In this document: piece by piece, positions 1 through 64,000 of the stretch
Layout of the letters: every line of letters begins with the position of its first letter
How positions within the stretch are numbered: the stretch's first letter is position 1
Source of the DNA: an uncultured Alphaproteobacteria bacterium
GTDB lineage: Bacteria > Pseudomonadota > Alphaproteobacteria > CAAGCB01 > CAG-977
DNA length: 64,000 bases
Assembly (NCBI GenBank): GCA_944390195.1
Contig: CALXOZ010000001.1
Coordinates: forward strand, 154,663-218,662
Direction: 5' to 3'
Position numbers and translations under genes: made by a program
The notes under the pieces: generated by a model
The model's database searches: none
What the model was told of the DNA's origin: nothing
The model's input: the letters and a program-made list of their open reading frames with translations, nothing else

Positions 1-1
1 T

Positions 2-223
2 CCTTTTAGAAACGCTCATCATATTACGGGGCAAATTGTCAAGTTTGCCGAAAAAAACGGTTTATGTTTAAAAGATGTCCCCTTGCCGGAAATGCAGAAA
101 ATTTGCCCGCAGATTACGGCTGAGGTATACAATGTTTTAGATGTTGTACATTCTTTGAACGACCGGAAAAGTTATGGTGGGACGGCACCGCAACAATTGC
201 GTGAAAGATTGCAGGAAATATGA
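2..223 (+). CDS. argH: argininosuccinate lyase, C-terminal fragment (gene starts upstream of the window)
   Basis: Frame 2 translates to ...VKFAEKNGLCLKDVPLPEMQKICPQITAEVYNVLDVVHSLNDRKSYGGTAPQQLRERLQEI with stop at 221-223. The SYGGTAPQQ tail is typical of ArgH C-termini. Confidence 0.55.
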   Translation, partial: PFRNAHHITGQIVKFAEKNGLCLKDVPLPEMQKICPQITAEVYNVLDVVHSLNDRKSYGGTAPQQLRERLQEI

Positions 224-403
224 TTTTTTTTGAAAAATTTTTTATCAATCCGTGTCCGTTAACGGTTTGGATTTTAAAAATTTTTCATAGACGGAAAAGT
301 TGTTTATCGAAAAAAAATATTTTTTTCGAAAATACTTTTATTTTTTTGCGATTTTTTGTACAATTGCTTTTTTAATCAATTCTTTTTCTCTGTAGAGGAA
401 AAT

Positions 404-1141
404 ATGGAAAATATTTTTTCTGATGAAACTGAAACGACATTGCTTGCGCAAAGATCAATGATTTTATCCGCCCCTTCTATTGATGCAAAACAATTGGCAT
501 TACTGGAAGGTGAAGTAAAACATAGATTGGAGTTGTTTTTAAAAGGGGATTTGGAAGTCGATCCTCAAGAATCCCCCTTGTTTTACAGCTTTATAAAAGT
601 TTTCAGTGAAACGGATGATCCGGATTTGAAAATGTGCGCGAAAAAAGCCGAAGCAAAAATAATTCCGTTACTGAAACAATTTGATCAATCCGCCGGATAT
701 GAACAGTTGATGAAAGTTTCTCCCGAAGAAATGGAACGTAATCTTTCTGATCTGGACGGTTTTGAAAAAATAAATCCTTTTGAATGTGATGATCAAGGGC
801 GCTTGATTTTCACTCAGTTCCGTCTTGTAAAAAAAGTGTTGGACAATGTGGAAATCACAGATGATGAAAACACTTCGACACTTGATGCCGGTGAAGCGAA
901 TGAAACGTTTCAGGAAACGATTCTGGAAACGGCAAGGTTGAAAACATATATGCGTTTATGCGTGTCGTGCAGTGAAATAACACAGGCGGATTATTTGGAT
1001 ACTCTACAGATGGAAATGGAAAAGGCTTTGGTGATTTTGTTTGTTATGGATAAGACCTCTGAAGTCAAATATCCTTTGGACGGTTTTCAAGCGGAAAAAA
1101 TCCATAATGAGTTTAAAAAATTAATAGATACCCTTGAATAG
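404..1141 (+). CDS. hypothetical acidic cytoplasmic protein, first gene of a two-gene operon
   Basis: Long ORF with likely true start MENIFSDE at 404 preceded by a GAGGAA RBS. Acidic, with no transmembrane segment or signal peptide. Stop lies 9 nt before the next ORF. No family recognised. Confidence 0.5.
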   Translation: MENIFSDETETTLLAQRSMILSAPSIDAKQLALLEGEVKHRLELFLKGDLEVDPQESPLFYSFIKVFSETDDPDLKMCAKKAEAKIIPLLKQFDQSAGYEQLMKVSPEEMERNLSDLDGFEKINPFECDDQGRLIFTQFRLVKKVLDNVEITDDENTSTLDAGEANETFQETILETARLKTYMRLCVSCSEITQADYLDTLQMEMEKALVILFVMDKTSEVKYPLDGFQAEKIHNEFKKLIDTLE

Positions 1142-1150
1142 GTAACGATT

Positions 1151-2080
1151 ATGACTCAATGTGTTGAAAAAAATACTCCCAAAAAATTAAGTCTGCGTAA
1201 AAATACGCTTGAATTGTTTGTTTCGGCGACAGCTCAAGGTGTTATAAATGCAAAAGAACGTATCAAACAAAAAAAAGAAACGATTTTGCATAAATTACCT
1301 TTATTGGAAAAAATAGACCGTAAAATCAAGGCGTTTGATAAATTGATGGAAAGAAAACACGGACAGGTCTATTTAAAGTTGCGCGATAGTGCTAAAAACA
1401 TTACCAGAACTGTTGTGGCGGCGCATTTGTTCGGTATCCCCGGTGTTATCGGTATGTGTGCTTATAAAACATGTGAAAAGACGATTTCTTTGTTGGAACC
1501 GGCTCAAAAGGCAAAACAAAAAGGGGAAACGCGAGGCGTTTTGGATTATTTAGCTAAAAATAAAAATGAAGCGAATTTCACTTTAACCTCAGGTGCTTTA
1601 AGTATTGCGTCCGCAACATGTGATGTTATCGGGGCTTATGCCGCCAAAGGCGTTATTCGTGTCGGTAAAGCTTCTTTATTAATTACTCCGGAAGTGAAAA
1701 AATTTGTGCAGACAACCGGAAAATGGTTCCAAGGTCGGGAATCTTTTGTTGAAGTTAAACGTGATGCGGCTGTAATGGGGATTACGTTCGGGACATATTT
1801 CATTTCCGAAGTGCCCATGACACGCGGATCAAAAAAACAAGAGGATATTAATCATCCAAGCAACTTGATGAATGATACTTTGCCTCAGAAATCTCCTCAG
1901 AAAAAAGTACAAGATTGTATCCATAACCTTCAAAAGGTTTTTGAAACAGGACTGCACTTTAACAAAAACAAAGAAAACACCGATCGGAATAAGAAAGAAA
2001 CAATTTTAAAAAGTAACGATAAAGAAACTTGTACTCAAATAAATATATCAGACATTAAAAATAGAAAAGGCGGACGGTAA
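1151..2080 (+). CDS. hypothetical basic protein with two Gly/Ala-rich hydrophobic segments and a Lys-rich C-terminal tail
   Basis: ORF is tightly coupled to the upstream gene. Contains AAHLFGIPGVIGMCAY and SGALSIASATCDVIGAYAAKGVI, which are Gly-zipper-like putative membrane-interacting helices. No family recognised. Confidence 0.5.
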   Translation: MTQCVEKNTPKKLSLRKNTLELFVSATAQGVINAKERIKQKKETILHKLPLLEKIDRKIKAFDKLMERKHGQVYLKLRDSAKNITRTVVAAHLFGIPGVIGMCAYKTCEKTISLLEPAQKAKQKGETRGVLDYLAKNKNEANFTLTSGALSIASATCDVIGAYAAKGVIRVGKASLLITPEVKKFVQTTGKWFQGRESFVEVKRDAAVMGITFGTYFISEVPMTRGSKKQEDINHPSNLMNDTLPQKSPQKKVQDCIHNLQKVFETGLHFNKNKENTDRNKKETILKSNDKETCTQINISDIKNRKGGR

Positions 2081-2156
2081 AAGATCTGTTTTGTATGATA
2101 AAATAAAAGCTTTTTAACGGTATTGTTAAAAAGCTTTTAATTTTTAATGGTCGGAA

Positions 2157-3263
2157 TTATCTTCCCCGATTTTTGTTTTTCATTTTTAAATTATTGATTT
2201 GTGTTTCTTTTTCTTGTCTTGAACGGGAATGACCGGCTACCATTTTCATGACCTGCCCCAATTCATCAGGATCTTTTATGGAAATGGTTGGATAACAAGT
2301 ATCATTTCTATCTGTAATTCTGTTTTGTTCTCCGTTCATTACATGAATGACGAAAACACGATCCAAAGCCCCTTTCTTTTGGAAATAGTCTCTGACAGCT
2401 TCGACCATATCGCGATCAGTTCCGTTTTTTGCCAAACTGTCTCCCATAACAATAACAGGACCGCCCGCTTTATAGGCTTCTTCCAAGAACCCTGATTTTT
2501 CAACACCGTTACGTTTGCTTTGGTTTTTTGATCTGATTTCCATAGACCCTGTCGGTTCAACCGTGTAAAACAAGGCGTTATTCGGATTTTCGGGAGCGTT
2601 AATGTCTTTTGTGCCGTCCGGATTTTGTCCATTCATAATCTGTTTCATTCCGGTATCGACATATTCAAAAACCTCTTTACCGACTAAAGGGGATTCTTTT
2701 ATAAAATCGCTGAGATTGATATAACTGAGATGTTTCTTGTATTCTGCAAGAATTTTTCCTCGTGTTTCGGGCCAACGTTTAAAAATATCCGTTTTCAACT
2801 TTAAAACACGTTCTCCGACATATCTTTCAAATTTTTGTTCTTTAAAAGAATCTTGTGGAGACGCAGAACGCCGTAAGACGGTCGTTTCGCCATTATTGAT
2901 TAATAAACGACCGTGTCCGGCAACACCGGAAGCTTTTTCAAAATCTTTTACTCCCCCCAATAAATCATAGAAAGCCCCGTCCGGAATTTTTTGTGATGTT
3001 ACATCATTAATGCGTACGTCCGCCCAATGACGTCCTGTAACAATGTAATAAGAACTGCCCGTTTGAGGCAATGAGGTTAAGGCGCGCCTTATATCCGGTT
3101 GCATATAACAACCCGATTTTCCCGTTTCCGCTTTGTTTTCGGCGGCATAATCCGCATTGAATTCCAAACAAGATGTTTTATCCAGATCAGTAAAAACACA
3201 AACAGGTTTTTGATCGGCTTGGGACAACAAGCGTGTTAAATTTTTGCGTGAAATTGCGTCCAT
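2157..3263 (-). CDS. HAD-superfamily (type IIB-like, trehalose-phosphatase-like) hydrolase
   Basis: N-terminal DxDxT motif (FTDLDKT). Motif II IVTGR. C-terminal VIVMGDSLAKNGTDRD (GD...D motif IV). RBS AAGGATAA sits before the ATG at 3263. Confidence 0.55.
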   Translation of the reverse strand: MDAISRKNLTRLLSQADQKPVCVFTDLDKTSCLEFNADYAAENKAETGKSGCYMQPDIRRALTSLPQTGSSYYIVTGRHWADVRINDVTSQKIPDGAFYDLLGGVKDFEKASGVAGHGRLLINNGETTVLRRSASPQDSFKEQKFERYVGERVLKLKTDIFKRWPETRGKILAEYKKHLSYINLSDFIKESPLVGKEVFEYVDTGMKQIMNGQNPDGTKDINAPENPNNALFYTVEPTGSMEIRSKNQSKRNGVEKSGFLEEAYKAGGPVIVMGDSLAKNGTDRDMVEAVRDYFQKKGALDRVFVIHVMNGEQNRITDRNDTCYPTISIKDPDELGQVMKMVAGHSRSRQEKETQINNLKMKNKNRGR

Positions 3264-3714
3264 GACATTATCCTTTTTTATTTTCAGTGTAGATAAATAC
3301 AGATGTTTTTCAATATTAAATTTTTTTTAAATATGTTTATGGCTTTTTTAACGAAAGAAAAAAATAATGGCATTTTTAAAAGCTGTAAAAAATAACTATT
3401 GTTTCATAATATGATAAAAAAAGTACGTTTTGTATTTATTTTCTCATACGGTTGTTTTTCTGAAAAATATAGATTTGGTTTTTGTTTGTGGGATCAAAGT
3501 CAGACAGAATGCTGATTTGGCTGAAAATTTAACTCTTGTTGATTGAAATAGTGATTTTCTTGTGCTCTTTTTCGCCTTTGTTGGAAAAATTCTTTTATAG
3601 TATGAATTAAAAAATTATTTTGATGTCGAAACTGTCTAAAAGTGACTTTTGATTTCAAAACTGCGATAATTGAAAAAAACATTAATTCGTTTTACCGTTT
3701 TATTTTGATGTATT

Positions 3715-4059
3715 TTGACGTCTTGGGAGATCGAAAAGAACAGCATGCAACACGAACCTTCTTTCTTATCCGCTTTTTTAGGGTTGATTTTCGTCCTAGG
3801 GATTATTTTTCTGATTTCGTTTCTTTTTAAAAAATTCGGTTCTTCTTTTATACCGGGAACGGTTAAAAATAAAAAAAATTCAGAACTAATTTTAATGGAT
3901 TGTAAAACGGTTGATTTGAAAAATCGCTTAATTCTCGTTCGCTGTAAAAATAAAGAATATTTGTTAATCATCGGAGAAAATAATACTTTAATAGATTCTT
4001 TTGACGTAAAGAATGAAAGTTGCTGTGAAAATCAAGAGGTCGTTCATGACAATACTTAA
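3715..4059 (+). CDS. fliO: flagellar biosynthesis protein FliO-like (start may be the internal Met at 3745)
   Basis: Small protein with a single transmembrane segment (FLSAFLGLIFVLGIIFLISFLF), immediately upstream of and overlapping fliP. The LILVRCKNKEYLLIIGENNTLI segment is typical of FliO. Confidence 0.5.
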   Translation: MTSWEIEKNSMQHEPSFLSAFLGLIFVLGIIFLISFLFKKFGSSFIPGTVKNKKNSELILMDCKTVDLKNRLILVRCKNKEYLLIIGENNTLIDSFDVKNESCCENQEVVHDNT

Positions 4060-4783
4060 AAAATCCCTGATACCAGCCTTTTTTTGTTTAATGGCTGAGG
4101 TCGCTCGGGCGCAAAGCATTAATATAGATTTAGCAGATGGCGGAGGATCTTCAACAGCAAGAATCGTCCAACTGGTTTTATTGTTGACGGTTTTATCCAT
4201 TGCGCCAAGCATATTGATCATGGTGACTTCGTTTACCAGAATCGTTGTTGTTTTTTCCATCACACGACAAGCTCTTGGGACATCACAGACACCTTCCAAT
4301 ATGATTTTAATTTCTCTTGCTTTGTTTATGACGGGCTTTATCATGACTCCGACTTTTGAAAAGGCGTGGCAAGACGGTCTTTATCCGTTGATTGAAGAAA
4401 AAATAGAAACAAAAACAGCTGTTCAACGCACAATACAACCTTTTAAAACTTTTATGCTGCAAAATGTAAGAGAAAAAGATTTGCAGTTATTCATCGATTT
4501 TTCAAAAACTTCTAAATTCGAAAAAAAAGAGGATATCTCTTTATCGACACTCATTCCCGCTTTTATGATCAGTGAATTGAGGCGTGCTTTTGAAATCGGT
4601 TTTTTGATTTTCATTCCTTTCCTGATTATCGACATGGTTATCGCTTCCATACTGATGAGCATGGGAATGATGATGCTTCCGCCTTCCATGCTTTCCCTTC
4701 CGTTCAAACTGATTTTCTTTGTTATCGTGGACGGGTGGTACATGTTAGTCGGAAGCCTTGTCAGAAGCTTTTCCGGTTCCTAG
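4046..4783 (+). CDS. fliP: flagellar type III export apparatus protein FliP
   Basis: Signal-like N-terminus MTILKKSLIPAFFCLMAEVARAQ. Conserved FliP blocks present (SSTARIVQLVLLLTVLSIAPSILIMVTSFTRIVVVFSI, ALGTSQTPSN, FLIFIPFLIIDMVIASILMSMGMMMLPP). Confidence 0.85.
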   Translation: MTILKKSLIPAFFCLMAEVARAQSINIDLADGGGSSTARIVQLVLLLTVLSIAPSILIMVTSFTRIVVVFSITRQALGTSQTPSNMILISLALFMTGFIMTPTFEKAWQDGLYPLIEEKIETKTAVQRTIQPFKTFMLQNVREKDLQLFIDFSKTSKFEKKEDISLSTLIPAFMISELRRAFEIGFLIFIPFLIIDMVIASILMSMGMMMLPPSMLSLPFKLIFFVIVDGWYMLVGSLVRSFSGS

Positions 4784-4791
4784 TTGAACTG

Positions 4792-7700
4792 CTAAAACGA
4801 ATAAATCACGGTTGCAGAAATGTTTTGCATGGATGATTTTGATCCGCTTGTATTGCTGAATAACAGGTTCAACTTGATATTTTCGGATATTTGACCGTTT
4901 ATTCCGAAACCGATTGTAAACAAAGAAGTTTCTTCGCTGTCTAAAGAATTGAACATTGTTTGCAATGAATCCGAACTGAAATAGGCTTGGGTCGAAGACG
5001 AACCTCCGGATAAATAGTGATCGTAACGCAAATCCAAGAAGATGTATTCAGGCTTGAACATAAACATTTGGAACGGTGCTGAAACAAAACCGGATATCAA
5101 TCCTGCGGACATCATTATGCCCGTATCGGACGCTTTTTTAACGGAAAGGTTAAGATCTGAATTTCCAGTTTCCTGATAAGCGTCTTGATTGATTTGTGTA
5201 AAGGTCAATCCAGCATAGGGTCTGAACGACCAATCACCGGCGTTCATGGGGATTTGTTGAAAATCGTATCCGACATTGACTGTTGCTTCCAAGCTTGTTC
5301 CATCAAAGGAAGCTTGACTTTCAAAAGTTTTTATGGGCAGTTCAGTTACCCTTTTTTTATCATAGCTTTGGAAGCCGAGCATTAATGCTCCGTTAACAGA
5401 CCAGAAATCTTTTTGACGACTGAAATAGGCCCCCAGACGAAGATCCGTTATGTCCATTGAATCGGAATCCTGTTCTACCGAAGTGGTTGCATAACCTGCC
5501 GTCAACCCCCATAAGAAATCTTTTGAATGAACGAAATCCCATCCGAACATCAATCCGCTTCCAGAGCTTTCAGCATCGCCTCTTTGAGCTTCTTCACCGG
5601 CCTCAAAAGTTCCTTTGCCGTATAAGATTTGTCCCCACACTTCGTTTTGAGCGGCAAATTTATTTCCGCCGGAACGCCCTTGCGGACGATAGCGTTTATA
5701 AACATCCGGCCGCGAAGGGACATAGTAGTGATAATCGTCCTGAGGCGTGTTACCAGGCCGGTAGTTGCGATAAACGTCGGGACGCGAAGGGACGGAATAA
5801 TTGTAATCGTCTTGAGGTGTGTTTCCCGGTCGATAATTACGATAGACATCAACGCCGCCCGCACCGGATTCAGCGCCTGATCCAGATGCGACGGAAGGTT
5901 CTGTCCGAGGAGTGTAATATTCTTTTGTATTTTGATATTGTTGAGGTGTTTTGCCGATCTGGCGTTCAAACAAATGAGTCCGTATCCCCGCGGACAGCTT
6001 GTTTGACAAAGGCAATGAAGCGAAATGTATCGGTTTTACCTGATCATTCATTTTATTAATTTGTTTTTTCAGATCGGCTTCGCTGAAAAAGTAGTATCCT
6101 GAAAAATCGTTATAGTGTTCGTTTTTAAACAAATTATCAATAGTAGCGGCTGTCTGACGTTCACTGTCCGTTAAAGATGGAGAGTTGCCTTTATAGGATA
6201 ATGAAAGGTAATCCAATGAAACGGAAACGGTTTTTGCCGTATCGTCTATGGTTGTGTTTGCCGTAACGAATGGACTAAGATTACTGCTACTTTCAAAATT
6301 TTCCGAGATTGTTATAGAATTTGTCGCTGTTAGAATTGTGTAAGATTGGTCTTGACCGAATTCCGGCAAGTTCGCAACATCTATGGACAGTTTTCCACTG
6401 GCAAGATTCAAATCCGTTACAGTCATTTGCTGCAGTTGGGTCGGGTCGTTGATATCTGGAGATAAAACGATAATACCGTAATTGATTAAGGTGTCCGGTT
6501 GTGATGTCAGGTATAAGTTACCGCCCGGTTGGTTGACCAAGGTACCCCCTTTAACGGTGTTTTGCTGTAATGTTGCACCATTGTAAACCGTTCCGGTGTT
6601 TTCAATGACAGCATTTACGGTACCGGTGTTGATATAAAAATTTGCAGTGTTGATGATTTTATTTGTAATGTTTCCGCCATCGAAATAAAAATCTTGCGCG
6701 TTTGTCAAATCAGAAATCGTCCCTGTTCCGGATAAGTAAAAAATGGAAGAGTTTTCTACCGATCCGACAGAACCGCCGGATAAATTCGTTGTTCCTGCAT
6801 TGATTAAACTTTGGATTGTTCCGGAATCGATTTGAATTGTGCCGTTCGCTTGTGACGATACGGTATTATTAACGGTTCCTCCATTGACATAAAATGTTCC
6901 GGCGGAAACATTGACGGCTCCGGCCAAGGAACCTGTCAATTTCAAAGTACCCTCTTCAACAAGAGTGGTTCCTAAATAAGTGTTCTGTCCGGCAAGAGTT
7001 AAAGTCCCCTTGCCTAATTTTTTTAAACCGACATTAGCTTCCGGATGTGTTGTTGCTGTTGTTGTTGGCGTTGCTTTGCGTTGTGAGATATTATTGCTCC
7101 ATGTGCTGTCATAGTTTTGAACGTCTATTGTGTAAACATATTCGTTGTTAACATAATCGGTCTGTTCCGAAAGCCGGTTAGCATCAAGATATCCGGGACC
7201 TTTGATTGCACTGGCTAAGTCGATAATGCCCTGTCCGAACACATCACTATAGGAAACATCAACGCAATAAACACCGCCTGATGAACAAGAATAGGCACCC
7301 CCCAATTCCGCTTGAACGATAGTGTTTTTTTGTGCATCAGTCCATTCTCTGCCATAGCCATCACTTGTGCCGAAAAATAAAAATTGTGATTTTCCATTAT
7401 CTTTTTGGATCATATAGTCGCTGAAGGCAGCATAATTTTTATTCGCTGTGGAAAAAAGAACATCGGCAAGTTGTTTTCCCCCCATGTACGGAAATGCGCT
7501 GGATACAACGGCGGCGGCGCCTGAAATCATGGGAGCTGCTGCGGAAGTTCCTGAAAAAGAACCATAAGAGGTCGCACTATCGGATGAGGCTGCTGTCAAA
7601 GATCCGACGGGAGCGGTTAATGACCATTCTTGCGCCCCTTGTGCCAAGTTCGTATAACTGGCTAGAAAATACGGGCTGGAAACAGAATAAAAAGGATCAT

Positions 7701-8367
7701 AAGCTATAGCGCTGATGATGTTGTTTTTAAGTGTCGGATCCTGTACCGGCAAGGAGGCGGGAAAAGCGTTGGGAGATAATGATGTTTCGTTACCTGCCGA
7801 AGCAACGATCAATTTGTCTTTGGCAACCAGATATTTTGCCGCGTTGACATAATCTGATATATCCGACGGTACGTTTACTGATCCGAAACTGTTATTGATG
7901 ATTTTTACTGAATCATACATATCGCCGCTTAATGTCTGCCATGCGCGTAAAACAGTATAACATGTCGGACAATCGACTTCATCATCCAAATCTATGGCAA
8001 AGGCTAAAATTTTCGCGTTATAAGCGACACCGTGCATACCCAAACCGTCTTTTTGTCCGGCAATGATGCTTGATACGGGGGTTCCGTGGTCTGCTATGTC
8101 TTGAACATTGAAATCGGTTTGTTGCAAATCACTGAATTGTTCGGAGAACTCTTGATGATCCACCAATGTGGCATTGTCGACAACGGCAACTGTTACTCCT
8201 GATCCGGTGAAACCTGCGGCGTAAGCGGCTGCGGCTCCCAAGGCATCATAAGCCAATCTATTAGCATTATATTCGTCTTCCGATGTTACAGGGGTTTCTG
8301 TCTCTTGTGCCAAAGCGTTTTGAGATAACAGCATTGAAATTAAAAAAAGCAGAGTTCTTTTATTCAT
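4792..8367 (-). CDS. autotransporter with subtilisin-like (S8) serine protease passenger domain
   Basis: Signal peptide MNKRTLLFLISMLLSQNALAQ. S8 motifs present (DHGTPVSSIIAG, GTSAAAPMISGAAAVV). C-terminal beta-barrel translocator ends ...ATVIYSF. Internal 24-aa tandem repeats. Confidence 0.85.
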   Translation of the reverse strand: MNKRTLLFLISMLLSQNALAQETETPVTSEDEYNANRLAYDALGAAAAYAAGFTGSGVTVAVVDNATLVDHQEFSEQFSDLQQTDFNVQDIADHGTPVSSIIAGQKDGLGMHGVAYNAKILAFAIDLDDEVDCPTCYTVLRAWQTLSGDMYDSVKIINNSFGSVNVPSDISDYVNAAKYLVAKDKLIVASAGNETSLSPNAFPASLPVQDPTLKNNIISAIAYDPFYSVSSPYFLASYTNLAQGAQEWSLTAPVGSLTAASSDSATSYGSFSGTSAAAPMISGAAAVVSSAFPYMGGKQLADVLFSTANKNYAAFSDYMIQKDNGKSQFLFFGTSDGYGREWTDAQKNTIVQAELGGAYSCSSGGVYCVDVSYSDVFGQGIIDLASAIKGPGYLDANRLSEQTDYVNNEYVYTIDVQNYDSTWSNNISQRKATPTTTATTHPEANVGLKKLGKGTLTLAGQNTYLGTTLVEEGTLKLTGSLAGAVNVSAGTFYVNGGTVNNTVSSQANGTIQIDSGTIQSLINAGTTNLSGGSVGSVENSSIFYLSGTGTISDLTNAQDFYFDGGNITNKIINTANFYINTGTVNAVIENTGTVYNGATLQQNTVKGGTLVNQPGGNLYLTSQPDTLINYGIIVLSPDINDPTQLQQMTVTDLNLASGKLSIDVANLPEFGQDQSYTILTATNSITISENFESSSNLSPFVTANTTIDDTAKTVSVSLDYLSLSYKGNSPSLTDSERQTAATIDNLFKNEHYNDFSGYYFFSEADLKKQINKMNDQVKPIHFASLPLSNKLSAGIRTHLFERQIGKTPQQYQNTKEYYTPRTEPSVASGSGAESGAGGVDVYRNYRPGNTPQDDYNYSVPSRPDVYRNYRPGNTPQDDYHYYVPSRPDVYKRYRPQGRSGGNKFAAQNEVWGQILYGKGTFEAGEEAQRGDAESSGSGLMFGWDFVHSKDFLWGLTAGYATTSVEQDSDSMDITDLRLGAYFSRQKDFWSVNGALMLGFQSYDKKRVTELPIKTFESQASFDGTSLEATVNVGYDFQQIPMNAGDWSFRPYAGLTFTQINQDAYQETGNSDLNLSVKKASDTGIMMSAGLISGFVSAPFQMFMFKPEYIFLDLRYDHYLSGGSSSTQAYFSSDSLQTMFNSLDSEETSLFTIGFGINGQISENIKLNLLFSNTSGSKSSMQNISATVIYSF
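5685..5860 (-). repeat. about 2.3 copies of a 72-bp in-frame tandem repeat inside the autotransporter gene (encodes PDVYRNYRPGNTPQDDY[N/H]Y[S/Y]VPSR)
   Basis: Near-identical 72-nt units are visible directly in the DNA. The protein shows PDVYRNYRPGNTPQDDYNYSVPSR / PDVYRNYRPGNTPQDDYHYYVPSR / PDVYKRYRP. Confidence 0.8.
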
Positions 8368-8378
8368 ATTTCTTGCCC

Positions 8379-8678
8379 TTATGAAAGGTTAAAAGGGATG
8401 GAACTGGAATATTTGGAAAATATGGATTCCATTTTCGTTGCGAAACCATATTTCATTTCAATATTTGAGATTTTTTGCTTTAAATGTTCGTCTTGATTTT
8501 CAAGGCGGATTTCTTTAATCTTTTCTTTATATACTTTCTTGAACTTCAGTATATTAAGAATGATCATGTCTTTCAACGGATATTTTTTGTCATTTCCGTT
8601 TTTATCGTCTGACCTTTTTACAGAAACATCTGTAAAAACAAAAGACATGGAATATGGTATAAAAAGATGTTTTTCCAT
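8379..8678 (-). CDS. hypothetical small protein
   Basis: 99-aa ORF between the autotransporter and rubrerythrin. Weak RBS. No recognisable motif. Confidence 0.3.
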   Translation of the reverse strand: MEKHLFIPYSMSFVFTDVSVKRSDDKNGNDKKYPLKDMIILNILKFKKVYKEKIKEIRLENQDEHLKQKISNIEMKYGFATKMESIFSKYSSSIPFNLS

Positions 8679-8786
8679 ATATTATCTCAAAGGTTAAAAT
8701 TTTTTTATAGCATAACCTTAAAGAATATATGAATCATTAAAAAAAAGCGGGTATTTTATCCCCGCTTTTAAAATTAACATTTTATT

Positions 8787-9281
8787 TTAATCGATTTTAA
8801 TGAACATTTTTCCGCTTGCCTTGCAAATAGGGCATTGTTCGGGAATGTTTCCGACAATTGTTTCACCGCAAACAGGGCAGACATAAATGTCGGCAGCGAT
8901 ATTGTTACCCAAGTTTTCCAAAGCGTCTTTATAAAGACGGGCATGCGTTTTTTCTACCGTGTTCGCCATGGAAAACGAACGTTCGGCCGTTTTGTTGCCT
9001 GATTTTTGAGCTTCTTCAATCATTGGAGGGTACATACTTTCAAATTCATAAGTTTCCCCGTTAATAGCCTCTTGCAGATTTTCTTTTGTTGTTAGTATCT
9101 TATTAGCAGCGCGTAAATGATTTCCGGCATGGATTTTTTCTGCGCTTGCAGCTGCGCGGAATAATTTTGCAACTTGAGTGTAACCTTCTTTATCGGCTTG
9201 AACAGCAAAAGCGCTGTATTTTTGATAAGCTTGTGATTCTCCTGCAAAAGCAGCCATTAAATTATCCAAAGTATTTGACAT
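8787..9281 (-). CDS. rbr: rubrerythrin
   Basis: True start is MSNTLDNLMAAFAGESQAYQKY (ATG at 9281 with an AGGAAAC RBS). The track ORF is a spurious extension across the tRNA. Ferritin-like di-iron region plus C-terminal rubredoxin-like CPVCG...CPIC. Confidence 0.85.
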   Translation of the reverse strand: MSNTLDNLMAAFAGESQAYQKYSAFAVQADKEGYTQVAKLFRAAASAEKIHAGNHLRAANKILTTKENLQEAINGETYEFESMYPPMIEEAQKSGNKTAERSFSMANTVEKTHARLYKDALENLGNNIAADIYVCPVCGETIVGNIPEQCPICKASGKMFIKID

Positions 9282-9382
9282 GAATAAGTTTCCTTGTTGT
9301 TTAGAATTATTATAAAAAACATTATATGTCTTTTTTTTATTAAAGCAACTAAAAAAACAAAGTAAAAGATCATATAAAAAAC

Positions 9383-9411
9383 TTGATATAATCAAGCAAA
9401 CAGAGTAAATA
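9383..9411 (+). promoter_or_regulatory. sigma70-like promoter for tRNA-Arg (TTGATA-N17-TAAATA)
   Basis: TTGATA at 9383-9388 and TAAATA at 9406-9411, 11 nt before the mature tRNA 5' end. The -35 region also forms an imperfect TTGAT-N3-ATCAA dyad. Confidence 0.35.
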
Positions 9412-9422
9412 CTCTTATAAGT

Positions 9423-9499
9423 GGTCTCGTAGCTCAGCTGGATAGAGCAACAGCCTTCTAAGCTGTGGGTCGAGCGTTCGAATCGCTCCGAGATCACCA
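9423..9499 (+). tRNA. tRNA-Arg (anticodon TCT)
   Basis: Manual cloverleaf fold: acceptor GGTCTCG/CGAGATC, D-stem GCTC/GAGC, anticodon stem ACAGC/GCTGT with loop CTTCTAA, T-stem GAGCG/CGCTC with loop TTCGAAT, discriminator A, encoded CCA. Confidence 0.9.
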
Positions 9500-9505
9500 A
9501 TATCA

Positions 9506-9534
9506 CCCCCTTGGTCTTCAAGGGGGTTTTTTTT
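9506..9534 (+). terminator. rho-independent terminator after tRNA-Arg
   Basis: Hairpin CCCCCttggtcttcaaGGGGG followed by a T8 tract. Confidence 0.7.
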
Positions 9535-10603
9535 AGATCTGTTCTTAAAATCGGTAAAAAAATTTTCTATCACATTTTTGTTCTTTTTAAGAATGGGAAA
9601 ATTTGGGGATAAAGCACCTCTTTTCTCCGGTAAACCGGAATTTTGGAATCAAAAGTGGGCGAATCGTTGAAAATTATCAATTTATCTTGTTTTTTTTATC
9701 TGAAGATTTAAAGGAAAACTTGGAAATCTCATTTGTTCCACACGATAGAATATTATTCTGAAATGAAGAACAAGCTCGCTTTTTTTTGTGAAACAAAAAT
9801 AACTGGATACTTTTTAGGATACAATTATCAGGTAAAGAATAAAAAAATACCAACTGTTTATTTTCCTGAACGGAATCATGTTGTTTAAACTTGGAATGTT
9901 TTTTGCTTTCATATCTTTTTCGTGAAAGGGGTTATAAATCTTCTCTCGCTGTTACACCGAAAATACTGATAGAGAAGATAAAATTTTTGATATTGATGAA
10001 GGTCTTACTGCGGATGATGGAATTTATATCTATAAAAAGTTCATTAATAATAACAGGATTTATTTCCTACCCTCTTTTCAAACATAAAAAAAAGTGCATT
10101 TTTTGTCGGGACGCGTTGTTATCTGTTTTTAAACTGGCTTATTTATATTTTTTACGCTTTATCAGACTTGAATTTTTGTTTTTTAGAAACCGGAATTTTG
10201 ATTTTTGCGTTTGTACATGGGGTTTGACCGGTTTTCACTTTGCTTTTCTTTATGCTGATCGTCACAAAACAAACTCAGAAAACTCTGTTGGATTTTTTCA
10301 AGATTGTGGCGGCATCCGTTCGGAATCAACTTTTATCAAGCCTATATTTTGCGCTATTTTTGTAAATAATTTTATTATTTTTCATTATTCAATTTAAAAA
10401 TACAATGTAAACTGAAGATTAGTTATCTTGTTTCAAGATTTAATCAAAATTTTTTATTGATTGTTAATTCTTTCCGTCAGACAAAAGAAAAGTGGTTTTC
10501 TTTTTTTATGGCTTCCAAAAGATCTTTATGAGGTTTTCTGATATTTTTACATATTTGTAAATTATACATTTAAATGATTATAACAATATTTTTGTTTTTA
10601 ATT

Positions 10604-11596
10604 TCAATTACTTAATACCGCTTTGATTCCTAACGCTATTTCGTAAGCTAAATTTATTGGAACAGCATTGCCAATCATTTTATAAGCATTATCAGTTGCA
10701 TTATAAATAAATTTAAACGTATCTGGAAATCCTTGAATTCGAGCTATTTCTCGTATCGTCATTCTGCGATATAAATGTTCTTTTTCTTTAACAAAACAAT
10801 ATTTGTTTTCCTTAATTTTTATCATTTTCGGTGCTTGAGGGTGTAACTGGCATTGACGTCCAGAAGCCTGGACGGTGTAGGCTTGTTCATCCCATGATTT
10901 TACACGGTTTCTACTCATAAAAATGGGAGAGTATGCACCAGTAAAATATTCATTATTGTTTATAGCTTCAGGATTGTGATGATTGTTTTTTCCCGCCGGG
11001 ACAGCAGTAAACTGTAAATCCCAAATAACATCTCGTAGGGTTTTTTTCTTATAATCGTTTACAGTTGAACCACATGGAAATCTAAAATGGATATTTAAAT
11101 CGTTTCTAAAACCAATATAAAATACTCTTTTCCTTTCTTCTGCAACTCCATAATCTTTTGCATTTACCATTGTTAGCGATACATCATAACCAGCTTCTTT
11201 AAACAGATTTAAAATACTTTGAACGGCTTCTGAATTTCTGTTTGCAAGCATTCCACTGACATTCTCAGCGAGAAAAAAGCGAGGCTGTTTTTCCTTTAAA
11301 ATTCTTATATAATCATAAAAGAGTCGTCCTCTTTCATCATTTATACCGCGTAAAGCTCCTGCTTCTGACCATGATTGGCATGGAGGACCTCCGATAATTC
11401 CATCAATTCCACATGGAAAATCAGAAGCGCCTATCTTTCGAATATCACCCTCAATCAAATGTGTATGTGGATGATTTATTTTGAATGTTTCCCAAATGGT
11501 TTTATCAAACTCATTAGCAACAGGAATTTCAAATCCCGCTTGTTCAAATCCCAAATCTAAACCACCGCAACCACTAAAAAGACTGATAATCTTCAT
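10604..11596 (-). CDS. DNA (cytosine-5)-methyltransferase, M.NgoPII/M.HaeIII-like (GGCC)
   Basis: Near-collinear similarity to M.HaeIII/M.NgoPII as I remember them: [11 protein letters not shown] (motif I), GGPPCQSWS (motif IV PC), [41 protein letters not shown] present. Confidence 0.9.
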
Positions 11597-11615
11597 AAAG
11601 ATCTCCCTATATATA

Positions 11616-12452
11616 TTACTTACTAAATGAAATTAACTTCGCTTCGTTTAGTTGAGCGGGATTGTCAGGGTTTTTAATTCTAATATCTTCAATTTTTAAG
11701 TTTGGTGTTTTTTGCTCTAATTCTAAAAGATCTTGGGTATTATCAAACTGTCTCCATTTGTTATTGTTAATTATGCTCATAAAGTTAAAAGATTTGGATG
11801 TTGTTTTGTAAACATAATCAAAAACTCGCCAAGGATTTTCAATACCCCACATACCTCTAACTCTTAAATAAGTAATCCCTAACGGATCAATGCGATTAAT
11901 ATGTCCAAGCTCTCTTGTCTGAGCAAATTCTATTTCTGGAATCGTTTCAACACCGTTTTTAATGGTTTCTTTTATTTTTTGATAACACTCCTCGGAAGCA
12001 CAATAGTCCATTCCATAAACCATACAGAGCTGCTTTAGTTTATTGTTTTTTACAACACCTACCACATAAATTATATCTTTTTCTGACCAATTTTCAGCTT
12101 CTCGACAAGCTTTTGAAATCATAGGACTTGATGATTTAATTTTACGTTTTGGGTAGCTACTATTTAGAGCAAGAGCTGAACTCTCTTGCTCTATTTTTTT
12201 TACCTCAATCGCATCTCCATTTTTTAGCATCGCATCTGGTGGATTCGCATTATTTCCCAAATAAGAAAAAACATTTGAGATCATTTCAATTCTTTTGTTT
12301 CCCGATTGATCTAAGGTGTTGGCAAAGATATCTTTTACATATTCTTCCAGTGCGTCTCCAGTATTATTAGCACGGTTGTTTCCTAGATTATCATTAAGAA
12401 TTTGTGTTCTTGGATTTTCAATTAAATTTACAATAGCATTTATGATGTTCAT
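11616..12452 (-). CDS. type II restriction endonuclease, probable R.NgoPII-like (GGCC) partner of the methyltransferase
   Basis: 278-aa ORF 19 bp upstream of the methyltransferase on the same strand, in R-then-M order as in NgoPII. The length matches R.NgoPII. RBS AAGGAAA. Identity is by context; the endonuclease sequence itself was not independently recognised. Confidence 0.6.
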
Positions 12453-12951
12453 ATAATATTTCCTTTTTGCACAAGTATAATTAAAAATTTTTTATATTAA
12501 AATAAAAATTTTTTAATTATAATTTGTAGGTATATACTTACCATTTCAAGTGAACTAACGAAAGATGGTATTAAAAAATTAAGTTGTATAAAATTAAAAT
12601 TCTTATAATGTCTTTGTATATCCTTATGTTATGTGAAAATATTTTGAACACATGTTTTTTATATTTATTGAAAAAATACAATTAAAATAAAAAAAATATA
12701 TTTTTATTTATAAATCGGTTTCCGTTTATTGTTTTTCTTTTATTTTCTTTATGATAATGGGGCGTTGGAGCTAACAGGTAAAAGCAATCTATAAGTTCTC
12801 TTACTTAATTGTAAAGGAATTAAAAGGAAGTGCTTTTAATATTCCAAGAGGGTCATTTTTAATGTTTTTTATAAAGATAGTCTGTTTTTTTACTCTTGTG
12901 TTATGAATCATACTTTATTTTAAAATTTTTGAGAATTGGCAGGAAAGTGAT

Positions 12952-13548
12952 ATGTCGGAAAACGATTTTTTAGAAATGGCTCGAAATAATCAAAAAAAAG
13001 CTTTTGATATTATCCGGAAGTTGAAAATTTATGAAAACTGGGAAGTGATCGGGGCAAAAGTGAATCTGATTGGGTCTTTAAAGACAGGGGTGTTGATGAA
13101 GCATTTAGACATTGATTTTCATGTTTATACAACGGATTTAAAAATCGAAGATAGTTTTAAAGCTATAGGCGGTATTGCCTGTAACAAAGGGGTTATGAAA
13201 GTAATTTATATGAATTTGTTGGATCATAAGGATGCTTGTTTGGAATGGCATATGTTTTATCAAGACGACGACGGGCGAGAGTGGCAAATTGATATGATTC
13301 ATATTGTCAAAGGGTCGTATTATGACGGATACTTTGAAAAAGTTGCCGACCGGATAAATCAATGTGCAACAGACGGGCAAAAAGAAAGAATTTTACGATT
13401 AAAATATGAAACACCGGAAACGTTTCAGATCCCCGGTATAGAGTATTGCCAAGCCGTTTTGCAAGAAGATGTAAAATCTTTCAACGAATTGTTGGAGTGG
13501 AGGAAAAACAAACCGATGAAAGATATTATCGAATGGTTGCCCGAATGA
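12952..13548 (+). CDS. Pol-beta-superfamily nucleotidyltransferase-fold protein (ANT/Lnu-like or stand-alone defense nucleotidyltransferase)
   Basis: Canonical nucleotidyltransferase motif hG[GS]-x10-DhD (LIGSLKTGVLMKHLDIDFHVY), as in AadA/ANT(2'')/Lnu enzymes. 198 aa. AGGAAAG RBS. Sits divergently from the R-M operon inside the islet. Confidence 0.6.
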   Translation: MSENDFLEMARNNQKKAFDIIRKLKIYENWEVIGAKVNLIGSLKTGVLMKHLDIDFHVYTTDLKIEDSFKAIGGIACNKGVMKVIYMNLLDHKDACLEWHMFYQDDDGREWQIDMIHIVKGSYYDGYFEKVADRINQCATDGQKERILRLKYETPETFQIPGIEYCQAVLQEDVKSFNELLEWRKNKPMKDIIEWLPE

Positions 13549-14266
13549 TATTTTTTTAACTATTCTTTATTTATAAAGATAATCTATTATATAATTGTTT
13601 ATTGTTTTATTTGTTTTTTTTATTTTATTGTTTTTTTGATAAAAATTTAATATTATTTTATTTTGTTGAAATAATTTTATTTTTTAAAAAAGTTTAAGAT
13701 TTTATATGCTCTTTTTAAGAGATTTATTAAAGTTGTTCTGTTTTTTTATTTCAAATATACATTTAAACGAATTATATTTTTATAAATTTACATTCATTTA
13801 TGTTTAAATTAGATGCATAAAAATGTAAAAATAACCTTCCTCTTTTTTTATATAGCTGAAATTATCTTTCGCGGGTTGAGAGCCGTTTCAAATTTTGAAT
13901 ATGTATGACAAGCTAATCCATTAGTTAATTCTCCTTTTCCTTTCCGAATAATTCTTACGAGTTATTTATTTTCTCGATAAAGATATTTTTTTCTTTTTTA
14001 AACAATTTTTGAAACAGATCCGTTGTGAATTTTTATTCGTGAGTATAAATTACATTCAGATAAAAATAAAAAAATCCCTTTCCATTTTGATTTAGTTAAA
14101 ACAATATTTAAAACAATATTTACTTCTTCGTTTGTTTCAGGATTGGTTTACTCAAGTAATCCCTTCTTTTTCTACTTTCATTTGTTCCTTGAGAGGATCT
14201 CTATTATAGCATAAATACTGCTGTTTCTAAAAAAATGTATTAACAGTCAAAACACGCCATAAATAT

Positions 14267-14296
14267 TAAAAAGCCCTCGTTTGAGGGCTTTTTTCT
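14267..14296 (-). terminator. rho-independent (bidirectional) terminator downstream of htpG
   Basis: AAAAAGCCCTCgtttGAGGGCTTTTTT hairpin flanked by A- and T-tracts. Confidence 0.6.
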
Positions 14297-14310
14297 GGTT
14301 TTCGAGCTTT

Positions 14311-16170
14311 TTATTCGACGGCCGACATCATGAAATCCGTTACACGTTGAGAAAAAGCGGCAGGATCTTTAATCGGTTCGCCTTCAATGATTTTTGCTTG
14401 ATCGAATAAAACCTGTACCAAAGCTTTGTTTGTATCGCTTGTATCTCCGGCGGCGACCTTTGCAGCCAGTTTTTTGATCAATGGATGACGCGGATTGATA
14501 TCAAAGTAACGGTTGCTTACATACAAAGACGGTTGATTGTGTTGACGCATCAAGCGTTCAAGGTGGATCGAAGCTTCTCCATCTCCTGTTGACAGAGCAA
14601 CCGGGCTTTTAGTTAAACGCTCTGTCGTTCTGACTTCTTTGACTTCATCGCCGACGATTTCCTTGATGAATTTTTTCAAAGCATCCAAATCCGCTTGAGG
14701 CGCTTTTTCTATTTTATCTGATTGATCCGTAATTAATAGAGTTTCCAATTCTTGAGCTCCGGCATTAACGGATTTAATCGGTTTTTCCTTATATTGCGTC
14801 AATCCTTGAGGCCAAAATTCATCAATCGGGTCTGTTAACAACAGGACTTCAATCCCACGGGAGGCAAAGCCTTCCAGTTGAGGATTGTTGCGTAATACGG
14901 CCAAGTCGTCCCCTGTAATATAGTAAATGCTTTTTTGTCCGTCTTTCATACGGGAAATATAATCGGCCAAAGTTGTCAACTCTTCTGAATTTGTAGAATA
15001 AAAACGGCAAAGTTCGGCGATTTCCTCCCGATTGTAAGAGTCTTCAAAGATCCCTTCTTTTAAAACGGCACCAAAAGCGTCCCAAAATACCGAATATTCT
15101 TTTTCATTCTCACTTCTTTTTTTCAATTCGCCCAGAATACGGCGGACGACACCCGTTTTAATCTTTGATAAGACAGGAGTTTTTTGTAACATTTCACGTG
15201 AAACGTTCAAGGGGAGTTCTTTTGTATCGATGACCCCTTGAATGAAACGAAGGTAATTCGGCAACATATCCGGTACTTGATCCGTAATGAAAACTCTGTT
15301 GATGTATAATTTGATTTGTGCATTACGGTTGGGCTGGAAAATGTCATAGGGGGTCTTTGTCGGAATGAACATCAATGCCGTATATTCTATCGTCCCTTCC
15401 GCCTTGTAGTGTAAAATATCCCACGGATCGTCAAAAGCATGAGAGATGTGACGGTAAAAATCTTTATATTGCGCTTCAGTGATCTCGGCTTTGTTCCTTG
15501 TCCATAAAGCGCTGGCCAAGTTGATCGTTTCCGTTTCCCCCATGTAATGCATGATGACCGGGAAGGAAATATGATCTGAAAATTGGCGTACGATCCGCCG
15601 GACTTCAGCCGCTTCGGCATAATGATAGGCGTCCGGTTTCAAGTAAAGGGTTATTTTTGTTCCGCGGGTAACATCTTGTTCTTCGGTGATCGTAAAAGAT
15701 CCTTTTCCAGTCGATGTCCATAACCAGCCTTCTTCTTCTCCGGCCTTGCGGGAACGGACTTCAACCTTTTCCGCAACCATGAAAGCGGAATAAAAACCGA
15801 CGCCGAATTGACCGATTATCGTTGCGTCCTTTTGTTTGTCACCGGTCAGGTTGTTTAAAAACTCAGCCGACCCCGAACGCCCGATTGATCCCAAGTCTTT
15901 TATCAGGTCTTGTTTGTTCATGCCGATGCCGTTGTCGTCTATCGTCAAAGTGTGGGCATCTTTGTCCGGATAAATGTTTATTTTAAATTCTCCGTCCCCT
16001 TTTGCAATATCCGGTTTCATAATTGCTGCGTAACGTAACTTGTCACAAGCGTCCGAAGCGTTTGAAATCAATTCTCTTAAAAAGATGTCCGTATCCGAAT
16101 AAAGAGCGTTGACAACTATATCTAAAATTTTGCCGACTTCAGCTTGAAATTGCATTTTTTCTTCCGACAT
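14311..16170 (-). CDS. htpG: molecular chaperone HtpG (Hsp90)
   Basis: MSEEKMQFQAEVGKILDIVVNALYSDTDIFLRELISNASDACDKLRY is the classic Hsp90 N-terminal ATPase signature. Full-length, 619 aa. Confidence 0.95.
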   Translation of the reverse strand: MSEEKMQFQAEVGKILDIVVNALYSDTDIFLRELISNASDACDKLRYAAIMKPDIAKGDGEFKINIYPDKDAHTLTIDDNGIGMNKQDLIKDLGSIGRSGSAEFLNNLTGDKQKDATIIGQFGVGFYSAFMVAEKVEVRSRKAGEEEGWLWTSTGKGSFTITEEQDVTRGTKITLYLKPDAYHYAEAAEVRRIVRQFSDHISFPVIMHYMGETETINLASALWTRNKAEITEAQYKDFYRHISHAFDDPWDILHYKAEGTIEYTALMFIPTKTPYDIFQPNRNAQIKLYINRVFITDQVPDMLPNYLRFIQGVIDTKELPLNVSREMLQKTPVLSKIKTGVVRRILGELKKRSENEKEYSVFWDAFGAVLKEGIFEDSYNREEIAELCRFYSTNSEELTTLADYISRMKDGQKSIYYITGDDLAVLRNNPQLEGFASRGIEVLLLTDPIDEFWPQGLTQYKEKPIKSVNAGAQELETLLITDQSDKIEKAPQADLDALKKFIKEIVGDEVKEVRTTERLTKSPVALSTGDGEASIHLERLMRQHNQPSLYVSNRYFDINPRHPLIKKLAAKVAAGDTSDTNKALVQVLFDQAKIIEGEPIKDPAAFSQRVTDFMMSAVE

Positions 16171-16250
16171 TATAACCTCCCAATAATAATTGTTTTTTTA
16201 ATTAGGTGTTTGTTTTTTAAATTTCAACCCTGTCATGAAAGTTTTCTGTT

Positions 16251-18776
16251 ATGGAATGCAACCTGAGCGCTTTACTTGGACCGACAAATACAGGAAAGAC
16301 ATATCTTGCCGTTGAAAAGATGCTGACATGCAAATCGGGCATGATCGGTTTTCCTTTGCGATTGTTGGCTCGTGAAAATTACGACCGGATTGTGCGTCAA
16401 AAAGGTTTTGATGCTGTCGCTTTGATTACGGGTGAAGAAAAAATCATGCCTGAAAACCCGTCTTATTTCGTTTGTACTGTCGAGGCTATGCCACTTGAAA
16501 GACCTGTCGATTTTTTAGCCGTTGATGAAATTCAAATGGCTGCGGACGTTGAACGGGGGCATATTTTTACAGATCGTTTGCTTTCTGCGCGAGGGGTTCG
16601 CGAAACAATGTTTTTAGGAGCGGAAACAATCAAACCGTTGTTAAAAAAATTGATCCCTCAGATACAAATTGAAACAAGACCGCGTTTTTCAAAATTGACA
16701 TACACGGGAATAAAAAAAATAACGCGTTTGCCGCCGCGTTGTGCGATTATCGGTTTTTCCATTCAAGACGTTTATGCTTTGGCGGAATTGATCAGACGTC
16801 AAAAAGGCGGGGCGGCTGTTGTCATGGGAGCCTTAAGCCCTCGTACACGCAACGCTCAAGTCGATATGTTTCAATCCGGTGAGGTCGATTATTTGATCGC
16901 AACCGATGCTATCGGCATGGGGTTGAATATGGATGTCGATCATGTTTGTTTTACGGCGTTACGAAAGTTCGACGGTCAAAAAATGCGTTTTTTGTCGGCG
17001 GCGGAGTTGGCTCAAATTGCGGGACGGGCTGGACGGTATATGAAAAACGGCACGTTCGGGTCTGCCGCAGAGGCTTCCGCCTTGCCTCAGGATGTGATCG
17101 ACCGAATCGAAGAACACCGCTTTGAATCGCTTTCGCATTTGTTTTGGCGTAATTCCGACTTGAAAATGACTTCGTTGGAAGCCTTGATTTACAGCTTGAA
17201 TGTCAAGCCTTCAATGCCGGGGTTGGTTTCCGCCAGAAAAGCGGAAGATCATCAAGTCTTGGAAGTTTTAATGAAAAATGAATCGATCCTGCGTTCGGCA
17301 ACTCACCCTTCCCGCATAAAATTGTTGTGGGATGTTTGTCAGATACCCGATTTCGGAAAAGTAAGCCCTCAAGCTCATGCCCGATTGCTGGCTCAAGTAT
17401 ACAATCATATCCTGAACAAAGGGAAATTGCCTCAAGATTGGTTTGAAAAGCAAATAAAAATAATAGACAATGTCAACGGTGATATTGATGTTATTACAGG
17501 ACGTATTGCAGGAATTAGAATTTGGACGTATATTGCTCAAAGAAAAGAATGGATCGACCGGTCGGCATACTGGCGAGACATGACAAGGGCTGTTGAAGAC
17601 AGGTTGTCTGATGCTTTGCATCAAAAACTGATTCGGCGGTTTGTGGATAAGAGAACATCTGTTTTGGTTAAGGGTATGAAAACACAAGTGGAATTATTTA
17701 CAAAAATAGAAGAGGACGGTTCTGTGGAAGTCGAAGGACAATCTGTCGGAAAAATTCAGGGATTGCGTTTTATTCCGATTACGGGAGCCGGAAAGTTTGC
17801 TGATCACGTTTTGATTTCTGCGGCTGAAAAAGCATTGCAAACAGAATTCCAAAACAGAATTTCTGCAATTCTTGATGCTCCTGATACAGATTTCGCATTG
17901 GAAAACGATGCGCAAATCACTTGGAAAGGACAAGGAATCGCCAAGATTCTCAAAGGTCGCGATATCCTGCATCCCGTTGTCAGCCTTAATGTCCATGAAA
18001 CAATAGAACAAACATCCATCGATCAAATGAAAACCAAATTGAACGGATGGTTGGAAGTCTGTCTGGCAAATAAAATCACGCCTTTGTTTACAGCATTGCG
18101 GATGTTGAGTGAAGAAAATTCTTCCGGATCCGCTCGCGGCATCCTTTGGCAGGTCGTTGAATGTTTGGGGACTATGCCCCGCGAAAAAGTCGCCGATTTG
18201 ATCAAAGGATTGAATGAAGCCGATAAAAAAGTTTTGGCTAAAGCGGGAATGCGTCTGGGACACGATTATTTGTTCTTTCCGATGCTGTTGAAGCCTGCTG
18301 CTCAAAGAATATGCGCCATTTTGTGGAAAGTCTGGTTCGAAAAAACCAAGTATGCAAACGGTTTCGCCATTGATGGAAAAATGTCGTTTGTTGCTGAACG
18401 AGGAGTTCCGCGTGCTTTATATCTTGTTCAAGGATATGCTTTGGCTGGGACGTGTGCGATCAGAGTTGATGTCATGGAACGCTTTACAGCAAGGTTGCGT
18501 GAAATTACAAGACAAGATAAAGGAAAACCCCAACTCTTTCCTTTGGAGTTGCTTTCCATTGCCGGTCTGAAAAGGGACGAAGCGGAAGACGTCTTCGGTT
18601 TTCTGGGGTTTAAGGTTATTAAAGAAAAACAAACCGTAACCGTCGGTGAAGAAACAAAAGAAACTGAAGTTTTAATGATTCAGCCTAAATTTAAAAAGCG
18701 TAAAACAGAGACGAAAACGGAAACCGTCGATATGGATTCTCCTTTTGCGGCTTTGGCTTCTTTGAAAAAGAAATGA
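16251..18776 (+). CDS. Suv3-like ATP-dependent (RNA) helicase
   Basis: Walker A GPTNTGKTY, DEIQ box and SAT-like motifs present. 841 aa. The same helicase/Hsp15 pairing is seen in many alphaproteobacteria. Confidence 0.75.
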   Translation: MECNLSALLGPTNTGKTYLAVEKMLTCKSGMIGFPLRLLARENYDRIVRQKGFDAVALITGEEKIMPENPSYFVCTVEAMPLERPVDFLAVDEIQMAADVERGHIFTDRLLSARGVRETMFLGAETIKPLLKKLIPQIQIETRPRFSKLTYTGIKKITRLPPRCAIIGFSIQDVYALAELIRRQKGGAAVVMGALSPRTRNAQVDMFQSGEVDYLIATDAIGMGLNMDVDHVCFTALRKFDGQKMRFLSAAELAQIAGRAGRYMKNGTFGSAAEASALPQDVIDRIEEHRFESLSHLFWRNSDLKMTSLEALIYSLNVKPSMPGLVSARKAEDHQVLEVLMKNESILRSATHPSRIKLLWDVCQIPDFGKVSPQAHARLLAQVYNHILNKGKLPQDWFEKQIKIIDNVNGDIDVITGRIAGIRIWTYIAQRKEWIDRSAYWRDMTRAVEDRLSDALHQKLIRRFVDKRTSVLVKGMKTQVELFTKIEEDGSVEVEGQSVGKIQGLRFIPITGAGKFADHVLISAAEKALQTEFQNRISAILDAPDTDFALENDAQITWKGQGIAKILKGRDILHPVVSLNVHETIEQTSIDQMKTKLNGWLEVCLANKITPLFTALRMLSEENSSGSARGILWQVVECLGTMPREKVADLIKGLNEADKKVLAKAGMRLGHDYLFFPMLLKPAAQRICAILWKVWFEKTKYANGFAIDGKMSFVAERGVPRALYLVQGYALAGTCAIRVDVMERFTARLREITRQDKGKPQLFPLELLSIAGLKRDEAEDVFGFLGFKVIKEKQTVTVGEETKETEVLMIQPKFKKRKTETKTETVDMDSPFAALASLKKK

Positions 18777-19147
18777 GTGATTCTCAAAGAATCGATAAGT
18801 GGCTTTATTTTACGCGATTTGCCAAAACGCGTTCGGTTGCGCAACAAATGATCGAAGGCGGGCATGTCGCTGTTAACGATGAAAAGGTTTTAAAGTCGAG
18901 TCGCGAAGTTAAAAACGGAGATCGTTTAACGATTTTACGCGGCTCGGTTCGTTTTTTTGTTCAAGTTTCAGGCTTTTGTGAAAAAAGAGTTGGGGCTGCC
19001 ATTGCAAAGACCTTATATGAACAAATCAAAGAACCTGAAAATTTGATGCCGCCTGTTAAAAGGGTTTTTGAATTTCGTGAGGCGGGAACGGGGCGTCCGA
19101 CAAAGCGTGACCGACGCGCAATCAATCGTTTAAAGGGAAGGTTTTAA
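18773..19147 (+). CDS. hslR: S4-domain RNA-binding heat-shock protein Hsp15-like
   Basis: RIDKWLYFTRFAKTRSVAQQMIEGGHVAVNDEKV matches the S4 fold. 4-nt overlap with the helicase gene. Confidence 0.75.
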   Translation: MSDSQRIDKWLYFTRFAKTRSVAQQMIEGGHVAVNDEKVLKSSREVKNGDRLTILRGSVRFFVQVSGFCEKRVGAAIAKTLYEQIKEPENLMPPVKRVFEFREAGTGRPTKRDRRAINRLKGRF

Positions 19148-19223
19148 TTCGCTTTTTTCTTATCAAAGATGATATCTCTTTTAGAAAATTTGAAAAAAGG
19201 GAGCCTCCCCTTCCCTTTCACGG

Positions 19224-22200
19224 TTAAAAAGACAATGTTAAATCCGCACTCAATTGAGAATATTTTTCCTGTTCGATAAAATGTGAAAATTCAATTGAAA
19301 ATTTTGTTTTATCCGTTTTGTACGCAAGACTGAAATTAATCTCTGAACGGTACTTTTGCTTTTCATCATATAAATCGAAAGTTCCGTTCATGCCGTTCAT
19401 ACCGACTTTTAAAGAATACGGAGATGCAAATTCCCGATAGATCATGCTGGAAAAGTTCAAGTACAACATGTCATTGTCTTCCGTCTTTTTTTGGTAGCCG
19501 ATATTCAAACCCAAACCGCTTTCAACGGACAGAAAGCTGTTACGAGGAATTGTCAAGCTGTAGGCTTTTTCGTCTTCTTTTCCGGATTGATCATACAAAA
19601 TGGCATTTGCTTGGACGCTCGGTTCTATATTTATCCCTTTAAAGTCAAAAGAATATCTGACTTCGTTCTGAAAAGAATAAGAATTTCTTTCAATAAAACC
19701 GTAATAAGAACCGAATTGCCCACTTTGGCGTTTGTAATATTCTTTGGCATAACCGTATTGAATTGAAGAAACGGTTTTTAAACGGTTTTTTTGAAAACTG
19801 ACGGGAAACATAAAACTGACGGATGTGTGTTGTTTTGAACTTTCTTTGTTTGTCGTTTCATAATTGTCGGCAGCCATACCGTAACCGATGTTGATCGACG
19901 GGGAAACATTGATTCCTATCAGTGAAAAGGCTTTTTCGTTTGAAATTTTAGAATTTGCAGCCTCCGATACGTTTGAAAAGCTCCAAACAGGATCCTCTTT
20001 TGTGGCAAAATGAGCGGACATCTGCTGATTAAGCGCAAAATTCAATTTACGCATGGCGGACATATCATGTCGGGTGAAATCTTTAAAAACACTTGTTCCG
20101 GTCAAGCCGTCAAGCGAATCGGAAAAAGCGCTGACAGAATCAATTGACTTTAATATGCTGAAAAAAGATTCATTGTTTTGCAAGGTATAATTCCGTGTCA
20201 GAAAATCTGCAAGAGATCGGCTTGAAACCAAACTGTCGAAAGGTCTCATTGTTAATACGACATCTTTATTATTTTCCGATAAACCGGCATTGAACAAAAC
20301 CGATTTTGATGAAAGTTTTAATTTTGACACATCAGGTGAATCTATTGCGTCTTGGACGGTATAAGATGTTTGAAAACCGTTTTGAACGAAATTTTCAGAA
20401 ATGTTTAAATTTCCGGAAATGTTGTTTGTCGCTTGAAAAACACCGCCTTGTTCTAACGTAACGTTACCGCCGTAAGAATCCAGATTAATACTGTCTGCGC
20501 TGAAAATTCCACTGTTGAGCAAAGTGGCACCATTAAGTTTTATTTCTTCTCCGTTTTCGTTTCCGGATAAGGTTATTACTCCTGTATTATGAACCGTTGC
20601 TCCGACTTCCGCGTAAATGCCGTAAGCTGTTCCGCCAGTTTCCGAATCCGGTGTTATGATATTTCCGTTATTATTGACAGCGGTACGAATGATTTTTATC
20701 GTTCCTTCATTGAAAACCGTTGTTCCTACTGGGGCATACATACCGATAGCTGTTCCCGAAGATAAATTATTAATGATAATTTCTCCGCTATTGATGGCAT
20801 AGTTTCCGGTCGCGTACATACCGACGGATGTTCCAGTTCCCAAGTTTTCCAAAAGGATTGTTGAATTTTCAGGGTTTTGATTGTTTTTTCCATACATACC
20901 GATAGCTGTTCCTGAAACGTTGTCCAAAACAACCCGTCCATGGTTGAAAAGATTTTCTCCGATCAATCCGATGACGGTTCCGGAAGAAAGGTTGTACATG
21001 GCAAGAGAACCTGAAAAATTGGAAACATTTGTCTCGTTTAGTTTTATGCCAACAGCTGTTCCATTTCCTTCATTGGTAATCGTAATCTTGTCTTGAGCTT
21101 CATAAATCATGTCTTTCGCATAGATTCCGTACGCCGTTCCCGTTCCTTGGTTCTTTATGAGGATATCACTTGTTCCGCTCGGGCTTCCGACAGAAGAGTT
21201 TAATGCGTATATCCCATAAACCGTTCCTTCGCTTTCATTATCAATCTCAATGATTCCCGAAGCGTTTGTTCCACTGGAGTTATAAACTGAACCGTTATCT
21301 GTACGCATACCGTAAGCGTTTCCAGAGGAAACATTCCTTATGTAAATTTTCCCTAAAGCCGTTCCATAGCTGCCGGCTGATATTGCATTGTACAGACTTG
21401 CGTATTCGGAATAGATGCCAAAAGCATTGCCGGTACCATTATTTACAATGGAAATGAATCCCTGACTGCTTTTTTCTTTATCATCTGAAAAATATGAACC
21501 TCCGGAAGCGTTGTGTACAGATGAAGATGTTCCGGAATGACTGGAATATAATCCATACGCATCTCCGGAACGGTTATTTTCTATATGGATTGTTCCTTTT
21601 CCGTTATAATAGTTATTGGTTGTGTATTCTATTTCCGAATAAATGCCGAAAACGGAGGACGAAGAGTTTTGTGTCAGTGTAATGTTTCCTATGCCGTCGT
21701 AAGAATTCCCTCCTATATTGAAAGGACTTCCGGAATCAAGATAAATTCCGTAAAAAAAAGAATACGCGTCGTTTGTTTTAACGATGTTTTCGTTATAATA
21801 TCCTGATGGAACCGAAGAATCTTGATTGCTACCGCTTTCGCTATTGCTGCCAATGGCGATTCCCGCAGCAATGATCAATCCGCCAGTAACCAGTTCTGTT
21901 TTTGTCAATCCGAAAAATGTACTTTCTGATGCGGATGTTCTCATAGACCAAGTTGCCACGTCCGATTTATTTAAAACGGCATTCTGGTTAGCTTTCGGTA
22001 TTTGCTTAAAACAAGCGGCGGATTCATTTGCTCCCGCTTTTCTTAAAGTCTGATAGGCTTCTGCGTTGTTTTCCATTGTGGCGCGACATAACGCGGTTAT
22101 TCCGTTCTTATCGGTAACATCAATATTTGAAACATAAAACAAACGATCTTGATTTCCTGTTTTTGCCAAATCGTAAATTTCTTGTTGTGACATGGCAAGA

Positions 22201-22295
22201 CTTGGATTCCCACGTAATATTGTTGCGTTTGCTTGTATTGTCTTTATGGAAAGGAATGAGGATAAAAAAGTGGTATATAAAATAATTCTTTTCAT
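19224..22295 (-). CDS. autotransporter (beta-helix passenger with degenerate G-[TN]-A-[YFV]-G-[IM]-Y repeats; N-terminal ankyrin-like repeat)
   Basis: Signal peptide MKRIILYTTFLSSFLSIKTIQA. Many GTAYGIYA / GNAYGMRT / GTVYGIYAL repeats. C-terminal beta-barrel ends ...LTLSF. DKNGITALCRATMENNAEAYQTLRKAGAN resembles an ANK repeat. Confidence 0.8.
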   Translation of the reverse strand: MKRIILYTTFLSSFLSIKTIQANATILRGNPSLAMSQQEIYDLAKTGNQDRLFYVSNIDVTDKNGITALCRATMENNAEAYQTLRKAGANESAACFKQIPKANQNAVLNKSDVATWSMRTSASESTFFGLTKTELVTGGLIIAAGIAIGSNSESGSNQDSSVPSGYYNENIVKTNDAYSFFYGIYLDSGSPFNIGGNSYDGIGNITLTQNSSSSVFGIYSEIEYTTNNYYNGKGTIHIENNRSGDAYGLYSSHSGTSSSVHNASGGSYFSDDKEKSSQGFISIVNNGTGNAFGIYSEYASLYNAISAGSYGTALGKIYIRNVSSGNAYGMRTDNGSVYNSSGTNASGIIEIDNESEGTVYGIYALNSSVGSPSGTSDILIKNQGTGTAYGIYAKDMIYEAQDKITITNEGNGTAVGIKLNETNVSNFSGSLAMYNLSSGTVIGLIGENLFNHGRVVLDNVSGTAIGMYGKNNQNPENSTILLENLGTGTSVGMYATGNYAINSGEIIINNLSSGTAIGMYAPVGTTVFNEGTIKIIRTAVNNNGNIITPDSETGGTAYGIYAEVGATVHNTGVITLSGNENGEEIKLNGATLLNSGIFSADSINLDSYGGNVTLEQGGVFQATNNISGNLNISENFVQNGFQTSYTVQDAIDSPDVSKLKLSSKSVLFNAGLSENNKDVVLTMRPFDSLVSSRSLADFLTRNYTLQNNESFFSILKSIDSVSAFSDSLDGLTGTSVFKDFTRHDMSAMRKLNFALNQQMSAHFATKEDPVWSFSNVSEAANSKISNEKAFSLIGINVSPSINIGYGMAADNYETTNKESSKQHTSVSFMFPVSFQKNRLKTVSSIQYGYAKEYYKRQSGQFGSYYGFIERNSYSFQNEVRYSFDFKGINIEPSVQANAILYDQSGKEDEKAYSLTIPRNSFLSVESGLGLNIGYQKKTEDNDMLYLNFSSMIYREFASPYSLKVGMNGMNGTFDLYDEKQKYRSEINFSLAYKTDKTKFSIEFSHFIEQEKYSQLSADLTLSF

Positions 22296-22829
22296 GTTCG
22301 GTATTCCTTTTTATTCCTGTTCGATTTTAAAATATCAATTTCTTTTTTCAATTCATAAAAAAGTGTTTTCAACTAACTTTCTTATGTTTCACATCCGATC
22401 TGAAAGGATTTTGTTGTCTTTTAAAATCGAGTTTAATGTTACCCGTTTTTTTTATTCCATTATTGAAAATCAAATAATTTTACTGATTTTTTCCACTTCA
22501 TCAATTATATAGACCATAGGTTTATGATGGCAAAGGAAAGCATCAGAACTTTGATGATTTTAGAACAGAAAAAGTCTTAAAATGAAAACGTCATAAGATA
22601 AAGTGGGAGAGAACAGTCGTTTTAAAAATTTTTACAAGTTTTGTATCCGGATGCAGAAAACTTGACTTTATATATGCCGTTTGACTGCCGGACAAGGCAA
22701 TAAGCTTTGTTAATTTATTTGTTTGTAATACAGACGAAAAATAAGCCGTTTTTATATTCAGACTTGAAAAAAGCTCAGAATTGTCTATATTGCTTACGTC
22801 ATACAAAACTAGTTTTGAGGAGATTTAAT

Positions 22830-23054
22830 ATGGCTTCTGTTGTTAATGATTCCTGCGTGAAATGTTTGACTTGCGTTGATGTTTGTCCGGTCGGCGCATT
22901 CGTTGAACTTGATACACAGGTCGTTGTCAATCCCGATACCTGCATTGATTGCGGCGTCTGCATCTCCGAATGTCCTCAAGGGGCTATCACGACTGAAGAC
23001 GAAGCTGATGAAAAATGGGTTAAGTTTAATGCGGAAGAAGCGGCTAAAGCTTAA
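22830..23054 (+). CDS. fdx: 2x[4Fe-4S] clostridial-type ferredoxin
   Basis: True start MASVVNDS (ATG at 22830, GAGGAG RBS). Two CxxCxxCxxxCP motifs (CVKCLTCVDVCP, CIDCGVCISECP). Confidence 0.85.
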   Translation: MASVVNDSCVKCLTCVDVCPVGAFVELDTQVVVNPDTCIDCGVCISECPQGAITTEDEADEKWVKFNAEEAAKA

Positions 23055-23070
23055 TTAAAGTTGAAAGAAA

Positions 23071-23095
23071 CCCTCCTGAAACGGAGGGTTTTTTG
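23071..23095 (+). terminator. rho-independent terminator after the ferredoxin gene
   Basis: CCCTCCtgaaacGGAGGG followed by TTTTTT. Confidence 0.7.
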
Positions 23096-23390
23096 TTGGG
23101 GTTGAAAAATGGATGATAATGAAGACTTATAACTGATGATCGTTTTTATCGTTTGCATGGAAAAATAAAAGCGTGGTCACGAATAATAAAAAAAACGTTT
23201 TTTCAAAAATAAGTTTGTTTCGTTTAAAATGACATTTGTCTGTTTTACAGGAAAAACGATCTTTTTCTGAAAAAAAGTGAATGCTTTCTCTCATTGAAAA
23301 AGGTGGCAGGCGAGATTAAAAATCAAAAAATTAAAAAACGTTTTCTTTGAAAAAATAGTCCCGATCGAGGATATTTTTTTCCGGCTTTTT

Positions 23391-24242
23391 TCAAATGTTA
23401 TAATCCACAATCGTTTCAGGTTGATTTTTGTATCCGGATGAGATTTTTTTCGCCGCTTCATAAGCGTCTAATTGGCGGGTCATCGCTTCTGGAAACCAAG
23501 AAGCGGCTGGAGATGTTTTTTCCGGTGATATTGCCGGTATTTTAGCGCGTTTATAACCGAAACCATTTGTTTTGACTTCGGAACGAATGTTTTCTGTATT
23601 AATGAAGGATTTCTTTGTTGTTTGATTTAAAGAGGCAGAAGCTTCATTTTCATTATGAGTTTTTATTTTTTCTTTTCGCGTCGGTTTTTCCATAAGTAAA
23701 GATCGGGTTTGATTAATGCCGCGTGTATCTGGCAAAGTAACAGAATTAAATTTTGTTTGATTATTGCGATAGCGAACGACAGAATCCATAGAAAAGATTT
23801 TTTCGTTTTCAGGAGCTTTGGATTTTTCAGATTTTTGAGCTGTTTTTCTGGCAATTGCTTTTTCTTCGGTCATATTGTAAGGAGATCTTGAATCGATTAA
23901 TTTTTTTGAAAAGACGGTTTTTCGGATTTCTTCATTCAACCGGCTTCCGGGTTTGTTATCAGGACTGACAAGAGGGATGACAGTATCTTTTTTAAAAGAA
24001 TGAGGAAGAGTATATTTTTTTTCATTATCGAATAACAGGACAGGGGGTGTTTTCGGGTGATTTGTTTGTATTTCATTTGATGAAAGAGATTTGTCATTTT
24101 CTTGAACGGATTTTTCCGAGTTTTTTTCTTGTGGTTCCTCTGTTAAAAAAACGGGTTTGTCTGCTGTTTTAGAAAAACCGGAAGATTGAAAAACCGCACA
24201 GTCTTTTAAAACAGCCATATCAACTTTAAATGACATATTCAT
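23391..24242 (-). CDS. hypothetical protein (Lys/Ser/Glu-rich, low complexity)
   Basis: 283-aa ORF. No signal peptide and no recognisable domain. Confidence 0.4.
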   Translation of the reverse strand: MNMSFKVDMAVLKDCAVFQSSGFSKTADKPVFLTEEPQEKNSEKSVQENDKSLSSNEIQTNHPKTPPVLLFDNEKKYTLPHSFKKDTVIPLVSPDNKPGSRLNEEIRKTVFSKKLIDSRSPYNMTEEKAIARKTAQKSEKSKAPENEKIFSMDSVVRYRNNQTKFNSVTLPDTRGINQTRSLLMEKPTRKEKIKTHNENEASASLNQTTKKSFINTENIRSEVKTNGFGYKRAKIPAISPEKTSPAASWFPEAMTRQLDAYEAAKKISSGYKNQPETIVDYNI

Positions 24243-24354
24243 AATCTTTCTCCCTCATTTTTATTCAAGGTAATGCAAATTCCATGCCATTTATTTTTAT
24301 TTGAAAAGTGAAGAAGCTATTTTATGATGGAAACAGAAAAACAAGGAGTAAAAT

Positions 24355-24984
24355 ATGCGTCAAATTCTTATTTGTTCCTCTTTGGAAAAACCTCGCCATC
24401 TTCTGGCTTCTGAAATTCAGGATCTGCAGATTGCTTCAGAAGTCTTTGAAACAGATAATTTCCAAGAAACTTTTGAAGCAGCTGAATGTAAAAGGTTTTC
24501 TGCTTTGATCTTTGATGATCCGGATGAGGCTTTTGTTAATACACTGAACCATTGGGAAACAAAAGTTCCGATTTTTTGTTTGCTCGGACAAAACGGCATG
24601 ATTGGAAAAGCGCATATTTTTTTGAAACCTTTTCGTCTGTCTGTTTTTTTGACCTCTTTAATTGCGGCTTTGGCTCAATTTGAACAAAGTGAGGAAGCTT
24701 CTGTTTTGTTGGGACAATGGAAGTTTAATTTCGCAGGTAAGATACTCTCTTTTCAAGACAAGGAAATCCGTCTGACTGAAAAGGAGGCCGCTATTTTGAA
24801 CTTTTTATTTCATCAAAAAGCCTCTGTCGATAAGGAAACACTTCTACGCGAAATATGGGGATATGGGGAAGGTATTTCAACGCATACTTTGGAAACGCAC
24901 ATTTACCGTTTAAGACAAAAATTGGAACAAACAGGAATAACATTTTCAACCGTGAATACGGAAGGATATAAGTTGATTTTTTAA
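24355..24984 (+). CDS. OmpR/PhoB-type winged-helix transcriptional regulator with atypical (degenerate) receiver domain
   Basis: C-terminal LTEKEAAILNFLFHQKASVDKETLLREIWGYGEGISTHTLETHIYRLRQKL is a clear trans_reg_C wHTH. The N-terminal approximately 110 aa is receiver-like but lacks the canonical acidic pocket. Confidence 0.6.
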   Translation: MRQILICSSLEKPRHLLASEIQDLQIASEVFETDNFQETFEAAECKRFSALIFDDPDEAFVNTLNHWETKVPIFCLLGQNGMIGKAHIFLKPFRLSVFLTSLIAALAQFEQSEEASVLLGQWKFNFAGKILSFQDKEIRLTEKEAAILNFLFHQKASVDKETLLREIWGYGEGISTHTLETHIYRLRQKLEQTGITFSTVNTEGYKLIF

Positions 24985-25999
24985 ATGCCGTGTCATTTCT
25001 GTAATAGTTTGTAGCGACTTTGATCGGAAAGAGAAAAACTTTATTGAAAACAAAAGATTTTATTTTTTGATAAACTTTAAACAGTCAGACAATGAACGGT
25101 GATTTAATTAAGCTGAAGGGTGGCGAAAAACATAAAGCTTGTTGTTTTTATAAGTTTTAAAAACAGGGCTTTTCAGGTTTAATGCGCTAAACAAGGTATG
25201 ATGCTTGTCTTTTGTTATATTCATTGAAAATGATTTTGATAAGTTAAGCAAATAAAAATTCCTTGTAATTGCTTATAGCCTTGTACGGATTTTTATTTAT
25301 TATGATTGACCTCTTAGCGGCCTAAAAATATAAAAAAAGATGAATTTTAAAGCATACATCTTGTACGCAAATAGCAGAAACTGTCTTGTGTTATTGCAAA
25401 AAGATGTTTGTTTTGTCGTTTTTGAACCGGAATAAATATTTATGGACTAAAAATATCAAAGTGATGTCTGGAAAAACAGATAAAAAATGTATCATTCGAT
25501 GCGGATCCAGCATATCCCGACAGAAACCGGATCTTATATGTTTTTTTTGAATGAAAAAGCGTTGTAAACAGGAAAGATATTGCGTCATATTAAAACTTAA
25601 AGCGGTAAAACGTTTTTTTATGAATATGAGTGTTTATTGAAACAAAAGAAGATAATGTTTCATGTCGCAGAAGATTAAAGCTTATAAAATCCGTCTATTG
25701 TTGACGTTTGTATAAAATAAACAAAGTTAAGAAAATAGTATGTTTTTGTTTTAAAAAGCGTTTGTCTTCTTTTCTATATTTTTTTAGAAGAAAGGAAAAT
25801 AGCGGGAAATCTGTTGAACTTTTAGGAATTAAGACAAGATATTTTGGTGTTGTCGTAACATAAAGATCAAACTTGTTCCGACAACTTTTATATATTTTTC
25901 GGTTTAACGGATAACAACTGATTTGTTGATTAATCTCATTTTTTCAGATAGCTCTTCATTTTGAAGTTATCAATATTGACAAACTGTCTTTTTTACAAA

Positions 26000-26022
26000 A
26001 CCCCCGCTTTTTGAGCGGGGGT
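26000..26022 (-). terminator. rho-independent terminator downstream of the 26036..27895 gene
   Basis: CCCCCGCtttttgaGCGGGGG hairpin with flanking T/A tracts. Confidence 0.5.
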
Positions 26023-26035
26023 TTGTCAAAGTTTT

Positions 26036-27895
26036 TTATTTAATATAATTGTCTTCACTTTGCATTTGACGTAGGCGTTTCGCTTTTTGTGTTGGCGTTT
26101 CATCCATCTCTCGATCGCGAATTCTGATCTTTAAAGCATCAAACGCGTCTCCGATAGGAATGAATCCATCGCGTGTTTCAAGCAGACTTTTTCCAGCATG
26201 AGCCAACCCGATGGCATTGCCGTTTTCATCAACCAGAATACCTCCCAATGTAACGCTTTGCACGTTTGTGTTTGTCAATATTTCAGCGCCTGCATCACTG
26301 AAGCGATATCCAGCAACTTTTCCTTTTTCCAGAGCTCCTTCAAACCCTCCTTTCATCGGTGTTCCGATTGCGTAGAAAGGTTCTGAAATTTCCGGTAAAT
26401 CCAAACGTAGCGGAATGGGCCAGTTGTATTTGTCGAATTCTGTCGGCGGCATATATAATAAAGCGACATCTTTATCTTTGTTAACACGCAGAACCATTGC
26501 GGTTACGATACGACCGTCCAAAAATTCGACTTTGACGAAAGTCGTTTTTTTAGCAATTTCATAATTCGTCAAAACCAATGAAGGCGCTATCACCAATCCC
26601 GATCCGACTTCCTCTTCGTTTGTAACGGCAACGACGCTTGAACGGATCCGGTATAAACGGATGGGCGAAAGATAACGGAACGGTTTTTGATTGTTGATTG
26701 TAATCCAATCGTCTTCCTTGGAAACCGTAAAACCGGATTCCGGAGAAGGAGCTGAATCTGTTGAATCTGTTGAATCCGTTGAATCTGTGACAGATAAAAT
26801 ATCCGTTTGTGAATAGCGCAAGATTGGAATCATTGGTAACAAGCGCCCTAATATTCCTCTTTCCATTGGCGGATCATAGATCAGGCGGGCATAAAACCTG
26901 TTAACCGTTTCGCCTGATTTTCCTAAACTGTCCTTTGTTTCTTTTGCCGTATCATCACTGTCAATTTTTTCTAAATCGCGATCGCCCCCCGTTACTTTTT
27001 CCAATTCGTCCAAGGTCTTGTCTCGTCCGCGTTCGCTGTAGAAGTGTGTCCGTTTTCTGCGATAAAACGAATTCAGTTTTTTATATTTTTTATGTTCGTA
27101 AGCCAAAGCGTCAAATTCTGCTTTAGCTTTTTCCAAGTCGTATAAATTGGGAACATTGCGCATGGTTTGCATGAAACCGGGCATGCCGATCAAACGTGTT
27201 AAGGCATCTGCAAACGCTTTTTCTATCAAGCGTATTTCTCCGTCCCGAATAGGAGTGGGAACTTCGGCATAACCGTATGTAACGTCCTGCCAATAAAGTT
27301 TTTTATTGAACGGTGTCATAACGCGCCACAACACTTTTATTTCCGCCGATCCGCTACGCAAATGAGAATAGGTTCTGGTGCGCCAGTCATACTGATCACA
27401 AACATTGATAAACAAATCTTTTATTTCCGCCGTGATGACATACCCTGGCAACAAATCGGGAAGCTGAGCACTGATCGAATACGGATAATAAGGGTTATCT
27501 TTGCGTACGATGACCGGGAACAGTTCGTTCATTTCTTCAAAAAAGACATTGTCAAACTTCATATCCCGGCGCATAGCCCGCCCTTCGTTTAAAACAATGT
27601 TTTTTTCTCCCCTTTTACAACCGAAAAGCTTGAAGTTGTATTGTCCGATATTTTTTCCCCATTCTTCCGGCGTTCGATTGCGATTGATCTTAAAATCAAC
27701 ATATTCCAGCTTGATGGGTGCCAAACGGTCATCATATGTGAATAATTGTTCAGCCAGTTCGCCTGTTGCCGAATTGTAAACCGAAGCAGCAATGGATTCG
27801 TTGATAATCATCCGCTTTGTTTCTTTAAAAACAGCAGCCGGCATCTGAATTAAGCACAAAATCAGAAAAATGAATAAAAAATATTTTAATTTCAT
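26036..27895 (-). CDS. secreted protein with C-terminal HtrA/trypsin-fold domain lacking catalytic His and Ser (pseudo-protease), plus an (SDST)n linker
   Basis: Signal peptide MKLKYFLFIFLILCLIQMPAAV. C-terminal GSGLVIAPSLVLTNYEI (His replaced by Glu), DVALL (Asp kept), VTLGGILV in place of GNSGG (Ser replaced by Leu). DSTDSTDSTDS repeat encoded at 26748-26800. Confidence 0.6.
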   Translation of the reverse strand: MKLKYFLFIFLILCLIQMPAAVFKETKRMIINESIAASVYNSATGELAEQLFTYDDRLAPIKLEYVDFKINRNRTPEEWGKNIGQYNFKLFGCKRGEKNIVLNEGRAMRRDMKFDNVFFEEMNELFPVIVRKDNPYYPYSISAQLPDLLPGYVITAEIKDLFINVCDQYDWRTRTYSHLRSGSAEIKVLWRVMTPFNKKLYWQDVTYGYAEVPTPIRDGEIRLIEKAFADALTRLIGMPGFMQTMRNVPNLYDLEKAKAEFDALAYEHKKYKKLNSFYRRKRTHFYSERGRDKTLDELEKVTGGDRDLEKIDSDDTAKETKDSLGKSGETVNRFYARLIYDPPMERGILGRLLPMIPILRYSQTDILSVTDSTDSTDSTDSAPSPESGFTVSKEDDWITINNQKPFRYLSPIRLYRIRSSVVAVTNEEEVGSGLVIAPSLVLTNYEIAKKTTFVKVEFLDGRIVTAMVLRVNKDKDVALLYMPPTEFDKYNWPIPLRLDLPEISEPFYAIGTPMKGGFEGALEKGKVAGYRFSDAGAEILTNTNVQSVTLGGILVDENGNAIGLAHAGKSLLETRDGFIPIGDAFDALKIRIRDREMDETPTQKAKRLRQMQSEDNYIK

Positions 27896-27980
27896 CAGAT
27901 ACCTTATATATAGTGATTCAGTCTATTTTACATAATCAGAAAAACATTAAAAAATGTTTTAGTTTTTATAGGATATCACT

Positions 27981-28709
27981 ATGTATCTGTTACCTGCAAT
28001 TGATTTAAAACAAGGAAAATGCGTCCGTTTGAAACAAGGCATGATGGATCGGGTAACGGTGTTTAACGAAAATCCTGTAAATCAGGCGGAATTTTTCGTT
28101 GAACAAGGGGCAGAATGGATCCATATTGTTGATTTAGACGCCGCTTTTGTCGGGCATCCCGTTAATGAGGACGTCATAAAGAAAATACTTCAAAACGTCA
28201 GTGTCAATATTGAAGTGGGTGGCGGAATCCGGTCGATTGAAACAATTAAAATGTGGCTGGATACGGGAGTTGCCCGCGTCATTTTAGGAACATCCGCCTT
28301 GCGTGATCCCGATCTTGTTAAAAAAGCCTGTCGGGAATTTCCAAACAGGATTGCTCTTGGAATTGATGCTAAAGACGGTTTCGTCGCCGTTCAAGGCTGG
28401 ACGGAGGATTCGCAAGTAACTGCCATCGAACTGGCTCGCCGGTTTGAAAAAGACGGTGTCTGTTGTATTATTTATACGGATATATCTCGGGACGGTGTTT
28501 TAAGTGGACCTAATTTGCAAGCGACATTGAATTTGTCAAAATCGATTTCAATACCGGTCATCGTTTCAGGGGGTGTTTCTTCGTTGGAAGATATTCTCGC
28601 CTGTAAAAAGCATAAAGAGGATAATATTGCTGGCATCATAGCCGGACGAGCTCTTTATGATAATCGTTTTAGCGTTCAACAAGCCGTTCAGTTGTTAAAG
28701 GAAGAATGA
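27981..28709 (+). CDS. hisA: 1-(5-phosphoribosyl)-5-[(5-phosphoribosylamino)methylideneamino]imidazole-4-carboxamide isomerase
   Basis: MYLLPAIDLKQGKCVRLKQG...IHIVDLDAAF...VGGGIRS matches HisA across its full length. Confidence 0.9.
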   Translation: MYLLPAIDLKQGKCVRLKQGMMDRVTVFNENPVNQAEFFVEQGAEWIHIVDLDAAFVGHPVNEDVIKKILQNVSVNIEVGGGIRSIETIKMWLDTGVARVILGTSALRDPDLVKKACREFPNRIALGIDAKDGFVAVQGWTEDSQVTAIELARRFEKDGVCCIIYTDISRDGVLSGPNLQATLNLSKSISIPVIVSGGVSSLEDILACKKHKEDNIAGIIAGRALYDNRFSVQQAVQLLKEE

Positions 28710-29032
28710 TGCCGACATCTGTTTTATTACGTCTGTTTGAAACTGTTGAAAGCCGTAAGGCAGCTGATCCCGCTGTTTCCTATACGGCAAAATTGTTTTC
28801 AAAAGGAACGAAAAGAATTGCTCAAAAAGTCGGTGAGGAAGCCGTTGAAACGGTTATTGCCGCAGTAACGGAAGATCCTGAACACATTATTTCTGAAAGC
28901 GCTGATTTATTATATCATTTATGCGTGTTATGGGCGAATGCGGGGGTTCATCCCGATCAGGTCTTTCGGACATTGGAACAAAGAGAGGGTATTTCAGGCA
29001 TAACTGAAAAAAATTCACGTCCAAAGGAGTAA
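28706..29032 (+). CDS. hisE: phosphoribosyl-ATP pyrophosphatase
   Basis: YTAKLFSKGTKRIAQKVGEEAVETVIAAVTEDPEHIISESADLLYHLCVL is the HisE (PRA-PH) signature. ATGA overlap with hisA. Confidence 0.8.
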   Translation: MMPTSVLLRLFETVESRKAADPAVSYTAKLFSKGTKRIAQKVGEEAVETVIAAVTEDPEHIISESADLLYHLCVLWANAGVHPDQVFRTLEQREGISGITEKNSRPKE

Positions 29033-29036
29033 AACA

Positions 29037-29387
29037 ATGAAAATTTATGATGAAAATAACGTTTTTGCGAAAATGTTAAAAGGGGACATTCCTGTCAATA
29101 AAATTTTTGAAGATGAATATGCGATAGCTTTTGCCGATATTCACCCCAAGGCACCGGTTCATTTATTGGTCATTCCGAAAGGGGCTTATACGGATTTTTC
29201 CGATTTTACGTCAAAGGCTTCCGATAAGGAAATTACGGGCTTTTTCAAGGCTGTCGGGACAGTGGCGTCTTTGCAAGGATTGGTTGAAGGCGGTTATCGT
29301 TTGGTTATGAATACAGGACGCGACGGCGGACAGGAAGTCCCGCATCTGCATGTTCATATTTTAGCCGGAAAAAAATTGGCTTTTTAA
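29037..29387 (+). CDS. HIT-family (histidine triad) nucleotide hydrolase
   Basis: C-terminal GQEVPHLHVHILAG histidine triad. 116 aa. Confidence 0.85.
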   Translation: MKIYDENNVFAKMLKGDIPVNKIFEDEYAIAFADIHPKAPVHLLVIPKGAYTDFSDFTSKASDKEITGFFKAVGTVASLQGLVEGGYRLVMNTGRDGGQEVPHLHVHILAGKKLAF

Positions 29388-29639
29388 TGTTTTGATAACA
29401 AATCCTTCCTGATTTTGGAAGAACAGGCAAGTTGTCTTGACGAATTGACTGCAAAAAGTAAGAAGCTGTTTTTTTATAATAGACGGCTTTTTTCTGAGGC
29501 TTTTATTCAGAGAACTTTTTTGTTTCTTTTAATCAAAAAAACTGCAAGTATTTTTAAATACATACACTGTTTTCACGGTTTTTGTTTTTATAAAATGCTT
29601 GCAGTTTGATTTTTGCGGATTGAAACTATTTCTTAGTCG

Positions 29640-30434
29640 CTACTCTTGGACAAAAACGCTTTTCGGTTGTTGGCAGACGGGGCAAACGTAATCGTCCGGT
29701 AAATCTTTGAACGGTGTTTCTCCATCATAAACATAACCGCATACGGAACAAACCCATTTTTCAGCTTTTGCGGGTGCTTCTTCAGCTTGTGTTTTTTCTT
29801 CCACCTTTTCAAATTCGTCAGCACCTACGCCGCAAACAGGGCAGACATAATCCTCTGGCAGTTCATCGCCTTCGTATTCATAACCGCATACTTTACATAC
29901 CCATTTTGTCATTTTCTTTTCTCCTTTTATTTCTTGGGAACATTTCCCGGTTTTGAAAGCCTCCATGACACGAGGCTTCCATGATTCTTGATACGTCGTG
30001 TAACTTAAAGCCTTTCCTTGACCGTCCAAAGCCTCTACGACTTCACAAAAAAACAAAGTATGAGTTGATAATTGTTTCGATTCCGTTACTTTACAATGCA
30101 AATAAGCGCAAGCATCATCCAAAACAGGAAGCCCCCCCATGAAATGATGAGGAACTTTTTGCCATTTGTCAGCGCAACGGCATGATTGAAAACCGAAATT
30201 TGCAATGATGAAGGGATCTGTCGTTTCAGACAGAACGGACAAAGTAAATTCTTTTGTTTCCTGTATGCATTCCCGCGTCCTCGTCCCCTGATTACAACAA
30301 ATGACAAGGGTTTGAGGTTGAATTGTTGTTTGCATGACGGCATCAACAATACATCCGCCGAACTTTTCATTACATTTAACGCCGATAACGTATAAACCGT
30401 AAGTTAATTTAAAAAAGGCTTTGGTATCAATCAT
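29640..30434 (-). CDS. flavin reductase domain fused to two rubredoxin domains (high-molecular-weight rubredoxin, Hrb-like)
   Basis: N-terminal flavin-reductase-like domain. Two rubredoxin units [13 protein letters not shown]...YVCPVCG and [13 protein letters not shown]...YVCPVCQ. Confidence 0.8.
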
Positions 30435-30486
30435 GTCTCCTCCATTAAAGAAGTAAAATCATTTTAAATGCAATATAACTTCATAT

Positions 30487-31506
30487 CTAAAAAATATTTA
30501 AACGGATAAGCACGTCCGCTCCGACTCCCATGGCTGCGTCCGAAGCCAAATCATCGGGAGTGTAGGTCGTGGTATTGAATAAGTCTACTTCATCTGAAAC
30601 CTGAATACAATCGGCAACGCGACTGACATCTACAGGCAAATAATTTGTGCTTGGTGATGCCAAAACAGGCAGATGTATTCCTTTATAATCCACATAACAA
30701 CCTTGTTTGTGAACAATACCGTCTCCGCTACCCGTCAGTAAAGACGCAACGAGAGTTCGTTTTTTTAACACGCAAGTATGATTGTATCCCAAACTGTCTC
30801 CGGCGTCGAACCAACGAATCCAACCGACTTTCGTTGTCAATCCGGCGACATATTGACTTTGTGGAAAAGCTTTTGATCCGTAAAGAAAAGCTCCGGCGCG
30901 AATGATGTCAAACCAGTATTCCTTACCCAGCAAAAGACCAAATGAAGCGGATAAACTTTTTCGTGCATCGGGAAATAAAGCGGCATATCGGGAAAACAAA
31001 CGAAGCTCTTTTTGATTGTAAGGGCTGTCCGGACATTCTGCGCAAGATAAATGTGCCATTAATAAAGTGACTTTTCGCCCTTTAACGGCTTGTTTTAAAG
31101 AGGCTTCATTAAAAGCGTTTATTCCGGCTAAATTGAAACCGATATCCAATCGGACGGCAATATTTTCTTCGTCAGGGTAACGGTTTAATGATTCAATTGT
31201 GGAAAAAACCGGTGTTAAACGATTGTTTTTATATTCGTATATGTCTTCGGCGTCAATCAAGGCGTCCAATATGAAAATTTCGGATTCGGGAGCCATACGC
31301 CTTACGATTTTGCCTTCTTCCAAACGATTGACAAAAAACGTTCTGCATCCGCAACGGTAAAGAACGGGAACCACTGTTGAAAAACCCAAGCCGTAAGCAT
31401 TAGCTTTGACAACGCCAGCTATTGTTGTTCCAAGACATCTTTGTTGTAATAATGAAAAATTATGACTTAAAGATGCCGGATTGATACTTAAAGACAAAAC
31501 GGACAT
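30487..31506 (-). CDS. alr: alanine racemase
   Basis: PLP-lysine motif GVVKANAYGLG near the N-terminus. 339 aa. Confidence 0.7.
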   Translation of the reverse strand: MSVLSLSINPASLSHNFSLLQQRCLGTTIAGVVKANAYGLGFSTVVPVLYRCGCRTFFVNRLEEGKIVRRMAPESEIFILDALIDAEDIYEYKNNRLTPVFSTIESLNRYPDEENIAVRLDIGFNLAGINAFNEASLKQAVKGRKVTLLMAHLSCAECPDSPYNQKELRLFSRYAALFPDARKSLSASFGLLLGKEYWFDIIRAGAFLYGSKAFPQSQYVAGLTTKVGWIRWFDAGDSLGYNHTCVLKKRTLVASLLTGSGDGIVHKQGCYVDYKGIHLPVLASPSTNYLPVDVSRVADCIQVSDEVDLFNTTTYTPDDLASDAAMGVGADVLIRLNIF

Positions 31507-31512
31507 ATTTTA

Positions 31513-32034
31513 TTAAAATTCAAAACGCGCTTTCAACATGACAACATCTGTTTTGAATCGGGATTTTTCATTGAAGTTATCAATATCTTGACTTGATTGC
31601 AAATGACGATATTCAATGCCAAGATTAAGCCCGAACAACCCGTATTCCACTCCAATCATTCCCTGATAAACGGGTGTATTCTTACTTTTTACCGAAGCGT
31701 ATCCTGCGCCTGCGCCTGCATATAAACCGATAACAGGGATACGACCGTAAACGTTTACAAGTGCGCCGTAGCTTGTCATATGACCGCCCGTGGCATCTTC
31801 TTCCATTTTGCTTTTATTGTAGAACCCTTCGATTTCAGCTCGAACCGGTAGAACGGGCAAAGCATAACCGACAGCCCCTGTGTAAAAGGCGGAGTTGTCA
31901 TAATCACTTTTTATGCCATTTTCGATTGTTTGGCTGTCATTGATATTAAGTCCCAAGCCGGCGGAAACATACATACCCGCTTGTGCTGCTGATGAAAAAG
32001 TTAATAATATGACAGCTGAAATAACTTTTTTCAT
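31513..32034 (-). CDS. small outer-membrane beta-barrel protein (OmpA-like/OmpW-like, 8-strand)
   Basis: Signal peptide MKKVISAVILLTFSSAAQA. Alternating hydrophobic beta-strands. C-terminal ...KARFEF. Confidence 0.6.
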   Translation of the reverse strand: MKKVISAVILLTFSSAAQAGMYVSAGLGLNINDSQTIENGIKSDYDNSAFYTGAVGYALPVLPVRAEIEGFYNKSKMEEDATGGHMTSYGALVNVYGRIPVIGLYAGAGAGYASVKSKNTPVYQGMIGVEYGLFGLNLGIEYRHLQSSQDIDNFNEKSRFKTDVVMLKARFEF

Positions 32035-32060
32035 AATACAGGATCCTTTCTAAAAAAAGG

Positions 32061-32861
32061 CTATTTTAATCCCAAAACATCTTGCATGGAATATAGACCT
32101 GTTGGTTTGTTTTTTGCCCATAAAGCCGCTTTTATCGCGCCGTCTGCAAAAATTTCGCGGGAAGAGGCTTTGTGAGTCAATTCCAGACGTTCTCCGGATC
32201 CGGCGAAAATGACGCTGTGATCACCGATAACGTCGCCTCCGCGTAAAGCGGCAAATCCTATTTCGCCGACAGGTCGTACACCTGTGTTTCCGTGACGTTC
32301 GTAACAAGCTGTATCCTTTAAGGAAGTTTCTCGACCTTGTGCGGCGGCATTCCCGAGACCCAGAGCTGTTCCGGAAGGTGCGTCGGCTTTGTTTCTGTGA
32401 TGCATTTCTAAAATTTCAATGTCGTAGGACGGATCCAAGATGCTGGCAGCTTGCCGGACTAAAGAAAACAAAAGATTGATGCCGATGCTCATATTGGGGG
32501 CGGCGACAATGACTGTCTTTTGGGCGCATTTTTTTAACAATTCTTTTTGTTCCGTACTTAAACCGGTCGTTCCGACAATTAAAATCTTTCCGGTTTCCGC
32601 TGCGATCTTTGCATGTTCAATTGTTGCTTGAGGCGCTGTAAAATCCAAAACGGCGTCACTGGCTTCAAACAATTCAAAAGGATATGATGTTACGGAAATT
32701 CCCAACGGGCGTATCCCGATGACTTCGCCGATATCCCGACCGATGAAACCGCTTTCTCGACGTTCCGATCCGCCGGATAATTCACATTCTTTATTTGTTA
32801 AAACGCGGTGTAAGAGCATCTTGCCCATTCTGCCCGCACATCCTGTTATTCCTATTTTCAT
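32061..32861 (-). CDS. dapB: 4-hydroxy-tetrahydrodipicolinate reductase
   Basis: MKIGITGCAGRMGK NAD-binding N-terminus and DapB-like body (FTAPQATIEH, EILEMHHRNKADAPSGTA). Confidence 0.85.
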   Translation of the reverse strand: MKIGITGCAGRMGKMLLHRVLTNKECELSGGSERRESGFIGRDIGEVIGIRPLGISVTSYPFELFEASDAVLDFTAPQATIEHAKIAAETGKILIVGTTGLSTEQKELLKKCAQKTVIVAAPNMSIGINLLFSLVRQAASILDPSYDIEILEMHHRNKADAPSGTALGLGNAAAQGRETSLKDTACYERHGNTGVRPVGEIGFAALRGGDVIGDHSVIFAGSGERLELTHKASSREIFADGAIKAALWAKNKPTGLYSMQDVLGLK

Positions 32862-33283
32862 CTAAATATCCTTAAAAATTTAGAACTTTCTTTATTTTAA
32901 AATAAAAATAAACATATTCCAATCGTTAAAAATTAGAAAAACCTTTTTATTACGATATTGAATTTTTTCATTGTTCTGATTGAAACAATATCTTGTGTAT
33001 TATAAAAAAAACACACCCTTATTTTTTTATAATAACAAAAACGATTTTGACGTTTTTTACGGATTTCTGAACGCTTTTTTCGGGGGATAAGTAAAGGAAA
33101 AACGGGGTGAAAGCTTTTTGTATTCAAGTGTGTATTGTTATTGTTCCGGATATTTTTTATTGTTGAAGGTCATTTTGTTCTTGTTTGTTCTTGCTGTTTT
33201 TTATCAGAAGAATTTATCATCTTTGTCGATTACTGTTTTTCAGGAAAGAAAGATAATCGGTAAGAGTATGTTTTTTATATAAA

Positions 33284-33330
33284 ATAAAAAAATTTCTGCG
33301 CTCCGGACGAGTCTTTACAGCCGGAGCGTC
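33284..33330 (-). terminator. putative rho-independent terminator downstream of dnaJ
   Basis: On the minus strand, CGCTCCGG...CCGGAGCG stem followed by a T-tract. The loop is long (about 14 nt). Confidence 0.45.
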
Positions 33331-33357
33331 ATTTGAATGTATTTTAAGACAGAGCCG

Positions 33358-34509
33358 TCATTTTTTTATAAAATCTTTCAGTTTTTCAAAAAAACCTGTT
33401 GATTCAGGACTGTTTTCTTTACCTTCTGCTTCAAATTGTTTGAGCAGTTCCTTTTGTCGGGCTGTTAATTTTGTCGGTGTTTCCACTTTAAAACGGACGA
33501 ATAAATCACCGACACTCTTGTTTTGTAAAACCGACATACCTTTTTTACGCAAACGGACTTCCTCGCCCGATTGCGTCCCCGCACTGATCGTTACTTTTTC
33601 CGTTGAACCGTCTATACAGGGGATTTCAATATTTCCGCCCAAAGCGGCAGTCGGCATACTCAAAGGAATTTCGCAATATAAATTGGATCCATCGCGTTTA
33701 AACAAAGGATGCGGTTTGACATGCACGAAAATATACAGATCTCCGTTCGGACCTCCGTTTGTTCCCGCTTCGCCTTGTCCGGACAGACGCATTCTGTTTT
33801 CCGTATCTATTCCAGCGGGAATGTTGACTTCCAGAACTTTTTTCTGTGAAATTTTTCCACTTCCTTTGCATTTTTTGCAAGGATTTTTTATGACTTGTCC
33901 CGTTCCCTGACAAGTCGGACACATTCTTTCTTCAATAAAAAAGCCTGATTGACGACGGATCCGTCCCGTACCATGACATGTGTCACATGTTTCCGCTTTC
34001 GATCCAGCAGCGGCTCCGGAACCATCGCATTCATCGCAACGCACGGCTGTTTGAATTTCTATTTCTTTCTTTAATCCGCGATAGGCTTCTTCTAAAGATA
34101 TTTCCAAATCATAACGGACATCCGCACCGCGTCTGCCCGCAGACTGAGATGTTCGCGATCTGGATGCGCCCCCCATAAATTCGCTGAAGATATCTTCAAA
34201 GATGCTTCCGAATCCAGCACCGCTGAAATCAAAATTAAATCCGCCAAATCCTGCACCGAAACCGGATCCAGCCCCTGCTCCTTGAGCAAAGGCGGCATGA
34301 CCGTAACGATCGTAAGCGGCGCGTTTTTGACCGTCTTTTAAAATCTCGTAAGCTTCGGTTACTTCTTTGAACTTTATTTCCGCTTCCTTGTTTCCGGGGT
34401 TGCGGTCGGGATGGTATTTCATCGCCATAGACCGGTATGCTTTTTTGATCTCGATATCGGAAGCGTCTTTGTTTATCCCTAAAAGTTCATAATAATCTTG
34501 TTTAGCCAT
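33358..34509 (-). CDS. dnaJ: molecular chaperone DnaJ
   Basis: J-domain with HPD (KYHPDRNPG). G/F-rich region. Four CxxCxGxG zinc-finger repeats. Confidence 0.95.
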
Positions 34510-34590
34510 ATCTTTATCAGCCTTGTATCAGGTGCGGAAAACCGTCCGGAGTCCCTATTTGTACTCCGAACGGTTAGGATTGGCAAGTGT

Positions 34591-36504
34591 TTAGTCTTTT
34601 TTGACTTCTTCAAAATCGGCGTCAACGACACCTTCTTCAGGTTTTGATTCCTGAGAGGATTTGGTTTCGTTTTGAGTGTTGCCCGCCGCAGCTTTTTCTT
34701 GCTGAGCCTTATATAAAGCTTCGCCGATCTTCATGGAAGATTGCATCAAGGCTTCCGATTTTTCGTTGATTTTGGCAACATCGGAAGAATCCAACACATC
34801 TTTTAAAGCCTTTATGTCAGCTTGGACTTTTTCCTTATCTGCAGAAGAAACCTTATCCCCCAATTCTTTGAGGTTCTTTTCTGTCGCATGAATCAAGCTT
34901 TCGGCTTTATTGCGCGCTTCGACGGCTTCTTTTTTCTTCTTGTCTTCGGAAGCATGCGCTTCGGCGTCTTTGACCATTTTTTCAATATCGGCTTCACTCA
35001 ATCCGCCTGAAGATTGTATGCGGATCGTTTGTTCTTTTCCTGTCGCCTTATCTTTTGCAGAAACATTAACAATGCCGTTTGCGTCGATATCGAATGTTAC
35101 TTCGATTTGAGGCATACCTCGCGGAGCCGCCGGAATGCCGACCAAGTCGAATTGACCGAGCAATTTGTTATCCGCCGTCATTTCCCGTTCGCCTTGGAAT
35201 ACACGAATGGTTACTGCGGTTTGTCCGTCTTCTGCCGTTGAAAAGACTTGGGACTTGCGTGTCGGAATTGTGGTGTTGCGATCGATCAGGCGAGTGAAAA
35301 CGCCTCCCAGCGTTTCAATGCCTAGTGACAACGGGGTAACATCAAGCAACAATACATCTTTTACTTCCCCTTTTAACACGCCACCTTGAATCGCGGCTCC
35401 TAAAGCAACGACTTCATCCGGATTTACGCCTTTATGCGGGTCGCGGCCGAAAAATTCTTTGACGATTTCCTGAACTTTCGGCATACGGGTCATACCGCCG
35501 ACCAAAATGACTTCGTTAATATCGGAAGCTTTCAAACCGGCATCTTTTAAAGCTTTTTCGCAAGGGATTTTCGTGCGTTCAAGCAAGTCTTCAACCAAAG
35601 ATTCCATCTTTGCCCGCGTCAACTTGATGTTCAAGTGTTTCGGACCGGTGGCATCGGCGGTGATAAAAGGCAGATTTATTTCTGTTTGTTGGGCAGAAGA
35701 CAATTCGATTTTTGCTTTTTCCGCCCCTTCTTTCAAACGCTGCAGTGCTAATTTGTCCTGACGCAGATCAATGCCTTGTTCCTTTTGAAATTCATCGGCT
35801 AAATAGTTGATAATCCGAGCGTCAAAGTCTTCTCCGCCCAAGAAGGTATCCCCGTTTGTCGCCTTGACTTCAAAAACGCCGTCACCGATTTCCAAAATGG
35901 ATACGTCAAACGTACCGCCGCCCAAGTCGTAAACAACAATCGTTCCGCTGGCTTTTTTATCCAAACCGTAAGCCAAAGCGGCGGCTGTCGGTTCGTTTAT
36001 GATACGAAGGACTTCCAATCCGGCAATCTTTCCGGCATCTTTTGTCGCCTGACGTTGTGAATCGTCAAAGTAAGCCGGTACTGTGATGACGGCTTGCGTT
36101 ACGGGTTCTCCCAAAAAAGCTTCGGCATCTTCTTTTAATTTTTGTAAAATGAAAGCGGACACCTGACTGGGGGCATATTTTTTATCATAAGCTTCAACCC
36201 AAGCATCTCCGTTTTCTCCGGAAATGATGTGGTATGGAACAAGTGTTTTCGCTTTTTCAACTTGTTTGTCCGTAAAGCGGCGTCCAATCAAACGCTTGAT
36301 CGCGAAAAAAGTTCCTTCAGGGTTTGTAACCGCCTGACGTTTCGCCGCTTGACCGACCAAACGTTCTCCGCCTTGTGTGAAAGCGACCATTGACGGTGTC
36401 GTTCTTGCGCCTTCGGCATTTTCAATTACACGGGCATCTTTCCCGTCCATAATGGCAAAACAGGAATTTGTCGTCCCTAAATCTATACCTATTACTTTTC
36501 CCAT
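34591..36504 (-). CDS. dnaK: molecular chaperone DnaK (Hsp70)
   Basis: True start [15 protein letters not shown] (ATG at 36504, AGAGG RBS). Near-identical blocks to Rhizobiales DnaK throughout, including the [20 protein letters not shown] segment. Confidence 0.95.
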
Positions 36505-36557
36505 AAAAAAAACCTCTTTTTTTGTAAATTCAACCAATTTCGGTAACTGTCGTTGCC

Positions 36558-36590
36558 TTATATAAGAAAGGTCTTTGTTTTTCGCAAGCG
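36558..36590 (-). promoter_or_regulatory. candidate sigma32 (RpoH)-type heat-shock promoter for dnaK-dnaJ
   Basis: The minus strand reads CTTG-N18-CTTATATA about 50 nt upstream of the dnaK start. This resembles the alphaproteobacterial RpoH consensus CTTG-N17-CYTATNT. Confidence 0.4.
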
Positions 36591-36719
36591 CTTATCCGTT
36601 TTTTTTTATAAAATTTTCTTTGCACCATTTAAACGCTTGATGGTTTTTGGTATTTAAAAGCTTTTTGATACTTATACCATATGTTATTATATTCATTCGT
36701 TTCCGCGTAGGGTGTTCAT

Positions 36720-37781
36720 ATGAAAGAAAAGTTCCTTGTCTTGAAAAATTTTTTTCAAAAAATACATCGAGTGTGTTTGGGGAAGATTATCGGGATTTTT
36801 GCCATATTATGGGAAAAAACGAAAATTTTTTTGAAATCGGGAGTCGATTTTACGCCTCCGAGTAAACAAAAAATCGTTTCTTTCGTGATCGGATGGTGGC
36901 ATTGGTTGTTGGGAATTGTTTTTGCCTTCCTTGTCCTGTATTACCCCGCCGGCGCCTTGTTGTACCACAGAATTGATCTTAATCCGGCGTTCGGCATTGA
37001 AAAACAAAGCGATAAGGCTGAAAATCAAGATGTGCAAATGCTTAAAACCTTGTCCGCTTTAATTCAAAGAGAAGTTGATCAAAATGCTTTCACACCGGCG
37101 CTACCGTTCTTTTTCCCCAGTGTCCTTTTGGATAATACGCCTGCTTTTCAAACGGGGATCGTCTTTGGCATTCAAAAAGTAACAAACGCTTTAAGTGAGG
37201 CCAATCCTGAAATCGAATCGTTAAAACAAGCCGCGGATTTGTTGACATATCCCGTTTCCGTCTGGCATGTCCACAATTGGAAACCGGCTGTTTCTTCGGT
37301 GAAAAAATATCGTACGGCGGCTCAGTTGATCCAAGAATACCAAGAAAACATCATTTCAAAAAAGATGACCTTCAATCATTCAAAAACCGCTGTCGAATTA
37401 ATAGTTTCCCGTCTGGCGGAAGAGATTGAACTTTGTGTCGAAATCTTGGATCGTCAAATTCAATCCGGAGAAAGGAAAATCCTTGATATAAAAGCGGATG
37501 ACATATTTTATGAAATAAAAGGGCGGGTTTATGTTTATTATTTGATGTTACGCGATTTAAAAAAGGATTTTGAAACCGCCTTTGACAACGACCGGTCGGT
37601 GCAAAAGCTTCAAACCGGCATGATTGTTTTGAAAAAAGCTTTGTATTTGCAGCCGTTGGTTGTTGTTAATGCTTCTGCGGAAACTCAGTTCGCTCCGAAC
37701 CATTTGTTGGGAATGGGATTCTATTTGTCTCAGACTGCTCTTGATTTGGTACAATTAACAAAGGTGTTAAAAAGTGAGTAA
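36720..37781 (+). CDS. hypothetical membrane protein (true start uncertain)
   Basis: Long ORF with a transmembrane segment IVSFVIGWWHWLLGIVFAFLVLYY. 8-nt overlap with the downstream gene suggests an operon. Confidence 0.45.
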   Translation: MKEKFLVLKNFFQKIHRVCLGKIIGIFAILWEKTKIFLKSGVDFTPPSKQKIVSFVIGWWHWLLGIVFAFLVLYYPAGALLYHRIDLNPAFGIEKQSDKAENQDVQMLKTLSALIQREVDQNAFTPALPFFFPSVLLDNTPAFQTGIVFGIQKVTNALSEANPEIESLKQAADLLTYPVSVWHVHNWKPAVSSVKKYRTAAQLIQEYQENIISKKMTFNHSKTAVELIVSRLAEEIELCVEILDRQIQSGERKILDIKADDIFYEIKGRVYVYYLMLRDLKKDFETAFDNDRSVQKLQTGMIVLKKALYLQPLVVVNASAETQFAPNHLLGMGFYLSQTALDLVQLTKVLKSE

Positions 37782-38742
37782 AAAACGTCTTTCCATAATT
37801 ATTGTTTGTCTTTGTCTTGTTATTGCAATCCCGTTATGTTTCTTTTTGACACAGACTCAAATGCCTGTCTTGAAAAAAAACGAAGAAGGGGTCTTTATCC
37901 CGAAAGTTTCAACAGATCAGTTGCAACGCATTTTCAAAGAATATAATTACAATATGTTGCATCATTTAAAGGATAAACAGCCTGTTCCGCGATTGTTCGT
38001 TCAATCCGTCCCAGAAGATTTCAATCGTGAAAAATATGACGAGGTTCGTCCGGCGTTGTTTTTTGAAATGATGTTGCCTGTCATTTTGAAAGCCAATGAA
38101 GCGTTGTTAGCGGAACGCGAAAAAGTTTTGCGTTTGAAAGAAGAGTTTGATCAAACGGGAACGTTAACACAAGAATCTGAAAAAGAACTGGATGAATGGG
38201 TTAAACGTTATGATGTAAAGCCTTCCGACGATTTGGCAACGGTTTTTAGTGCGTTGATCCCCCGTGTCGATGCTGTAACGCCGACTCTTTTATTGACCAT
38301 GGCGGCACAGGATTCCGGGTTTGCAACCAGTATCTATGCCAGAAAATATAACGCTATTTTTAATCAAAGGGATTGGAACGGACAAGGGGTCATTCCGGAA
38401 GAAAAACAAAAAGAAGGTCCTCAGTACAGAATTAAAACGTTTAATTCTTTGTATGATGCGATTATCAGTCAAATTCATTATCTGAATACAAACGGGTATT
38501 TTGAAAATTACAGAATAGCCAGAGCAAAATACCGTCGCACAAATAATCCGATGAGAGGGTATTCCATAGCCCATTTATTGATTAATTTCCCCTATAAACC
38601 TTTTAAATATCCTGATATCATAAAGCATTTGATCTTACAGTATGAAATAACGCCTTTGGATTTTCAGGTGTTGGATAAAACGATGCCTTCGGATTCTCAG
38701 ATGCCGGATGAAACAACGCAACCGGATCGGGCAAGTGATTAA
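37774..38742 (+). CDS. Bax-like / glucosaminidase-domain (COG2992-like) protein
   Basis: N-terminal transmembrane anchor. LLLTMAAQDSGFATSIYARKYNAIFNQRDW resembles the FlgJ/Bax glucosaminidase core (AQAALESGWG). Confidence 0.45.
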   Translation: MSKKRLSIIIVCLCLVIAIPLCFFLTQTQMPVLKKNEEGVFIPKVSTDQLQRIFKEYNYNMLHHLKDKQPVPRLFVQSVPEDFNREKYDEVRPALFFEMMLPVILKANEALLAEREKVLRLKEEFDQTGTLTQESEKELDEWVKRYDVKPSDDLATVFSALIPRVDAVTPTLLLTMAAQDSGFATSIYARKYNAIFNQRDWNGQGVIPEEKQKEGPQYRIKTFNSLYDAIISQIHYLNTNGYFENYRIARAKYRRTNNPMRGYSIAHLLINFPYKPFKYPDIIKHLILQYEITPLDFQVLDKTMPSDSQMPDETTQPDRASD

Positions 38743-38758
38743 AGGACTTTAAAAGTTT

Positions 38759-39889
38759 ATGTCTGCTCGGGCTGAATTGGTGAAAAATGAAAAAAATGCT
38801 TCCGTCGAATTGATTTTATCGGAAGACTGGCTGTTGGAAAACGGTGCTTCCGATAATGATCAAAATATCTTTGATCTATTTGAAAAAAACGATTTTAAAC
38901 AAATAAAATTGGACGGGAAACAAATAGGACGATGGGATAGCCGGTTGGTTGCGTTTTTAGTCCATGTGATTTCTTTGTGCAAAAAAAATAATATTGAATA
39001 CCGCTTGATAGATTTTCCAAAAGGAATCGATCCTTTGTTGGATCTGGCTTTCAGCGTTCCGGAACACGTCAGTCCTCCGAAAGGGGATACGACTCAATCC
39101 TTTCTGTCGTATCTAGGGAATGTTGCTTTGTATTCATGGGCTGCGACACAAAGGGTCGCGCTGTTTTGCGTTAAAATATATGAAGCGTTGATTCGTCTGA
39201 TAACAAAAAAAGCCGTCGTGCGAAAAGTCGATATCTGGTTTGAAATTCAAGATGCCGGTGTCAACGCTTTTTTGATTGTTTCTTTGATTTGTTTTTTAGT
39301 CGGGTTGATTTTAGCTTTTGTCGGTTCGATCCAATTGAAAATGTTCGGAGCGCAGATCTATGTTTCCAGTTTGGTCGCCATTGCCGTAACGCGTGTCATG
39401 GGGGCAATTATGGGTGGAGTCATCATGGCGGGCAGAACAGGGGCGTCTTATGCAGCGACATTGGGATCTATGCAGGTTAACGAAGAAATAGACGCTTTGA
39501 AAACAATGGGAGTCTCTCCGTTTGATTTTCTTGTCCTGCCGCGTGTTCTGGCATTGTCTTTGATGATGCCCTTATTAACTGTTTATGCCGATTTCATGGG
39601 AATTATGGGAGGTGCTTTCGTCGGTATATTCATGTTGGGGTTATCGCCGGAAGACTATTTCAGAATGACTTTAAAGGCTTTATTTATGAAAAACATTCTG
39701 ATCGGTATCGTTCATGGAACGGCATACGGTATAATCATTGCCGTGTGCGGATGCTATCAAGGCATTAATTGCGGCAGAAATGCTTCCGCTGTTGGGAAAG
39801 CGACGACAGCGGCTGTTGTTTATTCCATTGTATGGATGACTGTAGCCACGGCGATTTTAACATTCATTTTCAGTGTGATCGGAGTTTAA
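38759..39889 (+). CDS. mlaE: MlaE-family ABC transporter permease with N-terminal STAS (MlaB-like) domain
   Basis: C-terminal half carries MlaE transmembrane blocks (GAQIYVSSLVAIAVTRVMGAIMGGVIMAGRTGASYAA...EEIDALKTMG). The N-terminal approximately 120 aa is STAS-like. Confidence 0.8.
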   Translation: MSARAELVKNEKNASVELILSEDWLLENGASDNDQNIFDLFEKNDFKQIKLDGKQIGRWDSRLVAFLVHVISLCKKNNIEYRLIDFPKGIDPLLDLAFSVPEHVSPPKGDTTQSFLSYLGNVALYSWAATQRVALFCVKIYEALIRLITKKAVVRKVDIWFEIQDAGVNAFLIVSLICFLVGLILAFVGSIQLKMFGAQIYVSSLVAIAVTRVMGAIMGGVIMAGRTGASYAATLGSMQVNEEIDALKTMGVSPFDFLVLPRVLALSLMMPLLTVYADFMGIMGGAFVGIFMLGLSPEDYFRMTLKALFMKNILIGIVHGTAYGIIIAVCGCYQGINCGRNASAVGKATTAAVVYSIVWMTVATAILTFIFSVIGV

Positions 39890-39891
39890 CG

Positions 39892-40647
39892 ATGCCTGAA
39901 GCCTTTCTGGAAATAAAGGAAATGACCGTTGCCTATGGCGATAATGTCATCATGAAAGACGTTAGTTTTACGGTAAATAAAGAAGACGTCTTTATTATCA
40001 TGGGGGGGAGCGGATGCGGAAAAAGCACTTTGTTGAGTGTGCTGACAGGGTTGAAGCAACCTGCAAAAGGAACGGAAATATTTGACGGGAAAGTATTTTG
40101 GGGAAACGGAGCGACAAAGGATGATCGTGATGCTTTGATGCGAAAAGCGGGAATCCTTTATCAAAGCGGGGCTTTGTGGTCGTCGATGACGTTGGCTGAA
40201 AATATAGCTTTACCTTTGGAACAATACACAAAATTATCTAAACCGGAAATAAGGGATCTGGTGGCTTTAAAATTGGATTTGGTCGGATTGGGCGGTTTTC
40301 AGGATTATTATCCCGCCGAAATCAGTGGCGGTATGAAAAAAAGAGCCGGTTTGGCAAGAGCGTTGGCTTTGGATCCTAAAATCGTTTTTTTCGACGAACC
40401 TTCCGCCGGATTGGATCCGATCAGTTCAAAAAATCTGGATGACTTGATCTTACAAATTAAAGATAACTTACATACAACCATTGTGATGGTTACTCATGAA
40501 TTGGCTTCGATCTTTGCAATCGGGACAAATTCAATCTTTCTTGACGCTCAAACAAAAACGGTCATTGCCAAAGGAAATCCGACAGATCTTTTGAAAAATC
40601 CACCGAATAAAACATTAGAACACTTCTTAACCCGTGGAGAAAAATAG
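39892..40647 (+). CDS. mlaF: MlaF-family ABC transporter ATP-binding protein
   Basis: True start MPEAFLEIKE (ATG at 39892, GGAG RBS, directly after the mlaE stop). Walker A GGSGCGKST, signature ISGGMKKRAGLARAL, Walker B IVFFDEPSAGLD. Confidence 0.9.
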   Translation: MPEAFLEIKEMTVAYGDNVIMKDVSFTVNKEDVFIIMGGSGCGKSTLLSVLTGLKQPAKGTEIFDGKVFWGNGATKDDRDALMRKAGILYQSGALWSSMTLAENIALPLEQYTKLSKPEIRDLVALKLDLVGLGGFQDYYPAEISGGMKKRAGLARALALDPKIVFFDEPSAGLDPISSKNLDDLILQIKDNLHTTIVMVTHELASIFAIGTNSIFLDAQTKTVIAKGNPTDLLKNPPNKTLEHFLTRGEK

Positions 40648-40656
40648 GAATTTATC

Positions 40657-41565
40657 ATGCAAAAAGCCAATCCAAAATTGATCGGAGTCTTTATTCTTGC
40701 GGCATTTTTCATCTTTATTGCCACTTTTTTATTGATTAATAGAGACCGTTTTTTCTCAAGATCGATAAAATATGTCCTTTATTTCCAAGGATCGATCAAG
40801 GGATTGAATGTCGGTTCTCCTGTCGTTTTCAATGGGGTTCCGATCGGACGGGTCATTCGGATTTCTTTGGTAACCGATGTTCAGACTTTGCAAATCCGCA
40901 TACCGGTCTATATCGAAACAAATAAAAACAGCTTTATCGTGTTGAATGCGGGAAGCAGATCCAGTGAGAAAGATATCCGAATCTTTACTGAAAAAATGAT
41001 CGCAAAAGGTTTGAGGGCAAAATTGGAAAATCAAAGCTTGTTGACAGGACAAATGATGATAGGATTAAGTTATTATCCTGACACTCCTGTGATCTTGCAA
41101 GGAAACAACCCTAAAATAATAGAAATACCGACTTTGCCTTCCACAAGTGAAGAACTGTTGCAGACTTTACAAAAGTTGCCTTTGCAAAAAACGTTGATAA
41201 ATCTTAATGTTTTATTAAGTGAAGCAGACCGGTTGTTGAAGATGATTAATAGTGATTCTCCCGATGTGATCAAAGATGTTTCTTTAATGATGGACGCTTT
41301 GAGGGATGTTGCGCAGAAAACCCGTAAAGCTTTGGGCTCGTTTGACAATGTCGCACATGAGGTTGAAAATACGTTGGAAGTATTTAATAACTCTATGAAA
41401 TCATTCGATAATTCTGTAAAATCATTTCATGAGGATTCTCCGACTATGTTGGATCTTAATAAAATGTTGCGCGATTTCAGTACCGCAGCCCGGTCTTTAC
41501 AAAATTTAGCGGATTATTTGGAACGTCATCCCGAATCGTTGTTAAGAGGAAAAGGAGAAAATTGA
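40657..41565 (+). CDS. mlaD: MlaD / MCE-family substrate-binding protein
   Basis: N-terminal transmembrane anchor then MCE domain (LNVGSPVVFNGVPIGRVIRISL). Confidence 0.8.
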   Translation: MQKANPKLIGVFILAAFFIFIATFLLINRDRFFSRSIKYVLYFQGSIKGLNVGSPVVFNGVPIGRVIRISLVTDVQTLQIRIPVYIETNKNSFIVLNAGSRSSEKDIRIFTEKMIAKGLRAKLENQSLLTGQMMIGLSYYPDTPVILQGNNPKIIEIPTLPSTSEELLQTLQKLPLQKTLINLNVLLSEADRLLKMINSDSPDVIKDVSLMMDALRDVAQKTRKALGSFDNVAHEVENTLEVFNNSMKSFDNSVKSFHEDSPTMLDLNKMLRDFSTAARSLQNLADYLERHPESLLRGKGEN

Positions 41566-42164
41566 TGAAAAAAAATCTTTTTATGCTTCTTACCGGTTTT
41601 ATCTTTCTTGGGGCATGCGGATTTTCCAAACCGGCGACGTTTTATGTTCTGGACAGTAATGATCTGCCTCAAATCAGTACGACACTTTCCAATGCCGATC
41701 ATGTGTTAATCGGAATCGAACCGGTCTTTATGCCGGATTATCTGCAAAAACCTCAGATCGTTATCCGTCAGGCGGATTCCGTTACTTTGACGGCTTCGGA
41801 ATTCAATCGGTGGGCAGAGCAGTTGTCTGATGCTTTTCCTCGCGTATTGGCGCATGCAATCTCTGAAAAAATGGGCTATCCTGCGGCAAAGCAAATTAAT
41901 TTGAATAGAAATTTGTTCCCTTATCGCCTGTTTGTCGAAGTTTTAAGGTTTGATGCCGTGTTCGGTAAAGAAGCCGTTCTGGATACATGGTGGACAATTC
42001 TGTCAAATTCTGGCAAACTGATTTACCGCACGCGTTCGACTTTGGTTGTTCCGGCTGGTGATGATTATTCGAGCGTTGTGGCGGCTGAACAAAAATTAAT
42101 AAAAGAACTGGGAAATGTTATAGCGTACTATGCTGAAGGTTTTCTGGTGAAGGATAAAAAATAA
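41562..42164 (+). CDS. ABC-type transport auxiliary lipoprotein (Mla-associated)
   Basis: Lipoprotein signal MMKKNLFMLLTGFIFLGACG. Follows mlaD with a 4-nt overlap. Confidence 0.6.
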   Translation: MMKKNLFMLLTGFIFLGACGFSKPATFYVLDSNDLPQISTTLSNADHVLIGIEPVFMPDYLQKPQIVIRQADSVTLTASEFNRWAEQLSDAFPRVLAHAISEKMGYPAAKQINLNRNLFPYRLFVEVLRFDAVFGKEAVLDTWWTILSNSGKLIYRTRSTLVVPAGDDYSSVVAAEQKLIKELGNVIAYYAEGFLVKDKK

Positions 42165-43135
42165 TGTCTGTTTTACAACAAAAGTTCAATTCTTTTATTC
42201 CCGAACAGGAATATGGCGATTTAAAACAAAATTTAAATCCTCCCTTTGAAATCGTCGGAGATGAAAAAACGAAAAAGCGTATCACCCGTATGATCAATCA
42301 GATTGTCGTATCGGAAACCGGACGGAAAACATTGGAAATTGCATCCAAAGCGGGATACCAGTTGGGAATGGAGTTCGCTTTCGGCTGTAACGGGGGATGC
42401 AATAAGGAAAATAAAAATATTGTGTTAAATCCTGTTAGTGAAGACGATGTTTTGGTTGGTGTATTAATTCATGAATGTCGTCATGCGGGACAGTTTGAAC
42501 GCGGCGAATATGATGCAAGCGATGATAAACGTCCGAGAAACGAAACGATTAAAACAAATATCATGCGTACCAGAGCTGTTGAAGCCGATGCTCAAGCTAC
42601 TGCCGCTCAGGTTTTAGGTGAAATTATGGAAGCCGGAAACGATGAGCCGTTATTTGCTTTTTGCCGGCAAATCGATAATTACCCGATCGCAAAAGCTTTT
42701 CAAAACGCTTTACGCAATGAAAGCGCTTTAAAAGACGGAACTGCAAGAACTGCGGCTTTTTTAGCGTGGTATGAAAACGAACCCATTAAAAAAGCTTATG
42801 ATGAAGCTTATCAGGTCGAAATGATGACAAGACGGGAAAAAAATAATACCAACCGATCAGATACTTATTCCGTTTCACAACCTGCTTCACGGATCGTTAA
42901 GGAACTGTGCTTGAATAATGACGGCAGTTGTTATTTTTCCGATAATCCAAAAATTTTGGAAACGGGGCACTATGTCGAAGTCAACCGTCAAACGGCGGCA
43001 AAAATAAAAGATCTGATTGATCGAGCCCCAAGTGCCAAAAAATCAATTGAAAACAACCCTGTTGAAGACGATTTTAAAAAATCCTCTTTCAAAACGGCGG
43101 CTCTTACAGCAGTTCTGGCAAGAAAAACACGTTAA
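42164..43135 (+). CDS. hypothetical protein with HExxH zinc-metallopeptidase-like motif, translationally coupled (TAATG) to the Mla operon
   Basis: VLIHECRHAGQFERGE contains HExxH. No signal peptide. Stop/start overlap with the upstream lipoprotein gene. Confidence 0.5.
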   Translation: MSVLQQKFNSFIPEQEYGDLKQNLNPPFEIVGDEKTKKRITRMINQIVVSETGRKTLEIASKAGYQLGMEFAFGCNGGCNKENKNIVLNPVSEDDVLVGVLIHECRHAGQFERGEYDASDDKRPRNETIKTNIMRTRAVEADAQATAAQVLGEIMEAGNDEPLFAFCRQIDNYPIAKAFQNALRNESALKDGTARTAAFLAWYENEPIKKAYDEAYQVEMMTRREKNNTNRSDTYSVSQPASRIVKELCLNNDGSCYFSDNPKILETGHYVEVNRQTAAKIKDLIDRAPSAKKSIENNPVEDDFKKSSFKTAALTAVLARKTR

Positions 43136-43314
43136 CTGCAAGGATCTTCCTTTTAAAGCAGGCAAAAATTATTTTGTCTGCTTTTCTTGTTTTTAAAATT
43201 GAAAGAACAGATTGCCTCTTTTTCAAAATTTCTTAACAGTTAACCCGACTTTAAATCCTTCAGAGGTAATGTTTCGTTATTCTTCTTCATATAAAAAAAC
43301 AACTTTATAAAAAG

Positions 43315-45177
43315 ATGGCGAAAAAAATAAAAAATCAAACAAAAAAGAATAAAAACACGGATGATTCTGTAAAAAAAGAAAAAAAAAGAGTCTTTTTTCA
43401 AAAAGGGTGGAAAAGAAAAATATTCTTGCGCTTTCTTCTTTGTTTGATCGGTGCGATTTTCATATATGTATTGTATTGTATTGCAACTTTGCCGGATATT
43501 GAAAAAGCAATTAAAAATACGCGTGCGCCAAAAATGTATATATTAGCCGCGGACGGTTCGGAAATTGCTTTTTACGGATCAAAATACGGACGTCCTGTCA
43601 GCTTGAAAAATTTGCCGTCTCATGTAACTCAAGCGATCATTGCAACAGAAGATAAACGCTTTTATTCTCATTTCGGTATTGATCTGCGTTCCGTCTTACG
43701 GGCTTTAAGCGTTAATTTGATTAAAGGAAGCAAAGCCCAAGGGGCAAGTACTTTAACCCAACAAGTTGCTAAAAATCTGTTTTTATCTTCTGAAAAAACA
43801 TTTAAACGGAAAGTTCAGGAATTATTATTGGCTTTGTGGCTGGAATATAATTTGACGAAAGATCAAATATTGACGATTTATCTTAATCGTGTTTATTTCG
43901 GATCCGGAACTTACGGTATTGAAGCTGCCGCCCAAAAATATTACGGTGTCAAAGCAAAAGATTTAAGTATGTATCAAGCAGCCGTTTTAGCCGGAGTCTT
44001 GAAAGCTCCCAGTCGTTATAATCCGTTAACGCATCCTGAACGGGCGAATGAACGAGCAAGACTTGTTTTGGCTAATATGGTCAAAGCGGGGTTTGTTTCT
44101 GCTTTAAAAGCTTTGGATATCGCGGAAACAGGAGTGAAAACTCAGCAGGCGAAGAATAAATCCGTTTTTTATTTTACGGATTGGATTGCTGATGAAACCG
44201 AAGCTTATTTGGGCAGTGTCGGGCAAGATATTATTGTTAAAACAACCTTGATCCCGAGTATGCAAGAAACGTTAAATCAAAAAATTGTTCATGCTCTTGA
44301 TTCCGATAAAGCCAAAAATAAAAAAGTCGGACAGGCGGCCGGAATTGTTATGGATGAAAACGGAGCCGTCTTGGCAATGGTTGGTGGAAAGGATTATCGT
44401 TCAAGCCAGTTTAACCGTGCTGTTGATGCCAGACGTCAAATCGGGTCGGCAATAAAACCGTTTGTTTATTTGACCGCTTTTGAAAAAGGGGCGAAGGCAA
44501 ATGATATTGTCCAAGACAAACCGTTATATTTGAATGGATGGAGTCCTAAAAACAATAACGGAAAATATTATGGAGAGATATCTTTGCATGATGCCTTGGT
44601 TTATTCGGTCAATACGGTTGCTGTTGCTACAGCAATTAAAACGGGGGTGCGTTCCGTGTTAAAAAAAGCAAGGAAATTCGGAATAGTTAAATCCGATTGT
44701 CAGGCGAACGGAGCGTTGGCATTAGGAGTATGTCAATCAAGATTGATTGATGCCGTTGCCGCCTATGCTTCTTTGCTTAATGGCGGATTTGCGGTAACAC
44801 CTTACGGTATATCGGAAATTATCGGGCAAAACGGGGAGATATTGTATAAAAGATCCGACGGGGGAAGGGCGCGTCTGGTTGATCCTGTTTATATCGAAGA
44901 AATTGATGCCGCTTTAGCCGATGTTATTAATAAGGGAACGGGAAAAAGAGCAAACCCGACTGTTGAAGCCAGAGGAAAAACAGGAACGACCCAAAATTAT
45001 CGCGATGCTTGGTTTATCGGATATACGGACAATATAGCGGCGGGAATTTGGGTCGGGAATGATGATGAAACGCCAATGGTTAAAGTCGGCGGAGGGGGCT
45101 TGCCCGCTGAAATCTGGAGCGGTGTTGTTCATGACATTTCTTTACCGCCTTTGTACGAGGACATTGCCAACCCTTGA
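43315..45177 (+). CDS. class A penicillin-binding protein (GT51 transglycosylase + transpeptidase), PBP1A/PbpC-like
   Basis: GT51 motifs EDKRFYSHFGID and GASTLTQQ. Transpeptidase SxxK (GSAIKPF), SVN, KTGTT. N-terminal transmembrane anchor. Confidence 0.85.
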   Translation: MAKKIKNQTKKNKNTDDSVKKEKKRVFFQKGWKRKIFLRFLLCLIGAIFIYVLYCIATLPDIEKAIKNTRAPKMYILAADGSEIAFYGSKYGRPVSLKNLPSHVTQAIIATEDKRFYSHFGIDLRSVLRALSVNLIKGSKAQGASTLTQQVAKNLFLSSEKTFKRKVQELLLALWLEYNLTKDQILTIYLNRVYFGSGTYGIEAAAQKYYGVKAKDLSMYQAAVLAGVLKAPSRYNPLTHPERANERARLVLANMVKAGFVSALKALDIAETGVKTQQAKNKSVFYFTDWIADETEAYLGSVGQDIIVKTTLIPSMQETLNQKIVHALDSDKAKNKKVGQAAGIVMDENGAVLAMVGGKDYRSSQFNRAVDARRQIGSAIKPFVYLTAFEKGAKANDIVQDKPLYLNGWSPKNNNGKYYGEISLHDALVYSVNTVAVATAIKTGVRSVLKKARKFGIVKSDCQANGALALGVCQSRLIDAVAAYASLLNGGFAVTPYGISEIIGQNGEILYKRSDGGRARLVDPVYIEEIDAALADVINKGTGKRANPTVEARGKTGTTQNYRDAWFIGYTDNIAAGIWVGNDDETPMVKVGGGGLPAEIWSGVVHDISLPPLYEDIANP

Positions 45178-45586
45178 AATTTTTAAAGAATTTTCGTTTA
45201 ATAAAATTTCTATTTTGGGAAAAAACGGATTTGTTAAAAATGGAAACGGTATCTTAAAGCTTCTTTTTTAGTTTTTATTTTTAATCTCCGGTGTTTTTAT
45301 GGAAAAATTTGCGTCAGCTTGGGGCGGATAAACATTCCGGATGCGTTATTATATGCCTGAATTTGTAAAATGATAAAAAACATTAAAGAAAAAAATTTTA
45401 TTGGAGAGGCTTTTTGAAAACTCACGGTTGTCATTTTTATGACTAAGTATTTCTTTGTTAAAAAGTATTGCAGGTAAAAAATCTGGTTGAGCTCAGAGCG
45501 GGGGGCTTATAAAAAAAGCGTCCGGGAATAAAATTTCCGGACGCAAAACAAACAAAGGAAGATTGAAAAAAAACAATAAGGAGATA

Positions 45587-46294
45587 TTATTTTATAACGA
45601 TATAAGATTTACAATCCTGTCCTTGTGCAGATCCCATTTCACAAGAGATCACTTCGACTTTTGGTTTTTCTTTCGCCATAGCGGGGCATTTTTCAGAAAA
45701 CAGACCGCGTGTACTTACCAAAGAACCGTTAGGTTTGATATTATTTAAAATGACGGGAGATGTTTCCCCTAAAATTGTATATTCAAGTTTCATTTTTTTG
45801 ATGGGAGTGTCCGTACGGTTTTGAACGACAAGCTTCCATGTGCAATTCATTGTGTGACCAGTCAAATCCCGGTAATTGAAATCAGTGATATAAAACCAGA
45901 TTTCTCCTTTGGGCGGAGGCGGAGGAGGAGCCGGCTGTTGAACGGCTGCTTGTCCGGTTGCCGTTTTGTTTTCCAAAGCTTCAAAAGAAGGTAATTCATC
46001 TTCACTTTCGTTGTTTGAATTGACCGTTTGCGATGAAGTAGCCGTTTGTGTTTCATTTTCTTCTTGTATTTTGGGACGCGGCCTGAAAATCGGGCGCGTT
46101 TGTTGTATCGGTTGTTTATTTACACTGTTTTCTTGTTTCTCCGAACTTTGTTGCGGGGTCGTAACCTGTGTGTCTTTTGTGGTAAAACCGGAAGATGACG
46201 TTGATTTTGTTGTATATTGAGCTTGAACAGATGTTGCCAGTCCGCTCAAGATCAAAGAAAAAAGGAATAAACGATTAAAACGCATGCTAAACAC
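45587..46294 (-). CDS. secreted Pro/Thr/Gln-rich hypothetical protein
   Basis: Signal peptide MFSMRFNRLFLFSLILSGLATSVQA. PAPPPPPPKGE segment. C-terminal Cys-containing globular part. Confidence 0.5.
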   Translation of the reverse strand: MFSMRFNRLFLFSLILSGLATSVQAQYTTKSTSSSGFTTKDTQVTTPQQSSEKQENSVNKQPIQQTRPIFRPRPKIQEENETQTATSSQTVNSNNESEDELPSFEALENKTATGQAAVQQPAPPPPPPKGEIWFYITDFNYRDLTGHTMNCTWKLVVQNRTDTPIKKMKLEYTILGETSPVILNNIKPNGSLVSTRGLFSEKCPAMAKEKPKVEVISCEMGSAQGQDCKSYIVIK

Positions 46295-46394
46295 CTTTTG
46301 ACGTAAAAAGATTTAGATCTTAAACTTATCTTAGCTTAATTCGTTTTTTTTTTATATTAAAAAATATGTTTTATTGAAATTCTCGGAGTTTGTG

Positions 46395-47762
46395 ATGAAA
46401 AAATATTTTTTTTGCGGGATCGGCGGCAGCGGGATGAGTGCTTTGGCCTTAATTTTGAAAAGCAGAGGAAAAAGTGTTTGTGGATCGGATCGCTCATACG
46501 ATGCGGGGTTGTATGTGAAAAAGTTCGCGGCGTTGCGTAAACAGGGGATTGCTTTGTTTGCTCAAGACGCCAGCGGTATAGACAACTCGATAGATGCTGT
46601 TGTTGTTTCTTCGGCTGTAGAAGAAAATATAGCGGACATAGTCAAAGCAAGACAAATCGGATTGCCAATTCTTACGCGCGCAAAAGTTTTGGCTGATTTC
46701 TTGCATGAACATAACGGTATTGCTGTCGGAGGGACAAGCGGAAAAACAACGACAACCGGAATGATCGGACATATTTTGAAAGAAACGGGGCTTGATCCGT
46801 GCGTGATTAACGGTGGTGTCATGTTAAATTATGAAACGGATTCCGCATTGGGAAACGTTATCTTGGGAAAAGGGACTTTTTGTGTAATCGAAGCCGATGA
46901 AAGTGATGGATCCATTGAAATGTATAAACCAGCGGTATCCGTCGTAACTTCCATTTCCTTAGATCATAAGCCGATAGACGAATTGAAAGTGCTTTTTGGC
47001 AATTTCGTTCAAAGGGCTTCCGTCGGAGCCGTATTGAATGCGGATTGTCCTGATGTTATGGATTTGAAAGAACGTAATCCGAATGTTTTGACATTCTCCG
47101 TCCAAGGAAAAAAAGCGGATTTAAGCGCAGTGAATATCACCCCTGTCAAAAATGGTGTTCAATTTTCTTTGGACAACGAGCGCGTTTTCTTGCCCGTTAT
47201 CGGAAAACACAATGTTGCTAATGCGTTGGCAGCCTTGGCTTGCGCCGAAATTATCGGGATTCCCAGAAGTCAGGCTATTGTCGCTTTGAAATCCTTTAAG
47301 GGGATCCACCGCCGTATGGAATTGATCGGAGTAACAAAAAAAGGAATAGCCGTGATTGATGATTTTGCGCATAATCCTGAGAAAATTGCGGCAACTTTGT
47401 CGGCTTTAAAAGAATATGACGGCAGAATAATTGCTGTTTATCAACCGCACGGCTTCAAACCGACAAAAATCATGCGTCAAGGGATTGTCGAAGCTTTTAC
47501 TAACGGTTTGGATTCAGATGACATCTTGATTATGCAGGAAATTTATTACGCAGGTGGAACAACGCAAAAAGACATTTCGGCGAACGATCTGGTAAAGGAT
47601 CTTGAAAAATCCGGAAAACAGGCTTTCTTCATTGCGGACAGAGATCAAATTGAAAATTTTATAAAACAGCGAGCTTGTAAGGGAGACAGGATCGTTATCA
47701 TGGGGGCTCGCGATGAAACGTTAACGGATTTTGCTTGGCGCATTTATGAAGCTGTTGCATGA
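46395..47762 (+). CDS. mpl: Mur ligase family protein, probable UDP-N-acetylmuramate:tripeptide ligase Mpl (MurC paralogue)
   Basis: N-terminal FCGIGGSGMSALALILKSRGKSVCGSD and GGTSGKTTTT P-loop. Located next to ldcA (murein recycling), away from any dcw cluster genes. Confidence 0.6.
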   Translation: MKKYFFCGIGGSGMSALALILKSRGKSVCGSDRSYDAGLYVKKFAALRKQGIALFAQDASGIDNSIDAVVVSSAVEENIADIVKARQIGLPILTRAKVLADFLHEHNGIAVGGTSGKTTTTGMIGHILKETGLDPCVINGGVMLNYETDSALGNVILGKGTFCVIEADESDGSIEMYKPAVSVVTSISLDHKPIDELKVLFGNFVQRASVGAVLNADCPDVMDLKERNPNVLTFSVQGKKADLSAVNITPVKNGVQFSLDNERVFLPVIGKHNVANALAALACAEIIGIPRSQAIVALKSFKGIHRRMELIGVTKKGIAVIDDFAHNPEKIAATLSALKEYDGRIIAVYQPHGFKPTKIMRQGIVEAFTNGLDSDDILIMQEIYYAGGTTQKDISANDLVKDLEKSGKQAFFIADRDQIENFIKQRACKGDRIVIMGARDETLTDFAWRIYEAVA

Positions 47763-47810
47763 AAAAAAAGCTTGCCTTCATACCTGAACATCCGAAAAAA
47801 GAGATGAAAT

Positions 47811-48695
47811 ATGAAAAAAATCGGTTTGTTATCACCGGCTAGTTCCGTTTCTCAAAGTGATTTGGAAAACAGTGTTGTTTATTGGCAAAAGCAGGGGTAT
47901 GAAATTGTTTTTTCAGAAAACCTGTATGCGAAAAACCGTTTTCTGGCAGGAACGGATCAACAGCGTATCGATGATTTGACGGCTTTGTTTGCAGATGACA
48001 GCGTGGATTTTATTGTTGCCGCAGGCGGTGGATATGGGTCTGGTAGAATTTTGAAAAAAATAGATTATGATTTGATCGCCCGCCATAAAAAACCTTTTTT
48101 CGGGTTAAGTGATACAACCGCATTACAAATGGGATTGTTGGCGAAATCGGATCTGGTCAGTTTTTCGGGATATATGATGAAACAGCGTTACGGAAAACCT
48201 GTTTATCCATATACGGAACGCTCTTTATTTGATTGTTTGTCGGCACATTCTCAAATGTTTTACGGCTTGCATCCTTGTTTCAAAGGCGAAACGATTTCCG
48301 GAACTTTGATCGGAGGGTGTCTGTCTTTGGTGACAAGTTTGGTGGGAACACCGTTTTTTCCAATGGTTAAAGATCCGATTCTGATCTTGGAAGATTTGAA
48401 TGAAGAGCCGTATGTAATTGACCGGATGTTGACCCAGATGGATAATGCCGGTGTTTTTGAGGCGGTAAAGGCTGTCGTTTTCGGAACGTTTATTAATTGT
48501 AAAGCCAAAGAAAAAGAGGACGGTACGCTTGACGATGTCTTTGAAGAGTGGAAAAATAAAATGAAACCTCCTTGTTTTTTCGGTTTTCCTTACGGTCATC
48601 AGCCGGAATCCGCCGTCTGGCCCATCGGAGGACGGGCGGAAATCAATCCTGTTATCGGAAGTTTGTGTGTATTCGGAGTGAATTATTATGGTTGA
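47811..48695 (+). CDS. ldcA: LD-carboxypeptidase (peptidase S66)
   Basis: MKKIGLLSPASSV start, GYMMKQRY region, and the overall S66 layout. Confidence 0.75.
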   Translation: MKKIGLLSPASSVSQSDLENSVVYWQKQGYEIVFSENLYAKNRFLAGTDQQRIDDLTALFADDSVDFIVAAGGGYGSGRILKKIDYDLIARHKKPFFGLSDTTALQMGLLAKSDLVSFSGYMMKQRYGKPVYPYTERSLFDCLSAHSQMFYGLHPCFKGETISGTLIGGCLSLVTSLVGTPFFPMVKDPILILEDLNEEPYVIDRMLTQMDNAGVFEAVKAVVFGTFINCKAKEKEDGTLDDVFEEWKNKMKPPCFFGFPYGHQPESAVWPIGGRAEINPVIGSLCVFGVNYYG

Positions 48696-50982
48696 ATTGT
48701 TAGCTCCTGCCGGACAGCTTGATTCCGGTTATGCCGCTTTTAAGTATGGTGCTGATGCCGTATATTTGGGGTTGACTCGCTTTTCGGCAAGAGCTGAGGC
48801 GGAAAATTTTACACAAGACGACTTTGAGAAGTTCGTCCGTTTTGCCCATAGCATTTCAAAGAAAGTCCTTGTCGCTGTCAATACGGTTTTTTTTGAAGAG
48901 GAAATGCCAGAGTTAATTGACACCTTGCAAATAATCGATTCTGAAAAGGCGGACGGCATCATCGTCCAAGATATCGGAACCGCCCGACTGGTTAAAAAGT
49001 ATTTTCCGAACTTGAGGTTGCATGGCAGTACGCAAATGGCTGTCCATAACCGGCAGGGGGTGGAAACGTTGCGGGATTTGGGATTTAAAAGGGTCGTTCT
49101 GGCAAGGGAATTGACGTTGGAGGAAATAAAAGATATTTGCCGTGTTCCCGATATCGAAAAAGAGGTCTTTATTCATGGGGCTTTGTGTTACAGCTATAGC
49201 GGATTGTGTCTGTTTTCTTCGGTCTATGCTTCGCGAAGCGCCAATCGGGGAAAGTGTGTCTACCCGTGTCGAGAGGCTTTCCATATCAACGGGCAGACGA
49301 AACATATCTTTTCAATGAAAGATCTGGCGCAAAATGAAAATGTGCTGTCGCTTGAACAAGCGGGAGTTAGTGCTTTGAAAATAGAAGGACGGAAAAAAAG
49401 TCCTCTTTATGTCAGTGCGGTAACCGATTATTACAGATCGCTTCTTAACGGTGAAAAAAATCAAAAGGTGTTAAAACAAAAACAAAATGACATTTGCTGT
49501 ATCTTCAGTCGTCCGACAACGGATTTATATTTGACGAAAAAGAAAAATTTTGATGTCGTCGATCCGGATGTCGTGGGGCATCGCGGTTTGAAAATCGGTA
49601 AAGTGGAGCATTTTTCATCTTACGGCGGTAAGAGATACATTTGTTTTAAAACAACGGCGGATATTGAACGCCATGACGGCATTCAAATTGATTTACCGAA
49701 AATGTCCAAACCTTTCGGTTTTTCAGCGCAGGATATACGGATTGGCGGAAAACAAGTCTTTGAAGTCAAAGCAAAAAGTGCTGTGGAAATTGCTTTGCCC
49801 GAAAAATCTCCTTTTATTCCTGTTGGAGCTGTTGTGTATCTGGCTTCTTCAGGGGCTGTAAAAAGAACATATCCGCTGGAAAAACCGGAAAAAATCATAA
49901 CTGGAAACATAAAAGCATCCATTCTGGTTTCAATTCAACAGGATTGTGTTTCGGCTCAAGAGGGGAAAAGGCGGGTTTGCATAAGAGGTTCTTTTTCTTC
50001 AGCAAAGTCTTTGGATGCGATGCAAAAGGCGGTCTGTGAAGCTTTTTCCAAAACGGGGAATACACCGGTCATCCTTGAAAATTTGAAAGTTGAAAATCAA
50101 AACGGGCTTTTCGTTCCGCTGTCTGTTTTGAACGATCTTCGCCGCCAACTTTACCGGAAAATTTGCGACGAATATTATTCTGATCTGATTTCTTTGAAAA
50201 ACGTGAAAAAACAAGAGATCTTAAACAATGAAAAACCGGTTTTTCAAACGCTGCCCGAAAGGGGATGTTCATATCATATCAAAACAGACGATGCCGGTTT
50301 GGTGAAATTGTTTTTGCAAAAAAAAGAACCGGTGGACGAGTTTGTTTTTGAGTTGAATTGTCGGGAAAATATTGATCAATTCTTGGATATGCCAAAAACA
50401 AAAATTCGCTTTTCCTTGCCTGCTGTCGCCAGAAAAGATGAAGTCGGACAATTGATGCAAAAAGCAAAAATGCTGTATGATGCCGGTTTCAAAAAATTTG
50501 AAATCGCAAATGTGTGGGGATTGCAATTTTTAAAAGACAAAAAAGTGGATATGGGATTTGATTGGCCGATCTATGTTGCCAATTCTTCTGCCGCTCGTGC
50601 CGTTTTGGATACGGGGGCTTCTTATTTTGTCGTATCTCCCGAAACGCCAGATCCGACGGATCTGTTCGCGGCTTTTCCATTTCAGGCTCAGGCGTTGATT
50701 TACCGCGATCTGCCCCTGTTCGTATCGGAAACTTGTCCGTATGCCGCTTTGAACGCCCGATGTCTGCACTGTTCGGGTATGCGAGAGGAAGTGATAACAT
50801 CAAAATACGGGGAATTTCTTTCTGTCATGAAAAATTGCCGCCATTTCCTGTTGGCAAAAAATCCCGTCGATAAAAAACAAGAAATGTTAAAAAGAAAAGC
50901 CCGTCTGTTGCGCATCGAGTTCATTCATAGAAAAGAAAGCATCGCTAAACGTCTTGATATTTTTCACCGGTTGATATATTAA
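48688..50982 (+). CDS. peptidase U32 family protein (collagenase-like, long form)
   Basis: N-terminal MVELLAPAGQLDSGYAAFKYGADAVYLGL and EGRKKSPLYV are typical of U32/PrtC peptidases. Confidence 0.7.
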   Translation: MVELLAPAGQLDSGYAAFKYGADAVYLGLTRFSARAEAENFTQDDFEKFVRFAHSISKKVLVAVNTVFFEEEMPELIDTLQIIDSEKADGIIVQDIGTARLVKKYFPNLRLHGSTQMAVHNRQGVETLRDLGFKRVVLARELTLEEIKDICRVPDIEKEVFIHGALCYSYSGLCLFSSVYASRSANRGKCVYPCREAFHINGQTKHIFSMKDLAQNENVLSLEQAGVSALKIEGRKKSPLYVSAVTDYYRSLLNGEKNQKVLKQKQNDICCIFSRPTTDLYLTKKKNFDVVDPDVVGHRGLKIGKVEHFSSYGGKRYICFKTTADIERHDGIQIDLPKMSKPFGFSAQDIRIGGKQVFEVKAKSAVEIALPEKSPFIPVGAVVYLASSGAVKRTYPLEKPEKIITGNIKASILVSIQQDCVSAQEGKRRVCIRGSFSSAKSLDAMQKAVCEAFSKTGNTPVILENLKVENQNGLFVPLSVLNDLRRQLYRKICDEYYSDLISLKNVKKQEILNNEKPVFQTLPERGCSYHIKTDDAGLVKLFLQKKEPVDEFVFELNCRENIDQFLDMPKTKIRFSLPAVARKDEVGQLMQKAKMLYDAGFKKFEIANVWGLQFLKDKKVDMGFDWPIYVANSSAARAVLDTGASYFVVSPETPDPTDLFAAFPFQAQALIYRDLPLFVSETCPYAALNARCLHCSGMREEVITSKYGEFLSVMKNCRHFLLAKNPVDKKQEMLKRKARLLRIEFIHRKESIAKRLDIFHRLIY

Positions 50983-51075
50983 CCTTTATTTGACTTCTCT
51001 TTGTCTTGACTTAAGACAAGGTTTTCATTACGGTATTAAATCATAGGTTTTAATGGAGCGTAGAGCGAAAACGAG

Positions 51076-51333
51076 ATGCAAAAATTTCCTGTACAGCCAA
51101 ATGATGTCTTTCAAAAAGCAAGCGGTATAACTTCAAAATGGTTGGTCGAACGGATTATTGAATTCCCCGATCTGCCTTTGCATGTGCGTTTGCAAGAACA
51201 AGGCGGAAACGACAGGACAATCACGGTCGCTTTGTCCGCATTGCTGGATCCCCGTCAGTGGAAAGCCGTCAAACTTGCCTCTTCGTCCGAAGAAGCAAAT
51301 ATTTCGCAAGAAAAAGATATTAAAGAAAATTAA
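51076..51333 (+). CDS. hypothetical small protein
   Basis: 85-aa ORF in an otherwise empty intergenic region. No motif recognised. Confidence 0.3.
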   Translation: MQKFPVQPNDVFQKASGITSKWLVERIIEFPDLPLHVRLQEQGGNDRTITVALSALLDPRQWKAVKLASSSEEANISQEKDIKEN

Positions 51334-51709
51334 AAGTCTTTTTTTTTGAAAACGAGGAGATGAAAAAACGTTCTTGCGTTGTACTTTCTTCCCCTCTTCT
51401 CGTAAAGTGAACTTTTCATACTTTTTCTTTAAATCGAAAACAAAGGGGTCTATTTGTAAGAGAAGAATATTCCCTTCTTTATAAAACCGGATAAGTATTT
51501 TTTAATGTTGTCCGGATGGCTTTGTAAAAACGTAGAAGAAAAAACATACTTTCTTTTGCCGAAGTTGACAAAATAATTTGATTCATATTATCCTTGTCAT
51601 AATCTTTTGTTTTTTAAAAACTCTATATTTTATGTTGTTTGCAGGCGCGCTTCCATAAAACGGTTTTATTTTAAAAAAGATTTTTTTATTCCAGGAGTCC
51701 GGTTTCGTT

Positions 51710-52933
51710 ATGAGTGATGAAAAAAAAGATAAAAAATCAAAACTTTCCATTAGAAACTTGTCAACAAAAGATCTTGATCAATATAACGCCTTGCTTCGTT
51801 ATTCGTTTCAGGTAACCGAAGATGAATTAATGAGAACCGGATGGCGTGCCGATGAAATCAAACAATCAAAATTCCCCGTGTTGGAACGTGCTGATGTTTT
51901 GGGGTGTTTCGATCGAAAAAATCTGGTTTCCCAATTTGCGGTCTATCCCTTGAAAATGAATATTTATGATTCTTTCTTTTCAATCGGATTCATTACAAGT
52001 GTTTGTACTTATCCGGAATATTCGGGTAAGGGGATCATGTCCAAGCTGATGCATAAAAGTTTGACCAGAATGAGGGAAAAAGGACAGTTGCTGGCTTTGC
52101 TATATCCGTACTCCATACCTCTTTATCGCAAGTTTGGTTGGGAAATCGTTTCCAATAAAATCTCCTATTCTGTAAAAGATCGCCAAATTCCGACACAAAC
52201 AAAAGTTCCGGGCTTTGTTCGCCGTGTCAATTGGGATAATGAAGACTTTATGGAATTACATACCCGCTTTGCGCGTCAAACGCACGGATGCTTGTTTCGG
52301 GACAAGTTGGCGTGGGAGGAATATTGGCGCTGGGATGAAGACGATACGGCAGTCGCTGTTTATTATTCAGTCAAGGAAAAGCCTTTGGGATATATGATTT
52401 ATCTGATTAAAGATGATATCATGCATATTAAAGAAATGATTTATCTTAATCGTGAAGCCCAAAAAGGTTTGTGGGAATATATCAGGGCTCATGATTCCAT
52501 GATTGACGAAGTCAAAGGAAACACCTATTTTAACGAACCGATCGCTTTTTATATGAATGATGGCGATATCCGAGAAATGATACGTCCGTATATAATGGGA
52601 CGGATTGTTGATGTAAAAGCGTTTTTTAAAAAATATGCTTGCAACCCGAATGAAAAAGGTGTCCGTATCAGTTTTGAAATTACAGATCCCTTTCTTGATT
52701 GGAACAACCGGCGTTTGACGGTGTTGTTCAAAAAAGGGCGCTGTTCGATTACTGAAGATATTGCCCGTTATCATGTCCGTATGTCCGTTGCGACATTGAC
52801 GACTTTGCTGCTAGGGTATAAAACGGCGGTACAATTGTTTCGCACGGAACGCATACAAGGTGATTTCGATGACGTGCGTCGTTTGGACGATGTCATTTTG
52901 CATGAAAGTCCGTATATTTCCGATTACATTTGA
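51710..52933 (+). CDS. GNAT-family N-acetyltransferase with C-terminal SCP-like domain (Eis-like)
   Basis: About 400-aa architecture. N-terminal GNAT region (YSGKGIMSKLMHKSL). Overall size and layout match Eis (COG4552). Confidence 0.55.
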   Translation: MSDEKKDKKSKLSIRNLSTKDLDQYNALLRYSFQVTEDELMRTGWRADEIKQSKFPVLERADVLGCFDRKNLVSQFAVYPLKMNIYDSFFSIGFITSVCTYPEYSGKGIMSKLMHKSLTRMREKGQLLALLYPYSIPLYRKFGWEIVSNKISYSVKDRQIPTQTKVPGFVRRVNWDNEDFMELHTRFARQTHGCLFRDKLAWEEYWRWDEDDTAVAVYYSVKEKPLGYMIYLIKDDIMHIKEMIYLNREAQKGLWEYIRAHDSMIDEVKGNTYFNEPIAFYMNDGDIREMIRPYIMGRIVDVKAFFKKYACNPNEKGVRISFEITDPFLDWNNRRLTVLFKKGRCSITEDIARYHVRMSVATLTTLLLGYKTAVQLFRTERIQGDFDDVRRLDDVILHESPYISDYI

Positions 52934-52936
52934 TGC

Positions 52937-53491
52937 TTACGACCAGTACCCGAAAAGGGGGTATTGAGCTTCAACGCGGTAATACGACCCGTCTCCGTCC
53001 GTTCGGGGGTGGCTGGAAAACAAAGTAAAGTGATCTATGTGAAAATATTCGGAACGAAACAGGTTGTTGTATTCTAAGAATTTATGCACGTCTTCAACAC
53101 TTGTCCCGTACAATTTTGCCAGTGTGCAATGCGCATGAAACTTATGTTTGTTAGCAGGTAGCTTTTGGCGTGAAACAACGCTTTCAATCTTGTCGTATAA
53201 AAAATCCAAAGCTTGATAATTGTTGACGCCCGCCCACAAATGACGCATCTGCAGACCGTTGGCGAAAAAACCGACTTGAGCCATTTGCAAATCAAAAGCC
53301 GGTGCGTGAATTTGCGTAAAACCATCATGTAAATCGTTGGCAATGTTTTCATCTATGTTGCCTATGAAACGCAAAGTGATATGCATATGATCCTTTTCCG
53401 TCCATTTTGCGTTCGGAACACCGCCACGCAAAGAGTAGAGTTGCTCTTTGATGTTTTCGGGAAGTTCTATACCGGTGAAAAGACGTATCAT
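52937..53491 (-). CDS. thpR: RNA 2',3'-cyclic phosphodiesterase (2H phosphoesterase, LigT/ThpR)
   Basis: Two HxT/S-x motifs: HITLRF and HCTLA. 184 aa. Confidence 0.8.
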   Translation of the reverse strand: MIRLFTGIELPENIKEQLYSLRGGVPNAKWTEKDHMHITLRFIGNIDENIANDLHDGFTQIHAPAFDLQMAQVGFFANGLQMRHLWAGVNNYQALDFLYDKIESVVSRQKLPANKHKFHAHCTLAKLYGTSVEDVHKFLEYNNLFRSEYFHIDHFTLFSSHPRTDGDGSYYRVEAQYPLFGYWS

Positions 53492-53582
53492 GATGTTTTC
53501 TCCAAGTTGTTTTTTTTACTTTAAAATAAAAGATTTAAAGAATTCTTTCAGTAATGAACAATTGACTTTTCACCGGCTTTTG

Positions 53583-54455
53583 ATGAAAATGAAAAATAAA
53601 GATGAAGAGGATTTTATGCAAGACGGTGATTGCATCATATTTGAAAACGAAAAAAAAATAAAGGAAGCGCTGGATCAATGGCATATTTCGGCTTTGGTCG
53701 AAAATGTGAAAAATTTAAAAGATTGCCAGCTTTTACGCCATGCCGTAAAAGCGTTGGAAAAAACAAAGTCCGCCGAATTATTAAAAGATAAGGACAACCC
53801 TGAAAAGTGGTTGGAATTGTATCGCGCTCACCAAGTGCTGGATCAAAAAGCCTTGAATATGGGCGAAAAAGAACAGCCGTGGACAAAAGAACAGTTCCTG
53901 TTCGATACTTTATTGTCCGCCGTCGTCCGTTGTGTCATTCATGAACATTTGGATATCAATCCGGAAGAAGACGGGGTGGATCTTAATGTCATCTTATCCG
54001 AAATGGACGGTTGCGACGATTTGTTTGATCGGGAAGTCGAAAAAGACGAAGCTTTTCAAGAAGCGTTAAAAGAGGCAAGTGCTTCGGATGTTTTTAAAGT
54101 TCACGGTCGTTTGGCTCACATATTAACAAAATGTAACAATTCTTATACGTTAAAGCAGGTCAATTATACATTGGAAACTGTAAAAATGCCTGTCATGGGC
54201 TTTTTGGGGAAAAGCTTGTTCCCGACATTGGGGAATATGGTGAAAAAAATTCAATCGAAGACACCTTGCGCTACGGGACGAGGGGATTGGGTCTATGTGC
54301 CGACCAGCTTTGTTCTGGCAAGAACCAATGATTTGTTACAAGAAGCCAAAGGACGGCTGTCCATGTATGCCGAAGAAAAAGAAGAACAGGAAGCCGCTCG
54401 TATCAGAAGAAAAAAAGTCTGGCGTAAAATGAAAAGGCTTTTCCGTAAAAAGTGA
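53583..54455 (+). CDS. hypothetical protein (start uncertain: 53583, 53589 or 53616)
   Basis: The track ORF overlaps convergent thpR, so an internal Met start is more plausible. Acidic N-terminus, basic KR-rich C-terminus. Confidence 0.4.
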   Translation: MKMKNKDEEDFMQDGDCIIFENEKKIKEALDQWHISALVENVKNLKDCQLLRHAVKALEKTKSAELLKDKDNPEKWLELYRAHQVLDQKALNMGEKEQPWTKEQFLFDTLLSAVVRCVIHEHLDINPEEDGVDLNVILSEMDGCDDLFDREVEKDEAFQEALKEASASDVFKVHGRLAHILTKCNNSYTLKQVNYTLETVKMPVMGFLGKSLFPTLGNMVKKIQSKTPCATGRGDWVYVPTSFVLARTNDLLQEAKGRLSMYAEEKEEQEAARIRRKKVWRKMKRLFRKK

Positions 54456-54509
54456 GTTTGTCTTATTTTGACTTTATAGGTTTACAACCTTTTTCACAAG
54501 GGAAGAACA

Positions 54510-55397
54510 ATGAAAATCAGCATCGTCATTCCGGTTTACAATGCTGTTGAAGATGTAAAAAGATGCTTGGACAGTGTAAAGGAGAATTTTGATTTTTCCG
54601 TCGGTGAAGTTATTGTCGTCGATGATTGTTCCGATGAAGAAACGATGGATTATCTAAAACGGCTGGCGGAACTTAATCCGGATCTGTTCACATTGATCCG
54701 TAATCCGGAAAATAAAGGATTCCCGGGAACTTGCAATAACGGGATACGTCATGCGCAAGGGGAAATCATTGTTTTGCTGAACAGTGATACAATCATTCCA
54801 GACAATTTTTGTAAAAAAATTATTGATTGCTTTGATTCAGATCCGAAAATAGCAGTTGCTTCTCCGATTGCTTCTTACAGCGGAAACTATTTCATTCCTT
54901 TGCGAGATCATGAAACAGTCGCTTCTATGAATGAAAAAATTGAACGTTTGCATTCTCCTGTCTATCCGAGCGTTCCTACTGCGGAGGGATTCTGCTTTTG
55001 CTTGCGAAAAACCGCCCTTGACCAGTATGGACTCTTGGATGAAATCTATGGAAAAGGATTTAACGAAGAACGCGATTTGTGCTTCCGTATGAGCTCTAAC
55101 GGATTGCGATGCGTTTTGATCGACAACCTTTATGTCTATCATAAGCGTCACGCTTCATTCGGTAGCTCTGAAAGAAAAAAACAATTGGAAAAAAATGATA
55201 AGATTTTTAAAGAAAGATGGGGCGATCTCATAAAAAAAGAAAAAAATTTCAATAAAAAGCATAATCCGGTCAGCGATTTGCGGCTTCAAATCCAGCCTCA
55301 GTACTTTACAAAAAATTTATTTTATTCACGATCCGTCTTACCGGATAAAACGGTTTATCGTATCTTTGGCATTAAAATCACTCTCAAAAATAAGTGA
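54510..55397 (+). CDS. glycosyltransferase family 2
   Basis: ISIVIPVYNAVEDVKRCLDSV start. DxD-type motifs (VVDDCSDEET; LLNSDTI). Confidence 0.8.
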   Translation: MKISIVIPVYNAVEDVKRCLDSVKENFDFSVGEVIVVDDCSDEETMDYLKRLAELNPDLFTLIRNPENKGFPGTCNNGIRHAQGEIIVLLNSDTIIPDNFCKKIIDCFDSDPKIAVASPIASYSGNYFIPLRDHETVASMNEKIERLHSPVYPSVPTAEGFCFCLRKTALDQYGLLDEIYGKGFNEERDLCFRMSSNGLRCVLIDNLYVYHKRHASFGSSERKKQLEKNDKIFKERWGDLIKKEKNFNKKHNPVSDLRLQIQPQYFTKNLFYSRSVLPDKTVYRIFGIKITLKNK

Positions 55398-56147
55398 ATT
55401 GAAAAAAGTAATTTGTTTTACAGGCGTAACGTTTTTTACCGTTGATCCGGAAATATCGGGGGTATTTATAAGGGATCGGTTTTCATGGTACAGGTCTCTT
55501 TTTACGTTTTTCATTCCGGTTTTGTTTCCGAAAAAAGTTTAAGTGCTTAAAACAGTTACGATTTTGGGAAACGGAGTGTGTGTGCCGTAGGTGTCAAACG
55601 GCAAAAAGGGAAAAGACGAATGGGGCGGATATCATTTCCTTCCACCGGATTTAAAGAATGTAATGCTCTATTTCGTCAATCTTTTTGACGCAACAATGCC
55701 GTCTTTGAGTTTTTTACGTCTTCATGGATTTTCTTCATAGATTTTATGTACCTGAAAAATCTTAAAATCGTATCCGCTTTTAATTAAAGGTTTCATCCGC
55801 ACAGGAAGGAATTGTTTTTTTGTTAAACTGCCGATAACATTATGGACGGAAAGAAATTGAAAACGACTGTGTCAGGAAAATGATTTTTGTGTCCGCCGTT
55901 CGGTATTTCGTGCGTGTCAAAGCAGTGATGTCTTTCATGAAATAAACGATCAGGATATTGATGGAAATATGTTCGAGGATGTTTTTCAATGGACATTGAA
56001 GAGAATATTTTTTTTGTTATTATTTAATATCATAGAAATTTTATCAGGTTTATCTTTGCCGGAATTGAGGTTTTTTCTTGACCTGAGCCGGATTCAGAAG
56101 TATTTTTTTCAATATTTTAAAATGGTTAATTATTATTTGAGATCAAT

Positions 56148-57029
56148 ATGGTTAAGAAAACAGGAAGCGATTTCCAATCGTTAATTCTTAAGTTGCATAG
56201 TTATTGGGCGCAAAAGGGATGTGTCGTTTTGCAACCGTATGATATGGAAGTCGGAGCCGGTACGTTTCATCCGGCGACAATTTTACGAGCTTTGGGACCG
56301 GAAGCCTGGAAAGCCGCATATGTTCAACCTTCCCGTCGACCGGTCGACGGACGGTACGGGGATAACCCGAACCGGTTGCAACATTATTATCAATATCAGG
56401 TGATTTTAAAACCGTCTCCTGAAAATGTGCAGGATTTGTATCTGGACAGCTTGAATATGTTGGGGATAAATCCGGATTGTCATGATATCCGCTTTGTGGA
56501 GGACGACTGGGAAAGTCCGACATTGGGAGCATGGGGGCTTGGCTGGGAAGTCTGGTGTGATGGGATGGAAGTGTCCCAGTTCACTTATTTCCAACAAGTC
56601 GGAGGTTTTGAATGTTCTCCGGTTTGTGCGGAATTGACCTACGGTTTGGAACGATTGGCAATGTATATTCAAGGCGTTGAAAATGTCTATGATCTTGATT
56701 TCAACGCAGAAGGCGTTACATACGGGGACGTTTTCCATCAAAACGAAGTTGAATATTCAAAATATAATTTTGAATGCGCCGATACTCAGATGTTGTTGCA
56801 ACATTTTAAAGACGCCGAAAAAGAATGTCAGGCTTTGTTGAAAGAAAACATCCCCTTGCCTGCTTACGATCAATGTATAAAAGCGTCTCATTTGTTCAAT
56901 CTGTTGGATGCGCGCGGGGTTATCAGCGTAACGGAACGTGCCGCATATATCGGTCGTGTCCGCGCTTTGGCAAAAGGGTGCTGTGAAGGTTGGTTGAAAA
57001 GCCGTGGACATCTTAAGGCAGAGGGGTGA
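56148..57029 (+). CDS. glyQ: glycine--tRNA ligase alpha subunit
   Basis: [36 protein letters not shown] and following blocks are canonical GlyQ. Confidence 0.95.
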
Positions 57030-59186
57030 TTGATGAGCGAATTTTTCCTAGAACTGTTTTCAGAAGAAATCCCCGCCCGCATGCAATCGGATGCGGCAAA
57101 GCATATTCGGGATTTCATGACGGATGCTTTAATAAAAAATAAATTGGGGTTTGACGAAGTCTTTTCCTTTGTTGCAAGCCGGCGTTTGGGAATATGTATA
57201 AAAGGGTTGCCCGAAGCTCAAGCCGATCTGGTCGAAGAACGCAAAGGTCCTAGTGTTACAGCTGCACAACAGGCTTTGGACGGTTTTTTGCGTTCCGTGT
57301 CAATGACAAAAGACCAGTTGCAAATCCGAAAAACTCCAAAAGGTGATTTTTATTTCGCCTCGATTTCCCGAAAAGGACGTTCGACGGCGGATGTCTTGCA
57401 AGAAACGGTCGAAGCTTTGCTTCATTCCTTTCCATGGCCGAAATCAATGCGTTGGGCGGGGCATAAAGAGTATTGGGTTCGTCCTTTGCATGCCATCGTC
57501 TGTTTGTTTGACGGAAATGTCATTCCGGTTGAATTCGCCGGCGTGAAATCGGGAAAGACGACTTACGGACATCGTTTTCTGGCTGCGCAAGCTGTGGAAG
57601 TCGATTGCTTTGCCGACTATCAAGAAAAAATGAGGAAGGCTTTCGTCTTGATCGATCCGCAGGAACGTAAAAAAATTATCTGTGAACGGGCTCGTGAATT
57701 GGCGCAAGAAGCCGGTTACCGGTTGCTGGAAGATGAGGCTTTGCTTGAGGAAGTCGCCGGATTGGCTGAATACCCCGTTCCCTTGATCGGGAAAATTGAT
57801 GACGAATTTATGTCTGTTCCTCAAGAAGTCTTGATTACTTCTATGCGAACAAATCAAAAGTATTTCTGTATGACGGACGAAGACGGCAAAATGGCTCCGC
57901 GTTTTATTGTTGTCGCTAATATGAAAACAGCGGATAACGGTGCGCAAATCGTGGCGGGAAATGAACGCGTTCTTCGGGCACGGCTTTCAGATGCACGCTT
58001 TTTCTGGGATGAAGACAGAAAAACCTCGTTGTTGTCTAAAGCGGCTAAATTACATTCCCGTGTGTTCCATGCAAAATTAGGCTCTGTTGCCGATAAAATC
58101 GAACGTATCCGTAAGTTGCTACCGGAATTGTTGAAGTATATTCCGCAAGCGGACAGTGCCGACGCCGATCGTGCCGCTTTGTTGTGTAAAGCGGATTTGT
58201 CAACGGGAATGGTCGGAGAATTTCCCGAGTTGCAAGGGATCATGGGGCGTTATTACGCCCGTTTCGACGGCGAAAAGGATTCCGTTGCTCAAGCAATTGC
58301 CGAACATTATTCCCCTCTGGGACCTAAAGACGCCTGTCCTAGCGCTCCGGTAAGCGTTGCAGTCGCTCTGGCGGATAAAATAGATACTTTGGTCGGGTTC
58401 TGGCTGATAGATCAAAAACCGACAGGGTCAAAAGATCCTTTCGCTTTGCGTCGCGCCGCATTGGGAGTCGTCCGTTTGATTTTGGAAAACAAAATCAATA
58501 TGCCGATTTTTCAAATATTGAACGTTGCGCGTTCCGTCTATGGCGATACGACACAAGCCGCTATTGCTGAAGCAATGACGGAATCCGAAAGAAAATCCGA
58601 AAATGAAGAGCCGATCGTTTTGGTGAACTGGTCTGTACATCAAATGGTATCATTGCTGGCTTTTATCGCTGAACGGCTGAAAGTCGCAATGAAAGACAGA
58701 GGTGTGCGCCATGATTACATTACGGCTGTTTACGGTTTGGCTCAGGGAACGAATATTAATGCGGTGGATTTGTGCCGCGTCATCGCTCGTGTCAAGGCTT
58801 TAGTCCAATTCTTGTCGACAGAAGACGGAAAAGACTTGTTGACAGCCTATAGACGCGCCGCAAACATCGTCCGGATCGAAGAAAATAAAGATCATTGTTC
58901 CTATAATCAAACACCGGATAAAAATTTGTTCGATTCAGAACAAGAAGAAAGATTGTTTGATGCTTTGGATCATGTTATGCTAAACAGCTCAAAAAAGATT
59001 GCTTCGGACGATTTTCAGGGCGCAATGGAGTTTCTGGCTTCACTAAGAGAGCCGGTCGATGCGTTTTTTGAAAAAGTTCAGGTCAATTGCAATGATGCCT
59101 CTCGCCGCGTCAACCGTTTGTGCATACTTTCGATGATTGTGCGCACGATGGGCAGTGTTGCTGATTTTTCTGTAATTGAAGGGTAA
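57030..59186 (+). CDS. glyS: glycine--tRNA ligase beta subunit
   Basis: Immediately follows glyQ (TGATGA overlap). About 718 aa with GlyS-like N-terminus ([14 protein letters not shown]). Confidence 0.9.
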
Positions 59187-59203
59187 GGAGATATTTGAAA
59201 ACC

Positions 59204-61870
59204 ATGACAAAATGGGTTTATAAATTCGGTAACGGAAAAGCCGAAGGTCATGCCGCCGATAAAAATTTGCTGGGTGGTAAAGGGGCTAATCTGGCAGAAA
59301 TGAGCTCAATCGGAATCCCTGTTCCTCCGGGCTTTACTGTCACAACGGAAGTTTGCACCTATTTCTATGAAAACGGAAAAACTTTTCCCGCCGATTTAAA
59401 AGAACAAGTTCAAGAAGGGGTTGCTCATTGTGAAGCAATCTTGGGGCGCAAGTTCGCCGATCCGGAAAATCCTTTGTTGTTCTCCGTACGTTCCGGGGCT
59501 CGTGTTTCCATGCCCGGTATGATGGACACGGTCTTGAACTTGGGATTGAATGATGAAACCGTTAAAGGGTTGGCTAAAGCTTCCGGTAATGAACGCTTTG
59601 CTTATGACAGCTATCGTCGGTTCATTCAAATGTATTCCAACGTCGTGTTGGGTATGGATCATCATGATTTTGAACATGTCCTGGAAGGCTTGAAAAATGC
59701 TAAAGGATATAAATCCGATGTCGAAATGACCGTAGACGATCTGAAATATTTGATCGAAGAATACAAAAAAATCGGAGCCGCTGCAGGAAAACCTGTTCCT
59801 CAAGACCCGCAAGAACAGTTGTGGGGCGGAATCGGCGCCGTTTTCAATTCTTGGATGGTTGACCGCGCCATTTATTACCGTAAATTGAACAATATTCCCG
59901 AATCCTGGGGAACCGCTGTTAATGTCCAAACGATGGTGTTCGGTAACTCGGGTGATAACTCCGCTACAGGTGTTTGCTTCTCTCGTGATCCGTCCACGGG
60001 ACGTAATGTCTTCTATGGCGAATATTTGAAAAATGCTCAAGGGGAAGACGTCGTCGCCGGTATCCGTACGCCACAGCAAATGTCTAAAGAAGGGAAAAAG
60101 GAACGCGGTTCCGATTTGCCTTGTTTGGAAGAAGAAATGCCGGAATTGTACAAGCAATTGTGCGATATCCGTGAAACGTTGGAAAAGCATTACCGCGATA
60201 TGCAGGATATGGAATTCACCATCCAAGACGGTAAGTTATATATGTTGCAGACCCGTAACGGAAAAAGAACAGGGGCTGCCGCTTTGAAAATCGCCGTCGA
60301 TATGGTGAATGAAGGCTTGATTGACAAAAAAACGGCTTTGACGCGTGTCGAACCTCAACAATTGGACGCTTTGTTGCATCCGACTTTGGATCCTAAGGCT
60401 AAAAAAGCCGCTAAAGTTATCGCTACAGGTTTGCCGGCTTCTCCGGGGGCTGCCGTCGGTCAAGTCGTCTTTTCCGCTGATGATGCCGAAAAATGGGCTG
60501 AAGAAGGGAAAAAAGTCGTTCTCGTCCGTGTCGAAACGTCTCCTGAAGATATTCACGGAATGCATGTCTCTCAAGGGATCTTGACCGCTCGCGGAGGCAT
60601 GACCTCTCACGCCGCTGTTGTGGCGCGCGGTATGGGAACACCCGCCGTCTGCGGTGTCGGTGAAGTGAAAATCGATTATGCCGCTAAAACGATGACCGTT
60701 GGCGATATCGTTGTTAAAGAAGGCGATATGATCACTTTGGACGGTTCCACCGGTGAAGTCATCTTGGGCGCTGTTGCTACAAAAGAACCTGAATTGGTCG
60801 GTGACTTCGGGCTGTTGATGGGATGGGCTGATGAAGTCCGTAAGTTGAAAGTCCGTACTAATGCCGATACGCCTCATGATGCTCAGGTCGCTCGTAAATT
60901 CGGAGCTGAAGGTATCGGTTTGTGCCGTACGGAACACATGTTCTTTGATCCTCAACGTATTTCCCATATGCGTCAGATGATTCTGGCAACAACCGAAGAT
61001 GAACGTCGTAAGGCTCTGGCAAAATTGTTGCCTTATCAGCGCGACGACTTTAAGGGCTTGTTCCTTGCTCTGGAAGGCTTGCCTGTTACAATCCGTCTGC
61101 TTGATCCGCCTCTGCATGAGTTCTTGCCTCAAAAGGAAAACGAACAACGCGAAATCGCTAAAGAGTTGGGTGTAACTTTGGAAGCTGTTAAAGCGCGTGT
61201 TGAACAGTTGCATGAAGCCAATCCGATGTTGGGACATCGTGGCTGCCGTCTGGGGATTACTTATCCGGAAATCTATGAAATGCAGGCTCAGGCAATCTTT
61301 GAAGCCGCTGTCGAAGCTTCTAAGGAATTGGGTAAACAGGTCGAACCTGAAGTCATGATTCCTTTGGTCGGTACGAAAAAAGAATTGGATATGATGAAGG
61401 CGGCCGTCGTTAAAATGGCTGAACAAGTCATGGAAAAAGCCGGTACGAAATTCAATTATATGATCGGTACGATGATTGAATTGCCGCGTGCTGCTTTGAC
61501 TGCTGATAAAATCGCTGAAACAGCTGAATTCTTCAGCTTCGGAACGAACGATTTGACCCAGACGACTTTGGGAATGAGCCGTGACGATGCCGGGGCTTTC
61601 CTGCCCGAGTATGTGGCTAAAGGCATTTTCGCCCGTGATCCGTTCGCTACGATCGACGAAGAAGGAGTCGGCGAAATGGTTCGTATCGCAGTTGAAAAAG
61701 GATCGAAAACACGTCCTAATATTAAATTGGGAATTTGCGGTGAACATGGTGGTGACCCGACGACAATTGATTTCTGTCATCGTGTCGGTTTGACTTATGT
61801 CTCTTGCTCGCCGTACCGTGTGCCTATCGCTCGTTTGGCTGCGGCTCAGGCTGCCGTGCGCAACGGGTAG
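59204..61870 (+). CDS. ppdK: pyruvate, phosphate dikinase
   Basis: [34 protein letters not shown]-terminus. Central His domain [18 protein letters not shown]-utilising TIM barrel. Alternative TTG start at 59195. Confidence 0.95.
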
Positions 61871-61890
61871 TCCGGTCTATTGAACTCAAG

Positions 61891-61923
61891 GTACTCTGCC
61901 GTTTTTCGGCAGAGTACTTTTTT
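61891..61923 (+). terminator. rho-independent terminator after ppdK
   Basis: GTACTCTGCCGtttttCGGCAGAGTAC followed by TTTTTT. Confidence 0.75.
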
Positions 61924-62025
61924 AGTTATAAAAAAATGGCTTTGATATTCGTGTGTCTGGAATAAATGTATAAAAAATTCATTTTAGAAAATTCTTTTTT
62001 TTGCGATTACCGGAAAATAAAAAAA

Positions 62026-62373
62026 ATGAAAACAGCCATTTTTTGGAAAACACCAACACGATTGATTGTTTTCAGCGAAAAAAGTACTGTTAAAACATCT
62101 TTAAATATTGCGGATTATTCGGGGGCTCATATCGAAATGTGGGAAAAAGTAAGAAAAAAATATCCCGCCTTGGCTTTCTATGAATATGATGATTTCCCTC
62201 GCGGTCGATTGGTCTGGAACGCAAATGAAAATAAATATTATTTTTATGCTGATAAAAATATATTGAACGATCTTGATGCTGTTAATGCCATTCTAGAACA
62301 AATTGGAATTAATAAAAAAGAATATCCAATTCTCTTTTCTAAAGACAGTCATTATAAAACTTCTTTTTCTTGA
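62026..62373 (+). CDS. hypothetical small protein (islet cargo)
   Basis: Likely start MKTAIFWKTP. 115 aa. No recognisable motif. Lies between intact ppdK and its degenerate 3' copy. Confidence 0.4.
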   Translation: MKTAIFWKTPTRLIVFSEKSTVKTSLNIADYSGAHIEMWEKVRKKYPALAFYEYDDFPRGRLVWNANENKYYFYADKNILNDLDAVNAILEQIGINKKEYPILFSKDSHYKTSFS

Positions 62374-62649
62374 TATGTTTTGTATGAAAGTGAATCCGGA
62401 AAAGGAATAGTCAAATTAATTAAATTCCCCTTGTTTATTAGTAAACAATTCCGATGGTTTTATTTGTGTCTGAAATTTTTATGCTAAAATCATTTATTTT
62501 TTAACCGGATTTTGGAAACGGAGGCTTTGTTTTGAAGATGGCTTATTCCTGTACAAAAAGCATTAATGGATTGACTTGCAAAGTGTAAAAAAACACTGAT
62601 AGAAAAGTTTACTGTGTGTTATCTTTCTTTAAGAAAAGGAGTAAAATCT

Positions 62650-62856
62650 ATGAAATTAAATAAAAAAAGAAATCCGATAGCTTATGAATTGCGATGTTCG
62701 CGAAAATATGCGATGAGAATTGTTAAAAATAAAAAAATTTATTCTCGTAAAACAAAACATAAAAAAAGCTCCATTAAAAAATATATGGAGCTTTCTTTTA
62801 TGCCGGTGTTTTTTTCAGCGTCTTTAAAAAGCTGTGCCGTTAGAGAAGATATCTGA
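62650..62856 (+). CDS. hypothetical small very basic protein (islet cargo)
   Basis: Strong AAGGAG RBS before the ATG at 62650. 68 aa with about 30% Lys/Arg. Confidence 0.35.
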   Translation: MKLNKKRNPIAYELRCSRKYAMRIVKNKKIYSRKTKHKKSSIKKYMELSFMPVFFSASLKSCAVREDI

Positions 62857-63023
62857 TTTTTTCCGGATTTAAGTTTGAAATACAGCTGTTTTTGATTTAG
62901 TACATGGGCAAAACCGTATGAAAGGCGATTATAAGAATTCTGTTATGATTGAATTGCCTCATGCCACTTTGAAAACTGATAACATTGATTAAACAGCTGA
63001 ATTATTCAATTTCAAAATAAATA

Positions 63024-63300
63024 TTTTGATTCAGACGACTTTGATCCTGAGCTGTAACAACGCAGAAGCTTTCCTGCTCGAAACTTTGGCTGAAAGCATT
63101 TTCTTCGTGATCCTTTGCTATGATTGATGAAAATGGTGTCGGCAAAACGGTTCACATTGTGTCCGATAATTCGCTCTGATATCTGATCGGGAATTTGTGG
63201 TGAACATGACTGCAACTCGACGACAACTGTTTCTGTCATCAACGCGTTTTGACTTTTATCGTAAGTCTGTTGGCATCAACCATAAACGGATCGGGGGCTA
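63024..63300 (+). pseudogene. degenerate duplicate of the ppdK 3' end (about 280 bp, frameshifted with stops)
   Basis: By-eye DNA alignment to ppdK 61552-61870: cagacgactttg..gctttcctgc.cgA...ggc.aaaggcattttc..cgtgatcc.t..cta.gat.ga.gaa...gtcggc.aaa.ggtt.....gggaatttg.ggtgaacatg.....c.cgacgacaa.tg.tttctgtcatc. Translates as QTTLILSCNNAEAFLLETLAESIFF.. versus intact [25 protein letters not shown].. Confidence 0.75.
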
Positions 63301-63413
63301 CTGTGATTTAACACTTGAAAATACAGTGGAGAGTTTTCTCTTAAGTGAGAGGATTTTGTCAGTAAAAGATATATATTGGAAAAGGCAGAGCGTTTCCTTG
63401 TCAGCTTTTTTAT

Positions 63414-63650
63414 TCAGTCACTTTTTAATTTTTTAATAAAATCAGAAGCATCTATACCGATATAGTCTGCGATGTTTAAAAATTCGATTACGTCTAAACG
63501 CCGTTCGCCATTTTCATATTTTGAAACGTATGACTGCGGCTTTTTCAACATCTGAGCCAATTGAACTTGCGTAATGTTTTTGTTGCGGCGTTCTTGAATT
63601 AACAGGTGCAGAAATAAACGGTAACGATCGGTAAAAACAGATTTTGTCAT
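63414..63650 (-). CDS. XRE-family helix-turn-helix transcriptional regulator
   Basis: ITQVQLAQMLKKPQSYVSKYENGERRLDVIEFLNIADYIGI is the Cro/C1-type HTH. True start MTKSVF (ATG at 63650, AAGGA RBS). Confidence 0.7.
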   Translation of the reverse strand: MTKSVFTDRYRLFLHLLIQERRNKNITQVQLAQMLKKPQSYVSKYENGERRLDVIEFLNIADYIGIDASDFIKKLKSD

Positions 63651-63732
63651 TGATTCTATCCTTTCTGCTTGATAAGGATAAAATCCTGTTTCAGGATATC
63701 CCAAAATAGGATATTTCGGAGTGTCTGTTTTT

Positions 63733-63993
63733 ATGAAATCAGTGTTTTTTATTGCCTTATTTTTCCTTTGTGCATGTTCTGATAATAAATTTTCGGGTTA
63801 TTACGAACCTTTGAAAATAGATCAAAATGATGAAATTTTTACAGAGAAAAAAACTGTACACAAAAAAGACGTTATTATTATCGAAACGACAAATTATGCT
63901 CAAAGAATAAAGACATATACGGATCAAGGATATGTTGTTATCGGTCAGTCTGTTTTTATGGGTAAATGGGAACCGAGATATCTGGCTGTGTAA
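63733..63993 (+). CDS. small lipoprotein (hypothetical)
   Basis: Signal plus lipobox MKSVFFIALFFLCAC followed by SD. Divergent from the XRE gene. Confidence 0.45.
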   Translation: MKSVFFIALFFLCACSDNKFSGYYEPLKIDQNDEIFTEKKTVHKKDVIIIETTNYAQRIKTYTDQGYVVIGQSVFMGKWEPRYLAV

Positions 63994-64000
63994 ACGGCTC

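Follow-up and report, generated by a model that had tools for sequence, protein, structure and literature searches.

Restriction-modification (R-M) cassettes and other defence hotspots are swapped by flanking homologous recombination in Helicobacter, Neisseria and Streptococcus. Exchange of this type is one of four known systems to which we compare the DNA between tRNA-Arg(TCT) and htpG in an uncultured gut alphaproteobacterium. The others are the HaeIII/NgoPII R-M systems, the tyrosine-integrase islands of tRNA genes (P4-like or AlpA-primase type) with their decayed remnants, and the cGAS/DncV-like nucleotidyltransferases (NTases) together with the terminal uridylyl and adenylyl transferases (TUTases). 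As in the HaeIII/NgoPII systems, the two R-M genes of this locus are adjacent and co-oriented, and the DNA of the host is depleted in GGCC; the methyltransferase (M) resembles M.HaeIII from end to end, and the endonuclease (R) fills the whole RE_NgoPII profile. The locus differs from these systems in its host, an uncultured gut alphaproteobacterium, in the order R then M without a controller gene, and in an R whose nearest non-self homologues reach 71% identity. Collectively, the interval is an ordinary defence islet plus one uncharacterised enzyme, and it is probably a composite of four layers: an ancestral tRNA-NTase neighbourhood, a decayed integration site, an R-M cassette, and recombination at the level of strains.

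Composition of the interval and its R-M pair

The window, that is, the whole 64-kb stretch of DNA that was analysed, carries tRNA-Arg(TCT) at 9423-9499 (+ strand; ARAGORN, 67 bits in Rfam). The tRNA gene is followed by its intrinsic terminator hairpin (9505-9527, +; a 10-bp stem with 6 GC pairs, then a T run). At the other end of the interval, the 3' end of htpG begins at 14311, and a bidirectional terminator hairpin (14268-14293) follows the htpG gene. Three genes lie in between, leaving gene-free stretches of 1.1 kb (9500-10603), 0.5 kb (12453-12951) and 0.76 kb (13549-14310). A sequence-only reading of this DNA had listed the tRNA, an R-M pair, an NTase and AT-rich DNA, and each of these was found in its place; the gene-free flanks that it described were confirmed by coordinates, except that the left one holds an HU/IHF-like pseudogene.

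The GC content of 9500-14310 is 0.296 as against 0.402 in the rest of the window, a deviation that the same reading had proposed to measure. When the whole 64 kb was scanned, 500-bp segments with a GC content below 0.25 were confined to 12201-13050 and 13301-14250. Non-coding DNA is AT-rich across the window in general (GC 0.309). The spacer between NTase and htpG (13549-14267) is extremely AT-rich, with a GC content of 0.22 for 13549-14310; it is conserved within the species, and no feature was found in it. In codon usage, M (GC3 0.218, z -2.9) and R (GC3 0.245, z -2.5) have the lowest GC3 of 41 ORFs, whereas the GC3 of the NTase gene is core-like (z +0.1).

The M gene (10604-11596, - strand) encodes a C5-cytosine methyltransferase matching PF00145 (E 5.8e-99). 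Its alignment with M.HaeIII (PDB 1dct) runs from end to end (residues 1-327 against 1-323, E 3e-132) and takes in the target-recognition domain; the PCQ and ENV motifs are present. The R gene (11616-12452, - strand) encodes an intact NgoPII-family Type IIP endonuclease, with matches to PF09521 RE_NgoPII (E 8e-108, profile positions 2-262 of 262) and to PADLOC REase_II (E 3e-125). These matches confirm the identity and type that had been read from the sequence. R lies upstream of M with a 19-bp spacer, and the two would form one minus-strand operon. An A/T-only, perfect-spaced palindrome (repeat I5, 12473-12524; 26-nt arms, 88% complementary) lies 20 bp upstream of the R start and is possibly the promoter/operator region of this operon. 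Judged by its genes, the cassette appears to be a working Type IIP R-M system of the GGCC type: the M.HaeIII-like enzyme would methylate the inner cytosine of host GGCC, and the NgoPII-family endonuclease would cleave unmethylated GG^CC in incoming phage or plasmid DNA. The window contains 25 GGCC sites where 136 are expected (5.5-fold depletion), with other 4-bp palindromes (CCGG, GCGC, GATC) near expectation.

tRNA-Arg(TCT) as an integration site and the polymorphic cassette

The tRNA-Arg(TCT) gene is the chromosomal att site for a family of integrase islands in this clade. The site is empty in the relative L200, where only 48 bp separate the tRNA from the NTase gene. It is occupied in L199, a contig of the same species as L200, by an island that stands directly before the NTase gene and carries integrase, HTH_17, Toprim_3 and DUF3987 genes. 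This island ends in a 45-nt repeat of the tRNA 3' half (attR), placed at exactly the tRNA-NTase junction. In another related species (L195), 335 bp lie between the same tRNA and NTase; the gap is 3452 bp in the window. The proposal that the tRNA 3' end serves for integration is thus borne out in the clade, and the comparison with relatives that had been suggested did yield an empty junction. Inserted DNA in the window appears to be limited to about 9500-12950, from the tRNA to the NTase gene.

No integrase was found in the window, as the sequence-only reading had stated. Six-frame translations of the three gene-free stretches, scanned with Pfam, contained no integrase remnant, and tblastx of the window against the L199 island returned no match and no protein-level similarity. 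No 16-30-nt match to the tRNA 3' end that could represent attR was found in the region with up to 4 mismatches; one chance 16-mer match occurs elsewhere in the window, at 45485, and blastn-short with the tRNA 3' end gave only 7-11-mers. The recombinase remnants and tRNA repeats once suspected here are therefore missing, and the island origin of 9500-12950 rests on the relatives and on an 11-nt motif. This motif, TTTTCTATCAC (9563-9573, +), is common to the window and the L199 island, and its 10-mer occurs only 3 times in the 64 kb on both strands. In the conspecific contig L189 the equivalent position holds a tandem form of 24 nt, which matches DNA next to the L199 integrase gene at 100% identity. 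The motif is possibly a relic of the arm-type site of a former island's integrase. The tRNA allele of L189 differs in the T-stem and is followed by a diverged patch of about 230 bp.

The non-coding AT-rich DNA beside the tRNA (9528-10148) is kept within the species; six-frame Pfam scanning found no gene in it and Rfam no RNA. Across the gene-free flanks as a whole, no RNA family scored above chance in Rfam. The sole decayed gene detected is of the HU/IHF family (Bac_DNA_binding; 10149-10385, - strand), which on a stop-masked translation scores 25.2 bits with PF00216 (cut-off 22.4; E 2e-5; profile positions 11-86 of 90) and is a pseudogene because it has at least three in-frame stops. With a probe for the flank (9540-10313), identity is 99.2-99.7% for most conspecific contigs and about 92% for L189 and L190.

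The pseudogene spans the left junction of the R-M cassette, a strain-variable segment of 2387 bp (10314-12700) delimited by junction alignments and a haplotype census. The cassette is polymorphic among conspecific strains. It is present in L101-L103, replaced by 152 bp in 10 conspecific metagenome contigs (L001, L002, L004, L187-L192, L194), and reduced to a 5' stump of R, 75% identical, in seven others (L003, L005-L010); as the contigs were found by exact-protein look-up, these numbers should not be read as population frequencies. A 2.39-kb cassette that is whole, missing or cut down to a stump depending on the strain contradicts the earlier description of the element as a fixed remnant. The bare gene pair (window 10622-12466) recurs at 97% identity between unrelated flanks in L104, and the conspecific L102 has extra PglX/Type IIG fragments at window position 10249. 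The conserved upstream region of the NTase gene (12701-12951, +; RBS AGGAAAG 7 nt before the ATG) shows 99-100% identity for haplotypes A and B, as against 77-83% for haplotype C. The cassette junctions have no obvious microhomology or duplication, so that the recombination route is one that we infer.

The NTase and its family

The NTase gene (12952-13548, +) encodes a stand-alone protein of 198 aa that belongs to the Pol-beta superfamily; the Pol-beta fold that had been proposed was confirmed. No matching model was found in Pfam, NCBIfam, PADLOC or PHROGs. The family comprises 737 clusters at 50% identity, and its members are 50-60% identical across Alphaproteobacteria, Campylobacterota and Bacteroidota of animal guts. 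They are repeatedly fused to GNAT acetyltransferases. A plausible catalytic set is formed by G41-S42, D53-x-D55 and D114, and the residues H51, H57, C96, E98, H100 and H117 are invariant and specific to the family. Outside Bacteroidales, the homologues have no constant partner gene and lie in contexts unrelated to one another. With regard to known NTase systems, there is neither a CD-NTase HMM match nor an adjacent effector gene such as would mark CBASS. A partner ORF suggestive of MNT-HEPN is likewise missing, both from the 0.5 kb to each side of the gene in the window and from the contexts of homologues, and no known family model or structure matches that would suggest ANT or Lnu.

The order tRNA-Arg to NTase is conserved in at least three species, with FliO, FliP and S8 autotransporter genes upstream as in the window. 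All 20 conspecific contigs retrieved through the NTase or reaching far enough (20/20) carry the gene, whatever their R-M state. The closest sister species by HtpG (L011, 95%) has a homologue 61% identical that lies elsewhere and without the tRNA, indicating that the adjacency of tRNA and NTase is not universal in the genus. The NTase gene appears from these comparisons to be an ancestral chromosomal neighbour of the tRNA and not island cargo.

Alternative histories and known systems

The sequence-only reading had taken the whole 4.8 kb from tRNA-Arg to htpG, NTase and AT flanks included, as one fixed island remnant that has lost its integrase. Its adjacency to the tRNA, a GC content that is the lowest in the window, and the integrase island at the same tRNA in a relative all fit such an origin, which we nevertheless regard as very unlikely. 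Sister species (L011-L014 and L018) do have homologues of the window ORFs 356-2080 near htpG with the genes of the interval absent between them, but the DNA missing at their htpG is 12 kb long and takes in fliOP and even the tRNA; core genes have been rearranged there, and no island is concerned. The idea is largely refuted by L195 and L200, where tRNA and NTase are neighbours with little spacer. In L199, moreover, the island sits between the tRNA and the NTase gene, so that the latter is the chromosomal flank (attB'). With its conserved position and core-like GC3, the NTase does not belong to the islet, nor does the 0.76-kb spacer to htpG, and the R-M cassette is polymorphic rather than fixed. 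Meanwhile, the cassette itself might be ancestral at this locus, the R-M-less and stump haplotypes being independent deletions without recent acquisition. GGCC is depleted even in an R-M-less strain (L001, 13 against 40 expected) and in several sister species (3 against 104 expected in L020, 8 against 74 in L022), and haplotype C has its divergent R stump (75% identical) at the same position, suggesting long residence of R-M alleles at the locus. An ancestral cassette is still unlikely: the GC3 of R and M lies 2.5-2.9 sd under that of the window genes, without drift toward the host value, and L104 has its 97%-identical copy in foreign flanks. Furthermore, beyond the nearest homologues of R (71%), the named members lower in the hit list (66-68%) are gut Firmicutes, and the 152 bp that R-M-less strains have instead of the cassette code, in colinear fashion, for the N-terminal (5') part of the HU pseudogene and therefore look uninterrupted. 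Variable and foreign as the cassette is, old polymorphism and repeated re-import may both be true at once.

Another role for the NTase would be that of a third defence component, sensing or signalling with the R-M pair, or of a stand-alone anti-phage enzyme. The gene is divergently adjacent to R, an R stump lies upstream of it in haplotype C as well, and its Helicobacter typhlonius homologue adjoins HNH and methyltransferase genes. Yet the NTase is kept by 17 strains without an intact R-M pair, has no effector or conserved partner gene, and matches nothing in PADLOC, Pfam or PHROG. Only 2 matches to the family occur among 2.9 million viral contigs, the Bacteroidales homologues stand in a conserved, housekeeping-like synteny (UvrD, PAS-LuxR, RRM, DEAD, CSD), and 198 aa is about two-thirds of the size of a CD-NTase. 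We give little credence to a defence role, and the NTase and the R-M pair function separately. Our preferred guess for the substrate of the NTase is an RNA 3' end or a small molecule (e.g., an antibiotic or xenobiotic), to which it would transfer a nucleotide. Tentatively, it might represent an unrecognised enzyme family with a miniature cGAS/TUTase-like fold, which may be a new class of small-molecule (antibiotic/xenobiotic) nucleotidylyltransferase or a bacterial RNA 3'-tailing enzyme.

In the four-layer composite that we favour, the ancestral arrangement would be tRNA-Arg(TCT) followed directly by the stand-alone NTase, in a clade of uncultured gut and rumen Alphaproteobacteria. The tRNA 3' half serves tyrosine-integrase islands of one family as their attachment site. 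In the species of the window, the distance from tRNA to NTase has widened to 1.2 kb where the R-M pair is missing and to 3.45 kb here, and it contains decayed remains (the island motif, the HU/IHF-like pseudogene and AT-rich non-coding DNA), with integrase and attR lost. The 2.39-kb R-M cassette would lie inside this remnant, and its gain, loss and truncation would proceed via recombination in the conserved flanks, not through mobility genes of its own.

This composite shares features with three of the known systems. Like the tyrosine-integrase islands, the locus lies directly 3' of a tRNA gene and its cargo is of the defence type; an intact member stands at the equivalent site in L199 and has a short motif in common with the window. 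It differs from them in having no integrase, attR or protein similarity to the L199 island, and what varies in it is a cassette in its interior, 815 bp away from the tRNA, with no excision or integration at att. The likeness to R-M exchange of the Helicobacter, Neisseria and Streptococcus type includes a bare gene pair without mobility genes, a single locus at which the cassette can be present, absent or a stump, a different defence cargo (PglX/Type IIG fragments) in another strain, and divergent imported alleles (75-83% identity); recombination would be the mechanism here, and the junctions show neither target duplication nor microhomology. Finally, the window NTase has an NTase core, a helical C-terminal domain and a plausible catalytic set (named above), in common with the cGAS/DncV-like NTases and TUTases. 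It shares only 9-14% sequence identity with these enzymes, is shorter (198 aa against roughly 290-380 aa) and comes without an effector gene or RNA-binding modules; the extra invariant His, Cys and Glu residues are specific to its family, and neither of the two groups is characterised by recurrent GNAT fusions.

A strain-variable GGCC restriction-modification cassette

The interval between tRNA-Arg(tct) and the 3' end of htpG (14311-16170, minus strand) contains three intact genes. The tRNA itself (9423-9499, plus strand), predicted by ARAGORN and confirmed by Rfam, is the only one in the 64-kb window and is followed by a terminator hairpin (9505-9527). Two of the genes lie on the minus strand: a C5-cytosine methyltransferase, M (10604-11596; PF00145, E 5.8e-99), which matches M.HaeIII over its whole length (PDB 1dct, E 3e-132), and an NgoPII-family endonuclease, R (11616-12452), which covers the full PF09521 profile (E 8e-108) and matches the PADLOC model REase_II (E 3e-125). 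The third, on the plus strand (12952-13548), encodes a 198-aa protein with no significant match in Pfam, NCBIfam, PADLOC or PHROGs, referred to here as the NTase. Around these genes lie gene-free stretches of 1.1 kb (9500-10603), 0.5 kb (12453-12951) and 0.76 kb (13549-14310). The GC content of 9500-14310 is 0.296, against 0.402 elsewhere in the window, and every 500-bp segment below 25% GC in the 64 kb falls within 12201-13050 or 13301-14250. The tRNA and gene calls, the gene-free stretches and the GC contrast thus bear out the sequence-only reading, which had described a tRNA, a restriction-modification (R-M) pair, an additional ORF and AT-rich gene-free DNA in this place. Immediately ahead of the R start codon sits an A/T-only palindrome of 52 bp (12473-12524; 26-nt arms, 88% complementary), which may be a regulatory site of the R-M operon.

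The R and M genes form a cassette that is foreign and varies among strains. Conspecific metagenome contigs, retrieved by exact-protein look-ups and 97-100% identical to the window in their flanks, fell into three haplotypes. In haplotype A (L101-L103, n=3) the cassette is carried. In haplotype B (L001, L002, L004, L187-L192 and L194, n=10), 152 bp take the place of the 2387 bp at 10314-12700, and both junctions are sharp. Haplotype C (L003 and L005-L010, n=7) retains a remnant consisting of a 75%-identical R 5' end and its upstream region; unrelated sequence lies beyond this stump, the next 200 bp are 77-83% identical to the window, and identity then rises to about 100% in the NTase gene. The pattern resembles that of an allele brought in from a diverged lineage; the left part of haplotype C (L003 1-246) and the flanks of contig L104 showed no similarity to any of the retrieved loci. 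L104 carries just the two R-M genes (window 10622-12466), 97% identical and in unrelated flanks. L102 diverges from the window at 10249. Beyond that point it carries, beside the GGCC R-M pair, two pieces of a PglX/Type IIG methyltransferase (L102 2345-3007), recognised by the BREX-1 PglX model at E 9e-45 and 8e-21. Their order is not that of the profile, positions 823-899 preceding 655-767; the pieces are perhaps decayed, or belong to a shuffling specificity locus. Among the samples, ERZ17292901 and ERZ16268134 contain R-M-positive strains and ERZ16268211 contains R-M-less ones.

Composition and homology point to the same foreign character. Of the 41 long ORFs of the window, M and R are the lowest in G+C at third codon positions (0.218, z -2.9, and 0.245, z -2.5, respectively) and deviate most in codon usage. 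The nearest non-self homologues of R are 71% identical, and the named ones, lower in the list (66-68%), come from Oscillospiraceae, Ruminococcus and Clostridia. No mobility gene bounds the cassette, and a search for inverted or direct repeats bounding it returned low-complexity A/T matches only. We infer that the cassette is turned over by recombination within conserved flanks.

When the three gene-free stretches were translated in six frames with stops masked and scanned against Pfam, one match emerged, an HU/IHF-family (Bac_DNA_binding) pseudogene with several in-frame stops (about 10149-10385, minus strand; PF00216, E 2e-5, 25.2 bits against a cut-off of 22.4). The left cassette junction splits this pseudogene, and the 152-bp filler of the R-M-less strains encodes its colinear N-terminal (5') part; the filler therefore seems to represent the uninterrupted state. 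The flanks had been proposed to hide decayed recombinase genes or small RNAs. Neither came to light: the scan returned no integrase, transposase or recombinase remnant, and an Rfam E-value scan of 8300-14500 yielded the tRNA alone, other matches lying far below gathering scores. A 168-aa ORF in the left stretch (9891-10397) was judged spurious, having a TTG start, a Phe/Leu-rich T-strand composition and no family match in four libraries, crossing the cassette junction and overlapping the opposite-strand HU pseudogene.

GGCC is the obvious specificity to predict for the pair because the M protein matches M.HaeIII across the target-recognition region and R belongs to the NgoPII family. Genomes avoid the site of a resident restriction enzyme, and the depletion of GGCC provides independent support for the assignment. 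The window holds 25 GGCC sites against 136 expected under a Markov model, a 5.5-fold depletion, and CCGG, GCGC, GATC, AGCT and other 4-bp palindromes occur close to expectation. Since the depletion extends to the conspecific L001, which lacks the R-M genes (13 against 40 expected), and to some sister species (3 against 104 in L020, 8 against 74 in L022, 24 against 97 in L019), GGCC restriction is an old pressure in the lineage. The strength of the depletion indicates that the whole lineage has been shaped by this specificity. CCGG is also avoided in L020 (27 against 148).

The tRNA-Arg attachment site and its surroundings

In related Alphaproteobacteria the NTase has homologues 59-63% identical to it, and their genes were traced with the flanking DNA. 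The distance from tRNA-Arg(tct) to the NTase gene is 335 bp in L195/L196 and 48 bp in L200. The S8-peptidase autotransporter lies upstream in all of these, and in L200 FliO and FliP do too, as in the window. Identities to the window of 80% for FliP, 61% for the autotransporter, 53% for FliO and 59% for the NTase are compatible with vertical descent of the block. In the window autotransporter (1191 aa, 4792-8367, minus strand) the beta-barrel is preceded by tandem (V)YRNYRPGNTPQDDY(N/H)Y(S/Y)VPSRPD repeats, and related species have one or two paralogues in the same place (L195).

L199 shares its NTase protein and downstream genes with L200. The DNA upstream of its NTase gene, on contig NODE_40_length_189525, is an island encoding a tyrosine integrase (PF00589) along with HTH_17, Toprim_3 and DUF3987. 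The last 45 nt of this island repeat the tRNA 3' half exactly, anticodon loop through CCA, and after them the terminator and the NTase gene follow as in L200. The 45-nt copy is a classical attR, and L200 is the empty site. A related species thus displays both states of the tRNA-Arg(TCT) attachment site, occupied (L199 1-6000) and empty (L200 5876-6000). The empty site that the sequence-only reading had proposed to look for therefore exists in a related species, as a tRNA, 48 bp and the NTase gene, and its view of this tRNA as an island integration site was right in kind. Its inclusion of the NTase among the acquired genes was not: the NTase gene is the chromosomal side of the attachment site. 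The expected repeat of the tRNA 3' end was searched for in the window, and low-complexity A/T matches were all that was found.

The tRNA-NTase gap measures 3452 bp in the window and 1216 bp in haplotype B, and two small traces appear to connect it to the island family. One is a 24-nt motif, AACTTTTCTATCACTTTTCTATCA, beside the integrase gene of L199, which recurs identically in the conspecific L189, 76 nt after the tRNA. The window has one copy, TTTTCTATCAC, at 9563, and just three occurrences of the 10-mer in all. TTTTCTATCA is a candidate arm motif that may tie window 9540-9600 to the L199 island. The other trace (L189 6671-6990, L190 1-330; window 9470-9705) is a tRNA allele of L189 and L190 in which compensatory T-stem changes, from GAGCG/CGCTC to CCGCG/CGCGG, agree with the 3' half of the L195 type. 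Behind this tRNA comes a diverged sequence of about 230 bp that contains tandem TTTTCTATCAC, in L189 identical to the sequence beside the L199 integrase gene. Such a pattern would arise if an element-borne att copy had been swapped in for the tRNA 3' half; the motif and the allele may be arm-site and att relics.

The wider neighbourhood was compared with the closest sister species by HtpG (L011-L023; 82-95% identical, L021 76%), uncultured gut and rumen Alphaproteobacteria in which the Suv3-htpG pair is kept. Within 0-5 kb past htpG, L011-L014 and L018 have counterparts of window ORFs 356-2080 and then argH, and the 10-kb flank of L016, L019, L020 and L022 shows no homologues of these ORFs. 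The 12-kb block at 2080-14310 (a 368-aa gene, fliO/fliP, the S8 autotransporter, orf99, rubrerythrin, tRNA-Arg and the NTase gene) is missing between htpG and the argH-side genes in L011-L014 and L018. Since it includes fliOP, the autotransporter, rubrerythrin and the tRNA, the block owes its place in the window to a lineage-specific rearrangement of core genes and not to an island. The htpG/NTase boundary is a synteny breakpoint. In L011 the NTase homologue (61% identical) lies on the far side of Suv3-S4 and has no tRNA beside it, so the tRNA-NTase adjacency is not universal. The space after htpG varies from 0 to 5 kb in the genus, with five lipoprotein-like genes there in L014. Downstream of Suv3-S4, a 1023-aa ORF (19227-22295, minus strand) has no counterpart at that place in L011-L014 and is another lineage-specific insertion beside the conserved Suv3-htpG pair.

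The nucleotidyltransferase family

The NTase family comprises about 1350 close members in a 90%-clustered database and 737 clusters at 50% identity (E up to 0.001), with identities of 50-64% across phyla. Most of the 80 metagenome loci returned came from human-gut assemblies, and where members lie in long contigs the genes around them are of Bacteroidales type. Invariant positions are G41-S42, H51-x-D53-I-D55-x-H57, C96-x-E98-W-H100, W111-Q112 and H117, with D114 nearly so. An AlphaFold2 model (pLDDT 91) shows a nucleotidyltransferase core and a helical C-terminal domain. In Foldseek, TUTases ranked first (E about 1e-5, TM about 0.5), the matches having 9-16% sequence identity; PDB searches with the single sequence and with a profile gave no real match, and a literature search found no description of the family. 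A phage origin was rejected, as the family is almost absent from viral contigs (two matches in the viral collection). One homologue (P0002, 195 aa) is chimeric, its N-terminal half about 50% diverged and its C-terminal half equal to the window protein, which suggests recombination between lineages inside the gene.

The gene stands alone across varied contexts: beside HNH and methyltransferase genes in Helicobacter typhlonius, between ClpB and RbfA in Dysgonomonas, in the order UvrD, NTase, PAS-LuxR, RRM, DEAD, CSD in Bacteroidales, and, in Alphaproteobacteria, near an ABC exporter or RodA-PBP2-MreDCB. When 492 neighbouring ORFs from 93 loci were clustered, no conserved partner emerged, only Bacteroidales-internal synteny, and no functional tie between the NTase and the R-M pair came to light. 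Fusions to GNAT acetyltransferases occur in at least seven different clusters (P0244, P0248, P0253, P0257, P0258, P0265 and P0283), involve several GNAT subfamilies at either end, and recur on many contigs; in one further member, P0292, the fusion partner is DUF805. Our best, if tentative, inference of function is that the enzyme transfers nucleotidyl groups, with the help of metal ions, to a small molecule such as an antibiotic or xenobiotic. Transfer to an RNA 3' end is our second choice and rather doubtful. A signalling-nucleotide synthase is less likely because no effector is present.

The islet in context

The islet resolves into an ordinary strain-variable R-M cassette of HaeIII/NgoPII type, set in the decayed scar left by an island that targeted tRNA-Arg, and a neighbouring chromosomal gene, which is conserved and encodes an uncharacterised NTase. 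This family, plentiful in human-gut Bacteroidales and lacking annotation, is the sole part that could open new ground, and its GNAT fusions give a lead on function that can be tested. The metagenome alleles (empty, occupied, stump and extra-cargo) provide a clean natural example of the turnover of a bare restriction cassette inside the scar of a tRNA-targeted island. The R-M system itself is a textbook type in a new host, and its chief value lies in annotation.

Follow-up and report, generated by a model that had tools for sequence, protein, structure and literature searches.

A 198-residue nucleotidyltransferase encoded next to a type II restriction-modification (R-M) system raises the question whether this protein is part of that system or has a function of its own. 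In the first-pass annotation of the window, i.e., the complete stretch of 64,000 nucleotides that was analysed, the gene was described as travelling with the R-M system and as lying within an islet acquired by horizontal transfer. Two functions were proposed for it: a cryptic antibiotic-modifying enzyme, or an effector of a defence or abortive-infection module whose partner had been lost or was hidden in the adjacent gene-free DNA.

Genomic context of the nucleotidyltransferase gene

The locus contains the following features:

9423..9499, plus strand: tRNA-Arg(TCT), the conserved upstream anchor (ARAGORN and Rfam)
10314..12700, minus strand: strain-specific NgoPII-like type II R-M cassette, outside the nucleotidyltransferase unit
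10604-11596, minus strand: C5 cytosine methyltransferase (PF00145, E 6e-99)
11616-12452, minus strand: NgoPII-family restriction endonuclease (PF09521, E 8e-108)
12701..12951, plus strand: upstream region common to strains lacking the R-M genes; presumed promoter region of the nucleotidyltransferase gene
12941..12947, plus strand: putative ribosome-binding site, the purine-rich AGGAAAG, read from the sequence 4 nt 5' of the ATG
12952..13548, plus strand: coding sequence of the 198-residue nucleotidyltransferase, stop codon included (ORF list, homologues and structural model)

The open reading frame, with its ATG start and length of 198 residues, is found in the ORF list of the window exactly as first described, and the peptide LIGSLKTGVLMKHLDIDFHVY quoted from it is present in the protein. 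It is a real gene, since it has at least 1349 homologue clusters (at 90% identity) of conserved length (~194 residues), and a 36-sequence alignment of the family contains 32 invariant columns. A 99%-identical protein is present on 8 other contigs.

The restriction and methyltransferase genes lie on the minus strand, confirming that they are transcribed divergently from the nucleotidyltransferase gene. Their locus shares 66% DNA identity with a locus of N. gonorrhoeae, and their GC3 values of 0.218 and 0.245 are outliers with respect to the window ORF mean (0.381, sd 0.056), whereas that of the nucleotidyltransferase gene is host-like (0.389). In six near-identical contigs (L001-L006), which encode the 99%-identical protein, the gene occupies the same site while the R-M genes are absent; about 152 bp replace the 2387-bp cassette, and the sequences are collinear on both sides, with ~98-99% identity from position 12701 onward. 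The cassette borders are thus located at 10313/10314 and 12700/12701, and the acquired islet stops at 12700, 251 bp upstream of the nucleotidyltransferase start codon. At these borders, a search for terminal repeats such as would delimit a transposable unit gave only AT-rich low-complexity matches.

The tRNA-Arg(TCT) gene is also found upstream of orthologues, at a distance of 48 bp in L014, 335 bp in L101 and about 1.2 kb in L001, and in a sister species (L013) the same tRNA-to-gene interval is occupied by an integrase/primase island. This interval is an insertion hotspot, which accounts for the adjacency of the gene and the R-M system. The cassette is a strain-specific insertion between the tRNA and the nucleotidyltransferase gene, and the latter is a resident chromosomal gene beside which the cassette happened to insert. 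Co-inheritance with the NgoPII-type R and M genes was considered and rejected, as the gene is kept where these are missing. Both the proposed travelling of the gene with the R-M system and its placement inside an acquired islet are contradicted by the cassette-free contigs, the border at 12700 and the host-like composition. Whatever its function, the nucleotidyltransferase gene is placed outside the R-M islet, and an adjacency that arises from an insertion hotspot calls for caution in assigning guilt by association from one genome.

The flanks of the gene do not reveal a partner. They contain no ORFs of at least 50 residues; those of at least 25 residues are short, AT-rich and of low complexity, and in an Rfam E-value search of the gene-free flanks the tRNA-Arg alone was matched. 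The suggestion that a partner is hidden in the adjacent gene-free DNA is therefore not borne out for either an ORF or an RNA. The sole good terminator found in the flanks is that of htpG (14268-14293). Promoter-like hexamers upstream of the gene do not occur more often than expected by chance, and for that reason no specific promoter is assigned to it.

Overall structure and catalytic motif

The following features are distinguished within the coding sequence:

12952..13311, plus strand: residues 1-120, N-terminal helix and Pol-beta-type palm (model, Foldseek and weak Pfam matches)
13072..13116, plus strand: catalytic motif G41-S42-x10-D53-I-D55, predicted from the sequence to bind NTP and metal; invariant in the 36-sequence alignment
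13291..13293, plus strand: D114, a putative third metal-binding carboxylate (h-D-h on strand 110-119)
13312..13545, plus strand: residues 121-198, C-terminal four-helix domain, presumed to form the acceptor/NTP-binding lobe

Structure prediction, as proposed in the first-pass annotation, yields a confident AlphaFold model (pLDDT 90.6, pTM 0.85) with the fold of a Pol-beta nucleotidyltransferase. The first 120 residues consist of helices spanning 3-31, strand 36-40, helix 41-45, strand 53-60, helix 65-76 and strands 81-89, 96-104 and 110-119. They are followed by the C-terminal helices 127-138, 141-153, 162-172 and 177-186.

The hG[GS]-x10-DhD signature recognized earlier is indeed present. I40-G41-S42, the hG[GS] element that in the superfamily stands between strand 1 and helix 2, is invariant in the 36 sequences and lies at the junction of strand 36-40 and helix 41-45, while the equally invariant D53-I-D55-F, on strand 53-60, has the [DE]h[DE]h form given for strand 2 in the motif definition of the Pol-beta-like nucleotidyltransferase superfamily (PMC4125220). 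The GS...DxD motif is kept in distant family members and in all fusion proteins. The superfamily also has a third carboxylate, in an h[DE]h sequence on a strand next to strand 2. In the window protein D114, a candidate for this residue, lies on strand 110-119 of the model in the sequence I113-D114-M115; it is nearly invariant in the alignment and is conserved in a distant subfamily, whereas E98 is conserved only in the subfamily of the window protein. The C-terminal domain contains the invariant residues E129 and K151 and a terminal W195-x-P197 sequence. Family-wide, the conserved residues are G41-S42, D53, D55, D114, K151 and the C-terminal W-x-P. Residues 118-198 contain no histidine and hence no Rx4-6H motif, in agreement with the initial observation that the C-terminus lacks a HEPN-like motif.

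A Foldseek search places the protein among the palms of TUTases, PAPs and pol mu with a probability of 1.0; 63 PDB chains are matched at this probability with E<=1e-3, and the best 50 are all Pol-beta-fold enzymes. Weak Pfam matches agree with this assignment: among the 36 aligned members MTPAP-like_central is matched in all, NTP_transf_2 in 35 and Polbeta in 31, with the MTPAP-like palm as the top match in every one of them. The window protein itself scores below the gathering thresholds (NTP_transf_2, 14.9 bits against a cutoff of 21; Polbeta, 14.3 against 26.9; MTPAP-like_central, 16.5 against 27). As judged from sequence and model together, the protein is a nucleotidyltransferase of the Pol-beta superfamily with an intact catalytic motif, and it is probably catalytically competent.

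Comparison with known nucleotidyltransferases

The first-pass annotation likened the protein to aminoglycoside and lincosamide nucleotidyltransferases. ANT(3'')/AadA, ANT(2'')-Ia and Lnu(A) do share with the family an hG[GS]-x(9-13)-DhD motif, including the histidine two residues before the first aspartate, and they are likewise small, two-lobed proteins composed of a palm and a helical lobe. AadA can be aligned over residues 35-58, with 46% identity. However, in an hhalign comparison of the family profile with verified sequences, AadA aligns over 24 columns at a probability of 6.4% and nothing beyond the motif is aligned, in line with the earlier remark that the protein is unlike AadA outside the catalytic motif; the probabilities for ANT(2'')-Ia and Lnu(A) are 0.7% and 0.5%. 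The C-terminal domain of the AadA/ANT/Lnu proteins differs from that of the family, and LinA (4E8J) and LinB (3JZ0) are absent from the top 50 Foldseek matches. The HMM searches suggested at the outset (NTP_transf_2, DUF4269 and ANT) gave no match above threshold: Pfam ANT families and DUF4269 are not matched by the window protein (E<=1) or the 36 members (E<=0.1), which match generic palm models only, and none of the NCBIfam models, including the curated ANT/Lnu and other resistance HMMs, is matched by the window protein at E<=1. Thus, the likeness holds for the motif and at the level of the superfamily, while membership of AadA, ANT(2'') or Lnu is rejected.

The best Foldseek matches are Cid1, TUT7, MEAT1 and GLD-2 (E about 1e-5, probability 1.0), with both palm and helical lobe aligned. 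These enzymes are about twice as large as the window protein, and the superpositions give a TMq of about 0.5 and an rmsd of about 6 Å at 10-15% sequence identity. No PAP-associated domain is matched in Pfam by the window protein or the 36 members. Unlike the non-canonical poly(A)/poly(U) polymerases, the family is acidic and bacterial, and the domains fused to it are acetyltransferases, not RNA-binding modules.

Two further groups of small Pol-beta-fold proteins deserve comparison. The MntA antitoxin, of the minimal-nucleotidyltransferase type considered in the first-pass annotation, which according to PMC7641770 and PMC11586414 AMPylates its HEPN partner in a type VII toxin-antitoxin system, is also a small stand-alone nucleotidyltransferase with a GS...DxD motif. 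In contrast to the HEPN-MNT arrangement, no HEPN gene adjoins the gene in the window or at 74 surveyed loci, the window protein lacks the Rx4-6H motif and any PADLOC match, and it contains an additional conserved four-helix lobe. JHP933, from the Helicobacter pylori plasticity zone, resembles the window protein as an orphan Pol-beta-fold nucleotidyltransferase encoded beside variable DNA, and was proposed from its structure to be a possible drug-modifying enzyme (PMC4125220). It is of a different family, as PDB searches with the window protein and its profile found no nucleotidyltransferase, and it is strain-specific, whereas the window gene is resident and widely conserved.

Size and distribution of the family

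The homologues form a large, unnamed family of proteins of about 195 residues from gut bacteria. Members occur in at least 417 species genomes, the majority from gut Bacteroidales, gut Alphaproteobacteria and enterohepatic Helicobacter, and the window protein falls in a coherent gut-alphaproteobacterial clade. Members from these three groups share 50-55% identity. This patchy, gut-biased spread across phyla looks like niche-driven exchange rather than the distribution of a universal housekeeping gene. Family members are acidic, with a median pI of 5.25 and a net charge of about -8. The family occurs in 2 of 72,556 plasmid records, compared with 124, 478 and >5000 for lnu(A), ant(2'')-Ia and aadA, and was not found in phages.

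For the window protein, Pfam, NCBIfam, PADLOC and PHROGs give nothing above threshold, the PDB sequence searches return spurious matches only, and a viral structure library yields no meaningful match. A literature search with the terms tried found no paper on the family. Identical or related proteins are named 'hypothetical' or 'nucleotidyltransferase domain-containing', while members from Helicobacter, Bacteroidales and Planctomycetia carry the NCBI name 'phosphoglycerate mutase family'. This public name is without support: His_Phos_1 is matched neither by the window protein (E<=1) nor by the 36 members (E<=0.1), and the Pol-beta nucleotidyltransferase fold contradicts it.

Fusions to acetyltransferases

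Seven of the ten longest members retrieved by an unbiased profile search are GNAT fusions, which occur in both domain orders and involve different GNAT subfamilies. Among the proteins listed in a fusion-seeded search, GNAT fusions account for 36 of 120, and a CAT fusion constitutes one cluster of 201 sequences. A reference genome and a metagenome contig both encode the CAT fusion as one continuous ORF, and one copy occupies 5995-7257 of L028; against the CatA model the CAT part of the fusion reaches 237-238 bits, and solved CAT I/III structures are matched with E 1e-46. Adjacency is observed as well. At locus L107 a GNAT-nucleotidyltransferase fusion gene is preceded, after a gap of 13 bp, by a separate CAT gene, and its 3' end is overlapped by a methyltransferase gene; at L100 and L104 extra GNAT genes abut the fusions. 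Such recurrent fusions to GNAT and CatA-type acetyltransferases suggest modification of a small molecule, for example a drug, rather than an action on phage. A precedent is the natural nucleotidyltransferase-GNAT fusion ANT(3'')-Ii-AAC(6')-IId (PMC6017855), and more generally the bifunctional resistance genes (PMC6017855, PMC3675766).

The fused GNATs do not reveal the substrate, because their matches to NCBIfam and the PDB are generic and sub-threshold. The window protein stands alone, and at the 74 single-domain loci separate acetyltransferase genes are seldom found as neighbours. From ten further extended members, the only additions were a GNAT fusion that is truncated and what is probably a LacI chimera. 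Combinations with DUF805, PF20095 and PF13630 are single cases.

Gene neighbourhoods and the proposed role in defence

In the 74 loci no neighbour cluster is common to different phyla, and no conserved metabolic operon context is seen. Synteny is internal to Bacteroidales, where a UvrD-type helicase and a PAS-GerE regulator flank the gene. Among 73 distinct immediate-neighbour clusters, those with a match to a defence model number only a handful (UvrD-type helicases and GmrSD_C proteins, two of each, as well as a type I and a type II methyltransferase); the remaining neighbours are housekeeping proteins, including SprA, RodA, SufBD, ribosomal protein S9 and ClpB. In Helicobacter the gene often follows, on the same strand, a GmrSD-like type IV restriction gene (GmrSD/Orf5/HEC-06-like, E 4e-186), from which it is separated by 13-15 bp in L036 and L082, and in H. 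typhlonius HNH and methylase genes are found near it. Because of these neighbours, the gene may have a lineage-specific association with defence in Helicobacter.

As a general explanation, an effector of defence or abortive infection, of the minimal-nucleotidyltransferase or another type, that works with the R-M system, or a single-gene anti-phage factor that has lost its partner, is highly improbable. The divergent arrangement with the R-M operon in the window and the Helicobacter and H. typhlonius neighbourhoods speak for such a role, but the gene persists without the cassette in the six near-identical contigs and has a host-like composition. No PADLOC family, including CBASS CD-NTase and AbiE, is matched by the window protein at E<=1. 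Neither a HEPN motif nor a partner ORF or RNA is present in the protein and its flanks, and HEPN genes or domains, whether neighbouring or fused, were not found for the window gene, at the 74 loci or in the fusion proteins; a recurrent small neighbour is likewise lacking at these loci. The scarcity of defence-model neighbours, the lack of any cross-phylum neighbour, the absence from phages and near-absence from plasmids, and fusion partners that are acetyltransferases rather than nucleases, HEPN or effector domains all argue against it. In other genomes a conserved association of the gene with defence genes is largely missing, and the first-pass annotation had itself named such a lack as evidence against a defence function.

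Proposed function

The explanation that we prefer, with slightly more confidence than doubt, is that the protein is a stand-alone Pol-beta-fold enzyme, resident and independent of the R-M system, that acts as a small-molecule O-nucleotidyltransferase of the xenobiotic- or antibiotic-modifying type. It is favoured because of the GNAT and CAT fusions and adjacencies, the acidic character of the family and the ANT(3'')-Ii-AAC(6')-IId precedent. The idea of a cryptic antibiotic-modifying enzyme is accordingly retained in part: the acetyltransferase fusions and adjacency support small-molecule modification, while membership of the ANT and Lnu families does not hold. In the proposed mechanism, D53 and D55 of the palm, together with D114, would bind Mg2+/Mn2+ and the NTP, and the GS loop, together with K151 from the helical lobe, would hold the triphosphate. 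A small-molecule acceptor would be positioned in the space separating the palm from the C-terminal four-helix lobe, and one of its hydroxyl groups would then receive the NMP. The analogy to bifunctional resistance enzymes suggests that this acceptor is most likely a xenobiotic, for example an antibiotic, with ribosome-targeting drugs that bear hydroxyl groups as the first candidates. The enzyme would be a cryptic, intrinsic modifying enzyme rather than the product of a mobile resistance gene.

Several observations weigh against a xenobiotic acceptor. No curated resistance model is matched, and the likeness to AadA is limited to the 24-residue catalytic motif. In contrast to lnu(A), ant(2'')-Ia and aadA, genes of the family hardly ever occur on plasmids. 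The window protein is not itself fused, and acetyltransferase neighbours are rare at single-domain loci. Structurally, the protein comes closest to RNA terminal nucleotidyltransferases, although with a TM of about 0.5 only, and the synteny in Bacteroidales would fit a housekeeping role or an endogenous substrate equally well. What unites the GNAT and CAT partners could be acetyl-CoA and not an acceptor of drug-like nature.

In one alternative, the enzyme has a housekeeping role and acts on an endogenous metabolite, in CoA-related chemistry, or on a protein, e.g., by AMPylation of acetyltransferases. Pol-beta-fold enzymes acting on CoA derivatives or proteins exist (MdcG/CitX, GlnE and MntA), and use of acetyl-CoA is what the unrelated GNAT and CAT folds have in common. 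The chromosomal location of the gene, its Bacteroidales synteny between the helicase and the regulator, and its presence in hundreds of species genomes but hardly any plasmids are also in keeping with such a role. Nevertheless, we consider it unlikely, in view of the patchy, gut-biased spread at 50-55% identity, the lack of a conserved metabolic operon and a CAT partner that is nearest to bona fide CatA resistance enzymes. A further alternative is a miniature bacterial relative of the non-canonical poly(A)/poly(U) polymerases, with a function in the tailing or repair of RNA or tRNA 3' ends. For this, the Foldseek matches spanning both lobes of TUTases and PAPs (E about 1e-5) and the MTPAP-like palm as top Pfam match in 36 of 36 members can be adduced, but it appears quite improbable: the superpositions are loose (rmsd about 6 Å), the PAP-associated domain is missing, and the fusion partners are small-molecule acetyltransferases, including the CatA-type CAT, rather than RNA-binding or RNA-processing domains. 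Moreover, a protein as acidic as this one and the rest of its family (net charge about -8, as given above) would be poorly suited to bind RNA.

If the preferred small-molecule-modifying function is extended to the family, its members might constitute an unrecognised gut-wide class of xenobiotic or antibiotic O-nucleotidyltransferases, spread over gut Alphaproteobacteria, enterohepatic Helicobacter and the genera Bacteroides, Phocaeicola, Alistipes and Parabacteroides. Such a class would be part of the intrinsic resistome and invisible to resistance-gene databases, and in some lineages would be joined to CatA-type or GNAT acetyltransferases in bifunctional drug-modifying enzymes. This extension is possible but doubtful. 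If drugs or xenobiotics are indeed modified, the family would represent a new enzyme class in the gut resistome, with genes on the chromosomes of hundreds of common commensal species, that none of the curated resistance models tested picks up. The nucleotidyltransferase-CAT and GNAT-nucleotidyltransferase fusion genes, which public annotation truncates or names for the acetyltransferase only, would then be explained as well.

Genomic location of the nucleotidyltransferase gene

The nucleotidyltransferase gene starts with ATG and encodes a protein of 198 residues, with a purine-rich AGGAAAG located 4 nt upstream of the start codon. The ORF list of the window and the motif G41-S42-x10-D53-I-D55 confirm the reading frame and the signature quoted in the first-pass annotation. 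The C-terminal half contains neither a histidine nor an Rx4-6H motif, bearing out the earlier remark that no HEPN-like motif is visible there. The restriction-modification (R-M) genes reported as neighbours are also found, both on the minus strand. The features of this region are:

9423-9499, tRNA-Arg(TCT), upstream of the nucleotidyltransferase gene
10604-11596, minus strand, C5 cytosine methyltransferase (PF00145, E 6e-99)
11616-12452, minus strand, NgoPII-family endonuclease (PF09521, E 8e-108; PADLOC REase_II, E 3e-125)
12952-13548, plus strand, nucleotidyltransferase

The claim that the gene rides with the R-M system in an acquired islet does not hold. A 99%-identical protein is encoded by eight other contigs, and in six retrieved, near-identical loci the window segments 3001-10313 and 12701-22000 align at ~97-99% identity, with the whole R-M operon (10314-12700) replaced by ~152 unrelated bases. 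The cassette is thus an indel whose right border lies 251 bp before the start codon, which leaves the nucleotidyltransferase gene, together with its upstream region, in the backbone common to these contigs. The base composition agrees with a position outside the islet, as GC3 is 0.218 and 0.245 in the R-M genes and 0.389 in the nucleotidyltransferase gene, while 41 window ORFs average 0.381 (sd 0.056). The gene is therefore resident and independent of the cassette, and a role as R-M component fails a defining feature, since it is kept in six loci that have no cassette.

The cassette itself is an NgoPII-like type II system of very low GC3, combining a C5 methyltransferase with an endonuclease of the GGCC-type family, and shows 66% DNA identity to the Neisseria gonorrhoeae NgoPII locus; neither terminal repeats nor an integrase were found in it. 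Its left junction is straddled by a TTG-start ORF of 168 aa (9891-10397), and at the corresponding place two related strains have a called gene of 116 aa (9280-9630 in both L002 and L003). A small hypothetical gene may have been altered by the insertion, or the junction ORFs may be spurious in AT-rich DNA.

Throughout the alphaproteobacterial clade a tRNA-Arg(TCT) precedes the orthologue, at 48 bp and 335 bp in the sister loci L014 and L101 and at ~1.2 kb in L001, one of the near-identical contigs. In the sister species L013, where no tRNA was detected, the tRNA-to-gene interval holds an integrase/HTH_17/Toprim_3/DUF3987 island (L013:1-5675) that is missing from the otherwise collinear L014. 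The interval takes up foreign DNA, the R-M cassette in the window and the integrase island in L013, which explains the adjacency of the R-M and nucleotidyltransferase genes; it looks like a tRNA-proximal integration hotspot common to several species.

On both sides the gene is flanked by unusually long, gene-free and very AT-rich stretches (12453-12951 and 13549-14310; 19-26% GC) that contain neither an Rfam match nor a credible ORF; the sole strong terminator hairpin in this DNA (14268-14293) belongs to the convergent htpG. The region is bounded by large subtilisin-type (Peptidase_S8) autotransporter genes and a second, repeat-rich outer-membrane-type protein of 1023 aa (4792-8367 and 19224-22295), the S8 autotransporter being tandemly duplicated in a sister species (L101:1-6200).

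Distribution and annotation of the family

The protein belongs to a broad family. Its homologues form at least 1349 clusters and keep a length of ~194 aa; GTDB species-representative genomes give at least 417 matches, and when 1.84 billion proteins were searched with the profile, the family yielded 735 representatives at 50% identity. The hosts are mainly gut bacteria of the genera Bacteroides, Phocaeicola (including P. vulgatus ATCC 8482), Alistipes, Parabacteroides and Odoribacter, joined by gut Alphaproteobacteria MAGs (the closest, 59-64% identity), enterohepatic Helicobacter and some Lentisphaeria and Planctomycetia. A rough NJ tree places the window protein within a coherent gut-alphaproteobacterial clade. 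The family is acidic (median pI 5.25, net charge ~ -8), including its distant members and the modules within fusions.

Public names conflict, ranging from 'hypothetical protein' and 'nucleotidyltransferase domain-containing protein' to 'phosphoglycerate mutase family protein'. The last name, carried by Helicobacter, Bacteroidales and Planctomycetia members (P0026, P0083, P0346 and another cluster), is probably a propagated mis-annotation, as the fold is that of a Pol-beta nucleotidyltransferase and no histidine-phosphatase domain is present.

Structure and predicted active site

No family in Pfam, NCBIfam, PADLOC or PHROG could be assigned to the protein; three Pol-beta palm models match, all below threshold, and MTPAP-like_central, NTP_transf_2 and Polbeta matches are weak but consistent across the 36 aligned members. 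Neither the protein nor its profile found a match among PDB sequences. The AlphaFold model, built from 36 homologues, is confident (pLDDT 90.6, pTM 0.85); in it a palm of five strands lies between a long helix at the N-terminus and a C-terminal lobe of four helices. Every PDB match listed by Foldseek is a Pol-beta-fold enzyme, led by the terminal uridylyl- and adenylyl-transferases MEAT1, Cid1, TUT7, PAP and GLD-2, followed by pol mu and TdT; the leading matches have E ~1e-5 and probability 1.0, with a TM of only ~0.5. With the motif intact and this fold, the original nucleotidyltransferase call stands.

Comparison with distant members identifies G41-S42, D53, D55, D114, K151 and the C-terminal W195-x-P197 as family-defining residues, whereas H51, H57, E98, H100 and H117 are restricted to the window's subfamily. 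D53, D55 and, probably, D114 fit the triad that defines the superfamily (PMC4125220). Since the family-defining residues are all intact, the window protein is probably active.

Comparison with drug-modifying nucleotidyltransferases

Membership in the known ANT/Lnu families was rejected. None of the curated ANT/Lnu HMMs matches the protein, and LinA (4E8J) and LinB (3JZ0) are outside the best 50 Foldseek matches. In hhalign comparisons with the family profile the alignment to AadA is confined to the 24-residue catalytic motif (46% identity, probability 6%), and ANT(2'')-Ia and Lnu(A) hardly align at all. Plasmid records contain lnu(A) 124 times, ant(2'')-Ia 478 times and aadA more than 5000 times (probes 99.4-100% identical to the plasmid-annotated genes), whereas the family occurs in 2 of 72,556, both large non-mobilizable Bacteroidales replicons.

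Acetyltransferase fusions

The gene is ordinary and resident in its local context, yet it comes from a large unannotated family with an unusual, testable fusion pattern. Among the ten longest family members from an unbiased profile search, seven contain a GNAT domain (Acetyltransf_1, 3, 7, 9 or 10), which is N-terminal in six and C-terminal in one (P0137); the nucleotidyltransferase motifs are intact in all seven. A search seeded by one fusion gave at least 36 more full-length GNAT fusions among the 120 proteins listed, and some fusions are located on contigs of 75-180 kb and in NCBI assemblies.

In the P0356 cluster (201 sequences, 421-424 aa) the module is joined to a CAT domain instead. The ORF is unbroken, with a single terminal stop, in Candidatus Phocaeicola gallinarum (L028:5995-7257) and in a metagenome contig (L099). 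Its CAT part keeps the catalytic HAVADGYH motif; against the CatA equivalog model, which has a cutoff of 270 bits, it reaches 237-238 bits, and its matches to solved CAT I/III structures have E 1e-46. NCBI annotates only a chloramphenicol acetyltransferase of 228 aa, from the internal Met of the family's terminal W-M-P; the N-terminal module of 193 aa appears to be unannotated in these records.

The association extends to separate genes. In locus L107 a GNAT fusion is preceded, at a distance of 13 bp, by a full-length CAT gene (E 4e-26 to CAT I), and its own end is overlapped by a SAM methyltransferase gene; in L100 and L104 the fusion genes are directly adjoined or overlapped by extra GNAT genes. 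Beside the fusion, L104:1-4920 also contains a minus-strand array of four paralogous unknown proteins (141-146 aa), a separate Polbeta/NTP_transf_2 protein of 193 aa, a DUF3574 protein and a weak Imm32 match, possibly together forming a cluster of the polymorphic-toxin or immunity type.

Proposed function and genomic context

Natural fusion of two drug-modifying enzymes is typical of resistance enzymes; one example, ANT(3'')-Ii-AAC(6')-IId, is, like the GNAT fusions, a nucleotidyltransferase-GNAT protein (PMC6017855, PMC3675766). By this analogy, we infer that the family acts as a small-molecule O-nucleotidyltransferase; more speculatively, the acceptor would be a xenobiotic or antibiotic. D53, D55 and D114 would bind divalent metal(s) and the NTP, the triphosphate being held by the GS loop and K151 of the helical lobe. 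The acceptor would sit in the cleft between palm and C-terminal lobe, where its hydroxyl could attack the alpha-phosphate, releasing pyrophosphate.

The fused GNATs match no characterised acetyltransferase family and thus do not reveal the substrate; an endogenous, CoA-related or protein substrate is considered unlikely. Still less probable is an RNA 3'-end transferase, to which the leading Foldseek matches would point, although at a TM of only ~0.5.

Defence is the least probable role. The first-pass annotation had offered a defence effector or a cryptic modifying enzyme; the latter gains from the acetyltransferase fusions and adjacency, whereas the former is disfavoured by the missing PADLOC assignment and by the absence of the family from all 50,697 phage records. 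MNT/HEPN and CBASS-type readings each fail a defining feature. When neighbours were clustered in 74 reference-genome loci, no cluster was common to different phyla, and only a handful of 73 distinct immediate-neighbour clusters match defence models. The exception is Helicobacter, where a GmrSD/Orf5/HEC-06-like type IV restriction gene often lies directly upstream on the same strand (L036:3892-5976, L082:500-2197, L093 and L068; gap 13-15 bp in two), possibly as a lineage-specific operon, and where H. typhlonius has HNH and methylase genes 3' of the family member. This context is the chief residual argument for a lineage-specific defence-island association.

Recurrent neighbours are limited to Bacteroidales and apparently reflect vertical synteny; they are a divergent UvrD-type helicase, similar to GajB at a generic level only, and a PAS-GerE regulator in convergent orientation. 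In other lineages the gene is found next to ClpB/RbfA (Dysgonomonas), to HtpG (the window) or, in sister alphaproteobacteria, to either RodA-PBP2-MreDCB or a C39 ABC exporter with an HlyD-type protein. The latter pair, a C39-peptidase ABC exporter and an HlyD/AprE-type membrane-fusion protein (L101:7678-11132; also in L019), is a bacteriocin-type export system located 87 bp downstream of the orthologue on the same strand.

Follow-up and report, generated by a model that had tools for sequence, protein, structure and literature searches.

The gene at 26036..27895 on the minus strand of the 64,000-nucleotide stretch of DNA analyzed here (the window) encodes a 619-aa protein that we interpret as a catalytically dead, Sec-exported, periplasmic module with a non-catalytic binding function, whose ancestor was an alphaproteobacterial lipoprotein serine protease with two domains. 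We assign this reading a probability of roughly 0.6. The gene (619 codons plus the stop) was delineated from the ORF list, its homologues and its orthologues as that of a two-domain exported pseudo-protease, and its product comprises, in order: a signal sequence, an N-terminal domain, a long helix, a disordered linker and a domain with the HtrA/S1C fold. An earlier note had treated the ~380 aa in front of the protease-like domain as an unknown region; this region is not featureless and resolves into the signal sequence (residues 1-23), a folded domain (~55-250), the helix (251-302) and the linker (303-385). Homologues of the protein fall into more than 120 clusters at 90% identity, with 57-99% identity to it, and all the close ones come from gut or rumen metagenome-assembled genomes. 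Orthologues are present in 14 GTDB species, and the 619-codon ORF is uninterrupted in every species. The features described below are likewise on the minus strand. Beginning 12 nt past the stop codon is a GC-rich hairpin (AAACCCCCGC...GCGGGGGTTT; 25998..26024), which is unique in the window (0 matches are expected by chance) and is probably an intrinsic terminator, judging from its sequence. The only Rfam match over 24000-28500, a sub-threshold Leu_leader RNA on this hairpin, was treated as a chance match.

The protease-like domain occupies aa 386-600 (26096..26740). Residues 431-564 match the Pfam family Trypsin_2 (PF13365) across the full profile (1-144) with an E-value of 7.6e-14 and 53.1 bits against a cut-off of 27.6. 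The score with the HtrA/Do family model TIGR02037 is 29.6 bits, below its cut-off of 416.2, and the NCBIfam models of DegS, DegQ and DegP give 12-21 bits against cut-offs of 408-756. Weaker profile matches of this part are to DegP/DegS/MarP models, and its sequence matches in the PDB are RsgI9, Deg1, DegP and DegQ. In the AlphaFold (AF2) model the pLDDT exceeds 90 across the domain, and Foldseek retrieves RsgI9, Deg1, Rv0983 and DegS-deltaPDZ with E-values of ~1e-10 to 1e-11 and a target TM of ~0.7: model and matches together place it in the chymotrypsin-like double β-barrel fold. The Trypsin_2 match, the model and the Foldseek results thus bear out the HtrA fold that had been proposed for the C-terminal ~200 aa from the sequence alone. 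With the HtrA/DegP/DegQ/DegS proteases (MEROPS S1C) the protein shares this domain, export to the envelope and several scaffold motifs: the first-strand GSG, DVALL, the G-T-P-x-G loop and the GxxxG strand. It differs from them in lacking the catalytic His, the catalytic Ser, the oxyanion-hole Gly and the PDZ domain, and in the long linker and unrelated lipoprotein-like domain that precede its protease-like part. No PDZ domain was detected with Pfam at E-values of up to 10, and just 19 residues follow the protease-like domain: a C-terminal basic helix and tail (aa 601-619, ETPTQKAKRLRQMQSEDNYIK; 26036..26095 with the stop), of which 601-615 are helical in the model. Invariant residues at this end of the protein are E599, T600, P601, A605, L608 and K619.

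To map the catalytic site, the protein was aligned residue by residue to Deg1 and to active relatives that share its architecture. Glu446 (26558..26560; LTNYEI versus TNxHVV) takes the place of the catalytic His (chymotrypsin 57); the catalytic Asp (chymotrypsin 102) is retained as Asp476 (26468..26470; KDVALL versus RDVAL); and Val548-Thr549-Leu550 (26246..26254) stand for the Gly-Asn-Ser of GNSGG in an ungapped alignment of VQSVTLGGILV with IQPGNSGGPLL. Hence, the oxyanion-hole Gly has become Val548 and the nucleophilic Ser has become Leu550, leaving Asp476 as the only member of the HtrA/Do triad and VTLGG in place of the GNSGG motif. The pattern read earlier from the sequence, with His changed to Glu, Ser to Leu and Asp kept, agrees with the alignments both to Deg1 and to the active relatives. 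In the close family Leu550 and Asp476 are invariant, and position 446 is E, D, S or R. Among the 33 representatives of the dead clade described below, position 446 is acidic in 23 and position 476 is Asn in 25. One further change is specific to the dead clade: a His (His566; 26198..26200) at the position which we take to be the equivalent of chymotrypsin Ser214 (GINTA versus GIVSW), next to Asp102. It is seen in 26 of the 33 dead-clade representatives and in none of the 28 of the active clade, and in the seven other dead-clade members the position is Arg, Lys, Asn, Gln or Ser.

These substitutions bear on two further readings of the site. One is that the protein is still a hydrolase with non-canonical residues, namely Thr549 or another Ser/Thr together with His566 and Asp476. 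The wide retention of Thr/Ser549 and His566 in the dead clade and the invariance of Asp476 in the close family speak for it, but Val or another bulky residue occupies the position of the oxyanion-hole Gly, position 194 does not face the catalytic center in the chymotrypsin fold, and neither the Asp at 102 (Asn in 25/33) nor His566 (substituted in 7/33) holds across the dead clade. Moreover, MamO is inactive even with a Thr at the nucleophile position itself (PMC4794232), and we regard residual hydrolysis as very improbable. In the second reading, Glu446, Asp476 and His566 would bind a metal or small ligand, and this binding would be the function of the protein; the metal-binding role of MamO offers a precedent, though the metal site of MamO lies elsewhere on the fold (PMC4794232). 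In favor of such a site, an acidic-acidic-His cluster arose within the dead clade. Residues 57, 102 and 214 adjoin one another in the chymotrypsin fold, and from knowledge of the fold Glu446, Asp476 and His566 would be expected to cluster in the cleft. Against it, most of the clade has Asn at position 102, and a basic H/R/K beside the Asp/Asn may be mere structural compensation; the lost-His position is also not fixed among close orthologues, which speaks against its being part of a strict new active or metal site. We therefore consider it improbable that metal or ligand binding by these three residues is the function, albeit less so than residual hydrolysis.

The pairing of the N-terminal and protease-like domains recurs in ~60 diverse clusters, of which all the named ones are from Alphaproteobacteria. 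The N-terminal domain is borne by 89 representative clusters, and 58 of 72 representatives bearing it also have Trypsin_2. A neighbor-joining tree built from the N-terminal domain alone separates 28 short, active-type lipoproteins, 26 with an intact triad, from a single monophyletic dead clade of 33 members (clusters at the 50% identity level), within which the window gene falls; the predicted loss of catalysis thus defines one old, monophyletic clade. The active relatives are lipoproteins of ~430-460 aa (e.g. P0162, P0180 and P0186), homologous over both domains in the same order. They are uncharacterized and carry database names such as ‘S1-C subfamily serine protease’ or ‘serine protease Do’. 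They keep the TNxHVV, RDVAL and GNSGG motifs, a canonical lipobox and a short linker; relative to them the window clade has lost catalysis and lengthened the linker, and the window subfamily has also lost the lipobox consensus. The window gene has its true relatives in these active alphaproteobacterial lipoprotein S1C proteases. Three cluster look-ups returned generic names (‘serine protease’, ‘trypsin-like peptidase’) and no cultured organism; as a statement of activity, the label ‘serine protease’ is almost certainly wrong for the 33-cluster dead clade.

The protease-like domain is 82% identical across species with a dN/dS of 0.01-0.09, and the dead domain is thus under very strong purifying selection. 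The protein is accordingly functional rather than decaying. The loss of catalytic residues could by itself suggest a former protease gene decaying without function, but the low dN/dS of the dead domain, the ORF kept intact in every species and the persistence of a 33-cluster dead clade refute that reading, to which we give practically no weight. The protein therefore has the marks of a pseudo-protease: active homologues, lost catalytic residues and purifying selection, its inactivity itself being predicted from the substitutions.

The window gene belongs to the syntenic core and is inherited vertically. In the window, as with the orthologues in the 14 species, it is divergent from hisA-hisE; its neighbors in the window are hisA/hisE/HIT and an OmpR-like gene. 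The OmpR-like gene is convergently oriented and its conservation is limited to the closely related lineage, and we claim no functional link with it. The active P0180 gene is located between the his operon and hslVU, as is the split copy L022, and the dead-clade genes P0129 and P0132 adjoin hslVU. This shared his-operon/hslVU neighborhood of active and dead members suggests that catalysis was lost in place. Across clades the gene-context comparison recovered no conserved operon neighbor or partner gene, nor a ligand or partner for the protein, and the contexts outside the his/hslVU neighborhood differ. A hypothetical gene downstream of a dead-clade relative was considered as a conserved partner and rejected, as it is unrelated to the hypothetical gene neighboring the window gene.

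The neighborhood also informs the possibility that the dead domain pairs with, or activates, a competent S1C protease encoded elsewhere in the genome. The alphaproteobacterial MamO, likewise a pseudo-protease of the HtrA type, promotes proteolysis that depends on MamE (PMC4794232). Oligomerization is, moreover, common among HtrA-family protease domains. However, the 64-kb window holds no second GNSGG-type trypsin-like gene, and the position of the dead gene at the his/hslVU locus of its active relatives suggests replacement in place and not duplication alongside an active twin; such an allosteric partnership appears unlikely, if less so than the two readings of the altered site considered above.

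The N-terminal domain (aa 55-250; 27146..27733) has a mean identity of 81% across species and a dN/dS of 0.00-0.12, and is modeled by AF2 with a pLDDT of 90 and a pTM of 0.86 as an α/β sandwich with three long β-hairpin strands and a packing helix. Its invariant residues include Cys93, Cys166, Trp190 and Gly208, and, to judge from knowledge of the fold, the two cysteines could form a periplasmic disulfide. No Pfam family was found for the domain when 45 N-terminal domains were scanned at E-values of up to 10, a profile search of the PDB returned no family, and its profile retrieved only five fragments from a set of 5.8 billion proteins, which added nothing. Foldseek gives weak matches of the model to CsgG, DUF330/XCC0632, Cj1090c, LptE and PelC, with E-values of 5e-5 to 4e-3 and weak superpositions (TM 0.3-0.4, rmsd ~10 Å). 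What it may have in common with the outer-membrane lipoproteins CsgG, LptE, PelC and DUF330 (PqiC-like) is the α/β sandwich class, and like these the distant members of the window family are lipoproteins; it shows no sequence similarity to them and has no Pfam match, and no transport-system genes lie nearby.

The signal sequence (aa 1-23; 27827..27895) was identified by eye from the sequence and consists of MKLK, a hydrophobic stretch of ~14 aa and PAAVF. Where the homologues are usually cleaved (VFG|A, VSG|K), the window protein has VFK|E, and signal cleavage is therefore uncertain for it. Its Cys14 sits in LILC, with Leu at -1, which departs from the lipobox consensus [LVI][ASTVI][GAS]C. In close homologues the residue at -1 of the aligned Cys is L, F or Y, and in distant relatives the Cys aligned with Cys14 lies in canonical LxAC/LxGC lipoboxes. 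As LILC is not a lipobox, we rejected a lipoprotein reading of the window protein. With neither a canonical lipobox nor a clean signal-peptidase site in its sequence, both its membrane anchoring and its cleavage are uncertain.

Export is supported by the Sec-type N-terminus, but there is no support for the further claim that the protein is secreted, as nothing indicates passage beyond the outer membrane. This weighs on its candidacy as a host-interaction factor, that is, a decoy secreted into the gut to bind host proteins or protease inhibitors. The gut or rumen origin of all the close homologues, the variable, repeat-rich linker and the general observation that dead trypsin-fold proteins can serve as binders are compatible with such a role. 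However, the protein has lipoprotein relatives and ancestry, and its N-terminal domain weakly resembles outer-membrane lipoproteins that face the periplasm. In addition, both domains have a dN/dS at or below ~0.1 and lack the diversification typical of host-facing proteins, and the gene lies in a core, syntenic housekeeping neighborhood with no adjacent secretion-system genes. We find the proposed host interaction unsupported and a secreted decoy improbable, on a par with metal binding as the function.

The domains are joined by two segments of differing character. The first is a long single helix (aa 251-302; 26990..27145), assigned by DSSP on the model with a pLDDT of 76-93, which is moderately conserved at 57% mean identity. 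The second is a disordered, hypervariable linker (aa 303-385; 26741..26989), with a pLDDT below 50 over 303-381, an identity of 25% among orthologues, a length ranging from 83 to 216 aa and a dN/dS of 0.08-0.6. The linker has one semi-conserved motif, FYARL..PP.ERG..GR.LP..P (aa 334-358). As noted before, a low-complexity spacer precedes the protease-like domain; its unit, however, is (DST)x4 and not (SDST)n. This repeat (TDSTDSTDSTDS, aa 370-381; 26753..26788) is a 9-bp tandem repeat (TRF: period 9, 4.0 copies, 92% matches) that is polymorphic between strains, with three copies in a 99%-identical variant (P0002). It is confined to the window species and missing from the others. Hence, (DST)n is a species-specific polymorphic repeat within the hypervariable linker and not a feature of the family.

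Two precedents exist for S1C domains with non-catalytic roles: MamO (PMC4794232) and RsgI9 (PDB 7sjy; PMC12203970). MamO/LimO of magnetotactic Alphaproteobacteria resemble the window protein in keeping an envelope-side HtrA-type domain after losing proteolysis. MamO retains His and Asp with Thr in place of Ser, whereas the window protein retains only Asp. Further, MamO alone has a TauE transporter fusion, a location in the magnetosome island, a surface di-His metal motif and an origin after duplication (PMC4794232); the window protein has no TauE or other additional Pfam domain, and its genomic setting is the histidine-biosynthetic one given above. The S1C-like domain of RsgI9 from Clostridium thermocellum is the best PDB match in both sequence and structure, with only 24% identity, and uses the S1C fold outside the cytoplasm for binding and not for catalysis, as we propose for the window protein. 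RsgI9, however, comes from a Gram-positive bacterium and is an anti-sigma factor, reported to bind cellulose, in which a transmembrane helix and an NTF2 domain are also present. Pfam detects no N-terminal anti-sigma domain in the window protein, nor a transmembrane helix and NTF2 domain behind its S1C domain, and the Foldseek alignment covers ~190 residues, corresponding to the S1C part. Repurposing of an S1C domain is thus a known kind of change, while the window family itself is unstudied.

Taken as a periplasmic binding module, the protein might work as follows. After export, its N-terminal domain would hold it at or near the outer membrane, a placement proposed because the domain weakly resembles the CsgG/LptE/PelC class and has two invariant cysteines. 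The helix and the flexible linker would then let the dead protease domain reach out, and the preserved cleft of its β-barrel may bind, but not cleave, a peptide, an unfolded protein or a small ligand. This cleft would now be lined by Glu/Asp57, Asp/Asn102, Thr194 and the newly fixed His214. In the cell envelope, such a tethered binder could serve as a holdase, an adaptor or a sensor. A more specific version, to which we lend only about as much credence as to the allosteric partnership, is that in an old, monophyletic lineage of host-associated Alphaproteobacteria a lipoprotein serine protease was turned in place, without an active twin, into a tethered receptor: its rebuilt site (57/102/His214) would bind a ligand or metal, and its expandable linker (~80 to >700 aa) would span the periplasm from an anchor resembling outer-membrane lipoproteins.

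The practical importance of the family is modest, as its members belong to uncultured gut and rumen bacteria and characterized bacterial pseudo-proteases of the same fold already exist. Its analysis defines a well-folded, unannotated domain of ~200 aa common to envelope proteins of uncultured Alphaproteobacteria. It also presents a natural experiment in the conversion of an enzyme into a non-enzyme: active and dead forms both have the two domains, with several of each at the same neighborhood, and the dead form is set apart by a single ancient loss, a gained His by the old catalytic Asp and a longer linker. If the tethered-receptor version were true, the protein would be a sensor or adaptor spanning the periplasm, of a kind not described before.

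The gene encoding the 619-aa pseudo-protease is a single ORF of 619 codons (26036-27895, minus strand), with a weak ribosome-binding site, AAGG, 8 nt ahead of its ATG and a GC-rich hairpin, unique in the window, just beyond its stop codon (25998-26024). We rejected an antisense 92-aa ORF inside it (27501-27779, plus strand; 76-84% BLAST identity in related loci) as a separate gene: its apparent conservation merely reflects how strongly the sense frame is conserved. An AlphaFold model of the protein, built from a 72-sequence alignment (mean pLDDT 79), comprises a hydrophobic N-terminus (residues 1-23; pLDDT 45-60, low to moderate), a folded N-domain (residues ~55-250; mostly above 90), a single long helix (251-302; 76-93), a disordered stretch (303-381; below 50), a protease-like domain (389-600; mostly above 90) and a short basic helix (601-615).

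The protease-like domain is matched by Pfam Trypsin_2 over the whole profile (residues 431-564; E 7.6e-14; 53.1 bits, where the curated cut-off is 27.6 bits). In the NCBIfam DegP/DegQ/DegS/HtrA families every cut-off is far above the score of the protein (TIGR02037: 29.6 against 416 bits), and a Pfam scan detected no PDZ domain in it. The top PDB sequence matches are the S1C-like domain of RsgI9 (7sjy), plant Deg1 and DegP/DegQ; Foldseek matches of the predicted domain are RsgI9, Deg1, Rv0983, MucD and DegS-deltaPDZ (E 4e-11 to 1e-9; target TM ~0.7). In the Deg1 alignment v-l-t-n-y-E-i is set against i-v-t-n-y-H-v, kDvall against kDvavl, and v-t-L-g-g against g-n-S-g-g. Active relatives of the same architecture, with their TNxHVV, RDVAL and GNSGG motifs, yield an identical, gap-free mapping: the catalytic His is therefore replaced by Glu446 and the Ser by Leu550, with the Asp retained as Asp476. 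Further, Val548 replaces the first Gly of GNSGG, which contributes the oxyanion hole. This is an S1C fold devoid of the His, the Ser and the oxyanion-hole Gly, and the description as a pseudo-protease in the earlier note was right by profile, predicted structure and triad alignment.

An exhaustive HMMER search of 1.84 billion cluster representatives with the N-domain recovered 89 proteins; Trypsin_2 is also present in 58 of the 72 examined. The two-domain proteins form two groups. The active-type group (~430-460 aa) has a canonical lipobox (L-x-A/G-C), a short linker and intact TNxHVV, RDVAL and GNSGG motifs. The dead group (529-1176 aa) has long lineage-specific linkers and lacks the catalytic machinery, typically reading LTSADL, KNxAL and xT[LVI]GG. 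A neighbour-joining tree of 61 two-domain sequences, computed from the N-domain only and hence independent of the catalytic residues, separates an active-type clade of 28 from one dead clade of 33 that includes the window protein. Being a plain distance tree that carries no support values, it indicates well, without proving, a single origin of the dead clade. The triad is intact in 26 of the 28 active-type members and was lost independently in two (P0169 and P0187). The ancestors of the window protein were lipoproteins.

Across the dead clade, position 57 (chymotrypsin numbering) is His in none of the 33 members and acidic in 23; 25 carry Asn and five Asp at position 102; the oxyanion-hole Gly is lost in all, and Ser195 is retained in just two. 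A His occupies the position of His566 of the window protein, which we take to be equivalent to chymotrypsin Ser214, in 26/33 dead but 0/28 active-type members; Ser214 of chymotrypsin contacts Asp102. This pattern at positions 57, 102 and 214, together with the lost oxyanion-hole Gly, argues that the old active site was remodelled and then kept in its new state. On one environmental contig (L022, 1472-2725) the family gene is broken into two ORFs, one of 250 aa encoding the N-domain and one of 118 aa encoding a trypsin fragment; frameshift or degradation of this copy is the probable cause. Among the representatives that consist of an N-domain only, some of the short ones (239-305 aa) may likewise be artefacts rather than true single-domain proteins.

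The window gene is divergent from hisA-hisE-HIT in the window and in all 14 related species, and convergent with an OmpR-type gene, a synteny kept in at least 12 of the 14. An active-clade gene (P0180, contig L025) is likewise divergent from hisB-hisH-hisA-hisF...hisE, slightly upstream of hslV-hslU; the split copy on L022 lies between hisB and hslVU, and two dead-clade members (on L018 and L026) are one to three genes away from hslVU. Other active members have a different location, with ychF on one side and a dienelactone hydrolase gene on the other. The interval between the his operon and hslVU is a recurrent home of both forms in distant Alphaproteobacteria (L025 1-10800; L022 1-4726; L026 3271-9487; window 26036-29032); in the window lineage only hisA-hisE appears to remain of the his operon here. 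That both forms occupy the his/hslVU neighbourhood suggests positional orthology between the dead genes and the active lipoprotein protease, in which case catalysis would have been lost where the gene stood rather than in a duplicate copy. No active copy was found within the 64-kb window, and no partner gene conserved across clades in the compared loci.

An AT-rich, ORF-poor spacer of ~1050 bp (24985-26035) separates the window gene from the OmpR-like gene; as their 3' ends abut or overlap in at least 12 of the 14 related species, it is a lineage-specific insertion. Short AT-rich repeats are all that it contains, and no Rfam family scores above threshold there. Residues 136-207 of the OmpR-like protein (24355-24984, plus strand; 209 aa; 58-64% identical across syntenic species) form an OmpR-type winged-helix DNA-binding domain, and a receiver domain was not detected in the first 130; the protein could be a response regulator of an atypical or orphan kind. 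Beyond it, a Lys/Ser/Asn-rich hypothetical protein of 283 aa without a Pfam match (23391-24242, minus strand) is just 39-44% identical between species, against 60-90% for adjoining genes, and is thus a fast-evolving syntenic gene. No Pfam family matches a 1023-aa ORF (19224-22295, minus strand) at E ≤ 0.001. A fusion of a flavin-reductase-like domain with two rubredoxin-type zinc-ribbon domains (29640-30434, minus strand), conserved in related genomes, suggests an anaerobic or microaerophilic lifestyle.

The close family comprises >120 clusters at 90% identity, 57-99% identical to the window protein and spanning 14 GTDB species. Cross-species identity is 81% for the N-domain, 82% for the dead protease domain and 25% for the linker, which varies from 83 to 216 aa among orthologues. 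By the Nei-Gojobori method, dN/dS among species orthologues is 0.01-0.09 for the dead protease domain, 0.00-0.12 for the N-domain and 0.08-0.6 for the linker. Such constraint on the dead protease domain rules out a decaying gene: the protein is functional, with both folded domains strongly constrained and the tether free to vary. The repeat in the linker, given as (SDST)n in the earlier note, its one error of observation, is (DST)x4 (TDSTDSTDSTDS, aa 370-381), encoded by a 9-bp tandem repeat (26753-26788); a strain variant of 99% identity carries three copies, and the repeat is absent from other species. The dead-clade protein P0132 (L018 6001-9531; 1176 aa) has a Cys-rich linker of ~700 aa (residues ~330-900) with repeated G-[RK]-[FY]-[VI]-[DE]-G-[KR]-F-x-E motifs, so unlike that of the window protein that each lineage must have reinvented its linker.

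The N-domain has neither Pfam families nor PDB sequence relatives. Modelled on its own (pLDDT 90, pTM 0.86), it has weak Foldseek matches to CsgG, DUF330/XCC0632, Cj1090c, LptE, PelC, HpaA and FlgT (E 5e-5 to 4e-3; TM only 0.3-0.4), thematically consistent in being periplasm-facing outer-membrane lipoproteins; they hint at a fold class rather than membership. Its invariant Cys93 and Cys166 plausibly form a disulfide. The N-terminus is of the Sec type. In the window species the lipobox consensus is gone (LILC), and VFK|E stands where the homologues usually have their signal-peptidase site, so that, judging from these residues, the N-terminus may persist as a membrane anchor. We propose that the protein would be exported to the periplasm, where the N-domain would anchor or assemble at the outer-membrane side and the dead protease domain, held out at the tip of a flexible tether, would use its retained cleft for binding without catalysis, perhaps as a holdase, adaptor or sensor. 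The earlier note saw a secreted candidate host-interaction factor, of which neither 'secreted' nor 'host-interaction' found support. The source genomes of the close family, all uncultured Alphaproteobacteria or Rhodospirillales-like, were assembled from samples of human gut, rumen and the like, an association that may merely reflect lineage; no secretion-system genes lie nearby, the gene is core and syntenic, and both folded domains evolve very slowly rather than diversify, making that reading very improbable.

Bacterial pseudo-proteases of the S1C/HtrA fold are already known: MamO/LimO, of which MamO is a metal binder that promotes proteolysis by MamE (PMC4794232), and RsgI9, whose peptidase-like sensor domain was described as cellulose-binding (PMC12203970). 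Homology of these to the window family is limited to the shared fold, and whereas a duplication route was proposed for MamO, loss in place is suggested here. The family is set apart by an N-domain that lacks annotation and by a distinct architecture. In public databases it bears only generic names implying activity. It is of moderate interest, both as a correction to annotation and as a well-resolved case of enzyme-to-binder conversion, and no great surprise to the specialist.

Follow-up and report, generated by a model that had tools for sequence, protein, structure and literature searches.

We found that the last gene of an operon for an MCE-type lipid transporter in an uncultured Alphaproteobacteria bacterium (CAG-977) encodes a 323-aa member of the DUF6782 family that, judged from its sequence and a structural model, is a probable zinc protease with a gluzincin-like layout. 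This gene belongs to the operon and is translationally coupled to the upstream gene for a PqiC-like lipoprotein. A comparison of related genomes showed that the five-gene block has been retained through genome rearrangements in a clade of gut/rumen Alphaproteobacteria. The explanation that we favor, and that we put forward tentatively, is that the protein is a lineage-specific, non-essential accessory zinc protease encoded by the translationally coupled last cistron of a trans-envelope MCE lipid-transport operon. The evidence for a functional link between the DUF6782 protein and the transporter is entirely that of genomic context. MCE transporters, including Mla, Pqi, Let, and mycobacterial Mce, are central to lipid traffic in the envelope, and we know of no description of a protease among their components. 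That an MCE operon has retained a zincin gene as its last cistron across several rearrangements, in translational coupling with an outer-membrane lipoprotein gene, suggests that such transporters may be under proteolytic control. The basis for these suggestions is comparative throughout, the association is restricted to a single uncultured clade, and at least one relative does without the gene.

The window, i.e., the whole stretch of DNA analyzed here, comprises 64,000 nt and corresponds to positions 154,663-218,662 of the forward strand of contig CALXOZ010000001.1 (assembly GCA_944390195.1); the relevant features are listed in Table 1. The first-pass annotation of this DNA had proposed a 323-aa ORF that overlaps the lipoprotein gene by a TAATG sequence and is co-transcribed with the operon. 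The ORF is real based on the ORF listing, the overlap is as described, and the arrangement of the start codon and of the terminator-like hairpin bears out co-transcription as far as the sequence can tell. No terminator was found ahead of the DUF6782 gene, and the hairpin on its 3' side is the sole strong terminator-like one, the call inside the gene being a weak 5-bp stem-loop. Because the start and stop codons overlap, no terminator precedes the gene, and a strong terminator-like hairpin follows it, we consider the gene part of the operon. On the strand opposite the gene, there is no ORF of 60 aa or more, and a search of the window gave no second DUF6782 copy. The GC content of the gene (0.40) is typical of the operon and the window, and this similarity to the neighboring genes rules out a recent horizontal insertion.

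Table 1. Features of the operon and of the DUF6782 gene (window positions)
Feature	Position	Strand	Basis and remarks
DUF2333 gene and Bax/glucosaminidase-like gene, tightly packed, possibly on the same transcript	36720..38742	+	ORFs, Pfam
MlaE-family permease	38759..39889	+	PF02405, 5.7e-66, residues 162-369
MlaF-like ABC ATPase	39892..40647	+	PF00005, 3.2e-26; NF008809 (MlaF), 7.3e-51, below equivalog cut-off
Single-MCE-domain protein, PqiB-like, with long C-terminal helical region	40657..41565	+	PF02470, 2e-11
PqiC-like outer-membrane lipoprotein gene	41562..42164	+	PF03886, 5.2e-29; lipobox LGAC-G, invariant Cys18
AAGGA Shine-Dalgarno-like box ahead of the DUF6782 gene	42150-42154	+	Sequence
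TAATG overlap of the stop codon of the PqiC-like gene with the start codon of the DUF6782 gene	42162..42166	+	Sequence; TAA of the PqiC-like ORF at 42162-42164, ATG of the DUF6782 gene at 42164-42166
DUF6782 gene, putative gluzincin-type zinc metallopeptidase, last cistron of the operon	42164..43135	+	323 aa and stop; ORF listing
HExxH codons (H103-E104-C105-R106-H107)	42470..42484	+	Sequence and alignment; predicted helix 94-113
Invariant acidic motif (E140-A-D142-A-Q-A)	42581..42598	+	Alignment; predicted helix 129-156
C-terminal tail ...SSFKTAALTAVLARKTR: short hydrophobic patch, basic cluster, terminal Arg	43088..43132	+	Family-wide motif; low pLDDT
Terminator-like hairpin, 13 pairs, followed by T-run; operon end	43155..43194	+	Hairpin call

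The order of the upstream genes as first annotated, i.e., genes for MlaE, MlaF, an MCE protein, and a lipoprotein, was confirmed using Pfam and NCBIfam. The accompanying label of an Mla system for outer-membrane lipid asymmetry is imprecise, however, because neither MlaC nor MlaA (nor PqiA) was detected among the larger ORFs of the window that were scanned with Pfam, and because the nearest relatives of solved structure are PqiB and PqiC. Specifically, the 302-aa MCE protein matches PqiB of PDB entry 5uvn (4.7e-13) and, below the cut-off, the PqiB model NF008070 (1.2e-30), the similarity being limited to the C-terminal part of PqiB. The PqiC-like protein matches PqiC of PDB entry 8q2c in a profile search (4.5e-6); its score with the NCBIfam pqiC model is 40 bits, the cut-off being 200, so that it is not a pqiC equivalog. 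Compared with the Mla system of Escherichia coli (MlaFEDCB-MlaA), the operon shares the MlaE permease and the MlaF-like ATPase, with no MlaC or MlaA detected among the scanned ORFs. Features in common with E. coli PqiABC are a PqiC-type lipoprotein and an MCE protein whose C-terminal helix is long; in contrast to that system, PqiA is replaced by MlaE and MlaF, and there is one MCE domain in the MCE protein, compared with three in PqiB. None of the NCBIfam equivalog models for the E. coli Mla and Pqi systems is matched above its cut-off. Judged by its gene content, the operon is an Mla/Pqi hybrid and not a classical Mla operon. Neither of the two E. coli systems includes a peptidase gene as far as we know.

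The DUF6782 protein matches PF20573 (DUF6782, "putative metallopeptidase") with 172.1 bits against a cut-off of 27 (E value 1.6e-50); the match spans residues 25-259 of the protein and positions 15-241 of the 241 positions of the model. The same domain is present in 88 of 88 word-indexed homologues, and, based on these matches, the protein is a clear DUF6782 member with nothing that sets it apart from the family. The HExxH motif that had been noted at the outset (HECRH, residues 103-107) is not a chance occurrence. Its conservation among homologues, which had been set beforehand as one of two tests that could refute the proposal, was found in 251 of 252 full-length DUF6782 proteins, the family motif being HExRHAxQ. 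In an alignment of 38 sequences with identities down to 26%, H103, E104, H107, E140, and D142 are invariant. By contrast, the downstream Glu that had initially been singled out (E112, within LIHECRHAGQFE) is not conserved and becomes V, S, or A in paralogues. E140 and D142 sit in the family motif RAxEADAQA, and E[AS]DA is present in 245 of the 252 members, mostly 28-33 residues past the second His. In the target, E140 lies 33 residues after H107 and is the likely candidate for the third zinc ligand. A catalytic set of two His residues, a general-base Glu, and a downstream Glu/Asp that is essentially invariant in more than 250 members is the signature of an active enzyme. Together with weak fold matches that are all to zincins, the family assignment and the invariant motif sustain the original description of the protein as zincin-like. 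Membership in DUF6782 does not reveal a function because we found no characterized member, no solved structure (PDB sequence searches with the protein and with the profile gave no relevant match), and, in a literature search, no paper on the family; the same search gave no paper linking a metalloprotease with PqiC or MlaD. PADLOC gave no match for the protein, and the matches in PHROGs were weak and annotated as "metallo-protease" or "peptidase."

In the AF2 model of the protein (pLDDT 88, pTM 0.85), three strands (residues 66-69, 77-80, and 85-88) are followed by the helix with HExxH (residues 94-113) and a long helix (residues 129-156) that bears E140. The predicted HExxH motif is located in an α-helix after a small three-stranded sheet, an arrangement by which gluzincins are recognized. 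The fold matches are weak and exclusively to zincins, i.e., minigluzincins, IrrE, Wss1/SprT, M1 peptidases, and lethal factor. The best are to the minigluzincins selecase, proabylysin, and projannalysin (Foldseek probability ~0.9, target TM-score ~0.45, E values 0.3-0.7), which have in common with the target the small sheet, the HExxH helix, and a next helix with the Glu ligand (putative in the target). However, they share no sequence similarity with the target and align with only ~80-90 of its 323 residues, and the target differs from them by an additional helical and α/β C-terminal part of ~170 residues and by the spacing of 33 residues between the second His and the Glu. Accordingly, it is not a minigluzincin by any test that we ran. 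BepA and HtpX are peptidases of the M48/M56 type, and members of M48 function in envelope quality control. Minigluzincins represent the catalytic scaffold of M48/M56 peptidases (bioRxiv 10.1101/2020.07.07.192476). In Pfam searches with 38 family members, sub-threshold matches were to zincin families only (DUF3920 in 18/38, Peptidase_M91 in 3/38, and SprT-like in 1/38), and long DUF6782 members gave sub-threshold matches to M78, DUF2268, and, again, SprT-like. IrrE/ImmA (Peptidase_M78), SprT/Wss1, DUF3920, DUF2268, and Peptidase_M91 are small HExxH zincins like the target, and all of these Pfam scores are below the gathering threshold. Unlike ImmA/IrrE systems, the target has neither a helix-turn-helix nor a DNA-binding partner, and, unlike for the NleD/HopH1 effectors of Peptidase_M91, we saw no T3SS context around it. 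The target itself does not match Peptidase_M91, and the best of the three sub-threshold matches in the family has an E value of 0.0064.

In agreement with the first-pass annotation, the protein has no signal peptide; neither a Sec signal nor a transmembrane segment is present. Its N-terminus is not hydrophobic, and the highest Kyte-Doolittle mean over 15 aa anywhere in the sequence is 1.09; among the 252 DUF6782 members, one has a hydrophobic N-terminus. The C-terminal tail is shared in the family, in that Arg is the final residue of 207 of the 252 members (82%) and the net charge over the last 15 aa is +3.3. We considered that the tail forms an amphipathic membrane-targeting helix and rejected this idea based on a hydrophobic moment of 0.25, compared with 0.28 for shuffled tails. 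Similarly, we looked for conserved disulfide pairs, which would be a sign of an extracytoplasmic location, but the target's Cys residues show no conservation across the family (38-sequence alignment). Substrates of type IV secretion systems have a positively charged or hydrophobic C-terminal signal (PMC8714903). The charge and the terminal Arg of the DUF6782 tail agree with this criterion, which is non-specific; no T4SS genes are located near any of 59 loci encoding DUF6782 paralogues. Decoding the Arg tail, which is matched by no known signal, could reveal how gut/rumen commensals target or export proteins.

Among 20 species-level genomes, 17 have a DUF6782 orthologue (55-76% identity) on the 3' side of MlaE-MlaF-MCE-PqiC, and linked orthologues were also identified in loci L003, L009, L086, L087, and L090. 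The flanks of the linked loci represent four upstream and at least four downstream contexts; the DUF2333 and Bax-like pair is limited to a single one of the four upstream contexts. The PqiC-like and DUF6782 genes are joined in the same manner as in the window, at −4, −1, 0, or +2 nt, in the majority of the other 19 linked loci. The DUF6782 orthologue is conserved on par with MlaE and above the MCE and PqiC-like proteins. For instance, the identities for MlaE, MlaF, MCE, PqiC, and DUF6782 are 54, 67, 46, 41, and 57% in L009 and 57, 76, 48, 42, and 63% in L024. The idea that the gene goes with Mla operons, as put forward in the first-pass annotation, therefore held in a synteny survey for the 17 related species. 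It did not hold for L088, a close relative with the same context but without the DUF6782 gene, or for more distant MlaEFD-PqiC operons, none of which has the gene (0/47). Because the gene is absent from all of these distant operons, the transporter works without the DUF6782 protein. In three genomes with an orthologue (L020, L023, and L028), the gene is unlinked from MlaEFD. The orthologue in L023 is paired with a lone PqiC-like gene, while that in L020 is located on the same strand two genes downstream of a gene with the Lnb_N domain (lipoprotein acylation); in L004/L028, Mpl-LdcA is immediately followed by a homologue with 50% identity, and an MCE operon is absent.

DUF6782 turned out to be a multi-copy family, which the first-pass annotation had not foreseen. 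Genomes encode at least 7-8 copies, often in tandem arrays of 3-8 genes, and 162 paralogue ORFs in the 59 loci fall into ~50 orthogroups. The family comprises at least 1045 clusters at 50% identity and is confined to metagenome-assembled genomes (MAGs) of gut/rumen (host-associated) Alphaproteobacteria. In long members, DUF6782 is the sole domain and is sometimes duplicated. Around the 162 paralogue ORFs, we found no constant partner gene, i.e., no secretion component, chaperone, or immunity gene. The most recurrent array neighbors are housekeeping genes such as adk, pfk, rnhB, and rpsU, and no non-family neighbor of the paralogues is as constant as the MCE operon is for the linked orthologue. 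Searches of plasmid and phage collections gave no homologues, which rules out that the gene is mobile-element cargo. Because of the multiple copies, the tandem arrays next to housekeeping genes, and the common C-terminal tail, the family looks more like one of exported or effector-type proteins.

The data narrow the choice between an accessory protease and a passenger. In the accessory model, which we consider possible and prefer, the DUF6782 protein would be made in the cytoplasm in a fixed proportion to the lipoprotein and would act as an accessory protease of the envelope machine without being a core component for lipid transport. It would probably process or turn over a component or client of the MCE machine, the most obvious candidate substrate being the PqiC-like lipoprotein or its precursor, and the C-terminal tail may serve as a targeting or autoregulatory element. 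It counts against this model that no mechanism joins a protein that has no export signal with parts in the periplasm or outer membrane, that the gene is lost in L088, unlinked in three genomes, and absent from the distant operons, and that the family has the multi-copy, effector-like pattern described above. The main rival, which we regard as somewhat unlikely, is that the gene is a passenger copy from a family of exported, effector-like zincins with no role in lipid transport. Such proteins would leave the cell by a route other than Sec, with the C-terminal tail as the recognized signal, and would have host, prey, or extracellular substrates; this copy would simply have been fixed behind the lipoprotein gene and be transcribed along with the MCE operon. 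The same losses and unlinked copies fit this explanation, as do the copy number, arrays, and orthogroup diversity of the family, its restriction to host-associated Alphaproteobacteria, the lack of signal peptides combined with the basic, Arg-terminated tail, and the sub-threshold matches to Peptidase_M91, the family of the NleD-type effectors. Yet the arrays lie next to housekeeping genes with no secretion-system gene, chaperone, or other constant partner nearby, and homologues on plasmids or phages are lacking. Moreover, the rate of evolution of the MCE-linked orthogroup is as low as that of MlaE, unlike that of an arms-race gene, and the linkage, with its overlapping stop and start codons, has outlasted at least four rearranged contexts.

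Returning to a role in lipid transport, an unlikely and more far-reaching version of it is that the zincin is an accessory subunit or regulator of the MCE lipid bridge, namely a dedicated protease by which the PqiC-like lipoprotein or the MCE needle is controlled. Here, the -[G/S]-Arg-COOH tail would represent a novel signal, for targeting or autoinhibition, through which a protein that lacks a Sec signal could reach the envelope or sense it, and the tandem paralogues would have been derived from such a protein to serve other clients. We deem it improbable that the protein is a housekeeping peptidase of the cytoplasm that has nothing to do with the transporter, e.g., one for murein-recycling peptides or cleaved signal peptides, and whose position reflects shared ancestry of gene order. 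The lack of an export signal and the peptidoglycan-themed region (Bax-like glucosaminidase, PBP1A, Mpl, and LdcA) that surrounds the gene in 12 related loci as well as in the window would agree with such a peptidase, as would the homologue directly 3' of Mpl-LdcA in L004/L028. However, in seven loci (L003, L009, L021, L025-L027, and L029), the gene moved with the MCE operon away from PBP1/Mpl/LdcA; furthermore, at least 7-8 divergent copies and confinement to a single clade would not be expected for a housekeeping peptidase, and the conserved C-terminal tail would be left unaccounted for. Least probable, in our opinion, is a non-catalytic protein with a zincin fold, e.g., a binding module, immunity protein, or decoy, in which the motif is kept for structural reasons. 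The tandem arrays of divergent paralogues, which we take to resemble the orphan immunity-gene arrays of the polymorphic-toxin literature, speak for such a protein, and so does the putative status of enzyme activity in a family for which the literature search returned no papers. The complete catalytic set that is essentially invariant across more than 250 members argues against it, as do the lack of toxin genes adjoining the arrays and the negative PADLOC result.

Finally, the first-pass annotation had assigned a STAS domain to MlaE. We did not find support for this label, in that the N-terminal part of the protein gave no match in Pfam, in PDB sequence searches, or in fold searches, and a single-sequence model reached a pLDDT of only 56. 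Nevertheless, the extension itself is real: it is cytoplasmic, comprises ~140 aa, and is conserved, with W59-D60-S61 being invariant.

Using ORF calling in the window, we found that the HExxH protein is the product of the last gene in a same-strand block that also encodes an MlaE-family permease, an MlaF-like ATPase, an MCE protein and a PqiC-like lipoprotein. The stop codon of the lipoprotein gene and the start codon of the HExxH gene share one base, so that the TAATG overlap described in the first-pass annotation is confirmed, and an AAGGA box is located nine bases 5' of the ATG. A 13-pair hairpin with a T-run lies 3' of the stop codon; in the terminator scan, no comparable structure was found between the upstream operon genes, and the scan otherwise gave weak stems of 5-6 pairs in the operon, one of them within the HExxH gene itself. 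The GC content of this gene (0.40) is like that of the adjoining genes, its opposite strand has no ORF of at least 60 aa, and the window contains no second DUF6782 copy. Consistent with the earlier statement that the protein has no signal peptide, neither an N-terminal nor an internal hydrophobic segment was detected (highest 15-aa hydropathy mean, 1.09). As judged from its sequence, the protein is made without a Sec signal, and its gene is co-transcribed with, and probably translationally coupled to, the PqiC-like lipoprotein gene.

Coordinates and annotation of features in the window
Feature	Position (strand)	Remarks
MlaE-family permease		PF02405, 5.7e-66
N-terminal extension of MlaE	38759-39180	~140 aa
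MlaF-like ATPase		upstream of the DUF6782 gene
MCE protein		302 aa; single MCE domain; C-terminus long and helical
PqiC-like lipoprotein	41562-42164	PF03886; TAA at 42162-42164
DUF6782 protein	42164-43135 (+)	323 aa; ATG at 42164-42166
His103-Glu-Cys-Arg-His107 codons	42470-42484	
C-terminal tail codons	43088-43132	
13-pair hairpin and T-run	43155-43194	
Peptidoglycan-themed run	43315-50982	PBP1A, Mpl, LdcA (S66), U32 peptidase
Three ORFs	356-3263	no Pfam match
fliP	4013-4783	
Subtilase autotransporter	4792-8367 (-)	1191 aa; Peptidase_S8, PATR repeat
Rubrerythrin ORF	8787-9521 (-)	mechanically called
tRNA-Arg(TCT)	9423-9499	sole RNA gene in the window
Restriction-modification pair	10604-12452 (-)	type II; NgoPII-type endonuclease, C-5 cytosine methylase
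1023-aa ORF	19224-22295 (-)	no Pfam match

Among solved structures, the MCE protein is closest to E. coli PqiB (5uvn, 4.7e-13) and the lipoprotein to PqiC (8q2c, 4.5e-6), while MlaC, MlaA and PqiA were not found among the window ORFs scanned. Therefore, the operon is not the classical Mla lipid-asymmetry system initially proposed; rather, it is a hybrid of a Mla-type ABC engine with Pqi-type periplasmic and outer-membrane parts. The N-terminal extension of MlaE is conserved and has an invariant W59-D60-S61, kept even in distant MlaEFD-PqiC operons, and sequence and fold searches of this extension gave no STAS recognition.

The HExxH protein matches PF20573 (DUF6782, 'putative metallopeptidase family') at an E value of 1.6e-50 over nearly the whole model and is an ordinary member of this catalogued, uncharacterised family; its exact sequence had already been deposited in public databases. 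No NCBIfam model matched it, PDB searches by sequence found no solved relative, and the literature searched did not mention DUF6782. In an alignment of 38 homologues with identities down to 26%, the invariant residues include H103, E104, R106, H107, A108 and Q110 as well as A138, E140, A141, D142, A143, Q144 and A145. The HExxH segment is conserved in 251 of 252 full-length family members. The downstream Glu of the first-pass annotation, E112, which was taken as the third ligand, is replaced in paralogues (V, S or A), and it is instead E140 that is invariant. The corresponding E[AS]DA motif is present in 245 of the 252, mostly 28-33 residues past the second His. At the sequence level, a predicted zincin-type active-site signature is under strong conservation. 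The AlphaFold2 model built on the same alignment is confident (pLDDT 88, pTM 0.85) and has three short strands, an HExxH helix (residues 94-113) and a long helix (residues 129-156) bearing E140, a predicted layout of the gluzincin type. The E140 helix leads into another ~170 residues with helices and a small alpha/beta part, and both termini are disordered. Neither PDB nor BFVD gave a significant Foldseek match. Among the weak matches, the best ones are without exception zincins: selecase, abylysin and jannalysin, which are minigluzincins (probability about 0.9), together with IrrE/PprI, Wss1/SprT, M1 aminopeptidases, anthrax lethal factor and, from phages, IrrE-like, SprT-like and PolyVal metallopeptidases. 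Sub-threshold Pfam matches in family members (DUF3920, Peptidase_M91, SprT-like, M78 and DUF2268) point in the same direction. Minigluzincins, which represent the M48/M56 scaffold (bioRxiv 10.1101/2020.07.07.192476), have the nearest fold; however, membership is unsupported because E values are 0.3 or worse and only part of the core aligns. Altogether, these data suggest a zincin with a predicted active site that is probably intact and without a close structural relative.

Counting one genome per species, a homologue with at least 50% identity is present in 20 genomes, and in 17 of these it lies directly 3' of MlaE-MlaF-MCE-PqiC on the same strand; metagenome contigs supply further linked homologues. 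The block of five genes is flanked by four unrelated upstream and at least four downstream contexts, arguing that it moved as a unit, and the PqiC-zincin arrangement has been kept through these rearrangements. The junction between the two genes is -4, -1, 0 or +2 nt in most of 19 other linked loci and 56 nt in two (L009 and L026). The orthologues are about as conserved as MlaE and more so than the MCE and PqiC-like proteins, which indicates the purifying selection typical of a working gene. There are informative exceptions. In a close relative (L088:6550-6900), the DUF2333-Bax-MlaEFD-PqiC...PBP1A context is kept but the DUF6782 gene has been lost naturally; what comes after PqiC is a small ORF on the opposite strand and then PBP1A. 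Moreover, a survey that started from the PqiC-like protein gave 47 MlaEFD-PqiC operons that are more distantly related (PqiC identity 32-39%) and have 1 kb or more of sequence downstream, and none of these loci contains a DUF6782 gene. The four-gene operon is therefore widespread, and the gene is a dispensable addition to it that is specific to one clade. Three genomes have homologues apart from MlaEFD: one of 425 aa and 50% identity follows Mpl-LdcA with no MCE genes nearby (L028/L004), an orthologue in L023:6983-8445 has a lone, divergent PqiC-like lipoprotein gene 20 nt downstream of it, and another in L020:3265-7864 closes a same-strand run begun by a gene with an Lnb_N domain (lipoprotein acylation). 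The last two may share a lipoprotein theme. The conserved terminal position of a single DUF6782 orthogroup in a Mla/Pqi-hybrid MCE operon appears to be undescribed.

When 1.84 billion cluster representatives were searched with a profile, 1045 DUF6782 clusters matched at an E value of 0.001 or better, and the named members are all from 'Alphaproteobacteria bacterium' MAGs of gut or rumen. Tandem arrays of 3-8 genes (loci L006, L007, L008, L030, L043, L046 and others) encode paralogues ~30% identical to the protein studied here, and copy numbers reach at least 7-8 per MAG (RGIG8225, RGIG5000, 'Acetobacter sp. CAG:977', HGM16795). The 162 DUF6782 ORFs in 59 paralogue loci form about 50 orthogroups; across these loci, no constant partner gene other than DUF6782 itself was found, and the recurrent flanks are housekeeping genes (adk, pfk, rnhB, rpsU and a DNA methylase). 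This scale of expansion also appears undescribed. Plasmid and phage collections contained no homologue, and a defence-system search gave no match. In long members the domain is duplicated in tandem, without informative fusions; an abundant subfamily of about 680-710 aa (proteins P0089, P0090 and P0274-P0288) has two complete domains in tandem, and one of its 90%-identity clusters has 470 members. Two DUF6782 contigs, L054 (array) and L069 (single copy), are binned as 'Limosilactobacillus gorillae' and 'Bacteroidales' MAGs and are probably mis-binned alphaproteobacterial contigs.

The family shares a C-terminal tail composed of a 6-8-residue Ala/Leu/Val patch, a Lys/Arg cluster, Gly or Ser, and Arg-COOH (...AALTAVLARKTR in the window). 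The last 15 residues carry a net charge of +3.3, and Arg is the terminal residue in 207 of 252 members (82%; set P0001-P0273). An amphipathic membrane-binding helix was considered and rejected; the tail is not amphipathic and so looks more like a linear signal. The motif matches no known signal and appears to be undescribed.

We tentatively suggest that the MCE-linked orthogroup could be a protease that is accessory to the MCE machine and specific to this lineage. Its substrate would be a component or client of the machine, the PqiC-like lipoprotein being the most suggestive candidate because of the pairing in L023, and the tail may function in targeting or autoregulation. In the main rival reading, which we regard as somewhat less likely, all members of the family would be exported by a non-Sec route reading the basic C-terminus, and the gene in the window would hitch-hike on the operon. 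The multi-copy arrays, the loss in L088 and the absence from distant operons favour this rival, while the slow evolution of the MCE-linked orthogroup, a linkage that withstands rearrangements and the lack of secretion genes near the arrays speak against it. To a minor extent, we also consider a cytoplasmic peptidase unrelated to the transporter; the peptidoglycan-themed neighbourhood would be in line with this, but it is the MCE genes, and not Mpl, LdcA or PBP1A, that the gene moves with. A non-catalytic zincin fold, likewise a minor possibility, is contradicted by the invariant catalytic set. For studies of MCE systems and of gut Alphaproteobacteria, the finding offers a useful lead, within the limits of one uncultured clade, a dispensable gene and comparative support.

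Elsewhere in the window, the peptidoglycan-themed run 3' of the operon includes, between PBP1A and Mpl, an opposite-strand ORF of 235 aa with a hydrophobic N-terminus and a Pro/Gln-rich region. The subtilase autotransporter gene adjoins fliP. Finally, the tRNA-Arg(TCT) gene overlaps the 5' end of the rubrerythrin ORF, and the true start of the latter must be further downstream.
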